From Ruminococcus albus 7 = DSM 20455 (lineage in GTDB: Bacteria; Bacillota; Clostridia; Oscillospirales; Ruminococcaceae), in NCBI RefSeq assembly GCF_000179635.2, contig NC_014824.1, positions 180,001-212,000 on the forward strand: a DNA stretch of 32,000 bases, in the 5' to 3' direction. Of the stretch, positions 1 through 32,000 are shown piece by piece; within the stretch, counting starts at the first letter, position 1; each line of letters starts with the position of its first letter. Made by a program: the position numbers and the translations under genes. Below the pieces are notes generated by a model, which worked only from the letters and a program-made list of their open reading frames with translations, ran no database searches and had not been told where the DNA came from.

Positions 1-1
1 G

Positions 2-1207
2 TCAACAGAGAATTACCATGGGACAGAATACTGTCAAACTGTAATCAAAGATATTGTTGAAGAGTTACAAGATATTGTAGAAGACACCTATATCGGACAA
101 CTAGAAAGAATTGCCAACGAAACATTTGAGTTAAAAACTGAGAAATCCACATACCAAGTTTCCTTCGCTATAAACACTTATAACAAAGAAGAGGCGAGGG
201 TCGAATGTATAATTTTTACTGATGATTGTGAGAATTATGATAAGAATCTTGAAAAACTAAAGATTATACTGAAAAATAGATTGATTTTAGATTGGCGTAA
301 ATGCACATGGCTTGTAGACGAACAATCGGAATATCTTTGCAGAGAAGCTTTTCAAAAAACGTATCATGTTGAAAATAATCTGCGTGCTTTTGCTAGCAAA
401 GTACTTATTCATTTCTTAGGAGTAAACTGGATTGAAACGTGGGATGCATTGGATGAAATGTATCGTGAACAAGAAGAGGCAAAAGCTGATGAAGAAGATT
501 ATTACAGAGATAGACTAGCTTCTGAAACAGGAATGGACATTCTTGATGATGAAAATATTATAGAGTGGTTTGATGAAGTAATTAATGATTTATATGATTC
601 CATCTATCAGCATTATCATTTAGAGACAGGGTTTGAGATTTCAGATCTTTCATTACCTTCTATGGACAACTTGGCTTTTTCTGTACAATGTATGGTTGTT
701 GAAGATGGAACAGCCGTTGTAGAAGTTATCACTGATTATTCGATTGATTCTTCTCTTGGAGGAACAAGTATATGTACTCTTATATGTAAAAATAATAATA
801 AAGAAGTATTTACTGCAGAAATTAGATTCCACAATGGAAATGGTTTTGAAAATGAAGAATGTTTGATGGAAGTTATCGAAAATACAGAGTATGATGATTC
901 TGAAATAGAAGAATTCAAAGAGAAGTTGATAGATGCAATTAATAAGCTTAACCCATATCCCGCTATCCTAAAACAATTGGAATATGAATCAAAGGGTTGT
1001 GATTCATTTGTTGCAGACTTTCCTTGCGAGCAATGTGATAAACTTGGAGTTTCATTAAACGAAAGATTTCTGACAATTGGGCGCTGTTACTTTTGTGGTT
1101 ATGAGCACGAATTAGATACATGTATTCGTTGTGGCGAGTTATTTAATGCAAATGAACTTGAAGACGGTTTTTGCTCGAATTGTGCTGATTATATTGAGAA
1201 ACAGTAA
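2..1207 (+). CDS. hypothetical protein, 5'-partial, with C-terminal zinc-ribbon-like Cys cluster
   Basis: Frame 2 is open from the first base of the window to TAA 1205-1207. The ORF-track start at 281 is only the first TTG, so the true start lies upstream of the window. The C-terminus carries four CxxC pairs (CEQC, CYFC, CIRC, CSNC), consistent with two zinc-ribbon knuckles. The central region is acidic. No family recognised. Confidence 0.6.
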   Translation, partial: STENYHGTEYCQTVIKDIVEELQDIVEDTYIGQLERIANETFELKTEKSTYQVSFAINTYNKEEARVECIIFTDDCENYDKNLEKLKIILKNRLILDWRKCTWLVDEQSEYLCREAFQKTYHVENNLRAFASKVLIHFLGVNWIETWDALDEMYREQEEAKADEEDYYRDRLASETGMDILDDENIIEWFDEVINDLYDSIYQHYHLETGFEISDLSLPSMDNLAFSVQCMVVEDGTAVVEVITDYSIDSSLGGTSICTLICKNNNKEVFTAEIRFHNGNGFENEECLMEVIENTEYDDSEIEEFKEKLIDAINKLNPYPAILKQLEYESKGCDSFVADFPCEQCDKLGVSLNERFLTIGRCYFCGYEHELDTCIRCGELFNANELEDGFCSNCADYIEKQ

Positions 1208-1231
1208 GGCCTTTTGAATAACAACTTTTCC

Positions 1232-1260
1232 TTGACGGTTTTTATCTGCTGTAGTATAAT
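1232..1260 (+). promoter_or_regulatory. sigma70-type promoter for the small downstream gene
   Basis: TTGACG (1232-1237), 17 nt spacer, TATAAT (1255-1260). It is followed by AGGAGG (1281-1286) and ATG 1294. Confidence 0.6.
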
Positions 1261-1293
1261 ATTGGAAGTGCACAATTTCAGGAGGTTACTACG

Positions 1294-1467
1294 ATGTTAG
1301 ATGCAATTACAGTCGGTGAAAAGATCAGAATGACTAAGAGCATTACCAGCGCTTATCCGATAGATTCAACGGCAACGATATTTTACATAGACGATTTTGA
1401 TGTAGTTTCTATCGAATGGGCTGACGGAAAGCTGGAGCGTAAATATAACAAATACAAAAGCGGATAG
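1294..1467 (+). CDS. small protein, DUF4314-like (conjugative-element-associated)
   Basis: A 58-codon ORF, below the ORF-track size cutoff, with AGGAGG 7 nt upstream of the ATG and TAG at 1465-1467. The translation MLDAITVGEKIRM...VSIEWADGKLERKY resembles, from memory, the small DUF4314 proteins of Firmicute ICEs and plasmids. Not searched. Confidence 0.5.
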   Translation: MLDAITVGEKIRMTKSITSAYPIDSTATIFYIDDFDVVSIEWADGKLERKYNKYKSG

Positions 1468-1488
1468 ACTGCCATAAAAGGTAGTGCA

Positions 1489-4203
1489 TTATAGCTGATT
1501 TCGTTTGTCAGGCGATACCTCCCGGCAAACGCCTTGTTCCTTGTATGTTTCGTTGATACGGTCTATTTCGGTGATCAGCTCACGGCATCTTGCTGTATCC
1601 TGAATTTCCATGTAGATGTCAAGCAGAATGTTGAGCAGCTCTGCTTGCTTGTCGATGTACGGTATCATGTCGGGATACTTCTTGCAAATCTCCACAGCTT
1701 CTTCTATCTTATCGGCAGCCGAACGGAAGTCATTGTGATAGAAGAAACAGTTTGCTGTCGGGATATGGATAATGTCTATTATCTCCAATTCTGTCTGGAA
1801 CACCTGTCTTGCGATCTCCTCAGCCTGTTCCGTCAGCTCTCGTGTTTCCTCAAGATCAGGCTTAGCAAGCGTATAGTACCAAGCTGCCACCATATTATAA
1901 TAGCAGTGATTATCGCTTATCTCAGGCTCATTATCCTCAATAAGCTCATATACTTTGTCGAGCAGTTCAGCGGCTTCATCGTAATAGTCGGGAACGCTCC
2001 TTATCAGTATACTTGCTAAATCAAGATAATATCCCGTGAGATACTTCCACTTGCGTTTATCAGTCTCTTGCTCCATTTCGGATATAGCATTATCAGCCGA
2101 GTCTATCAGCTTTTCGAGTAAATCGGCTTCCTCATCATTTTCGGGATAGTAAGCACCGCCAAGCAGAGTATCATAATAACAGCCGAGCATATCAAAATAC
2201 ATACCTCTGATGATATGATGGTTGTGCATACTTGTGTAACTATCGGCAGAACGCAGTATTTCTTTGATCTGTGCGGCATTCGCCATACCAACGTATATGT
2301 CGATCATCTGCTTATGATACTCCATGACAGTCACCTTTTCCCCGAACCATTGCCAGCAGCGGACAGTTTCCGCTATAACGGGGTGCAGACGTACTCTGTT
2401 ATCTTCGTAAAGCCAACCTTGTTCAGACAAATCGGCTATCGTTTCAGCCTTAATATCGGGGAAAAACTTGTATATCAGGCTAGTTTCCAGACCTCTCACG
2501 TTCAGTAAAGCAAGTATCTTCAGCGTGAGTCTTGCTTCTTTGCTGACAGCACTTGCATCGAACAGAACATAGATAATATCTTCTAACGTATCGTAAACTT
2601 CCTCACCGTCCTTTATATTGCCGACTTTTTCCTCTGAGAACTGAGAAAATCCGTTCTCACGGATCAGGTCAAGAGCCGTGTGGATATCGAGCCTGCCTAC
2701 TGCTATCTGCCTCGCTATAAGCTCCAAAACAAGCGTATGCCCCTGAACAAGCGTGATGATCTCTTCAAAACAGATCCGTTCTTCCTTTGTGAGCTGCCGT
2801 TCAAGGTTCAGAGCAACAAGCCTGAAAAGCTCTGAAGTATCAGCTATGGCATTTACTTCGAAAACAGCAAAACTGTTTTTCGGAGGGTTTTGCCTTGTTG
2901 CGATAATGGTTTCATATCCGCAGTTGATGATACGGCTCAGGTCTTTGGTGAGCTTGTCCGTATAGTTGTCAAGCACAAACAAAACGCGCTTATCACCGCA
3001 GATACGCTTGAAAGCTTTTAGCTTACGGGCAAAATAGTCCTCCAAAGCTTCACCGTCCTGATGTGACACCGTACTGATCTGTAACTGCATATCATCACAG
3101 AATGTATGCTGAATATCTCCGTCATATTCAAGATAAGCTATAACATCGTACTCTGTGCGTTTTCTTGTGATATAGTTCTTGATAAGCGTTGTCTTGCCGA
3201 TACCGCCGATACCCGTCACATACAGCACAGGATTGGCTTGCAGGCTCTCTACTATCTTCCTGATTTCTGCATCTCTGCCCACAAACTCAGGAGATACAGA
3301 CGGAAGTATCGGAATAATGTAATCCTTTTGGTTCAGTACTTCCACAAGCTCACCGAGGAGCTTTGTGACCTCATCCATGTTTTTGAAGCGGTTTACCGCA
3401 GAGGAACGTATCGTATTTCTAAAAATTCGGGTAAAAAGTGACTGAATATCGGGACGCTCCGTGTATTTTTGATACTCACGCTTGCAATCCTTAAATGGGA
3501 ATCTGGAAAAGCCCCTATGCTCCGTATCATTGGAGTGTCTGCCAAAAAGAAGATAAAAGACTATTTCTCCGACGGTATAGATGTCCGCAGCCGTGCTTAT
3601 ACGTGCGGTCGAATAGGGATTGAGCTGTTCTGGGGCGGCCCAGTCTCTTGTGTAGGAAAACAGCGTATTACAGCCATTATTCACATCACGGATACTGTCA
3701 AAGTCGATGAACTCCACAAGCTGTGTTATAGTATCATCAGGAGCATTTTGCAGGATAAAGATGTTCTCGGGTTTCAGGTCAAGGCAGAGAAAGCCTGACT
3801 TGTGATAATAGCCCACAGTTTTTGAAATTGTCTCGCAAATTGCCATATACTGCGGTAAAGTGAGTGAATCGAGCTTATCGAGAGTCGTGCCGTTATAGCA
3901 GGCAACGTCGATATAAGCCGTACCGTTGGCTTCAAAAACGTGGCTCACCGGCGGAGTCTGATTGATTAGAACAGACTTCTGCCGTACTAAATTCTGCATC
4001 TTGCCCGAAGTTATGAAACGTGCCTTTCCAACCTCGAAATCGTCAGCGTTATGTGGAGCGTATTCTTTCAGGATACATTTAGTCACAAGCTCGCCGTGAC
4101 TGCACTCAGCAAGGTAAGCTATCGTATTGGCACCTCTGCCGAGCTGTTCTATGACCGTGTACTGTCTGCCGTCAGCGTTAAAGGTGTAGCCATTGTTAAG
4201 CAT
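1489..4203 (-). CDS. Ser/Thr protein kinase fused to an NB-ARC/STAND P-loop NTPase and TPR-like repeats
   Basis: 904-aa ORF with GGAGG 8 nt upstream of the ATG at 4203. Kinase motifs are readable: glycine loop LGRGANTIAY, ILK lysine, catalytic loop CLDLKPENIF (HRD is replaced by CLD, Asp retained), DFD in place of DFG, and WAAPE. These are followed by the P-loop GIGGIGKTTL (encoded around 3187-3216) and Walker B LFVLDN. The last ~250 aa form a helical TPR-like repeat region. Confidence 0.85.
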   Translation of the reverse strand: MLNNGYTFNADGRQYTVIEQLGRGANTIAYLAECSHGELVTKCILKEYAPHNADDFEVGKARFITSGKMQNLVRQKSVLINQTPPVSHVFEANGTAYIDVACYNGTTLDKLDSLTLPQYMAICETISKTVGYYHKSGFLCLDLKPENIFILQNAPDDTITQLVEFIDFDSIRDVNNGCNTLFSYTRDWAAPEQLNPYSTARISTAADIYTVGEIVFYLLFGRHSNDTEHRGFSRFPFKDCKREYQKYTERPDIQSLFTRIFRNTIRSSAVNRFKNMDEVTKLLGELVEVLNQKDYIIPILPSVSPEFVGRDAEIRKIVESLQANPVLYVTGIGGIGKTTLIKNYITRKRTEYDVIAYLEYDGDIQHTFCDDMQLQISTVSHQDGEALEDYFARKLKAFKRICGDKRVLFVLDNYTDKLTKDLSRIINCGYETIIATRQNPPKNSFAVFEVNAIADTSELFRLVALNLERQLTKEERICFEEIITLVQGHTLVLELIARQIAVGRLDIHTALDLIRENGFSQFSEEKVGNIKDGEEVYDTLEDIIYVLFDASAVSKEARLTLKILALLNVRGLETSLIYKFFPDIKAETIADLSEQGWLYEDNRVRLHPVIAETVRCWQWFGEKVTVMEYHKQMIDIYVGMANAAQIKEILRSADSYTSMHNHHIIRGMYFDMLGCYYDTLLGGAYYPENDEEADLLEKLIDSADNAISEMEQETDKRKWKYLTGYYLDLASILIRSVPDYYDEAAELLDKVYELIEDNEPEISDNHCYYNMVAAWYYTLAKPDLEETRELTEQAEEIARQVFQTELEIIDIIHIPTANCFFYHNDFRSAADKIEEAVEICKKYPDMIPYIDKQAELLNILLDIYMEIQDTARCRELITEIDRINETYKEQGVCREVSPDKRNQL

Positions 4204-4259
4204 AGCACCGACCTCCTTTCACCTATATTATACACTTATCGAAAGACGGAATATAAAAA

Positions 4260-5417
4260 TCAATTCCGTTCGTTCAGAAGATGAAGTGTAAGGATCGGAT
4301 CATGTGAGTTAGCGCAGTATAGGAGCAAACAGTCGAATGGGTGCCGAACATAGAGCTGTGCAAATCCGCAGGAGATCAACGTATCATTCAACTCTTCGAA
4401 AAAATCCATCAGGCGTTTATTGATTTCATACTTGTCAGGTTCATATCCGTCTTTTCTATCCTCGGCTTCAGCGGCCCTATAGTAATTATATAGCTTAAGA
4501 AGCATCATTGTTTTACGAAGCACTTCATAAGAGATTTTATTGCCGTTTATTATCTTACCAAGATTAACATCGTTTGGAAGTGATTCGGTAAAATGTTTTG
4601 GAAGGTTTATATCGTTATGTCCCTTTTCACGACTTTGATATCGATAACCCAATAATGCATCTATCGTCAAACTATTAAGTCTATTGGGAGAGATTATGTC
4701 AGCTAAATCGTCTTCAATTATCCTGGATTTTAATACGTCGATTTCTTTGTTGATTATTGAACGTGCAAGCTGAAACTGCTGCTCATTATCATAGCAATGC
4801 TCCGAGAGATAGCGCAGGAACTTCTCATCATCGTCAATATCAAATATCATAGCAGCAATTTGAGACGTTGAGGTATGTGCATTTTCCTGAGAAACAAATC
4901 CTTTTGATCTCTCAAGCAATTCGGTCACTACTGAATATGGCTTGTGGTGATAAAGGCAATACAGGAAAACAGCATCGATTTTTGCTTTGATAATAAACGG
5001 CAACGAGAGGAAATGCTTCTGAAAGAAAAAAAACGTCTGCTGAAAATCCATCTCAAGGGCATAGCACAAATCATATTTGTTTTTACGGTTAGTGACACCC
5101 GGCGTAGTTCCTTTTATCCATTCCTTCACAGTCCGAGGACAGGAAAAACCTAAAAGCTCATCATATCTGCGTTTGATCTCCGCGAGCATACGTTCATTGT
5201 CCTCAGCGGTACAAGGCACACCAAGCTGTGTCAGTCTGGCAGATACCCCCTCAAGGAATATAGGACGCGCTTCAAGCTTCATTGCACGTTCGATACCCGC
5301 AGCCACATCTTCAGCACTTTCAGGATTGATAGGATCATCGAAACAGGTTTCATCGTAAATAATTTCAGTATATTCATTACGAGGAAGTTCAGGGATATGT
5401 TCTTTTTTGGTGCTCAT
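4260..5417 (-). CDS. hypothetical protein (385 aa), possible HTH segment, operon partner of the kinase-STAND gene
   Basis: Long ORF on the same strand, ending 56 nt upstream of the kinase start. I prefer the ATG at 5415-5417 (MSTKKEH...) over the track start at 5480 because GAGG lies 8 nt upstream of it. The segment TVKEWIKGTTPGVTNRKNKYDLCYALEM looks like a helix-turn-helix, but no family is recognised. Confidence 0.7.
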   Translation of the reverse strand: MSTKKEHIPELPRNEYTEIIYDETCFDDPINPESAEDVAAGIERAMKLEARPIFLEGVSARLTQLGVPCTAEDNERMLAEIKRRYDELLGFSCPRTVKEWIKGTTPGVTNRKNKYDLCYALEMDFQQTFFFFQKHFLSLPFIIKAKIDAVFLYCLYHHKPYSVVTELLERSKGFVSQENAHTSTSQIAAMIFDIDDDEKFLRYLSEHCYDNEQQFQLARSIINKEIDVLKSRIIEDDLADIISPNRLNSLTIDALLGYRYQSREKGHNDINLPKHFTESLPNDVNLGKIINGNKISYEVLRKTMMLLKLYNYYRAAEAEDRKDGYEPDKYEINKRLMDFFEELNDTLISCGFAQLYVRHPFDCLLLYCANSHDPILTLHLLNERN

Positions 5418-5499
5418 TCTATATGCCTCACTTTCGATATGATATAAAATTGGTTGGTCTGTTTTTTCAGAAAACTCCAATTACATTTTACTTTTAAAT

Positions 5500-5528
5500 A
5501 TTATAACACATATCTAACACTTTGTGAG
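5500..5528 (-). promoter_or_regulatory. candidate extended -10 promoter for the 385-aa/kinase operon
   Basis: The minus strand reads TGTTATAAT, an extended -10 whose TATAAT is the complement of 5500-5505. The -35 is weak (CTCACA, 17 nt upstream). It lies about 80 nt upstream of the 5417 start. Confidence 0.35.
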
Positions 5529-5716
5529 AACTTTTTTAGAAATAAAACAACCAAAAATTGCAACATTTTATTATGCAAAACGAACAATCCCCGGATTGAA
5601 AATCGCATTAAGAATTACTCGCTACTGATAAATTAACCGCAATTCAGATAGTAGTTTTTTGGGACGGTCATCAGGAAGCTGAAAAGCGTGAAAATATAGC
5701 ATTTTCGTTGATTGGG

Positions 5717-5745
5717 TTGATTTTTCAACAAAAAAGTGGTATAAT
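5717..5745 (+). promoter_or_regulatory. sigma70-type promoter of the phd-PIN operon
   Basis: TTGATT (5717-5722), 17 nt spacer, TATAAT (5740-5745) preceded by TGG. GGAGG lies upstream of ATG 5773. Confidence 0.55.
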
Positions 5746-5772
5746 GAACGAGAAAGAAACGGAGGAAAACAT

Positions 5773-6003
5773 ATGATGATAGCGACTGCCACAGATATGC
5801 AGCTTAATTTCAGTAAGTATCTTCAAGCTGTTCAGCAGGGGGATGAGGTTATAATCCTAAAAAATGGAAAAGAAGTTGCAAGACTTATCCCCTATGATGC
5901 CAGCATTTCTTTCCTCACTGATTCGCTTATGGGAATCCTGCAGAATGATTATGAGGACAAGGCTATTCATGCAGAAAGGACAGATCATGAAGATCTTAGT
6001 TGA
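5773..6003 (+). CDS. Phd/YefM-family antitoxin
   Basis: 76 aa. The N-terminus MMIATATDMQLNFSKYLQAVQQGDEVIILKNGKEVARLIPY matches the typical Phd/YefM pattern. It overlaps the downstream PIN gene by 17 nt. Confidence 0.8.
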   Translation: MMIATATDMQLNFSKYLQAVQQGDEVIILKNGKEVARLIPYDASISFLTDSLMGILQNDYEDKAIHAERTDHEDLS

Positions 6004-6550
6004 TACGGGAACAATTCTTGACGTGCTTTGTAAGCGACCCGAGCATTTCGATGTTTCTTCTAAAATCTGGAAATGCTGTGAGATTGGTCTGACCGAAGGG
6101 TACATTTCTGCATTATCTGTTCCCGGCATCGAATATATTCTCCGTAATGAATTCGATAATATAAAAGCGGCGCAGATAATAAAACAGATAACATTTATCT
6201 TTAAAGTAATAGAGCTAAAACCTTCCGATCTGAGAGACGCCTCTGAAATGTATTATTCCGACCTTGAAAATGCTGTTCAGATGTGTCAGGCTAAAAGAAT
6301 GAAACTGGATCTTATTGTAGCAAAAAAGCCTGTATATTTCAGGGACAGTAAGATTCCGGCATTAAAGCCTGCGGAAATATTAGAAGAAATTAAAGGATAT
6401 AGTTTACAGGACGAAACAAAAGCGTCAAGTTCTCCTTATCACTATGGAGCAGCAAGTATAACATCATCCAAAACCTACTCAATAGATGAAATGCAGTTGA
6501 GTTTTGATGACTACCTTAATGGAAACGTAGAAGAGTATAATTGCGGATAA
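5987..6550 (+). CDS. PIN-domain toxin (VapC-like) with a C-terminal extension
   Basis: ATG 5987 (MKILVDTGTILDVL...) gives the canonical PIN N-terminal acidic motif. It lies in the frame of track ORF 5864-6550 but is a better start because it overlaps the antitoxin stop. The product is 187 aa, about 45-50 aa longer than a minimal PIN domain. Confidence 0.75.
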   Translation: MKILVDTGTILDVLCKRPEHFDVSSKIWKCCEIGLTEGYISALSVPGIEYILRNEFDNIKAAQIIKQITFIFKVIELKPSDLRDASEMYYSDLENAVQMCQAKRMKLDLIVAKKPVYFRDSKIPALKPAEILEEIKGYSLQDETKASSSPYHYGAASITSSKTYSIDEMQLSFDDYLNGNVEEYNCG

Positions 6551-6789
6551 AGGAAGAAACATGAAGATATTATCAAATTCAGAATGGGCCGTACAATGCG
6601 ATATGTTGAGTTCGTATAGTAAAGTAAAATAGTAGATAAACTTGTTGAAGAAAAGAAAGAACACCTTGATACGATCCAAACATATAAAAAGGTATGTGAG
6701 TTATTGGCTGCTCACAAAAATTACAGGCTTTATACTATTACTAATATAAAGAACCAAAAAGTGAAACTTCTGAAAGCGATCGTGATACA

Positions 6790-7316
6790 ATGGTAATATT
6801 GGTAGACAGACGCAAAGAAGTTTCAAGTGATTCTTTGCGAAGTTATCCCCTGAATTTGAATACGCTGATAAACAACGGCGGAGAAATTGAATTGTATGCC
6901 ATCAATTCTGATATGTATCATAGTATCAAGCATGAAACTGAACTTCGGATAAAAAGCAATGTTCCTTACATAGAAGCTTCAATCGATTATTCTGTAGAGG
7001 AAACAACAGTTAGAATCGACGAATTTCATAGCAGAGTTTCTTTTTATGATTACAGAGGGAAAGGATACGGTTCCCTCTTATTAGATAGTATGGTTTTTTT
7101 CTTAAAGATGAAGAAAAGAAAAAAAATCCGTCTATGCCTATAAGGTTCATCGGTATGCTTTCCTACGTAGATATAGATGAAGAAAAGGATATCGAAATCA
7201 GGAACGGTTTCTATGAAAGAAAAGGATTTAAGCTGAAGAACATGAGCAAAGACGGCAAGGATGGAAAAATAGAAGCAATGCTTGAAGATATTAAGACAAA
7301 ATCAAGGAATAAATAA
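6790..7316 (+). pseudogene. GNAT-family acetyltransferase interrupted by a 1-nt frameshift at a homopolymer
   Basis: ORF 6790-7143 carries the GNAT acetyl-CoA motif YRGKGYGSLLL. ORF 7134-7316, in the -1 frame, carries the GNAT C-terminal motif NGFYERKGF. The frames switch at a T7 run (7094-7100) or an A8 run (7119-7126). The second frame is already open from 7089. Confidence 0.7.
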
Positions 7317-7372
7317 AAGTTACATATTATAATATATAACGGCTGTGAAAACAGAGATAGGAGGTTTCAGCT

Positions 7373-7918
7373 ATGGAGAAAAACAGACTTGAAGCGTTTA
7401 GCGATGGAGTGCTGGCAATCATTATTACTATCATGGTTCTGGAATTAAAACAGCCTGCGGGTGACAAGCTCAGCGATCTTTTTGATCTTGCGCCAACACT
7501 GCTTGCGTATCTGCTCAGCTTTGTGTTTGTGGCGATCTACTGGGTAAATCATCACATCATTTTTCACGATGTTAAGACTGTAAATTATCCGATACTCTGG
7601 TGCAATATCGCATGGATGTTCGTTATGTCATTCATTCCATTCACAACCGCCTGGATAGGTGCGCACCCAACTGCTTTTGCTCCCGTATCATTGTACTTTC
7701 TGGATATGCTGCTGGCTTGCCTGACGATCCACCTTCTGATATATCTCATCGCCCGTGAAAACGGAACTGCAAAGGACTTCAAGCTTGGTCCGCGCAACAT
7801 TATCAGCATTGTTACCTATACATTAGCGTCATGCCTCGGCGGATTCTGCCCGAAAGTGGCATATATCATCGTGGCTGCAGTATCAGCGTGGTGGATATTC
7901 CCGGAAAGAAACAGATGA
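7373..7918 (+). CDS. TMEM175/DUF1211-family membrane protein (putative K+ channel)
   Basis: The signature N-terminus NRLEAFSDGVLAIIITIMVLEL is followed by multiple hydrophobic helices. AGGAGG lies upstream of the ATG. Confidence 0.85.
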   Translation: MEKNRLEAFSDGVLAIIITIMVLELKQPAGDKLSDLFDLAPTLLAYLLSFVFVAIYWVNHHIIFHDVKTVNYPILWCNIAWMFVMSFIPFTTAWIGAHPTAFAPVSLYFLDMLLACLTIHLLIYLIARENGTAKDFKLGPRNIISIVTYTLASCLGGFCPKVAYIIVAAVSAWWIFPERNR

Positions 7919-8164
7919 AAAAGCATTTTTCTCTCACTAAATTATTGTCGAATAAGAATACCCCCGCATACCGGTGATGCGGGAATTACTCATTTCTCTA
8001 CGCTGATCGTCACGACCAATTTGATAAAGACATTGATTATATACTCACACTACTCAAAATCACAGTATTTCGCCGCAAAACATTCAATCGAAAAAGTCGA
8101 AGTTAAAACTTCAGATACGTTCTCGAACGATTGCCAAAGTTTTTTTAGTATACTTAAAAAACTA

Positions 8165-8194
8165 TTGACTAAAAGGATATTTTTGTGGTATACT
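8165..8194 (+). promoter_or_regulatory. sigma70-type promoter
   Basis: TTGACT (8165-8170), 18 nt spacer, TATACT (8189-8194). An AAGGAG RBS follows, then ATG 8216. Confidence 0.5.
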
Positions 8195-8215
8195 AAAAAC
8201 TAAGGAGATGATACA

Positions 8216-9397
8216 ATGGTTCTGCGCAATCAATATCTTGACAGGCTGATTCGCTTGAGAGACAAAGAAATCATTAAGGTTGTTACCGGCGTTCGAAGAT
8301 GCGGAAAGTCAACGCTTCTGAAACAATTTGAACGATATCTTCTGGAAAACGGAGTCGTTGAGGAACAAATTATTTCAATCAATTTTGAGGACATCTCATT
8401 CGATTATTTATTGGAATACCATGCATTGCATCAATATATAACGGAAAGGCTACTTGATGACAGAAAAACATACATTTTCTTAGATGAAATTCAAGCAGTT
8501 TCAGACTTCCAGAAAGCTGTGGACTCACTGTTCCTAAAAGACAATGTGGATATCTATATCACTGGTTCCAATGCACATATGTTATCAGGTGAACTTGCAA
8601 CACTTTTATCCGGAAGATATGTGGAAGTACCGATGCTGCCACTATCATTCTCAGAGTATGCAGAATTGGTTGGCGGAGACGTCAGAAGTGCTTGGAAAAA
8701 ATACTTCACAAGCGGAGGCTTTCCGTATGCTTCACAGATAGAAGATGAAGAAATTCGCCGAGATTATCTTTACGGAATCTATCACACTGTTTTATTGAAG
8801 GACGTAGCTGCAAGGAGAAGGATCAATGACATTGAACTTCTGGAAAGCATTGTCAAATTCCTGTTTGATAATGTTGGTAATATAGTTTCCTCTAAAAAAA
8901 TTGCAGATAGTTTAACCTCATTCGGTCGAAAAACAACATCCCTGACCGTCGAAAACTATGTCACCGCGTTGTGTGAAGCTTTTATCCTATATAAAGTAGG
9001 AAGATACGATGTACAAGGGAAGCAGCATTTAAAATCTCTTGAAAAATACTACATTGTTGATGTCGGACTTCGCAATCTGCTTATTGGCAACCGAAATCGG
9101 GATATTGGTCACATTCTTGAAAACATCGTTTATCTCGAACTGACCAGAAAAGGATATCACGTCAGTGTTGGTAAGCTCGGAGAGCTGGAGATAGATTTTG
9201 TTGCAGAAAAAGACGGCGAAAAAGCCTACTTTCAAGTGGCAGCAACAGTTTTGAGTGAAGAAACCTTTGCAAGAGAGATCGCTCCATTGAAGAGGATCCA
9301 TGATAATTACCCCAAATACATCGTCACAATGGACGAAATCCCGATGGATGAGGATGGGATCAAGGTTATTAATGTGGTGGATTTCCTTACAAAATAG
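8216..9397 (+). CDS. AAA-family ATPase with DUF4143-type C-terminus
   Basis: 393 aa. Walker A GVRRCGKSTLL and Walker B IFLDEIQ. The overall layout is typical of AAA_14/DUF4143 ATP-binding proteins. Confidence 0.8.
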   Translation: MVLRNQYLDRLIRLRDKEIIKVVTGVRRCGKSTLLKQFERYLLENGVVEEQIISINFEDISFDYLLEYHALHQYITERLLDDRKTYIFLDEIQAVSDFQKAVDSLFLKDNVDIYITGSNAHMLSGELATLLSGRYVEVPMLPLSFSEYAELVGGDVRSAWKKYFTSGGFPYASQIEDEEIRRDYLYGIYHTVLLKDVAARRRINDIELLESIVKFLFDNVGNIVSSKKIADSLTSFGRKTTSLTVENYVTALCEAFILYKVGRYDVQGKQHLKSLEKYYIVDVGLRNLLIGNRNRDIGHILENIVYLELTRKGYHVSVGKLGELEIDFVAEKDGEKAYFQVAATVLSEETFAREIAPLKRIHDNYPKYIVTMDEIPMDEDGIKVINVVDFLTK

Positions 9398-9428
9398 GCA
9401 CTCACACAATGATATATAGTAATGAGAA

Positions 9429-9599
9429 ACAAGATAATAATACTAGAAAAGCAAGCGATACCACACGGAGAATGTCAGGACAAGATAATATTAGGTGTTT
9501 TTCGCTGTGTGTCACGCGTGACACATAATAAAATTCCTATCTGTTTAGTAAAGAGGACGTGAATTTAGGCTGTCTATCTTGTCTACAATTACAAGATTA
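9429..9599. promoter_or_regulatory. cluster of ACAAGAT(A) repeats, candidate operator or iteron sites
   Basis: The identical 11-mer ACAAGATAATA occurs at 9429-9439 and 9480-9490. An inverted copy, TATCTTGT, lies at 9575-9582, and ACAAGAT recurs at 9591-9597. All lie in the intergenic region upstream of the repressor promoter. Confidence 0.4.
9508..9525. repeat. 18-bp perfect palindrome TGTGTCACGCGTGACACA, copy 1
   Basis: Exact match read directly. It lies about 100 bp upstream of the repressor promoter. Confidence 0.95.
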
Positions 9600-9621
9600 C
9601 TTTACACTTAGTTAATTATTG

Positions 9622-9650
9622 TTGACATAACCGACGACATGTGATATTAT
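9622..9650 (+). promoter_or_regulatory. sigma70-type promoter of the repressor gene
   Basis: TTGACA (9622-9627), 17 nt spacer, TATTAT (9645-9650). The first possible start codons (GTG 9660 and GTG 9666) are only 10-16 nt downstream of the -10, so the transcript would have a very short leader or none. Confidence 0.55.
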
Positions 9651-9659
9651 AAATAGGGG

Positions 9660-10292
9660 GTGATAGTGACGGAAACCATAGGAAAGCGAATAAAGGAAGC
9701 CAGAATAAAAAAAGGGCTGTCGCAAACAGAATTAGCAGGAAAACTTGGCTATAAATCACGATCATCAATAAACAAGATCGAGACGGGCGGAAGAGATATT
9801 CCAAAAAGTCAAGTAGTTAAAATAGCTGAAATTCTGGATCTGACACCATCTTATCTCATGGGTTGGGAAAATTCCCCTGCACATAACATCCTCTCCCGAG
9901 AGAAAATCCACATGATACCCGTTTATAATAGTATAGATGCAGGCTTCAAAACGTATGACAGCAGTGATATTTCCGGACATCTCCCGTTATATATAGAAAA
10001 TGACAGCGATGTGAAAAACACTATTTGCGTTACTGTAAGAGAACAATCTATGAGTCCGAAGATCGAGGACGGCGATACAATAGTCGTCCACAGGCAAAAC
10101 CACGTTGATAACGGCAAGATAGCAATTGTCATGATTGGCGAGAATACGATAGTAAAGCGCGTGGACTTTAACCGCGACCGTCTGATACTGACCTCGTATA
10201 ATCCCGAATACCCGCCAATGATCATTGAAGGTTCCGAGCTTACAAACGTTAAGGTTGTGGGGCTCGTGCAGCAAATCATAAAAATTATATAA
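9660..10292 (+). CDS. XRE-type HTH plus S24 (LexA/CI-like) peptidase repressor
   Basis: The N-terminal HTH reads GKRIKEARIKKGLSQTELAGKLGYKSRSSINKIETG. The C-terminal S24 motifs are the catalytic Ser in QSMSPKIEDGDTIVV and the Lys in TIVKRV. The start could be GTG 9660 or GTG 9666. Confidence 0.85.
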   Translation: MIVTETIGKRIKEARIKKGLSQTELAGKLGYKSRSSINKIETGGRDIPKSQVVKIAEILDLTPSYLMGWENSPAHNILSREKIHMIPVYNSIDAGFKTYDSSDISGHLPLYIENDSDVKNTICVTVREQSMSPKIEDGDTIVVHRQNHVDNGKIAIVMIGENTIVKRVDFNRDRLILTSYNPEYPPMIIEGSELTNVKVVGLVQQIIKII

Positions 10293-10379
10293 AAATTTTG
10301 GTACGTAAAAAATGGTTATGTGTCAAAAATCAAAAGGGCATTTATACTCAGTAAAGACAAATGCCCGGTCTATTATCCA

Positions 10380-10397
10380 TGTGTCACGCGTGACACA
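10380..10397. repeat. 18-bp palindrome TGTGTCACGCGTGACACA, copy 2
   Basis: Exact match. The palindrome extends to 20 bp here (ATGTGTCACGCGTGACACAT). It lies 10 nt upstream of the conserved promoter module. Confidence 0.95.
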
Positions 10398-10407
10398 TAA
10401 AAAAAAT

Positions 10408-10452
10408 AACTATATATAATTTTTTATTTTTTGAAAAATCTGCTATAATAAT
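10408..10452 (+). promoter_or_regulatory. parA promoter module (extended -10 TGCTATAAT)
   Basis: TGCTATAAT lies at 10441-10449 in an AT-rich tract. By hand alignment without gaps, 36 of the first 44 positions match the segment at 22814-22858. Confidence 0.55.
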
Positions 10453-10500
10453 TATAACAGGTCATTTCAATAATAAGAAAGAATGATCTTTAATTATACA

Positions 10501-10518
10501 TGTGTCACGCGTGACACA
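10501..10518. repeat. 18-bp palindrome TGTGTCACGCGTGACACA, copy 3
   Basis: Exact match, located between the parA promoter and the parA start codon, which is an operator-like position. Confidence 0.95.
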
Positions 10519-10536
10519 GAAAGGATGTATTATATC

Positions 10537-11310
10537 ATGGCTATTACCATTTCTATCTGCAACGAAAAAGGTGGAGTCGGAAAGACTACAACTACCATAA
10601 ATCTTGCCGGAGGACTTGCCAGCCTTGGCAAGAAAGTTCTGGTTATTGATCTCGATCAGCAGCAGAATACAAGTTTAACGCTGGGACATATAAAAGACGG
10701 CAAAATTACCATAGCCGAACTTATATATAATTCTGTGGCAGGAATTGAGACTGACCACGCTTCAGCTATAAGGCATAATGAAACTGGTATTGACTACATA
10801 CCGGCTTCTGATATGCTTACAAACATTACATCAATAATGTCAAATGATCCGGATTATAACTATGTTATTAAAAAATTGCTTTCAAATGACATATATAAAC
10901 AGTATGATTATATACTTATAGACTGCCGTACATTGCTTGATCTTCTCGTGTCAAATGCAATGAATGCAAGTGATTACGTAATTATACCCGTAGAAAGCGG
11001 AATATATGCCTATATGGGTCTGGATAAGATGCTTGATAAGGTATCTTCGATCAATAATAGCACAAATAAGAAGCTCAAAGTGCTTGGTATTCTCCTGAAT
11101 AAAACGCAGCGAACAAATGTCAGCACATCCCTTGCAGAATCAATTCGCGAGGAATATACAAATATAACGTTTAAGACTGTTATACCATTTTGCCCTGCTC
11201 AGACAGAACAGGCTGTGTTTAATAAAAAATCGAATGTATTCGATAAAAAATCCACCCTCGGAAAGACTTTCCTTAAGCTTACAAAAGAAGTCATTGAAAA
11301 AATAAAATGA
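10537..11310 (+). CDS. parA: ParA/Soj-family partition ATPase
   Basis: The deviant Walker A CNEKGGVGKTTTT sits at the N-terminus when translation starts at ATG 10537 (MAITISI...). The track start at 10483 would translate through palindrome copy 3, so I rejected it. Confidence 0.9.
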   Translation: MAITISICNEKGGVGKTTTTINLAGGLASLGKKVLVIDLDQQQNTSLTLGHIKDGKITIAELIYNSVAGIETDHASAIRHNETGIDYIPASDMLTNITSIMSNDPDYNYVIKKLLSNDIYKQYDYILIDCRTLLDLLVSNAMNASDYVIIPVESGIYAYMGLDKMLDKVSSINNSTNKKLKVLGILLNKTQRTNVSTSLAESIREEYTNITFKTVIPFCPAQTEQAVFNKKSNVFDKKSTLGKTFLKLTKEVIEKIK

Positions 11311-11331
11311 TTCGGATGAGGAGAACATAAA

Positions 11332-12264
11332 ATGGCTAAAATTGATTTTAAAGCAATGAAAAATGCTCAAAAAGCTGTCGAAGATAAAGTCGAAGATAAT
11401 ATACCCGAGGGACTCGAAAAAAGCTACACAGATTTATGGAGCGGAGGCAAGGAAACAGTAATACAAGTCGATATTTCCAGGCTGGTTCCTTACTCAGATG
11501 AAAACGGAAACGAACAACCATTCAAGATCAACCAGAAAAGAGTTGAACAAATAGCAGAAAGTGCTAAAGATATTGGTATTGTCAGCCCCCTGACTGTTAT
11601 CAGTAAGGGAGATATATATCAAATAATTTCCGGACATCACAGACTTGAAGCAGCTAAGCTTATCGGTCAGCTGAAGGTTCCATGTATAGTTAAGAACTAT
11701 ACTGAGGATATTGTTTATAAAGCCGTGTCTGAAAGCAATATCCAGAGAGATAAAACATACCCGAGCGAATACGCAAAGATCTTTTCAAAGTATTTCAAAA
11801 TGAGAGACGATGAAGACTTGACAGCAGAAGAGATAGCAAAAAAGTTCGGCGTTTCAAGAAAAACTATATACAGGTATATAAATGTCGAAAAGCTGATACC
11901 TGAACTTCAGTATCTCGTGGATGACGAGATAATAAAGTTCAACGCGGTTGAATACATCAAGGGATTTTCTGAGGATGTTCAGAGAGAACTGTATAATGTT
12001 CTTTCAGAAAACAAGCTCTCTCTGACGAGAGTAACTGCTATAAAACTCAGAGATTATATAAACGAGCTTGCAGATGAAATTACAGCTGATGAGATCCTGG
12101 AAATGATGACTGTTCCGGACAAGCCAAAGTCAAAAGGTCCCTATAAAAACAAGGTTTACTGTTCTATTTCTGAAAAATACGGGATAAAAATGACGGAAAA
12201 CGAACTTGATGAACTCACTGAAAAGCTTCTTGAGCAATATTTCAGTAAGAAAAAGAAAAAATAG
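11332..12264 (+). CDS. parB: ParB-like partition or DNA-binding protein
   Basis: It lies directly downstream of parA, with GAGGAG before the ATG. ParB N-terminal-domain motif IISGHHRLEAAKLIG. HTH EIAKKFGVSRKTIYRYI. Confidence 0.8.
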   Translation: MAKIDFKAMKNAQKAVEDKVEDNIPEGLEKSYTDLWSGGKETVIQVDISRLVPYSDENGNEQPFKINQKRVEQIAESAKDIGIVSPLTVISKGDIYQIISGHHRLEAAKLIGQLKVPCIVKNYTEDIVYKAVSESNIQRDKTYPSEYAKIFSKYFKMRDDEDLTAEEIAKKFGVSRKTIYRYINVEKLIPELQYLVDDEIIKFNAVEYIKGFSEDVQRELYNVLSENKLSLTRVTAIKLRDYINELADEITADEILEMMTVPDKPKSKGPYKNKVYCSISEKYGIKMTENELDELTEKLLEQYFSKKKKK

Positions 12265-12309
12265 CCATAAGGCTGTTTCTTCATAAATAATACGCTCTTT
12301 ACCCAAAAG

Positions 12310-12350
12310 CAAGACCATGTAGAAATTTTTTCATACATGGTCTTGTTTTT
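12310..12350 (+). terminator. rho-independent terminator after parB
   Basis: A 12-bp stem, CAAGACCATGTA (12310-12321) paired with TACATGGTCTTG (12334-12345), is followed by TTTTT. Confidence 0.8.
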
Positions 12351-12410
12351 ATGTCCAAAAACAACCAATTTAGTGAAGTCATACTACGGCATCGATAAAC
12401 TATCCGTAAA

Positions 12411-12442
12411 AATAAAAAAGGCAAGCTGCAAACTTGCCTTTT
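12411..12442 (-). terminator. terminator of the small membrane-protein gene (bidirectional shape)
   Basis: The stem AAGGCAAG / CTTGCCTT (12418-12440) is flanked by an A run on the plus strand, which is a T run on the minus strand. Confidence 0.65.
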
Positions 12443-12447
12443 GAATT

Positions 12448-12690
12448 TCACTTCTTTTTCTTTATAGTATAAATTGCATATATGATACCTATGATAATGA
12501 TTAATGGCAAAAGAACTCTTATAATCATCGAAAGCGTAAATACCAGAAGCTTTAAAATTGACGCAGCCGCAAGCACCATGAAGATTGCTGACACTACCTT
12601 AACGGCTTTACTTTTGCTTGCTGCAAAAAAGAAAAGTGCAACAAGAAATACGCCTATTAATACAGGAACACTAAATATAATCGTTAACAT
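12448..12690 (-). CDS. small hydrophobic membrane protein (80 aa)
   Basis: GGAGG lies 9 nt upstream of the ATG at 12688-12690. The sequence is almost entirely hydrophobic, with about 3 helices and a KKKK tail. The gene has its own terminator. Confidence 0.6.
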   Translation of the reverse strand: MLTIIFSVPVLIGVFLVALFFFAASKSKAVKVVSAIFMVLAAASILKLLVFTLSMIIRVLLPLIIIIGIIYAIYTIKKKK

Positions 12691-12885
12691 GATTATTTTC
12701 CTCCTTATCTTTTTATTGCCATTTCTCTTCTAATTTTCTACATTATATCACAAAAAAACGATAAAAGTCAATACGCAGAAAATGAGTTTACTGAAAACTT
12801 CGTTACCAGTATCTTAGTAAAATAAGGAAAAACAACTAAAAGAACGTTTCTTTTAGCTAATACACTCTTTACCTCACAAAAAAGC

Positions 12886-12914
12886 TTGACAAATAGAAAA
12901 ACTTGACGTATAAT
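12886..12914 (+). promoter_or_regulatory. consensus sigma70 promoter upstream of tnpV-like gene
   Basis: TTGACA (12886-12891), 17 nt spacer, TATAAT (12909-12914). Confidence 0.6.
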
Positions 12915-13040
12915 ATATAGTGGGATAGTTTATAGTTATTCTATTAAGTAAAAACACACCGTTCAATACATTCAGTACAGCCAGTGAAGCATTGCTCAAT
13001 GTGAAGAGAATAATCAACGATAAATCTATCAAAGAAAGGA

Positions 13041-13631
13041 ATGAGCGTAATGACATACGAAAAATGGAAAACCTTAACAGAGGAAGAAAAGCAGAACGTT
13101 CCGGACGAGGAGCTTCCGGTTATTCCGGTGGAACAGCTGCGAAACAGCATAGTATCAGCTCGAATGGTGAGAGTGAACGGAGAACTGGGCTGGGAAGCAA
13201 TTCAGAAAGTAGAAGATCAGGAAAACAAGATGTGGTTTCTGGAATACAAGACTCAGGAACTGGAATGTCAGAAGATCTGGTACAAGTTCAATCCTCTGAA
13301 CGGAACTTACAGCATGAATCTGTCAGAAACAGAGCCGACAATAGAGGAAGAACCGATAGGAATATACGGTCAGAAGTGGATGAAGTGGATGGAGGAAAAC
13401 TATCCGGAGAGAGTGACAGAAATGAAGTTCTATCACAAATACCTGACAACAGCCAGAGCGGTGGACAGCAGAGCTTGGGAACACAAAGAACTGCTGGACA
13501 GACAGTACGAGAAGGAGAATCCACGTCCGGAGAATTTCGAGGAAGTGCTGACATGGGAACAAACAAGAGCATTTACAGTGGACAGCACAGTGATGAGAGA
13601 AACAGTCTTAGTTCCGGTAACGAGACCGTAA
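13041..13631 (+). CDS. TnpV-like transposon-associated protein
   Basis: 196 aa. The C-terminal half IGIYGQKWMKWMEENYPERV...ENFEEVLTWEQTRAFTVDSTVMRETVLVP has the layout I recall for clostridial TnpV proteins (Tn4451 family). The segment is visibly more GC- and purine-rich than its neighbours. Confidence 0.6.
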   Translation: MSVMTYEKWKTLTEEEKQNVPDEELPVIPVEQLRNSIVSARMVRVNGELGWEAIQKVEDQENKMWFLEYKTQELECQKIWYKFNPLNGTYSMNLSETEPTIEEEPIGIYGQKWMKWMEENYPERVTEMKFYHKYLTTARAVDSRAWEHKELLDRQYEKENPRPENFEEVLTWEQTRAFTVDSTVMRETVLVPVTRP

Positions 13632-13735
13632 AAGATAAATTTGATACATATATCAACCCGTCAACCAATTCGGGCGGTACTAATATAGAAGTTTTTCAAC
13701 AGATATTATGTAAAGACCTATACAGCGGGCTATAA

Positions 13736-13789
13736 ACAGAACAGGCAGATACTTCAATTACGAGGTATCTGCCTGTTCTGTATTTTTTA
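13736..13789. terminator. bidirectional terminator between convergent genes
   Basis: A 17-bp perfect stem, ACAGAACAGGCAGATAC (13736-13752) paired with GTATCTGCCTGTTCTGT (13765-13781), is followed by ATTTTTT. Confidence 0.8.
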
Positions 13790-13833
13790 TAGCGCAGCAA
13801 TCTGTACATAATATAGATACCATTGTTTTTTGG

Positions 13834-15531
13834 CTATTTGGGTTTACGTTCATTTCTTGTACGAATAGCATTAGGAGAATCGTCATCTTGCCACGTATGG
13901 TCATTATATATGACATCTGGTATCGCTTCAAATAACTCATAAATCAAATCATGAGCTGAATTATTATTTGGAACCGTATGAAATAGCGGAATTACGCCAA
14001 AAGAAATGTAAAACAATTGTTTGCGAAGCATTTGATTTGGGGAACAAACCACATGAATGTACTTATATTTTCCGTTTAAAAAAATCTGAGATGCAACATA
14101 ACATTCGTCAGCAGAGTTATATACACCATTTTCACCCTTATACTTTTGATTATATTCATCTCCTAATAAGGATTCGATAGGTATTCCAAGCTTTGTTAGA
14201 TATTTAACCCCTGCAAGACTTAGTGAATACTGGTCTTGTATGCCATTTGCTGTATGAACACTACCAGGGATATATATTCCAACTCTTCGATTGCCTTTTC
14301 TTAGCTTATTATACAATTCGAATGCAAAGTTTAACCTTTCTTTAAATTCTGAATCTGGCTCGCCATGATTAAGCGGATGCTGAGCTGCAACCTCAATAAG
14401 TTCATCTTCATATTGCATATGTATTTTCATGTTAATATCTGCTTTTCTATATAAAGATTCCCAATATGTCCGTGCATTTGTTTTTTCTAAGCCAAAATTA
14501 AATGTTGATGGATTTATTAATTCCGTCACTTCAAAAAAAGATAATCTATGCTTAGCTTCATCAATCAATGCATTTATGTAATTATATGTTCGTTTGGCTA
14601 TCGTATTTTCATTGATATTGCCAGAGAACACAAATGAAGTAGTTCCATTAATAGTTCTTGCAGGTGGCATTGTCATTGACTGATACCCCCATACTTCGGT
14701 TTCATTTATGCCCATAATAATTGTTTGACGCAAATATGTAAATGCGCATCCAATATACACAGATCCGACTGTACTTTGATTTGACAAATTCTGTGCTTTT
14801 AGCACTTCTCGCTTAATCGTTTTAATTATATTTTCAAATTGTGTCGCAAATGCATCTCTTGATAATTCTTTATCATAAGGCGTTTCAGTATCAGCCACAT
14901 CATTGATAAACTCAGAATACTTATTCGGTAGTAATATAGTAAAAGAAGTGCCATGAACAAGCGAATCTGCAATGAAATCTGATGACAACGCTGTAATTAA
15001 GTTTGCGCCGGTGGTTGTAAGAATATAAATGTTTGTTTTGTTTTTTAAATTTTTAATTAAAACTTGAGGAGCAAGACCACTATCTAAAAAACCTTTAATG
15101 CCTCTTTGTTTACAATAGTCTAATGGGGAAATCAAATAATCTACACTATTATTATCACATTCTAACTCATCAGTAATAAAACTATTCGTGCCGTCTGAAA
15201 TAAAATCGCTTGTTAATTTAATGGAACAATAGTATTTTTTATCTCTCGTAACGATATAAGTGTATTTTCTCGTGCCTTTTATCTTTATGTCCTCAATATA
15301 TTCTCTTAACACACTTATATGATATGGTACATCACCTGTACCGTTGTCGTTCTCCCAGCATTCTTGGCGTATTCGATCACAAGATAAAGGAAGAGGTGAG
15401 TTGTTAGCTAAATACTCTAAAATACGAAATGGGATTCCGGTTAATGCCTCTTCCTTAGGAATACCATCGGTATAGAGTAATTGAGTATCAAAATCAAAAT
15501 ATTTATGTGAATCAAAAATTAATTTAGACAT
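13834..15531 (-). CDS. winged-helix (OmpR/PhoB-type)-like N-terminus, unknown middle domain, DUF218/YdcF/SanA-like C-terminus
   Basis: I prefer the ATG at 15529-15531 (MSKLIFD...) because GGAGG lies just upstream; this gives 565 aa. The N-terminus FRILEYLANN...LSCDRIRQECWE...HISVLREYI resembles a trans_reg_C wHTH. The C-terminus GIYIPGSVH...YNSADECYVASQIF...IHVVCSPNQMLRKQLFY resembles DUF218. Both domain calls are from memory. Confidence 0.6.
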   Translation of the reverse strand: MSKLIFDSHKYFDFDTQLLYTDGIPKEEALTGIPFRILEYLANNSPLPLSCDRIRQECWENDNGTGDVPYHISVLREYIEDIKIKGTRKYTYIVTRDKKYYCSIKLTSDFISDGTNSFITDELECDNNSVDYLISPLDYCKQRGIKGFLDSGLAPQVLIKNLKNKTNIYILTTTGANLITALSSDFIADSLVHGTSFTILLPNKYSEFINDVADTETPYDKELSRDAFATQFENIIKTIKREVLKAQNLSNQSTVGSVYIGCAFTYLRQTIIMGINETEVWGYQSMTMPPARTINGTTSFVFSGNINENTIAKRTYNYINALIDEAKHRLSFFEVTELINPSTFNFGLEKTNARTYWESLYRKADINMKIHMQYEDELIEVAAQHPLNHGEPDSEFKERLNFAFELYNKLRKGNRRVGIYIPGSVHTANGIQDQYSLSLAGVKYLTKLGIPIESLLGDEYNQKYKGENGVYNSADECYVASQIFLNGKYKYIHVVCSPNQMLRKQLFYISFGVIPLFHTVPNNNSAHDLIYELFEAIPDVIYNDHTWQDDDSPNAIRTRNERKPK

Positions 15532-15739
15532 AATGCCTCCCATAGTAAGTACATTCAAAACAAATCCATAACTAATGAAAGAATTTCAAATCTCATTCTG
15601 AATCTATTTTATAACTAATAGGGCTGTGTTACACTATAAATACAGAGAAAAAGCAATCCAACATCTAAAATGCTATGTATGATTATAGCATAATTCTGAT
15701 AGAATTACAACCCTTAAATGATAATTAGGAGGAATCGCT

Positions 15740-17458
15740 ATGAAAAAATATCTTTCCATTATGAGTCGAAAAACAAAGATCAAATGTGCAGGAATTATTA
15801 TTCTTGCTTTTGTAAGTTCGTTACTTGCCTCTCTTTGGCCTGTAAGACTGGCTGAACTCTACACAAACATTTCCAATGGTACTATCAATACACTGGCTAA
15901 AGGAGCCTTAGCCGTTGCAACCTTCGGTTTGATTTATCTTTCTGCCGAGTGCATTACGATACTTCGTAGAGTTATGCTGGACTGCGTAATTGCTACACAC
16001 GAATCGGAAGTACGTGAAAACAGTGTTGAAAAGCTTCTTAAAATGCCTGCATCATTTTACTCTGGTAGCTTAAGCGGTGAAAAAACAGCACAGTTAAATC
16101 AGGGGGTTGCAGGATTCAGTCAGCTCATAAAAATCATGTGCAACGACGTATTCGCCACTGTTCTTACGGCGGTTTGCACGCTTGTACAGGTTTTTCTGAA
16201 TGCGCCGTGGATTATGGTTGGAATCATGATGCTGTACCTTGCTCTGACAATTCTCATTTCAGTATTCCAGATTCGTTCGCAGAATGGTATTCGTGAAAAA
16301 ATAGTTGGATACAAGAACTCTCTTGATGGTCAGATCTGCCAGTCCATCATGAATCTTGAACTTATCAGAAGCATGAATGCTGAGGAGTATGAGAAAAAAA
16401 GGCTTGTTCCGTCAATCTTGAATATTAGTAATACCGAGAAAAGGCACCACAAATATATGGGATCTTTTGACTGCGTAAAGCAGTTCTGCAAGATCTCATT
16501 CCAGATTATTCTGCTGATTGCTTCGGTAGTTCTCGTTTCTAGCGGAAAGATGTCTGGTGCATCAGTAATTACAGTATGCCTTCTATTCCAGCAACTTGTC
16601 AAGCCTATTGATGAAGTGTATCGTTTTATGGATGAAACAGCTTCTTCCGTAATCAAAGCGAAGGCTTTGCTCGAAGTGACCTCTAACCCATCTGATGAGG
16701 TATTCAACATCAATTCCTCTGGTGAAAAAACCATTGGAAACAAGATCGTTCTTAATGATGTTATCGTAACTAATCCGGCTAAAACTGAACAGATTGCTTG
16801 GTACGAAGATATAATAATCCCCACCAACTCTGTAATCGCACTCCAGGGTCCAAATGGTTGTGGTAAGTCTTCCCTTGTAAAGTGTTTGAACAGATATTAC
16901 CCACATATTCAGGGCACAATTCGTCTTTTCGGTCGAGATCAGTCATCGTTTGACCAGAAAGAACTCACTTCGATGATCTATTACACTCCTCAGAGTTCAT
17001 TCTTTATTGCTGGCACCGTTAGAGAAAACCTGATGTATGGTATTGAAAGAGACGTATCTGATGCAGAACTGGCTGATGCACTCTATCGTGTTCATTTGAC
17101 TGGAACAGGACATGGTGATACTGTTATAGATGTAGATGCAAAAGAAGCTCTTGATTCTTTTATCAATGAGAAGTCCGAGAGACTCTCCGGTGGTATGAAG
17201 CAGAGACTATCTATGGCTAGAGCATTTCTTCGTCACCCTAAGCTGTTCATCTTCGATGAAATCACAGCTAATTTAGATGAAAATTCAAGAGACTTTGTAC
17301 TTGCGAATATCGAAAGCTACGCAAAGAGCATCGGCGCAGGTATCATGTACATCAGTCACGATTCGTGTGTAGTAAAGAGATGTGAGGAAATAGTTACAAT
17401 CAATAACAAGCTTCGCAGGAATACTATGGACAAATTAAGCGAAACAGAGGTGGCATGA
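15740..17458 (+). CDS. ABC exporter, fused permease and ATP-binding protein
   Basis: 572 aa. The N-terminal half has about 6 hydrophobic helices. NBD motifs: Walker A GPNGCGKSSL, signature LSGGMKQRL, Walker B LFIFDEITANLD. GGAGG lies upstream of the ATG. Confidence 0.9.
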   Translation: MKKYLSIMSRKTKIKCAGIIILAFVSSLLASLWPVRLAELYTNISNGTINTLAKGALAVATFGLIYLSAECITILRRVMLDCVIATHESEVRENSVEKLLKMPASFYSGSLSGEKTAQLNQGVAGFSQLIKIMCNDVFATVLTAVCTLVQVFLNAPWIMVGIMMLYLALTILISVFQIRSQNGIREKIVGYKNSLDGQICQSIMNLELIRSMNAEEYEKKRLVPSILNISNTEKRHHKYMGSFDCVKQFCKISFQIILLIASVVLVSSGKMSGASVITVCLLFQQLVKPIDEVYRFMDETASSVIKAKALLEVTSNPSDEVFNINSSGEKTIGNKIVLNDVIVTNPAKTEQIAWYEDIIIPTNSVIALQGPNGCGKSSLVKCLNRYYPHIQGTIRLFGRDQSSFDQKELTSMIYYTPQSSFFIAGTVRENLMYGIERDVSDAELADALYRVHLTGTGHGDTVIDVDAKEALDSFINEKSERLSGGMKQRLSMARAFLRHPKLFIFDEITANLDENSRDFVLANIESYAKSIGAGIMYISHDSCVVKRCEEIVTINNKLRRNTMDKLSETEVA

Positions 17459-17564
17459 GAATTCTTCCCCTTCCACTTGGGGATAAGAGCAAATGATAGT
17501 AAAAATGTGGAGAGAACAACGTCTTCACTCTAAAAACACCATATATTTTAAGGAGGTCTTTCAA

Positions 17565-18080
17565 ATGAAAGTATTTACAGAGAGCAGAGAAAACAGAATG
17601 GAAATGGACAAGCACCTTGAAGGCAGACCCCCGATGCCTCATGAGCACGACTTCGGAAGACCGCTTCCTCCTCATGAGCGTCATGGCAGACCCATTCCTC
17701 CTTATGAGAGGAGAGCAATGATGCACGTTGAGTTCGGTAAAGACGACATCGCTCTTCTGGATACCATCTTCGGTGATCCCGACACCGCAATGGCAGCAGC
17801 TTACATCATTCAGAACGCTCCTCCGGAGATCCAGATCCTTGCTATTCAGCTTATGAAGATGAACGGTTCTTCTACTTTCCTAACTGCAAACTCCGGCATT
17901 GATTCTCAGGTGAGATTTCCGTCTCCCACTATGGACGAATCTGCACAGAACCTCTACGCAGAGCTTTACGGTGATGCTGGTGCTCGTTTCGTTGGTATTC
18001 TGAACTCTTCACCGAATGAGATCGCAGTTATTTCCAGATTGATCGCCTATTTGGATGACAGGACAAAGGAGGTATCGTAA
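17565..18080 (+). CDS. hypothetical protein with N-terminal GRPxPPxE decapeptide repeats
   Basis: AGGAGG lies 8 nt upstream of ATG 17565, which I prefer over the track start at 17493. The product is 171 aa. No family recognised. Confidence 0.65.
   Translation: MKVFTESRENRMEMDKHLEGRPPMPHEHDFGRPLPPHERHGRPIPPYERRAMMHVEFGKDDIALLDTIFGDPDTAMAAAYIIQNAPPEIQILAIQLMKMNGSSTFLTANSGIDSQVRFPSPTMDESAQNLYAELYGDAGARFVGILNSSPNEIAVISRLIAYLDDRTKEVS
17622..17714 (+). repeat. three tandem ~30-nt coding repeats
   Basis: The three units encode GRPPMPHEHDF / GRPLPPHERH / GRPIPPYERR. The repeat is visible at the nucleotide level (ggcagaccc... / ggaagaccg... / ggcagaccc...). Confidence 0.8.
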
Positions 18081-18667
18081 TGGATATGCACAGAACTGCC
18101 AAAGAAATCGGACTGTTTCTCACGGCTATCAACCTGGTTGCTGTCATGGACAGTCCTGATGTTCAGGATAAGGTAGGGGCTTCAATGCCCCTGCCGGATT
18201 CTGACACTGAGAAGAAAGTAAGTGACATAGCTAAGTGGCTTACCGGTTTTGGCAAGCGTAAGTATATTTTCCTTACCCCCGAGATCGCATTGATTGAGGA
18301 GCTTCTCAGACAGACCGACAACAAAGCCGAAGTCACAATTGTTATTCCCTGTGATCTTGACCCTGAGATCAAGGAACGATTGCAGAATAATCTTCCTCAC
18401 GGAGCAATGGTGGAACTGCTCGAAGAACCTCATTTTCCTGCTATGCTCTATCCTAGCAACGGAATGCTTGTAACTTGTGGATACATGGGCGAAGATAGGG
18501 CGATGGTAATGGCAGATACCTACAGGATGGTAGAGCATTACAACAGTTTCCTCGGCAAGAAGGTCTTTATTCCTTATACTGAACTTACCTCAGCGGCTCG
18601 CTATGATGGCTGGATGGAGGTTGGACAGGACAGGATAACAGAGAAATGGAGGAGTGGACATGAATAA
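18080..18667 (+). CDS. hypothetical protein (195 aa)
   Basis: Its ATG overlaps the stop of the previous gene (TAATG), and its own stop overlaps the next gene. It bears only a weak resemblance to Rossmann-like DUF364 proteins, so I make no assignment. Confidence 0.6.
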   Translation: MDMHRTAKEIGLFLTAINLVAVMDSPDVQDKVGASMPLPDSDTEKKVSDIAKWLTGFGKRKYIFLTPEIALIEELLRQTDNKAEVTIVIPCDLDPEIKERLQNNLPHGAMVELLEEPHFPAMLYPSNGMLVTCGYMGEDRAMVMADTYRMVEHYNSFLGKKVFIPYTELTSAARYDGWMEVGQDRITEKWRSGHE

Positions 18668-20000
18668 TACAGCTGTAATCTCAAGCGGTGGTTTGAGGGA
18701 AAAGTTCAAGACTGAAAGAAAACAGAGTGCTTTGTTGGAAAAACTCAAAAAGAGTGGTTCGCTGATTCTTATCGCTGCGATGTTTGTCATCGGAAGTGTG
18801 GTAGCCCTCTTTTTCAATATTCCTATCAAGAGTGTAATGAGCAACTACTCCTATGATGTTCTGGTCATTTTGATCGTCATGGAGTTGTTTACCAACTTGA
18901 TTGCAGAGACCGGCATCATGCAGCTTTTAGCTATCAAGATAGCAGAAATGTCCAAGGGTAAGAAACGCCTGTGTCTCATGATGTTCGGTGGGATGATGTT
19001 CCTTATCAGCTCGTGCTTGAATAACATAACCGCAGTTATGATGATCCTGCCTATCGTGTTTGTGCTTCTAAAAACTCTTGAAGTGGACAAGAAGTATGTA
19101 TGTACGTTCTTTGCAGCTATTCTTGCTCTTAGTAACACTGGCGGAGCTGCGTCACCTGTTGGCGATTTTCCAGCAATTGTCATTATGACTAGTGGTATTA
19201 CTAGCTTTCTTAGCTATCTTACACACGCTTTTCCTCTCTTTGCAATCACTTCAGCGGTTCTGATCGCAGTTTGGGGATATCACGTAAAGAAAGAGAATGA
19301 TGATGGTGCATTAAGAAAGTTAGCTGTTATCAATCTTAAAAGCCAGTACAAAAACATCGAAATCCGATTTGACGTTCTGAAACTCCTTGCGGTTGTTTTT
19401 GTGGGAATGTTCCTTGCCTGGAGCTTTGTCCCTCAGAACATTATCCCCCCTGAGATCATCGCTATACTTGGATACGGAATCGCCATGGTCATCTGCTCGG
19501 TCAAAAAAATCAAGGTTCGCCAGATCATGGATCTTAAATCCGTTCTTACTATCGCTTCCTTCCTTTTCTTTGCGCAGGTAGTAAGTCAGACAGGTGTTCT
19601 GAATCTCCTTGCAGCTTATCTCCAGAATCATATTGATAACCCGAAAATCCTTGTAATGGTAATTATGGTCATTACATCACTTGTGGCAGGTATCTTTAGT
19701 GCTGGTCCGGCTGCTGCGGCGATGATGCCAATAGTTGTAAATATCTGTCAAAACTCTCTTACTGGACAGTCAGACTGGATTGCTGATGCCTATGCAGCAG
19801 CAATCTGTGCCGGTTCAAGTCTCTTTATGTGGTCTGCAACCGCCGGATTCATTTTGAGTGGCAAGGTAAACGGTGCAGGTATCGAAGCCGAAGATGGTAA
19901 GAAGACTTCTTGGGGAGTAGGTCAGTACTTGAAATATGGATTTGTGAATTACGCTATTCAGTTAAGTATCGCATTAGTGGTTATCGCAGTGGTATTATAA
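18660..20000 (+). CDS. ArsB/NhaD/CitMHS-superfamily ion or anion permease
   Basis: About 446 aa and polytopic. The segment FTNLIAETGIMQLLAIKIAEMSKGKKRLCLMMFGGMMFLISSCLNNITAVMMILPI is typical of this permease superfamily. GGAGG lies 7 nt before ATG 18660. Confidence 0.75.
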   Translation: MNNTAVISSGGLREKFKTERKQSALLEKLKKSGSLILIAAMFVIGSVVALFFNIPIKSVMSNYSYDVLVILIVMELFTNLIAETGIMQLLAIKIAEMSKGKKRLCLMMFGGMMFLISSCLNNITAVMMILPIVFVLLKTLEVDKKYVCTFFAAILALSNTGGAASPVGDFPAIVIMTSGITSFLSYLTHAFPLFAITSAVLIAVWGYHVKKENDDGALRKLAVINLKSQYKNIEIRFDVLKLLAVVFVGMFLAWSFVPQNIIPPEIIAILGYGIAMVICSVKKIKVRQIMDLKSVLTIASFLFFAQVVSQTGVLNLLAAYLQNHIDNPKILVMVIMVITSLVAGIFSAGPAAAAMMPIVVNICQNSLTGQSDWIADAYAAAICAGSSLFMWSATAGFILSGKVNGAGIEAEDGKKTSWGVGQYLKYGFVNYAIQLSIALVVIAVVL

Positions 20001-20018
20001 AGAAAAGACGCATAAAAG

Positions 20019-20051
20019 AGGCTGTTACACTTGGTTTTAGTGCAACAGCCT
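20019..20051. terminator. stem-loop between convergent genes
   Basis: The stem AGGCTGTT (20019-20026) pairs with AACAGCCT (20044-20051). The downstream sequence is moderately T-rich. Confidence 0.5.
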
Positions 20052-20059
20052 GCCTCTCT

Positions 20060-20272
20060 TTATTCGTCCTCATCACTACATTCATCCAAACCGTGAAGTA
20101 GCTGAATGTATACACACTCTGCACGTTCATGTTCCTCGCCATCTGTAGACATCATGAGTTCAAGGAAATACGCTTTCGCTTCTTCATAGTCCGTCCAGAC
20201 CTCTCGCTTGCCGTTGCAAACGGTAGTGACTTTGTTTGATCTCGGCACTGCCAATTCAGATATTTTCAACAT
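20060..20272 (-). CDS. small acidic hypothetical protein (70 aa)
   Basis: GGAGGG lies upstream of the ATG at 20270-20272 (MLKISELAVPR...). It resembles small conserved ORFs I have seen on Clostridia conjugative elements. No named family. Confidence 0.5.
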   Translation of the reverse strand: MLKISELAVPRSNKVTTVCNGKREVWTDYEEAKAYFLELMMSTDGEEHERAECVYIQLLHGLDECSDEDE

Positions 20273-20456
20273 AGCTGTTCCCTCCAAAAGATTTATTGTG
20301 AATCCATTATAGCGGATAATTCTTCCGGAGTCCAGATCTGCGGAATAATTGTAACCATTCTTGTGAAGTTCGCAGCAATTTCAAACGCTGATCCGGTGCA
20401 GAGCGCACATATCGGCTTTCGGTGCTGTCAGAATTTCTCCTGACAGCACTTTTCTG

Positions 20457-20801
20457 TCAATGCTTCAACTGCAAGACCTTCGTTTGCAGAAACAGCAGAG
20501 GGTCGATGATCTGAACGGCAAGGCTATCGACTTCTTCAATATCCTCCTTGTAAACCTTGTTCGTGACATTTGCACGACGGGCGATCTGGTTGATATTGTT
20601 GGCAACATTATTGGCGATGCATGCGAGCTCCTTCAGCTCATTTTCGCTGACCTGAGCGATGTATCCCTCAAAAATCATCACACGAACAAATCCACTGAGA
20701 CTGCTCATACCGCTGTTTTCAAACTTTTTCTTGATAGCCGCCATTCCTTCGGGGCTGACACGGACTTTCAGGTACAATGTACGCTTCTTTTCATCTTTCA
20801 T
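20457..20801 (-). CDS. mobC: MobC-family relaxosome accessory protein
   Basis: The ATG at 20799-20801 (MKDEKKRTLYLKVRVSPEG...) is preceded by AAGGAG. It carries the MobC signature NNVANNINQIARRAN. No relaxase gene follows it. Confidence 0.75.
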   Translation of the reverse strand: MKDEKKRTLYLKVRVSPEGMAAIKKKFENSGMSSLSGFVRVMIFEGYIAQVSENELKELACIANNVANNINQIARRANVTNKVYKEDIEEVDSLAVQIIDPLLFLQTKVLQLKH

Positions 20802-20875
20802 TTCTCGTGTTCTCCTTTTTATTATTTCCTTAATTCGGGGTTGTAGGGGCAGCGCCCTCTGCCAAGCCTTATGCA

Positions 20876-21727
20876 TTGTCGCAGGGCAGGGATAACGGTC
20901 ATAAGAATGCTAATCTTAATCGTTGGGGTATAGAGACTATTTCGGGTATTCTCAAAAAGCCTGAATATGCAGGTCACACTGTCAACTTCCGTACTCATGT
21001 GAAGTCCTACAAAAACAAGAAACGTGTGGATAACCCAAAAGAGGATTGGCTGATTTTCGAGAACACTCATGAAGCTATTGTCACTCAGCAGGAGTTTGAC
21101 TTGGTTCAGGAGCTTCGCAAGAACAAACGTCGCCCGACAAAACACGAGGAAGTCAATCCGTTTTCAGGCATCTGCTATTGTGCTGACTGCAGAAAGAAAT
21201 TGTATCTGTGCCGTTCGACAACTATGACTGCCGATCAGGAACATCTGAAATGTGGCACTTATGCAAAAGACAAGAACGACTGTACAATTCACTTCATCAG
21301 AACGATTGTTCTGAAAGAGATTATACTAGGTGAGTTGAACAAGATGATTTCCTTTGTCAAGGAGAACGAGGACGAGTTTGTGCAGGCAGCGATGGATAAT
21401 TCTGTTCAGAAGCAGTCCTCAGAGCTTGCCAAGTCCAGGAAGAAGCTGAGAGCAACCGTAGCAGAGCTGACCGCTTACATTGATACTGCCGAACAGAAGT
21501 CAGCCGATATGACCGCATTCATCATGGCAGTACAGAAATATGAGCATATCACGGAGCTGACACCTGAGATTATGCATGAACTGATCGAGAAGATCGTCGT
21601 TCACGCTCCTGACAAGAGCAGTGGTCACAGTACACAGGAGATCGAGATACACTATCGTTTCGATGTTGCCGTTACAACTGCTGTCGCTGACAGCATGAAA
21701 TACGACAAAAATAGAAAGGCTGCGTAA
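20876..21727 (+). pseudogene. 5'-truncated large serine recombinase (C-terminal two thirds only)
   Basis: The translation starts inside the recombinase domain (RWGIETISGILKKPEYAGH...THEAIVTQQEFDLVQ). It continues through the Zn-ribbon (CYCADCRKKLY...LKCGTY), a coiled-coil and the typical tail EKIVVHAPDKSSGHSTQEIEIHYRF. There is no N-terminal resolvase catalytic domain. The frame opens only at 20834. Confidence 0.75.
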
Positions 21728-21778
21728 CCGCCATGGTTACGCAACCTCATCTTCAAATCATAAAACTTCTTTACGAGT

Positions 21779-21809
21779 ACCCGCCTTTCGGCTGGCGGGT
21801 TTGTTGTTT
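21779..21809 (+). terminator. rho-independent terminator
   Basis: The stem ACCCGCC / GGCGGGT (21779-21800) is followed by TTGTTGTTT. Confidence 0.6.
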
Positions 21810-21826
21810 ATGAAGAAGAATGTGAT

Positions 21827-22389
21827 ATGATAGGTGTTGATAAGACAGAATTATCATTCGCAGATCAAGTAGATGCTGTAATGAATGGTAACTTCCCTTT
21901 CTATAGTGCGCTTGCGCTGGAAGTTTGTGATACACCCAAGATCTTAGAAGATATAGGCTGCGAATAATTGCCTATGTTGTACACTCAAAAGCATCTAAAG
22001 AACGCTTTAGCCTCAAAAGACAGGAAAAAGCATAAGCATGGTTTATGTATCAATCAAATCACTGCCTGACTTATTTAATTCAGCTGCGGTTATTGCGGAT
22101 TCACCAACGAAATCAAATAGCGCTATTGTTATTACATGTGAACTGGATAGAGATAATAATTGCATTTCGTATTTCAACAAACAAAAAAAGCCAAGATCTG
22201 TTCTCGTCTCTACTGCTCCAATTGCCGAAGGCGTTTAACAATCTTGACTATGATATTATCTTACATCAAAGCAACAATATTGTTAAGACCTCTGGTGTAA
22301 GAATAGATGGTATAGATAACAAGAACCAAATGACACTTGAAAGATGGGGAGAACAATACTCCGAATTAACAAGTTCATTTAACCCTTAA
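21827..22389 (+). pseudogene. decayed fragment of a conjugative-element polyvalent-protein domain
   Basis: A continuous protein-like reading (MIGVDKTELSFADQVDAVMNGNF...CDTPKILEDIGCE*LPMLYTQKHLKNAL...HGL) is broken by an in-frame TAA at 21965-21967. At least two frameshifts follow, producing track ORFs 22038-22238 and 22045-22389. The ...QLPMLYTQKHL... motif recalls a domain of large ICE or plasmid polyvalent proteins. This is from memory only. Confidence 0.5.
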
Positions 22390-22422
22390 TAATATTATAC
22401 AGCAAAATGATAGTATTGTCAA
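22387..22422 (-). promoter_or_regulatory. consensus promoter-like element on the minus strand (repeat X)
   Basis: The minus strand reads TTGACA (complement of 22417-22422), 17 nt spacer, TATAAT (complement of 22394-22399). By hand alignment it is 29/36 identical to 24406-24441. Confidence 0.4.
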
Positions 22423-22509
22423 TACCTGAGATGAAAAAATAAAAGCCAATTTACATCTAGTGTGCTCGGACTACAATCATTCGAGGGCTTTGATGTTCTT
22501 GACGATTTT

Positions 22510-22549
22510 GCCGCCGCACGCTCGTGACTTTAGTCATGAGTTAGGCGGC
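22510..22549 (+). repeat. LE-like subterminal hairpin
   Basis: The outer stem GCCGCC (22510-22515) pairs with GGCGGC (22544-22549). The inner stem CTCGTGAC (22521-22528) pairs with GTCATGAG (22533-22540) around a TTTA loop. Confidence 0.55.
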
Positions 22550-22567
22550 ATTTCCTGACATTCTGTT

Positions 22568-22639
22568 GTGCATGGTCGAGGGTATGTATATTCATTGTAA
22601 TACCATATCGTAAGAACTACCAAATACAGGAAGTCCTGA
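22568..22639 (+). pseudogene. tnpA: tnpA (Y1/HUH transposase) N-terminal stub
   Basis: The region reads VHGRGYVYSL*YHIVRTTKYRKS*. The YHIV...KYR block is the HUH motif region of IS200/IS605 TnpA. It is interrupted by TAA at 22598-22600 and terminated at 22637-22639. The rest of tnpA is absent. Confidence 0.65.
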
Positions 22640-22704
22640 TCATATACTTCGTCTTGTAAACTGTAAGCCTCAATTAAGAATGTCAGATACTATAATTCTT
22701 AAGT

Positions 22705-22740
22705 GAAAGACAGCTAAGTGAGTAAGATTAGCTGTCTTTC
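22705..22740 (+). other. 12-bp stem-loop
   Basis: GAAAGACAGCTA (22705-22716) pairs with TAGCTGTCTTTC (22729-22740). The T tract after it is weak, so terminator function is uncertain. Confidence 0.4.
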
Positions 22741-22778
22741 TGCATCTTAAACCTCATAAAAAAAATTTGAATTCTGTT

Positions 22779-22796
22779 TGTGTCACGCGTGACACA
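22779..22796. repeat. 18-bp palindrome TGTGTCACGCGTGACACA, copy 4
   Basis: Exact match. The flanks extend it to an imperfect palindrome of about 34 bp (TTCTGTTTGTGTCACG / CGTGACACAAACACAGAA). It lies inside the IS, between the tnpA stub and tnpB. Confidence 0.95.
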
Positions 22797-22813
22797 AACA
22801 CAGAACAACTTTT

Positions 22814-22858
22814 AAGTATATAAAATTTTAAATTCTTAAAAAAATCTACTATAATAAA
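22814..22858 (+). promoter_or_regulatory. paralogue of the parA promoter module, upstream of tnpB
   Basis: By hand alignment without gaps, 36 of the first 44 positions match 10408-10452, including AAAAATCT(G/A)CTATAATAA. TATAAT lies at 22850-22855, about 115 nt upstream of the tnpB ATG. Confidence 0.5.
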
Positions 22859-22969
22859 TATATATGGAATCCATCGTATTTTGTAGCAACTGTAAGCGAC
22901 AGAAGTCTTAAACAGGTAACAGATTACATTAATTCTCAAAAAAAGAAGTAGAAGGAGGGAGTCAGCAGT

Positions 22970-24295
22970 ATGCAGATATATACGACTTACAGCGTTAAGA
23001 TCAAGCATTACAACAACATCTTAAAAGATACCGTTATCGTATACAGACATGCTGTAGATTACCTTATCAAAGTATGTCTTGATAATTGGGATAACATTGT
23101 TACATTCAAAGGTGTGAGTAGACTCACATATATTGAAACACTGATCCATACTACAAAAGATAATCCCGATCCAATTTATGATTTTGATGCCAAATTCTAT
23201 AAGATGCCAAGCTATCTGCGCCGTGGTGCAATCAACGAGGCTATAGGCAAGGTATCATCTTACAAAAGCAATCACTATAACTGGGTTAATAATCCAGTTG
23301 GAAGAGAACCATCGTCTCCAAAAGCAGGATATACATTCCCTTCTATGTACCGTACAGTAATGTACAATCAGACCGGTGATTATACTGCCCAGATCAAAGT
23401 CTACATCCGTAATACATGGGACTGGATAACGATAAACCTTAAAAAGTCTGATATGGATTATATATACAGACATTGCAGTTTTCGCAAGCAATGCGCTCCA
23501 ACACTTCAAAAACGAAGCAAGGAGTGGTTTTTGGACTTTCCGTTTGAGGAAAAGGTCAAACTTGCAGATACATCTGTACACGAACAGACCATTGTTGCTG
23601 TAGACCTTGGGATCAACACCGCTGCTACGATTTCCGTAATGCGTTCAGATGGCACTATTCTTGGAAGGCATTTTTGTAAGCTTACCAAAGAAACAGACCA
23701 TCTGATGCATAGCATTAACCGTATAAAAAAAGCTCAGCAGCATGGTAACTATAAAACACCAAGGCTTTGGGCAAAAGCCAAAGGAATCAATCACGACATT
23801 GCCACTAAAACAGCTGCCTGCATCGTAGATATAGCCGTTCTTTATAATGCAGATGTTATTGTATTTGAGCATTTAGACAAGAACGGTAAGGTCCGCGGTT
23901 CTAAAAAGCAGAAGCTCAAGCTGTGGCGCAGTCAGGAAGTACAGTCTATTGTAACGAATAAAGCTCACAGACTAGGTATGAGAGTAAGCCGTATCTGTGC
24001 ATGGAATACGTCACGCTTTGCCTACGATGGCAGTGGTTTTGTACTTCGTGGTAAATTCGGTGGTTTCAATACCTATGAGCTATGCAAATTTCAAAATGGC
24101 AAGACCTACAACTGTGATCTATCTGCTTCGTATAATATCGGGGCAAGATATTTCATACGTGAAATATTAAAATCCTTGGATGAGAATTCAAGGTTGCTCA
24201 TTGAGGCAAAAGTCCCTCAATGCTGTAAGAGAAGCACCTGCACGTTCTCTACCTTAGTTAACCTGAATGCGGAAATTATTGCTCAAACAGCATAA
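22970..24295 (+). CDS. tnpB: TnpB-like RNA-guided nuclease (IS200/IS605 accessory protein)
   Basis: 441 aa, with GGAGGG upstream of the ATG. The RuvC triad is readable: VAVDLGIN (D), VIVFEHL (E) and NCDLSASYNIGARYF (D). The segment where the zinc finger normally sits has no CxxC pairs (RICAWNTSRFAYDGSG...ELCKFQNGKTYNC). Confidence 0.85.
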   Translation: MQIYTTYSVKIKHYNNILKDTVIVYRHAVDYLIKVCLDNWDNIVTFKGVSRLTYIETLIHTTKDNPDPIYDFDAKFYKMPSYLRRGAINEAIGKVSSYKSNHYNWVNNPVGREPSSPKAGYTFPSMYRTVMYNQTGDYTAQIKVYIRNTWDWITINLKKSDMDYIYRHCSFRKQCAPTLQKRSKEWFLDFPFEEKVKLADTSVHEQTIVAVDLGINTAATISVMRSDGTILGRHFCKLTKETDHLMHSINRIKKAQQHGNYKTPRLWAKAKGINHDIATKTAACIVDIAVLYNADVIVFEHLDKNGKVRGSKKQKLKLWRSQEVQSIVTNKAHRLGMRVSRICAWNTSRFAYDGSGFVLRGKFGGFNTYELCKFQNGKTYNCDLSASYNIGARYFIREILKSLDENSRLLIEAKVPQCCKRSTCTFSTLVNLNAEIIAQTA

Positions 24296-24421
24296 TTTTC
24301 TGAGTTCAGGCTGTATGGTAGAAACGTAGTCCGCCTGCCTAAAGTGGGCGTGTCCGCTAGGACACTATAGGAAGCACGCGACTTTAGTCGTGTGAGGCTT
24401 CACTCTAATAATAGTATATAG
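24170..24421 (+). ncRNA. putative omega RNA (reRNA) scaffold plus about 16-nt guide
   Basis: This rests on established IS200/IS605 architecture: the omega RNA overlaps the 3' end of tnpB and runs through the RE into flanking DNA. The terminal hairpin GAAGC-ACGCGAC-TTTA-GTCGTGT-GAG-GCTTC lies at 24371-24400. The 5' end and the exact RE-guide junction (24401-24406) are guesses. Confidence 0.45.
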
Positions 24422-24441
24422 CAAAATGACGATAATATCAA
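24406..24441 (-). promoter_or_regulatory. promoter-like element on the minus strand (repeat X'), abutting the IS right end
   Basis: The minus strand reads TTGATA (complement of 24436-24441), 17 nt spacer, TATACT (complement of 24413-24418). It would fire antisense into the RE and omega-RNA region. Confidence 0.35.
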
Positions 24442-24738
24442 GTCTTTCGATTTAAAAAATTCTGCGAACACCTCAGAGATCAAAAGGGAGCCTGCAACAG
24501 ATACAACCGATGAAAACGGCATAGTATTTTCTATAATACAGACAAAAAGCCCCTGCATACAGGGCATGGGTAAATGCGTTTTGAATTTTACCACATTATT
24601 GAAAATGTAATAATGACTCATTTTTTTGTAAAGAGGCTGCTGCGGATGCAACAGCCTCTTATTGTTACTCAAATTCGTCGCGGCATAGCTCATCTAGAGT
24701 TACTTTTTCACTTAAGAATATGATAGCTTTTTCATGTC

Positions 24739-24849
24739 CTATTTCTCTATCTCCCTAGCAAGTGAGAACATATCCTGATAGGGTACAAAGTCCAAGGGGT
24801 ACTTAGCTATAGCATTTTCGATTTTATCTATCAAGATGTTATTATTCAT
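24739..24849 (-). CDS. possible 36-aa ORF
   Basis: GGAGGTG lies 6 nt upstream of the ATG at 24847-24849. The translation is MNNNILIDKIENAIAKYPLDFVPYQDMFSLAREIEK. It is short with no recognised family, so support is weak. Confidence 0.25.
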   Translation of the reverse strand: MNNNILIDKIENAIAKYPLDFVPYQDMFSLAREIEK

Positions 24850-24922
24850 AATTACACCTCCATAAAAAGAGGGGCTACCCCTTGCAGGATAGTCCCATTG
24901 GACTTAACCGAACTAAATTTGG

Positions 24923-25420
24923 TCAATCATCTATCATTTCAAATAACTCTATATCATTTTCCATAGCAAGCTGTTTAGCATTCTTAGTAAACTTAGAATT
25001 GGTAATAACCGCAGCCTTATTAGCGTTATAGTGCTTACGAGCAGCGCATACCTCTTGTACTGCCTTCACTCCGACAGTACCTTTGTACCGCTTACACTGA
25101 AATACCCAGCTGTTACCACGCCAATCCCTTGCTGTCAGATCAGCACCATAGTCACCTGTTATAGGCGTAGTCTGCACCTTCCGAAAACCTCTACCTAATA
25201 GATACTTAGCACAGTATAGTTCGTAGTCCCTACCTGACATATTTTCAGTCTTCTTTGACTTATTGATCAGATATAACAAGCAGGCTATTATTAGTGCAAT
25301 GACTAATGATACTACACTATTACCATACTGCTTGTTTTCCAGATCCGTTTTGAATATTACCAGAAAGAAGACCAAAAATATAACTAGGATAATGTTTACC
25401 AGGTCTTTGACAGCTTTCAT
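24923..25420 (-). CDS. membrane-anchored Mrr_cat-type restriction-endonuclease-fold protein
   Basis: 165 aa. Two N-terminal hydrophobic helices are followed by GRDYELYCAKYL...GDYGADLTARD...WVFQCKRY...AAVITNSKFTKNA, the Mrr catalytic-domain pattern (D...QCK). Its start lies 4 nt after the recombinase stop. Confidence 0.75.
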   Translation of the reverse strand: MKAVKDLVNIILVIFLVFFLVIFKTDLENKQYGNSVVSLVIALIIACLLYLINKSKKTENMSGRDYELYCAKYLLGRGFRKVQTTPITGDYGADLTARDWRGNSWVFQCKRYKGTVGVKAVQEVCAARKHYNANKAAVITNSKFTKNAKQLAMENDIELFEMIDD

Positions 25421-25424
25421 ATGA

Positions 25425-26186
25425 TCACCCTTTCAAAATCGGTTCATGTACCCCCTGTACCCAGTTCATTTCCTTTCCATACTTATACATTCCCTGATAT
25501 AAAGGTTTATTGTTAGCTATGCTTCTCGCACTTGTATTCTGGAATTTAGTCCCCTTACGAGTTCTATATCCGAGATCATTCGGTTCATCAGCTATGGTAA
25601 GCATCGGTATTTTTTCATCGAGACGCTTAAACACATATTCAACTATAGGCTTTTCTTCATCGTTGATAATAAGCTGTCCATGCTCTATCTTATAACCATA
25701 AGGACACCTTCCACCTGCATAGCCACCACACTGAGCTTTCATACTCCTACCTTTCCCGGTACGAAGTGCTATGTTCTTACGCTCTTGCTCAGCCACAAAT
25801 TGCAGCAAAGCTCTATAGATATTGGCAAACTCCCCACCCTCAACAAAATCTTCTTTGGTAGAAAGCAGTTTTATATTCTTCTTTTCGAGAGTGTACAGAT
25901 AGTAAAAGTACAACTTAGTATCACGAGCAACTCTATCATTCTTGAATACTATCACTGCCTCAAATGGTGGGTTTGTTATATCACCATAAAGTATTTCATC
26001 GAAAGCAGGACGATTATCGGAAGCAGCACTCACTTCATCGATCTTCCAATCGACTATGGAATAATCATGCTGATCAGCATAGGACAATATCTCTTTACGC
26101 TGAACATCTATACCATACTTATCATCGTTAGCCTGCTGAACTGTTGAAACTCTTATATAGCCTATTGCTTTCTTAAGATCTTTCAT
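25425..26186 (-). CDS. serine recombinase, N-terminal portion of the large-serine-recombinase type (253 aa)
   Basis: The catalytic motif AIGYIRVSTVQQ and the resolvase domain are followed by the first part of the recombinase domain (GGRCPYGYKI...). The protein ends right after GVHEPILKG, with no Zn-ribbon or coiled-coil. Confidence 0.8.
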   Translation of the reverse strand: MKDLKKAIGYIRVSTVQQANDDKYGIDVQRKEILSYADQHDYSIVDWKIDEVSAASDNRPAFDEILYGDITNPPFEAVIVFKNDRVARDTKLYFYYLYTLEKKNIKLLSTKEDFVEGGEFANIYRALLQFVAEQERKNIALRTGKGRSMKAQCGGYAGGRCPYGYKIEHGQLIINDEEKPIVEYVFKRLDEKIPMLTIADEPNDLGYRTRKGTKFQNTSARSIANNKPLYQGMYKYGKEMNWVQGVHEPILKG

Positions 26187-26438
26187 AATGATACCACTTT
26201 GTTGTATTTAGTATAGCATGTTTGTATTTACTTGCCAAGAGGTTTTTGCAAGTTAAATGTTTTTTTTGCGGAATTTTCGACACTCATACGCCCGGCTTAT
26301 ATACCCTCATTCATTCCCCCGGTACCCGATTTAACTGCTAACATGCAGCAGCCGGAACCAGATCGCATAAATATATACAATTGATATATGTTAGTATTAT
26401 TTAAAATGCTGATTTGTATTTAATCTTGAAATTAATAA

Positions 26439-26466
26439 CCTCTGCTTGGAAGCTTCCAAGCAGGGG
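26439..26466 (-). terminator. terminator of the three-gene minus-strand operon
   Basis: A perfect 22-bp palindrome, CTGCTTGGAAGCTTCCAAGCAG (26442-26463), is extended by C/G pairs. On the minus strand it is followed by TTATTAATTT. It lies about 100 nt downstream of the stop at 26569. Confidence 0.65.
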
Positions 26467-26568
26467 CTACTTTTGGTGGCGCAAAAAATCTCACTCCCCT
26501 ACCCCGATAGTCTCTACTGTTCGAGCGTATGATCAGTTTACTTTGATAGTTCTTATGCAGATCTGATT

Positions 26569-28116
26569 TTAAAAAGGAAATTTAATTTTCGCCTTAGCTG
26601 AAAAATCCGAGAAAGCATTTTTTACATCATCGAGTGCTTCCGGTACTACTTCAGAAACTGTATCCACCACTCCAGATGCTAGATCCTGTGCTTTTTCAGC
26701 AATGATTTCAGCTCCTTCAGCACCAAGTTCTACGGCTGTTTGATATGCTTCAGTAGCAAGTGCGCATCCTACTGTTCCGCCAACAATAGAACCTCCAACA
26801 CTGCCAACTGGTCCTGCAACAGTACCGATAGCTCCACCAACAGCTCCACCTACCACGCTTCCCGTGACAGCAGCCGCATTTTCTCCCAAATTATATGCCA
26901 GTTCCTTTCCGCCAATTTTTCCCTGTGCATAATCTGAGATATCATCATATGATTCAACTGCGTAAGAAACCGCTGCTGCCGGAAGGCATGATCCTCCGAC
27001 TTTGCTTATCAAAGCACTCGAACTCTTACTCATAGTCTGTGATACAGCTGTTGAAATAAAAGTTGTTCCATAAGCTATCCCTCCAGAAGCTGCTGTATCC
27101 TTAGTAACATCTACAAATGCTTCCTTAGGAGTTATTTCACCTTCCATAACCTTATTAACATTGTCAACTGTAGATACGCACGCAGTTATCGAAGCAGATA
27201 AAGCGGCACTTTCAAGTCCGGCTTTGTTGCCGACACGAGCTGTTTCCTGTGCAAATATTTTAGCCGTATACAACTTCGGATGCTTTGTAGCAGCTATTGC
27301 TTCGCTTGAAGTAACAGTACTCTTTTCGATCATCTGATCGATCTTATTGTACCTATCGATAGAAGCCTGTTTTTTTTCAGCAAGCTCTCTATTACCGCTT
27401 TTTGCTGCATGCCGATACTGTTCCTCAAGTTTTTCGATTTTTTCAGGAATAAGTTGTTTAACATCATCATAATAATCTTTAGGTATCTCCATTTTATCAA
27501 CCGCGCCATCATTGAAGTATTTATCAAATGATTTTGATTTCAGCTTTCTAAGGCACTCTTCTCCATTTTTACCGACGAATTTGACTTGAACTCTTTCAAC
27601 AATGTTTCCATTGCTGTCTATGCGAACTTTATCTACATACTGGTCGTTCTTTGCAATACCTTTAATTGCTTTATCTGCAAGGTCATCTACACGATAGGTG
27701 GTGATGCCTGAGCCTGAGATCTTTGCTTGCATATTCTCTTTTGCTGTACTAATGACCTCTGCTGAAAAGCCTGAATGTTGTTTTAGATTTTGGTGATAAT
27801 TATCCGGATTTATCTTCCATGCCCCTATGTCTTTCAGTCCTAGCGTCTTTTTTCCATCACCAAGATCCTCTCCGCTATACATTTGCTTTGCTGTATCTAA
27901 AAAATTATTTCTAAAAGCAGATAAATCGGTGTTTTCAGCAAGATCAACATCCAGCCAGTTTGTAATATTTTTGTCGATAGATTCATTTACACCGCTGAAA
28001 ACTCCAGCTTCAGGTTTTATTGAACTTTCAAAACCACTGTGCAAAATTTTCATTTTAGATTCAATATCAGAAATACTGTTATCTAATCCACTTGTTTCCG
28101 GTTTATCAAAATTCAT
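26569..28116 (-). CDS. hypothetical 515-aa protein with a C-terminal glycine-zipper hydrophobic region
   Basis: Its ATG overlaps the stop of the upstream ATPase gene (TAATG), and GGGGGAG lies upstream. The C-terminal region reads GSVVGGAVGGAIGTVAGPVGSVGGSIVGGTVGCALA (about aa 415-455). The N-terminal soluble domain contains GFSAEV...NDQYVDKVRID...ERVQVKFVG, a possible D...QxK nuclease-fold motif (weak). Confidence 0.75.
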   Translation of the reverse strand: MNFDKPETSGLDNSISDIESKMKILHSGFESSIKPEAGVFSGVNESIDKNITNWLDVDLAENTDLSAFRNNFLDTAKQMYSGEDLGDGKKTLGLKDIGAWKINPDNYHQNLKQHSGFSAEVISTAKENMQAKISGSGITTYRVDDLADKAIKGIAKNDQYVDKVRIDSNGNIVERVQVKFVGKNGEECLRKLKSKSFDKYFNDGAVDKMEIPKDYYDDVKQLIPEKIEKLEEQYRHAAKSGNRELAEKKQASIDRYNKIDQMIEKSTVTSSEAIAATKHPKLYTAKIFAQETARVGNKAGLESAALSASITACVSTVDNVNKVMEGEITPKEAFVDVTKDTAASGGIAYGTTFISTAVSQTMSKSSSALISKVGGSCLPAAAVSYAVESYDDISDYAQGKIGGKELAYNLGENAAAVTGSVVGGAVGGAIGTVAGPVGSVGGSIVGGTVGCALATEAYQTAVELGAEGAEIIAEKAQDLASGVVDTVSEVVPEALDDVKNAFSDFSAKAKIKFPF

Positions 28117-31100
28117 TATATCTCCCCCTTTGCTGTCAGTATATAACAGATACTGTCATATTCGTCATCAGAAAATCTCTTCAGTTTATTTTTTACAAGC
28201 GCTTTCAGTTCTTTAGAACCTTCGATTCTCATAAAAGTCTTGTCATCTATATCTATTACAGCTTGTACAAATTTTTTCAGTATAGGTATATCCTGAGTTT
28301 TCCATACCATAATACCACCATAAAGGTCATACTCTTCTATCAGAGAAGATATTCTGTTTTTGATATCACGAGATATATTAAGCACCTTTAATGCTGCCCG
28401 CAGGCTACTTTCTTCTATCTTCTTTCTCTTTATCCACGGCTGCATAAGCATACATATCAATTCTGAACGTGCTTCTTTGATCGGCTTTATCTCTGTTCTG
28501 GATTTGTATACATACGGCGAATCGATGATGTTTGCTTTATTTATCATAGTAAGCACAGGATTAATCCAGTCATTTTGATATACCACAGCAACACCACTGG
28601 GGAGTTTCGCTATCTCATTTACCTGATCCTCGGTCAATCCGACAGAGCGTCCAACAGCTTCCCTGTCATTTGCTTCCGGTGTTCTCAGAACTATCTTTGT
28701 GTTTGTATTCTTTATGGCTGCAATATCTACCGATGAAGGCGACTGATCAACGATTATAAAGCCTTCACCATATGTTCTTATTTCAGCTATAGTGTTTGTA
28801 AGCATTTCAACGGATTTTCCGATCAATTCTGATGAACCGCCATTACCCGTATTTTTAAGTAAGTTGTGTGCTTCTTCTAGGACAGTTATGTGCTTAAGTC
28901 CGTTATTATTTTCTGTTTTCCTGTCAACACGATATTCATTCAGGATATATACGATCAGTCCCATGAGAAGTGCTTTTGTTTCAGTTGATTTCACTCTTGA
29001 TATGTCTATTATACAGTTATTATCAAACAGTTTATAATACGGGGTCTGATCTGTCGTGAAAATATATTTGTTTAATCCTACCGTAAGCGATTTTACTCTT
29101 GTCAGCAACGCACCTCTGTAATTTGATTTTATATCAGAAGCATAATCCGAATTATCTATTAACATCCCGAGCTGTTCGGAAAGAATTTCAAAGTCCGGAT
29201 ATTCCGCAACATCTCCTTCAAAAGTTGAAGAGCCAAGATCCCAACCTACAGCTTCGTAGGAGCGAAGTATAGCATCCTTAAAAAACGCAGGCATTGCATC
29301 ATACATCGGCCAGCATACTCCGAATATTTCCACCAGACCGTCAACATGCTCTAGTACATGGATAGATTCAGGGAATCGGAACGGATTAAGATTTATAAGA
29401 TCTGATATTTTGGGATTAGTAGAATATACATTAACATCATCCCAGTTTCCAAAAACATCTTTGTATTCACCTTTAGCAGGTTCGATAACAAGAAAAGGTA
29501 TTTCATCCTGATGCAGCTCTGCCAGCATCTGATAGACGGCATTGCTTTTTCCCGAACCGGTCGAACCGGTAATGAATGTATGCATATTAAGGCTTCTGTT
29601 ATCAAGCTCAACTTTTTTCTCTGTTATCTGTCCGAGATCAAATACTCTGCCAAGTAACATAGTATCATCAGATTGGTCTTCTTCGCTTTTTGAAAATAAT
29701 CTATATGAATTAACTTCTTTTCCGAATTCTGCGTGTTCAATTACCGGTAGTCCGGGAACCGTAGTCCTTGGAAGTCCCAGGTGCAAGCCCAGATCCTTTC
29801 CACTAACTGATGTGGCTGCATTCACAAGTACATTTCCTCCATACACAAAGCGAGGATGCATAAATCTGGAAAGGTACATCGTCAGATCTGAAAAATTCCC
29901 CACAGTCTGCGGATTATTTCTTCTCCACGAATTTATAGCTGAAACTTCTCTTCCTGATTTTTCACCATTCATAAGTGACCGATAATTGCTGGCAGCAATT
30001 TCAGCAGCTGACATATCATCAGAGATAAAATAACCTGCTGTGTCCCACATACCGTAACTGTCAAATTCATCAGTTCTTTTAAGATTTTCATCGATAAGCG
30101 CCATAAGATCAACGACTGTCTTATTCTCTGTTGTGGACATAACCGAGTTTGATGTTGTGGTCGTTACCTGTTCATTCGGAGCAAGGGAGTTGATAAAACC
30201 ATTAAGCTGACCTGAGATCTGTCCGCCAAACATTGCTCCTGTACTCAATCCTCCTGCCTTACCAATAGCTGCAGCTCCACCTATGGCACCACCTACAACA
30301 CCGGCAATTGATAATACAGCACCCGTTATCATAGCAGCCTTCTGTTTTCCGTTCATTTCAGCAAAAGATCTGGAATGTGAAGATGAATCAGTTGTACTGT
30401 CAGTATACTGAACTCTTGCCAACGGTGATAGCTTGGTATACAGATCCTGATAACTTTTTCTCAGCATCTGAACCGTCTGCGGAGACTGATTTTGTGCGAT
30501 TATAATACCTGTGTATTGTCTGCCATACATTGCAAGAGCCAGTTTTTCCAAGCCCTGAACAAACTGTTCATTTGCCTGTTCCGTATTTTTACAATTTCCA
30601 ACAACACTTACCGATGCAATATTGTTCTGATCTAATATTTTTCTTGACAGTTTTCCAATGCTCGTCCTGTCTTCGCTAACTATTTTAACTCCGGGGAAAT
30701 TTCCGATAAGTGTATTTTTCAGTGTATCACCAAGCGTCACCATTGAACGCTTTTCAGGATCATCATCTGATGTATTGCTCCTTACCCCGAGATAAAAATT
30801 TGTTTCATTACCATCAGAATCAATTATTATGAAAACCGATGCGTTATATGTAGATAATGTATTAAAGACCGTAGTAAATTTATTAGTAACAGACTCGCCC
30901 TTACGATAAACCATCTCTGTGATCCTATAAATACGAATATTATTTATTAGTTCATTTTCAAGAGAAGGTAGATCTCCAGCCGGAGCGATCTCCATTTCAT
31001 TAAGTCGTGCCAGATATTTTTTTCTTATACCCTCATCTATTATCTCAAGACGATTATCTATCGTCATTTCTTCGGTCGATGTCATCACATCAGAGTTATA

Positions 31101-31118
31101 GGTAGCTATTTCGTCCAT
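28116..31118 (-). CDS. 1000-aa HerA/FtsK-type (DUF87-like) P-loop ATPase with N-terminal domain and internal glycine-zipper segment
   Basis: Walker A FITGSTGSGKSNAV (about aa 515, encoded around 29541-29576). Walker B ITVLEEAHNLL (about aa 745, around 28859-28890). Downstream block IIVDQSPSSVDIAAIKNTNTKIVLRT. The Gly/Ala-rich hydrophobic segment AAMITGAVLSIAGVVGGAIGGAAAIGKAGGLSTGAMFGG lies at about aa 260-297. The start lies 6 nt after the upstream stop. Confidence 0.8.
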   Translation of the reverse strand: MDEIATYNSDVMTSTEEMTIDNRLEIIDEGIRKKYLARLNEMEIAPAGDLPSLENELINNIRIYRITEMVYRKGESVTNKFTTVFNTLSTYNASVFIIIDSDGNETNFYLGVRSNTSDDDPEKRSMVTLGDTLKNTLIGNFPGVKIVSEDRTSIGKLSRKILDQNNIASVSVVGNCKNTEQANEQFVQGLEKLALAMYGRQYTGIIIAQNQSPQTVQMLRKSYQDLYTKLSPLARVQYTDSTTDSSSHSRSFAEMNGKQKAAMITGAVLSIAGVVGGAIGGAAAIGKAGGLSTGAMFGGQISGQLNGFINSLAPNEQVTTTTSNSVMSTTENKTVVDLMALIDENLKRTDEFDSYGMWDTAGYFISDDMSAAEIAASNYRSLMNGEKSGREVSAINSWRRNNPQTVGNFSDLTMYLSRFMHPRFVYGGNVLVNAATSVSGKDLGLHLGLPRTTVPGLPVIEHAEFGKEVNSYRLFSKSEEDQSDDTMLLGRVFDLGQITEKKVELDNRSLNMHTFITGSTGSGKSNAVYQMLAELHQDEIPFLVIEPAKGEYKDVFGNWDDVNVYSTNPKISDLINLNPFRFPESIHVLEHVDGLVEIFGVCWPMYDAMPAFFKDAILRSYEAVGWDLGSSTFEGDVAEYPDFEILSEQLGMLIDNSDYASDIKSNYRGALLTRVKSLTVGLNKYIFTTDQTPYYKLFDNNCIIDISRVKSTETKALLMGLIVYILNEYRVDRKTENNNGLKHITVLEEAHNLLKNTGNGGSSELIGKSVEMLTNTIAEIRTYGEGFIIVDQSPSSVDIAAIKNTNTKIVLRTPEANDREAVGRSVGLTEDQVNEIAKLPSGVAVVYQNDWINPVLTMINKANIIDSPYVYKSRTEIKPIKEARSELICMLMQPWIKRKKIEESSLRAALKVLNISRDIKNRISSLIEEYDLYGGIMVWKTQDIPILKKFVQAVIDIDDKTFMRIEGSKELKALVKNKLKRFSDDEYDSICYILTAKGEI

Positions 31119-31124
31119 CTTTGT

Positions 31125-32000
31125 TTACCCCCTTTCGATCAGATGAAGTTTATCATTTATCTGAGAAAGCCAATCCATATCATTCTGCAAAAGCTGTTCA
31201 TCTTGCGAAAGCTGTTTTGAGACGATCTGCTTTTCTTCAGTCTTTTGCTTTATTATCTGATGTATACGATTATGATAAACATTTGCAAGAACAGCATAAT
31301 ACTTTGTAAGAGTTTCTGTCCAGTTATCGACAACTCTCTGACAAATAGGACCATATTCTTCCACTGCCAGTGTTCTCCACGCTTCATATGTATATGTTAC
31401 TTCCATTACCTTATCATTATTAGCATCAGCATTGTTTTTCAACCTATCGAAAAGTGATGCCTTGCGAACTATATATTGTTCTGTTTTGATATCCATAAAC
31501 TTTTCTGTAAGTGATGGAGTAATATACTCCTTTGCTTCGTAATTGAAATCCACAGTTGGTTCAAAATCCGGGTCCATTTTTGTATCAGAAAACCATTTTC
31601 CGAATAGTTGATCGATCTCTGCGCTTTTTGCCACAGAAGCACTATCTATTTCCGCTACAAATTCAGAATAAAATTTATCAAGCATCGTATTAAATTCTGT
31701 AGCCATTGCAATTGCTTCATCCATATTAGTAGTCTTTGTCTTTTTCTTTCTCCACTCGGAAATTTTGAAGAAAAATGATTTCATTGAAGATACATATTCC
31801 GTAGGTATGATCAGATTATCACGCTGATTGAAAAGATCATCAGCGTTTTTTAGAGTATTTATATCGTTTTCAAGTGAATCGATCTTCCTATGTATACCTG
31901 AATTTACTATCTTACTCTTTTCATTCTCCTCATCTACATCCGCCTGTAACTTACTGATAGTACCTTTTAAAATCCCAAGAACTTTTGTAATGTATTCAGT
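31125..32000 (-). CDS. coiled-coil-rich protein, 5'-partial (runs off the window)
   Basis: The frame of track ORF 31125-31784 stays open, with no stop or start codon, for all 72 codons up to base 32000. The gene therefore begins beyond the window. The visible 291 aa are rich in heptad-like E/K/Q/L. No family recognised. Confidence 0.7.
   Translation of the reverse strand, partial: TEYITKVLGILKGTISKLQADVDEENEKSKIVNSGIHRKIDSLENDINTLKNADDLFNQRDNLIIPTEYVSSMKSFFFKISEWRKKKTKTTNMDEAIAMATEFNTMLDKFYSEFVAEIDSASVAKSAEIDQLFGKWFSDTKMDPDFEPTVDFNYEAKEYITPSLTEKFMDIKTEQYIVRKASLFDRLKNNADANNDKVMEVTYTYEAWRTLAVEEYGPICQRVVDNWTETLTKYYAVLANVYHNRIHQIIKQKTEEKQIVSKQLSQDEQLLQNDMDWLSQINDKLHLIERG

Follow-up and report, generated by a model that had tools for sequence, protein, structure and literature searches.

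A tnpA-less IS200/IS605-family element on a Ruminococcus albus plasmid carries a plasmid-type intergenic region with a predicted promoter and a probable ParB site upstream of tnpB

The stretch of 32,000 nucleotides from Ruminococcus albus 7 that was analyzed here (contig NC_014824.1, positions 180,001 to 212,000; hereafter the window) contains a mobile, non-autonomous, tnpA-less (tnpB-only) element of the IS200/IS605 family at 22499-24403, in which the body of tnpA has been replaced by DNA related to a plasmid operator-promoter region. We consider it likely that the native promoter of this IS lineage was lost and that the lineage took up intergenic DNA from a plasmid, which would now drive tnpB and may be dampened by the cognate ParB, with mobility depending on TnpA supplied in trans. 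The window copy is located on a member of the plasmid family that donated the module, and the arrangement arose elsewhere, not on the window plasmid. An earlier, preliminary description of this DNA had combined three observations, namely the decay of tnpA, the homology to a foreign par-type operator-promoter and an intact tnpB with its omega-RNA, with the proposal that the plasmid had domesticated TnpB locally. The observations stood, whereas the local domestication did not.

The left junction of the element is marked by TTGAC (22499-22503, + strand), a probable target site and TAM. This pentanucleotide closed each of the three independent left flanks (those of the window, of L001-L003 and of L008), and the sequence upstream of it differed among them. 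The left end (22504-22563, + strand), with a subterminal hairpin GCCGCC...GGCGGC at 22510-22549, was retained in relatives down to 50% TnpB identity. An omega-RNA-like scaffold together with the right end occupies 24200-24403 (+ strand), including the right-end hairpin (24374-24394) and the terminal TTCAC (24399-24403). TTCAC formed the last bases of every right end, and the flanks diverged immediately after it. The hairpins of both ends were conserved across relatives, in an end architecture of the IS200/IS605 type without inverted terminal repeats.

In blastn comparisons the block 22499-24403 was 95% identical to six copies from rumen and gut metagenomes (L001-L006). A further copy in Ruminococcus albus AR67 (L008) belonged to the same subfamily, with 94% TnpB identity and 94% DNA identity over 22499-22990. 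Three distinct flank pairs were obtained, those of the window, of L001-L003 and of L008. The L001-L003 copy adjoins genes for clpX, clpP, trigger factor (tig) and threonine synthase, and the L008 copy adjoins a gene for an LRR/DUF285 surface protein and an HTH gene. The short contigs L004-L006 began exactly at the IS left end, and such breaks of the assemblies at the IS ends suggest a multi-copy repeat. With its conserved ends, its TTGAC flank, a covarying omega-RNA and these assembly breaks, the element behaves as a mobile non-autonomous IS. A near-identity search with 22400-24900 gave no match in PLSDB plasmids or INPHARED phages.

The sister plasmid L053, whose ParB is 99% identical, lacked 22411-24405. 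In the window this block is bracketed by an imperfect 24-nt direct repeat (22/24 identical; 22387-22410 and 24406-24429), of which L053 has a single copy at 8256-8300 with the block absent. The 88 bp from the left repeat to the IS left end (22411-22498) had no match among the fetched loci. Because IS200/IS605 elements insert without target duplication, the block 22411-24405 may reflect gain or loss by recombination rather than simple transposition. Also absent from L053 was a segment of ~8.1 kb (13674-21786) encoding an OmpR-type regulator, an ABC transporter, a CitMHS transporter and a recombinase fragment. Of a large serine recombinase, the C-terminal fragment is located at 20876-21727 and the N-terminal one at 25425-26186 on the opposite strand, so that the gene looks split or inverted. 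Defence-like genes occur around the element at 1489-4203 (- strand), 5864-6550, 8216-9397, 24923-25420 (- strand) and 28116-31118 (- strand); their products are a protein kinase-STAND NTPase fusion, a PIN_3 protein, an AAA_14/DUF4143 ATPase, an Mrr-type endonuclease and a 1000-aa DUF87/FtsK-like ATPase. The gene for this last ATPase adjoins one for an HD-domain protein in L045.

The tnpB gene (22970-24295, + strand) encodes a divergent TnpB of 441 aa with an intact RuvC triad, D212, E300 and D383, all of which were invariant in 14 homologues. The RuvC I and II motifs aligned with Cas12f and TnpB structures. The match to the NCBIfam model guided_TnpB (E = 9e-18) was under the curated cut-off, and the Pfam score for OrfB_IS605 likewise stayed under its cut-off, although the relationship to these families is clear. 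The family is very large: of 8000 scored candidates 6903 matched, and Lachnospiraceae, Ruminococcus and their relatives account for many of these. The usual TnpB has a CxxC...CxxC zinc finger; the family of the window TnpB has just two invariant cysteines, C372 and C382, and the RuvC triad is conserved nonetheless. For 24200-24403, RNAalifold predicted a fold with 63 pairs in 13 relatives, 23 of which showed compensatory changes. This conserved predicted structure fits an omega-RNA scaffold that runs across the 3' end of tnpB into the right end; a scan of the entire window against Rfam, with gathering thresholds, gave no family match. tnpB and the omega-RNA region look intact, as had been described. 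An open reading frame of 441 aa in L051 was ruled out as a second tnpB copy, being a truncated form of the 515-aa open reading frame at 26569-28116.

The replacement of the tnpA body was borne out by comparison with relatives at 76-87% TnpB identity, which have a Y1 tnpA where the window has only remnants. A Y1 tnpA was located between the left end and tnpB in L012, L013, L014, L023, L036, L064 and L065, and in L065 it was intact (134 aa, PF01797). In the window, alignment with these relatives and blastn identified two 5' remnants within 22564-22702 (+ strand), an N-terminal part (22564-22636) and a part with the HUH motif (22635-22702), between which ~94 bp of tnpA are deleted. Relative to the tnpA-bearing relatives, a deletion of ~61-64 bp took out the -10 region of the native promoter (TATGGTATAAT) together with the ATG of tnpA. 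The -35-like CTGACA of the native tnpA promoter is still present in the left end (22504-22563). A module of ~157 bp (22703-22859, + strand) follows in place of ~66 bp of tnpA and has no counterpart in the tnpA-bearing relatives. Behind the module, the C-terminal codons and stop of tnpA form a 3' remnant (22860-22951, + strand; alignment with relatives), now the predicted leader of tnpB; identity to the tnpA-bearing relatives was 75-84% over 22860-22990.

This module, with its stem-loop, palindrome and promoter, was present in each of the seven copies fetched for the ~95% subfamily (L001-L006 and L008). The module is thus part of the IS, and its single acquisition postdates the divergence from the relatives at 85-87% TnpB identity. 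As these relatives still have the Y1 tnpA (intact in L065), the capture was recent. Two other tnpA-less branches of the same IS family (L009:3878-4001 and L011:2397-2507) have tnpB ~60-70 bp past the conserved left-end segment. The captured module was found in neither of them, which indicates that tnpA was lost several times and in different ways.

Inside the module lies a terminator-like stem-loop (22705-22740, + strand). The stem-loop reported previously upstream of the palindrome is real; it has arms of 13 bp at 22705-22717 and 22728-22740, a folding energy of -19.1 kcal/mol and a z score of -4.1. It is followed by the palindrome TGTGTCACGCGTGACACA (22779-22796), a probable parS-type ParB site, in which the symmetry extends to 26 bp at 22775-22800. 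An AT-rich promoter segment (22814-22858, + strand) comes next, with TTTAAA at 22827-22832, a 17-nt spacer and TATAAT at 22850-22855, and the predicted start of transcription is ~22862. No other good sigma-70-like site was found on the + strand of the IS ahead of tnpB, the GGAGG ribosome-binding site of which is at 22954-22958; the activity of the promoter is predicted from its match to the consensus. In the window copy the extended -10 element lacks the TG (TCTACTATAAT compared with TCTGCTATAAT in the other copies), so that the promoter there may be weaker.

A segment of the same kind is located upstream of parA at 10408-10452 (+ strand), with an extended -10 element TGCTATAAT at 10441-10449. 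Ungapped comparison of this segment with 22814-22858 gave 36 identical positions out of 45. The best unrelated 45-mer on both strands of the whole window scored 29, and the top score of 66 other AT-rich 45-mers (>=84% A+T) in the same comparison was 27. AAAAATCT[G/A]CTATAATAA was present in the window solely at the parA promoter segment and the IS segment, and the distances from the palindrome to the AT-rich segment were 10 nt at parA and 17 nt in the IS, in agreement with the preliminary description. Other copies of the IS matched the parA promoter better than the window copy did, at 90% over 40 nt (E = 2e-7 for the module of L001).

The origin of the module was followed up with the fetched loci of ParB homologues and with a metagenome scan for the palindrome plus AAATCTGCTATAAT at spacings that excluded the IS. 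The scan returned six loci, three of which were par promoters (L058, L062 and L063), and in the other three (L059, L060 and L061) the module preceded another gene. The latter gene, found in L059-L061 and in L038, encodes a secreted-looking protein of 356 aa with no Pfam match, and the module upstream of it is located at L038:4653, L059:2677, L060:12559 and L061:5184. This paralogous module in L060 and L061, rather than the parA promoter, was the closest counterpart of the IS module, with 91.5% identity over 47 nt to the module of L001 (E = 1.6e-11) and 88% over 50 nt to the promoter segment of the window. CTATAATAAATATATA was common to the window copy and L060, and AGTATATATAATTTTTTATT and TCTGCTATAAT were common to the remaining IS copies and the modules on plasmids. 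A terminator-like hairpin just upstream of the palindrome was present in the plasmid intergenic regions as well. Among all fetched loci the hairpin part (22695-22778) had no match outside the IS copies, and neither did the stretch that separates palindrome and promoter; the search did not identify the exact donor region. The exact palindrome was absent from IMG/VR viral contigs, and a phage origin is unsupported. The simplest account of the sequence relationships would be that an intergenic region of a plasmid moved into the IS as one piece. On plasmids of different ParB lineages the module stands before several operons, while within the IS family it is confined to one young branch, where it interrupts tnpA, and this distribution indicates the direction from plasmid to IS.

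Four exact copies of the palindrome were confirmed in the window, with ~0.02 expected by chance. Copy 1 (9508-9525) is located upstream of an HTH-S24 repressor gene, copy 2 (10380-10397) upstream of the parA promoter, copy 3 (10501-10518) between the parA promoter and the parA ribosome-binding site, and copy 4 in the IS module at 22779. The genes for ParA (257 aa; 10537-11310, + strand) and ParB (310 aa; 11332-12264, + strand) follow. ParB, with ParB_N and HTH domains, is the probable binder of the palindrome. Around parA, three of the window copies fall within 1 kb, and 1 to 4 were counted at homologous loci. In every locus of a ParB homologue with enough fetched flank, at 43-100% ParB identity, TGTGTCA(C)-N1-3-(G)TGACACA was found at or near parAB. 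The center of the palindrome varied with the ParB. At 82-100% identity the palindrome was TGTGTCAC-GC-GTGACACA, at 77-78% its center was AC, AT or GT, at 52-59% the center was one base, and at 43-45% the palindrome was TGTGTCA-NNN-TGACACA. Contigs with the ParB P0124 start inside parA and therefore contributed no upstream region. The motif was absent from the loci of IS relatives (L009-L037), which had been fetched via TnpB and not via ParB. A ParB protein search of PLSDB gave only matches below 35% identity and thus no annotated close plasmid.

The canonical chromosomal parS is TGTTNCACGTGAAACA, with the half-site TGTTTCAC, from which the half-site TGTGTCAC of the palindrome differs by one base. 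As the palindrome tracks the ParB lineages and its half-site is close to that of canonical parS, ParB is most likely the protein that binds the palindrome family. A candidate parS of a ParB clade of Ruminococcus and related plasmids would thus read TGTGTCAC-N1-2-GTGACACA (TGTGTCA-N3-TGACACA in the most distant loci). This family was seen at 9508-10536 of the window and in L038, L041, L043, L058-L063, L066 and L067, with a spacer length that varied with the ParB lineage. Box II of the window ParB reads ISGHHRLEAAK (GHHRLEA). The canonical CTP-binding box II motif in the N-terminal domain of ParB proteins is GERRxRA, and given this difference it is uncertain whether the window ParB would spread as a clamp. 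The palindrome was also considered as an IS end structure recognized by TnpA and was rejected in this role, since the end hairpins are different conserved sequences and the tnpA-bearing relatives are without the palindrome.

The following course of events is proposed. In the ancestor of the subfamily, two deletions would have cost the element its native left-end promoter and the beginning of tnpA. Subsequently, ~157 bp of plasmid intergenic DNA containing the terminator-like hairpin, the 18-bp parS-type palindrome and the TATAAT promoter would have replaced the middle of tnpA. Transcription would start at ~22862 and proceed through the 3' remnant of tnpA and the GGAGG into tnpB and onward to the omega-RNA region. 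In cells with the cognate plasmid, ParB on the IS palindrome would lower the transcription of tnpB, as presumably it does at parA; this is the step in which we have less confidence. In cells without the cognate ParB the promoter of the module would be unrepressed. Mobility of the IS would depend on autonomous relatives that provide TnpA in trans. Two palindromes enclose the parA promoter, whereas the IS has a single one, upstream and centered ~75 nt before the predicted start; repression of the IS promoter by ParB may therefore be weak or absent. The narrower reading that survives these points is that an IS lineage swapped a lost promoter for a plasmid regulatory region that is probably ParB-responsive. 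If the promoter is merely a promoter and the palindrome a passenger, the case would be one of ordinary promoter capture by a mobile element.

A more far-reaching version, which we regard as doubtful, is that the IS carries a working plasmid ParB site and a ParB-controlled promoter. With every transposition a centromere and operator would then be set down at a new place, the element would sense the plasmid by having tnpB off with ParB and on without it, and the partition protein would be recruited to or titrated at chromosomal sites. Were this the case, the activity of an RNA-guided nuclease would be linked to plasmid partition or incompatibility.

Another reading takes the palindrome itself as the selected part of the module, as an extra ParB loading site (centromere) that ties the host replicon to partition, or as a means of ParB titration, with the promoter secondary. 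No IS variant shows a change in the palindrome, even though divergence within the IS is greatest in the module (87% compared with 95%), and plasmids of the family have several dispersed copies (4 in L058, 3 in L061 and 4 in L053). However, each IS has only one site, and the conservation of the palindrome (18/18 positions compared with ~87% for the module) is not significant, at an estimated ~0.08 with three sequence variants. Replacement of the promoter is the simpler explanation given that the native promoter is deleted, and selection on the palindrome is accordingly judged improbable.

We see only a slim chance that the palindrome is the operator of another regulator, such as the HTH-S24 (LexA/CI-like) repressor, in which case the IS promoter would be repressor-responsive and possibly respond to DNA damage. 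At 9622-10292, directly upstream of parAB, the repressor (HTH_3 and peptidase S24) is encoded together with a near-consensus promoter (TTGACA, 17 nt, TATTAT, TG). Its gene (9660-10292) lies between palindromes 1 and 2 and is conserved beside parAB in the window, L052, L053 and L058, and such palindromes are typical targets of dimeric HTH repressors. However, related palindromes were present in L041, L043, L062, L063, L066 and L067, where tblastn on the fetched DNA detected no S24 homologue; the repressor gene was found solely at loci with ParB of at least 82% identity. The resemblance of the half-site to canonical parS also speaks for ParB, and palindrome copy 1 is positioned ~115 nt upstream of the repressor's own promoter and not over it.

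The preliminary description had read the element as a decayed IS rewired locally, with TnpB and its omega-RNA co-regulated with partition in the service of plasmid maintenance or competition. The par-type homology of the module, the decay of tnpA and the position of the IS copy ~10 kb from parAB on the same replicon agree with this, but we now hold it to be very unlikely. The same internal sequence occurs in IS copies elsewhere (L001-L006 and L008), that is, in ~95%-identical copies with the module at unrelated sites, one of them a housekeeping neighborhood. Conservation extends to the ends, the TTGAC flank and the omega-RNA, and the guide would be the flanking sequence as in any IS copy. The marks of domestication were absent, as the RuvC triad and the ends are intact and the element occupies at least three unrelated locations with no fixed position. 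The closely related plasmid L053 is without the insert, which therefore does not belong to the conserved, syntenic backbone of the plasmid.

That the similarity arose by chance or by convergence of AT-rich promoters, with the palindrome of the IS unrelated to the par locus, is hardly credible: the compared segments are ~90% A+T and TCTGCTATAAT-like extended -10 boxes without a palindrome occur at L008:2636 and at window position 1501 (- strand), but the four exact 18-mers, the 36/45 match against a background maximum of 27-29, the runs of 18 and 14 nt that ancestral-type IS copies have in common with the parA promoter, their score of E = 1.6e-11 against L061, and the constant order and similar spacing of palindrome and promoter in every instance all stand against it.

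The preferred reading, capture of a plasmid regulatory region by the IS lineage, can be compared with several known systems. tnpB-only IS derivatives are common. Like the tnpB-only IS200/IS605 elements of the IS1341 type, the window IS has a RuvC TnpB, subterminal hairpins, a left pentanucleotide and an omega-RNA, with tnpA missing or decayed. Unlike in those elements, the body of tnpA is not simply deleted but replaced by foreign plasmid DNA with a promoter and a parS-type palindrome. As with canonical parS sites, the palindrome is perfect and present in several copies around parAB; unlike the canonical 16-bp site it has 18 bp, with a GC of 2 bp inserted at the center, and the center ranges from 1 to 3 nt among ParB lineages.

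The best-studied parallel for a ParB-family protein with a role at promoters is KorB of RK2, a repressor whose OB sites are located beside or far from promoters; at PkorA an OB site directly precedes the -35 element (PMC11790492). On RK2 the palindromic sites are present both at the partition locus and next to promoters of other operons; here the palindrome precedes the promoter of parA and, on related plasmids, that of the gene for the 356-aa protein. Palindromes other than those before these two genes sit between genes. The module before the gene for the 356-aa protein hints at a small ParB regulon beyond the par operon. In contrast to KorB, repression by the window ParB is a proposal, no KorA-like partner was identified, and box II reads GHHRLEA. 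Compared with the OB site at PkorA, the sites are further upstream, centered ~68-75 nt before the predicted start, and only two kinds of promoter were seen with the module.

In the literature covered by full-text search, no IS with a parS-type site or a ParB-regulated promoter was described. How expression of tnpB and its omega-RNA is controlled is an active question, to which the known answers are an IS-encoded regulator, Arc, or domestication, as in TldR. If ParB binds the palindrome, the level of the element's nuclease would depend on the presence of the plasmid, and the IS would spread ParB sites around the genome. Arc, which is encoded by IS605-family elements, represses an intergenic promoter inside the element (bioRxiv 10.64898/2026.09.24.754181). 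As in the Arc system, gene expression of an IS605-family element would here presumably be under a repressor of an internal promoter. However, the presumed repressor ParB is encoded on a separate replicon, and the IS contributes the site alone, whereas Arc is encoded by the IS. TldR proteins are domesticated, TnpB-like, nuclease-dead repressors that have lost the nuclease residues and the transposon ends (PMC10705468). The window element is different in that its RuvC residues are invariant, its ends are kept and it occurs in multiple copies at unrelated sites; it is not domesticated. If the proposed reading is true, a third route of control would be added to these two, in which a promoterless IS lineage borrows a full plasmid regulatory region that includes the site for the regulator of another replicon.

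Follow-up and report, generated by a model that had tools for sequence, protein, structure and literature searches.

A mobile three-gene cassette of Ruminococcus albus 7 that pairs a HerA-type ATPase and a GTPase-dead dynamin-family protein with polymorphic nuclease toxins

Background

A block of three minus-strand genes on the megaplasmid of Ruminococcus albus 7, at 26569-32000 of the window (the whole 32,000-nucleotide stretch of DNA analysed here), raises the question of what a membrane-anchored ATPase encoded in a single operon with a nuclease is moving or destroying. A preliminary description, made from the letters alone, had proposed an operon for a coiled-coil protein, a HerA/FtsK-type ATPase and a glycine-zipper protein, an architecture not recognised as that of any named system. 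The answer matters in either direction: a toxin-handling machine of this kind would be a new route of toxin export or a new defence against invaders. No account of a machine combining such an ATPase and a dynamin-family protein with a toxin was found in a search of the literature.

Results and discussion

A tightly coupled and mobile cassette

The genes, here called A, B and C (Table 1), form a self-contained operon, as had been described. A GGGGG ribosome-binding site about 11 nt 5' of the ATG of B lies within the end of A, and B and C share the overlap TAATG, with AAAGGGGGAG directly 5' of it. Gene A does run off the window: its frame is open up to base 32000 (292 codons), and in contig L001, which is 95.8-99% identical, the full gene encodes 543 aa. 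The three genes are tightly coupled or overlapping in nearly all of 79 related loci, where the A-B spacing is equally tight. Homologues number more than 1700 for B, 368 for C and 263 for A, so the reading frames and motifs of the cassette are not the product of chance. The hairpin beyond C, previously called a strong terminator, is probably the end of the operon; homology with L001 stops at 26490. The terminator scanner called the stem on the plus strand; read on the minus strand, it has an A.C mismatch in place of one pair and a less pronounced T-tail, so 'strong' was slightly generous.

Table 1. Positions in the window of the cassette genes, their junction, the domains of B and C, and the downstream hairpin
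Feature	Positions	Strand	Description
Gene A ORF, 3' part	31125..32000	-	Residues 253-543 of 543 aa; start beyond the window
A-B junction	31119..31134	-	A stop TAA, 6-nt spacer, B ATG at 31118 (read directly from the sequence)
Gene B ORF	28116-31118	-	1000 aa
B residues 1-255	30354..31118	-	Conserved N-terminal domain; 55-75% pairwise identity across loci
B residues 257-310	30189..30350	-	Hydrophobic Gly/Ala zipper AAMITGAVLSIAGVVGGAIGGAAAIG, followed by a weaker stretch rich in Gly
B residues 311-490	29649..30188	-	Middle domain, conserved, adjoining the ATPase core on its N-terminal side
B residues 491-865	28524..29648	-	Single HerA/FtsK-type P-loop ATPase domain
B residues 866-1000	28119..28523	-	Variable C-terminal tail; identity 31-48% vs 75-90% in the core
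Gene C ORF	26569-28116	-	515 aa
C residues 1-51	27964..28116	-	Leader LHSGFESSIKPEAGVFSG; motif [FL]H..[FY].S.[IV].P..G.[FY]G; ATG overlaps the B stop
C residues 96-285	27262..27831	-	PD-(D/E)xK-like nuclease domain, then a long helical hairpin
C residues 286-515	26572..27261	-	Conserved helical domain rich in small residues; long glycine zipper at about 405-460, at its end
12-bp hairpin	26439..26466		GC-rich (7 GC); about 100 nt after the C stop; probable operon end

No families other than A, B and the third gene are conserved across 81 non-redundant loci, whose surroundings are otherwise unrelated. This confirms that the three are linked, and it is by now largely shown that they constitute a mobile three-gene conflict cassette. 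Its carriers are plasmids, integrative and conjugative elements (ICEs) and islands; in R. albus it adjoins parAB. The window holds the recombinase, nuclease and insertion-sequence surroundings noticed earlier (a serine recombinase fragment, an Mrr nuclease and a TnpB-like gene), together with toxin-antitoxin genes and a STAND kinase. Elsewhere, frequent neighbours of defence type are SIR2 with AAA_21, Cas3, TIR and a DUF4011-MTES_1575 helicase-nuclease. Nearly all carriers of the main branch are single-membrane bacteria (Bacillota, Coriobacteriia, Atopobiaceae); a sister branch is carried by plasmids in bacteria with two membranes (E. coli; Treponema), so that the wider family spans both kinds of host.

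Gene A: a dynamin-family protein without GTPase motifs

The coiled-coil label first given to A has to be replaced: A is a dynamin-family protein whose GTPase motifs have been lost, while a sister branch keeps an active Dynamin_N domain. In an AF2 model of A (pLDDT 88), the part encoded in the window makes up the helical stalk, whose tip, at about residues 425-456, is a beta-hairpin. Foldseek placed LeoA first (1.6e-4) and also returned MxA, IniA, DLP1/2, dynamin, Mgm1 and BDLP, with probabilities of up to 0.99, yet TM-scores of only 0.13-0.22. Alignment by hhalign with the Dynamin_N-bearing sister family A' ran end to end (98.75%, E 1.5e-16, 521 columns), and Dynamin_N in the sister branch (E 1e-16) follows the same N-terminal domain as is present in A. 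Family A' has GKS, DTPG and NKMD; A has no P-loop, DTPG or NKxD motif, and the segments for G1 (GxxxxGKS/T), G3 (DxxG) and G4 (N/TKxD) are deleted or degenerate in the profile alignment. UniProt labels ADU23916 'Dynamin family protein'. No PADLOC model matched A, LeoA and LeoBC included; sister-branch dynamins gave weak partial matches to LeoBC (3e-5) and LeoA (3e-14). Sister-branch operons carry two dynamin genes in tandem, some with a WYL regulator upstream.

Gene B: a HerA-type ATPase with a membrane segment

That B is a membrane-anchored, single-domain ATPase of the HerA/FtsK class is largely shown, and it is presumably hexameric. The motifs attributed to it are in place: Walker A (GSTGSGKS) at 518, Walker B (VLEEAHNLL) at 746, IIVDQSPS at 788 and NTKIVLR at 806. 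Pfam DUF87 (PF01935) matches residues 497-719 at 45 bits (cut-off 23.2, E 1.8e-11). The glycine zipper, also correctly recognised at the outset, has its core at 257-292, is 56% G/A/S/T with stacked small-xxx-small motifs and reaches a Kyte-Doolittle maximum of 1.99 at 267-285. It is the one strongly hydrophobic stretch of B, and residues 257-310 would probably serve as a membrane anchor or hairpin. All PDB matches of B at E < 0.001 are ATPases of the HerA/DUF87 type (E about 1e-8), the nearest of which we take to be SIR2-HerA- and DUF4297-HerA-type assemblies; no structure of EssC, FtsK, VirB4 or VirD4 appeared in that search at E <= 1. The PADLOC models HerA and mad8 match the ATPase core, the HerA matches covering parts of 490-865 only, and FtsK_SpoIIIE is confined to 497-554.

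Neither residues 1-255 nor residues 311-490 have a Pfam or PDB match. Identity between loci is 87% over 351-400; a phmmer search with residues 1-490 gathered 973 cluster representatives, of which the full-length ones measure about 1000-1200 aa. The tail at 866-1000 is the sole fast-evolving part of B. It diverges in step with the toxin leader (partial Spearman 0.49 given the core, versus 0.06 for the core), a correlation that may merely reflect the physical linkage of adjacent DNA, and the tail is a candidate module for recognition of the leader. The C-terminal region of EssC, the ATPase of type VII secretion, is likewise variable.

Gene C and the polymorphic third position

It is largely shown that C is a polymorphic nuclease toxin composed of a leader, a nuclease and a glycine-zipper membrane domain. 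The zipper and nuclease-like domain seen earlier in this protein hold up. Among 40 homologues (46-94% identity), E120, D144, D145, D162, K163, Q177 and K179 are invariant and E174 nearly so (at least 90%), and E174-x-x-Q177-x-K179 with D162 fits the pattern of PD-(D/E)xK nucleases. The AF2 model (pLDDT about 90 over most of 100-270) has the order alpha-beta-beta-beta-alpha-beta. The domain has no Pfam match, Foldseek with the whole model gave no confirmation, and hhalign did not connect it to a NERD toxin. Residues 286-515, a type of domain that occurs in 48 type-I toxins, contain hydrophobic Gly-rich runs at 299-317, 365-387 and 412-462 and probably make up a membrane-inserting module; matches to DUF6861 and Gly-zipper_Omp are weak, and AF2 confidence is low. 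A jackhmmer search begun from the N-terminal end of a Bacillus-type toxin reaches C at residues 3-51.

The third gene does not encode a constant subunit, a point that the preliminary description missed. In the 79 loci from other species, a leader of about 45 aa, common to all toxin architectures, is kept and the nuclease domain is exchanged. Among 65 third-gene products are 18 with Endonuclea_NS_2, seven with LHH, five with Colicin-DNase/WHH and one with NERD, the remainder being PD-(D/E)xK-like; the place of the window's own nuclease domain is occupied in relatives by Endonuclease_NS_2 or LHH. On sequence grounds, then, the third position is that of a polymorphic toxin whose nuclease comes from at least four exchangeable families, and the most likely function of the cassette changes with this.

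Two main architectures can be distinguished. Type I, the commonest and that of the window, consists of the leader, an internal nuclease and the glycine-zipper membrane domain. Type II consists of the leader, a Gly/Ala membrane segment, a charged helical linker and a C-terminal nuclease; the spacer between membrane segment and nuclease (about 80-130 aa, E/K/A-rich, helical) resembles what a wall-spanning stalk would look like. An immunity-type gene follows every one of the 16 toxins that end in the nuclease (type II and short forms), compared with five of the 48 of type I. The other 43 have none adjacent, which is awkward for a toxin aimed at kin; the window is among them, no minus-strand ORF of 50 aa or more being present between C and the recombinase fragment. 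Genes downstream of the toxin encode SUKH/SMI1_KNR4 proteins (11 of 25 cases), YezG-like or DUF6985-like proteins; these belong to the families that classically confer immunity to polymorphic toxins (Zhang et al. 2011, PMC3113570). Between certain loci (L040 vs L051; L038 vs L067 and L029), DNA identity is 93-94% up to toxin residue ~120-176 and homology then ceases at a sharp breakpoint, beyond which the toxin end and the immunity gene have been replaced by recombination between close relatives. A separate small protein of the sister branch also bears a Gly-zipper hydrophobic segment.

Proposed export or delivery of the toxin

The cassette may encode an ATP-powered machine that reads the leader of a polymorphic nuclease toxin so as to export or deliver it. 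We favour this reading, tentatively, on account of the conservation of three genes only, the polymorphic toxin position, the membrane features, the dynamin ancestry of A and the distribution, and because toxin and B appear to be matched, to judge by the common leader and the divergence of the B tail in step with it. In such a scheme, the leader would dock on the variable tail of B, and B, seated in the membrane by its glycine zipper, would spend ATP on threading or inserting the toxin into or through the cytoplasmic membrane, with the immunity protein, where present, stripped off on the way. The toxin's own glycine-zipper domain would insert into the membrane. Dynamin-like A would assemble on the membrane at B and organise or remodel the site, whether as a static collar or by helping membrane laden with toxin to be released. 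If these steps hold, it follows that the nuclease would be deployed outward, against neighbouring bacteria without immunity. In the version encoded in the window, the C-terminal membrane domain would keep the nuclease harmless in the producer by sequestration or cis-inhibition. A channel formed by B is conjectural, since B has just one clearly hydrophobic stretch. According to work cited in the preprint of Millman et al. (10.1101/2022.05.11.491447), the leo dynamin genes of enterotoxigenic E. coli (ETEC) are part of a pathogenicity island, and leoA was identified there as needed if heat-labile enterotoxin is to be secreted maximally.

In double-membrane cells, one ATPase in the inner membrane would be unable to release a toxin, and the sister branch therefore counts against export. 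No signal peptide is present and A lacks a membrane segment, both of which also weigh on that side.

In a more specific form, which we hold with less confidence, this could be a new protein-export or toxin-delivery pathway of single-membrane bacteria: the HerA-type ATPase would read the leader of about 45 aa and move glycine-zipper nuclease toxins into the membrane or across it, and the dynamin-derived, GTPase-dead scaffold would shape the site, possibly pinching off toxin-loaded membrane. If true, it would earn a number of its own among secretion systems, be widespread among Bacillota of the gut and the rumen, and be the first such system to employ a dynamin.

Defence, DNA handling and conjugation as alternatives

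Defence directed inward, against phages or plasmids, is the strongest rival and a serious one, in our view less likely than export. On this account the cassette would be a membrane-sited HerA-nuclease system related in spirit to Eleos, the two-gene dynamin operon validated experimentally (10.1101/2022.05.11.491447). B and the nuclease would wait at the membrane where foreign DNA enters and A would sense or stabilise perturbed membrane. B, like HerA in NurA-HerA, SIR2-HerA and DUF4297-HerA, would join the nuclease and activate it, or feed it DNA; the invader, or in abortive infection the cell itself, would be destroyed, with the immunity-type proteins as safety catches. Much of the above is consistent with this: the nearest solved relatives of B and the PADLOC matches to its core, the weak LeoA/LeoBC matches and WYL regulators of the sister branch, the defence-type neighbours both in the window and across the loci, carriage on mobile DNA, the type-I versions, most of which need no immunity gene, and occurrence in single- and double-membrane bacteria alike. 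The kinship of the ATPase domain to HerA proteins of defence systems and the frequency of defence-type neighbours are, at the same time, points against export. However, we know of no precedent in described defence systems for SUKH/YezG-type immunity or for LHH, WHH and colicin-DNase modules, and rapid swapping between 93%-identical loci is the signature of interbacterial toxins. Moreover, none of the PADLOC system models fits A, C or B over its full length; the combination of a leader, an ATPase and a tightly bound immunity protein suggests translocation over activation in situ; and the long charged type-II spacer has no obvious intracellular role. The preliminary description had offered defence or translocation, terms broad enough to take in both this account and export.

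It is improbable that the cassette is a DNA-handling device of mobile elements, in which B would pump DNA across or at the membrane in the manner of FtsK, TraB or archaeal Ced ATPases and the nuclease would process it, for DNA uptake, transfer, entry exclusion or plasmid competition. The best NCBIfam match of B is CedD, a DNA-translocating ATPase (E 8e-28), but at 97 bits against a cut-off of 600 and over the ATPase core only. Endonuclea_NS_2 is the family of the B. subtilis competence nuclease NucA, whose inhibitor gene, for Nin, is adjacent; a housekeeping nuclease, however, would not swap among four unrelated families with matching immunity genes. The cassette does adjoin parAB in R. albus and lies in an ICE transfer region in L091 and L020, yet no other genes for DNA uptake or transfer are conserved with it, and an ICE marker is near just 4 of the 81 loci.

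Least probable, and effectively refuted, is that B is a VirB4 or coupling-protein paralogue with VirB6-like partners in a conjugative type IV secretion system (T4SS): TrwB_AAD_bind and P-loop_TraG do match B, but over about 55 residues around Walker A only, the scores for VirB4 (TIGR00929, 19.9 vs 643.1 bits) and TraD (TIGR02759, 19.4 vs 521) are far below cut-off, and within 10 kb of the cassette a T4SS or ICE marker is absent from 77 of the 81 loci, as it is from the window and L001. A T4SS stands just upstream in only 2 of about 90 loci, L091 and L020, where the triad lies between T4SS genes (TrbL_2, PrgI, VirB4-like, NlpC/P60) and TopoIII, ArdC and a relaxase; the L091 element has its own VirB4, so the cassette is not a T4SS part.

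Comparison with known systems

Comparison against Pfam, PADLOC, NCBIfam and gene neighbourhoods upheld the initial impression that the cassette matches no named defence, conjugation or secretion system. Among HerA-effector defence systems (NurA-HerA, SIR2-HerA, DUF4297-HerA), the likeness is in the HerA-type core, in a nuclease encoded beside it and in a mobile context often resembling a defence island. B differs in having double the length, an N-terminal region of 490 unassigned residues and a membrane segment, and in reaching 49.7 bits with the antiphage HerA model NF042943 (cut-off 800); across the 81 loci, NurA, SIR2 and DUF4297 genes are not conserved with the cassette, the nuclease is polymorphic and often has an immunity gene, and there is a dynamin-family third partner. 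With neither a full-length HerA model match nor a cognate partner, the cassette falls outside these systems.

LeoABC of ETEC and Eleos (LeoA + LeoBC) resemble it in the dynamin ancestry of A, in LeoA as its top structural match and in the tandem dynamin genes of the sister branch. The leo genes have been linked to toxin release and to phage defence in work that 10.1101/2022.05.11.491447 cites. Eleos needs GTPase activity (10.1101/2022.05.11.491447) and has no HerA ATPase, nuclease or immunity gene, whereas A has no GTPase motifs; the window, with a single GTPase-dead gene whose product no PADLOC model matches, does not encode Eleos.

Polymorphic toxin systems, such as S8-PTS, defined in 2022 (PMC9424270), share an N-terminal trafficking part, a linker and an exchangeable C-terminal nuclease, as well as the replacement of cassettes through recombination; the immunity gene beside the toxin is shared where the nuclease is C-terminal. 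PMC3482391 has no trafficking class that pairs a dead dynamin with a membrane-sited HerA ATPase, and the commonest toxin of the cassette departs from the usual plan in its internal nuclease, the membrane domain behind it and the lack of an immunity gene.

Export as proposed here would be functionally analogous to the export of LXG toxins by EssC in type VIIb secretion (T7SSb; EssC/YueA, LXG/WXG toxins), with different parts. In both, the gene for a membrane-anchored FtsK/HerA-class ATPase stands beside polymorphic nuclease toxins whose N-terminal part is conserved for targeting and whose immunity genes are of the SUKH/YezG type (PMC3113570, PMC3482391), the ATPase varies at its C-terminal end in step with the substrate, and the main branch of the cassette is found mostly in single-membrane bacteria. 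In contrast to EssC, with three FtsK-like domains and FHA domains, B has one HerA/DUF87 domain; the 65 toxins contain no WXG100/LXG Pfam match, and type VII partners of the EsaA, EssA, EssB and EsaB kind are not conserved with the cassette, nor is any further gene, which sets it apart from type VII secretion. In their stead stand a distinct leader motif of about 45 aa, a dynamin-family partner and toxins with glycine-zipper modules.

A conserved three-gene cassette

The three coupled minus-strand genes that close the window encode, in order, a dynamin-like protein (A), a HerA-type ATPase (B) and the product of a third gene (C). Their coordinates, with those of the other features discussed, are collected in the table. 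An exact protein look-up assigns the window proteins (ADU23914, ADU23915 and ADU23916) to Ruminococcus albus 7 and its 420,706-bp replicon, where the genome annotation calls B 'ATP-binding protein' and C 'hypothetical', while UniProt names A 'Dynamin family protein'. The junctions read as the preliminary description had them: A ends in GGGGG-TAA, six bases precede the ATG of B, and B and C overlap in TAATG, which is preceded by AAAGGGGGAG. The first gene does run past the window end, as had been stated; its full length is 543 aa in L001, a metagenomic contig with 99% identity to the window in this region. Because homology between the window and L001 stops at 26490, the 3' edge of the cassette was placed there.

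Scanning one genome per species returned 79 loci, mostly from Lachnospiraceae and Oscillospiraceae, with others in Bacillus/Neobacillus, Lactococcus, Streptococcus suis, Periweissella, Coriobacteriia and Atopobiaceae, a few in Synergistaceae, and one MAG each of Bacteroidales and Kiritimatiellia. A adjoins B in essentially every complete locus, and the third gene then overlaps or sits a few bases further on. The conserved linkage on which the preliminary description had staked its proposal was thus found across loci: in an all-against-all clustering of neighbours, A, B and the third gene were the only conserved families, the next being present in 7 loci. Since these three alone are conserved together, the operon is real and self-contained. 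Gut and rumen members of the Lachnospiraceae, Oscillospiraceae, Bacillus, streptococci, lactococci and Coriobacteriia have full-length relatives with about 70% identity.

Features of the window, of protein B and of related loci
Sequence	Position	Strand	Feature	Remarks
Window	ORF end at 31125, frame open to base 32000	minus	A	Window part, residues 253-543
Window	28116-31118	minus	B	ORF, 1000 aa
Window	26569-28116	minus	C	ORF, 515 aa
Window	26439-26466		Hairpin	12 bp, GC-rich
Window	12388-26489		Insertion, about 14 kb	574-aa Trans_reg_C protein, ABC transporter, two 195-aa ORFs, CitMHS permease, MobC/NikA-like gene, two recombinase fragments, TnpB-like gene, Mrr nuclease
Window	25425-26186	minus	Large serine recombinase fragment	
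Window	20876-21727	plus	Large serine recombinase fragment	
Window	24923-25420	minus	165-aa protein	Two N-terminal hydrophobic helices fused to Mrr_cat (E 2e-27)
Window	5717-6574 and 9546-12387		Phd/PIN toxin-antitoxin pair, LexA-like HTH-S24 repressor, ParA, ParB	82-88% DNA identity to L001
Window	7373-7918		TMEM175-like channel	
Window	8216-9397		AAA_14/DUF4143	
Window	1489-4203	minus	904-aa Ser/Thr protein kinase + STAND/NB-ARC-type NTPase	
Protein B	Residues 257-292		Sole strongly hydrophobic stretch (Kyte-Doolittle 1.99)	Gly/Ala zipper, then weaker Gly-rich stretch
Protein B	Residues 491-865		Single HerA/DUF87 ATPase domain	Pfam 45 bits, cut-off 23.2
Protein B	518 and 746		Walker A and Walker B	
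L039 (Lachnospiraceae)	2075-3676		Second type-I toxin gene	6 kb upstream of A
L039	15075-15390		Toxin-like fragment	3' of immunity gene
L091	1-22029		Triad inside ICE transfer region	

The third gene encodes a polymorphic nuclease toxin

The main new result of this analysis is that the third gene encodes a polymorphic nuclease toxin. Its products have in common a leader of about 45 aa with the motif [FL]H..[FY].S.[IV].P..G.[FY]G, which in the window reads LHSGFESSIKPEAGVFSG, while the remainder differs. Two architectures recur. In type I (48 complete loci, that of the window among them), the leader is followed by the nuclease and then by a helical, small-residue-rich domain of about 230 aa with a glycine-zipper end; in type II (Bacillus, Dorea, Lactococcus and others), it is followed by a Gly/Ala hydrophobic segment, an E/K/A-rich helical spacer of 80-130 aa and a C-terminal nuclease. 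Across 65 proteins the nuclease is Endonuclea_NS_2 in 18, LHH in seven, Colicin-DNase/WHH in five and NERD in one, the others having the window-type domain.

For that last domain, comparison of C by sequence and by profile with PDB, Pfam, NCBIfam and PADLOC yielded nothing usable; no signal came from hhalign of the C family against a single NERD-type toxin, and Foldseek with the whole model of C returned helical-repeat noise only, because the low-confidence C-terminal half of the model dominates. Position provides strong contextual evidence that it, too, is a nuclease, since LHH and Endonuclea_NS_2 are found in type-I proteins at the same internal position. Residues E120, D144/D145, D162-K163, Q177 and K179 are invariant among 40 homologues and E174 nearly so, and the AlphaFold model, whose pLDDT is about 90 for the greater part of residues 100-270, has the alpha-beta-beta-beta-alpha-beta order of PD-(D/E)xK enzymes, of which the domain is a candidate member. 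The additional toxin gene and toxin-like fragment of one Lachnospiraceae locus (L039) could be extra or orphan toxin cassettes.

Immunity genes follow architecture

Where small genes come after the toxin, they are of the SUKH/SMI1_KNR4 family in 11 of 25 cases and otherwise YezG-like, DUF6985-like or DUF7832-like; all of these have been defined as immunity families of polymorphic toxins (PMC3113570, PMC3482391). Between loci 93-94% identical in DNA (Dorea and Bariatricus; Bacillus marasmi and either Neobacillus sp. or Bacillus sp. DNRA2), homology ends abruptly within the toxin gene, at residue 120-176 or thereabouts, and returns, if at all, only downstream of the immunity gene. As the break spans the toxin end through the immunity gene, the two must have been replaced together.

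Every one of the 16 toxins whose nuclease is C-terminal (type II and the short forms) is accompanied by an immunity-type gene, as against 5 of 48 type-I toxins. The window has no minus-strand ORF of at least 50 aa between C and the next gene, hence no adjacent immunity gene, and clustering of the neighbours upstream of A in type-I loci revealed no recurring family as a conserved immunity gene. The strict link between architecture and immunity gene suggests that in type-I toxins, that of the window included, the C-terminal zipper domain takes over the immunity protein's role and keeps the toxin harmless.

B is a HerA-type ATPase whose tail varies with the toxin leader

Matches of B to TrwB, FtsK and TraG in Pfam are confined to the P-loop, and NCBIfam equivalogs fall far under their cut-offs (CedD 97 against 600, antiphage HerA 50 against 800, VirB4 20 bits against 643). 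Its solved relatives in PDB are HerA/DUF87-type ATPases only (E about 1e-8), which we take to be DNA-repair and defence complexes; no EssC, FtsK, VirB4 or VirD4 appeared in that search at E <= 1. Residues 1-490 match no known family. They constantly accompany a B-type ATPase, in 973 clusters found by phmmer among 1.84 billion representatives at 50% identity, the full-length proteins being about 1000-1200 aa.

Across 51 loci the core of B is 75-90% identical, as against 31-48% for the last 130 or so residues. In pairwise comparisons, divergence of this tail follows divergence of the toxin leader (Spearman 0.54; partial 0.49 controlling for B core), while core against leader with the tail controlled gives 0.06, and A follows neither tail nor leader (0.06-0.07). 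The correlation fits recognition of the leader by the B tail, for which the variable C-terminal region of EssC, the T7SSb ATPase, is a parallel; co-inheritance of adjacent DNA alone could give the same signal.

A descends from a dynamin

Sequence and profile searches of A against Pfam, PDB, PADLOC and NCBIfam gave no usable match. Its origin is revealed by a sister branch of distant relatives (B about 43% identical; L079-L083, L086), in which the first gene encodes a protein of 763-786 aa whose first 82 or so residues align with A (38% identity, E 3e-11) and which bears a Dynamin_N domain (E about 1e-16) with intact GKS, DTPG and NKxD motifs. The two families align end-to-end in profile-profile comparison (98.75%, E 1.5e-16, 521 columns), and in this alignment the G-domain segments of A are deleted or degenerate. 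The AlphaFold model of A is confident (pLDDT 88, pTM 0.75) and comprises two small alpha/beta domains and then a long helical stalk with a beta-hairpin tip. Its best Foldseek matches are LeoA, MxA, IniA, the Campylobacter DLP pair, dynamin, Mgm1 and BDLP, with probability up to 0.99 and TM-scores that are low, as expected for elongated multi-domain proteins. A is thus a dynamin that has lost its GTPase.

Sister-branch operons are larger. A second dynamin gene may lie upstream in addition (L079-L083, L086, L089 and L090 have one or two), and one or two small proteins of 164-290 aa are encoded between dynamin and ATPase; in five aligned examples (172-194 aa) the intervening protein is helical, with the same kind of glycine-zipper end. 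The toxins are short (156-317 aa; HNH/WHH, Endonuclease_NS_2 or NERD), each followed by a small gene, and some loci have a WYL-type regulator upstream. Two such operons are annotated, on Lactococcus cremoris plasmid p158B (L089) and ETEC IncI plasmid pTW10590_133 (L090), in the order 'dynamin family protein' twice, one or two hypotheticals, ATP-binding protein, HNH/ENDO VII nuclease and a small gene, the last of which is called SMI1/KNR4 in the E. coli plasmid and hypothetical in p158B. The operon occurs in one of 5426 complete E. coli genomes, with no megablast match in the others of the collection. From this gene content we conclude that the underlying system has four or five elements, namely a dynamin or dynamin-like protein, a glycine-zipper membrane element, a HerA-type ATPase, a nuclease and sometimes an immunity protein, of which the window has a streamlined form, with the zipper fused to the toxin and the dynamin GTPase-dead.

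Genomic context

The cassette is mobile and often lands in variable or defence regions. In L001 it abuts parB/parA, from which the insertion separates it in the window. The two recombinase fragments of this insertion point in opposite directions and are separated by about 3.7 kb, with the TnpB-like and Mrr genes between them; one comprises Resolvase and the start of the Recombinase domain, the other the Recombinase end, a Zn-ribbon and DUF4368. They may derive from one recombinase, disrupted or inverted, or be two remnants. The Mrr product, a membrane-anchored nuclease, is encoded directly downstream of a recombinase fragment. Beyond the insertion, the Phd/PIN, LexA-like and ParA/ParB regions look like a conserved plasmid backbone, interspersed with the channel and AAA_14/DUF4143 genes, and the kinase-NTPase gives this megaplasmid a candidate immune sensor.

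Elsewhere, in L091 and L020, the triad lies inside an ICE transfer region whose element has its own VirB4, between T4SS genes (Maff2, TrbL_2, PrgI, VirB4-like, NlpC/P60, CD1107-like) and TopoIII, LPD16, ArdC-N, MobC and relaxase genes. Another copy occupies an integrase-bounded island adjoining Cas3, and others have as neighbours further defence-type genes, namely a TIR protein, a DUF4011 helicase-nuclease or SIR2 with AAA_21; the cassette is also found in metabolic surroundings. In L095-L097 the flanks of the triad (about 1.2-5 kb upstream, 4-10 kb downstream) contain a stand-alone SIR2, an AAA_21 ATPase with two small ORFs and, downstream, genes for a MazG-like protein, an NMN transporter, an AAA_28/NadR-like protein and a radical SAM protein, which could be an NAD-centred defence or counter-defence cluster.

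Possible functions

The analysis establishes the constant triad with its HerA ATPase, the descent of A from dynamins, the polymorphic third gene, the immunity genes of relatives and the recurrent glycine zippers; the way in which these parts would act together is inferred. We favour, tentatively, outward deployment, whereby the toxin would be exported or delivered to competitors. Swapping of LHH, WHH, colicin-DNase or Endonuclease_NS_2 domains with SUKH or YezG partners between near-identical loci is the mark by which interbacterial toxins are known; threading is suggested by the combination of leader, ring ATPase and tightly bound immunity protein; the spacer of type II resembles a wall-spanning stalk; and the main branch hardly occurs outside single-membrane bacteria. 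Dynamin-like A may arrange or reshape the membrane where export takes place, and a vesicle-type release would let an inner-face-anchored nuclease reach the target cytoplasm and let the sister branch work in E. coli. That the cassette is an export pathway of a categorically new kind is a realistic possibility, though less likely than not.

The main rival is an inward-acting defence system, which we hold to be possible if somewhat doubtful. It would account for the affinity of B to defence HerAs and the defence-type neighbours of the cassette, and it has a precedent in Eleos, the validated two-gene dynamin system (10.1101/2022.05.11.491447). The wider family also occurs in double-membrane bacteria, and most type-I loci, including that of the window, are without an immunity gene. 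No system model in PADLOC matches the cassette: comparison of A and the sister dynamins excluded membership in Eleos, and B drew only the HerA and mad8 models, so that Dnd/Dpt restriction, in which DndH has a HerA/FtsK domain, was rejected as well, the architecture in PMC10853773 being unrelated. T7SS membership was rejected on the Pfam domains of B and the toxins and on the conserved gene set of the cassette. A DNA-handling role fits poorly and is improbable. A T4SS role, the least probable of all, likewise fits poorly and was rejected on the VirB4 score of B and the separate VirB4 of the ICE in L091 and L020.

Comparison with known systems

For so large and mobile a family, the annotation of the three proteins goes no further than 'ATP-binding' or 'hypothetical'. 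Toxin export, if true, would be a new antagonism pathway for the dominant Bacillota of the gut microbiome and would extend the roles of HerA-class ATPases and bacterial dynamins to protein trafficking. Defence, if true, would join two validated themes, HerA-effector complexes and Eleos dynamins, with polymorphic-toxin/immunity modules recruited as immune effectors. On either reading, the cassette offers a simple, testable three-gene model of bacterial dynamin function and accounts for the recurrent glycine-zipper module. A full-text literature search found no paper in which polymorphic toxins are linked to a dynamin or to a HerA/DUF87 ATPase, and a comprehensive catalogue of toxin trafficking includes, among FtsK/HerA ATPases, the YueA/EssC pump alone (PMC3482391). 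In kind, the cassette is kin to systems already known, either the polymorphic toxin systems or the HerA-effector systems.
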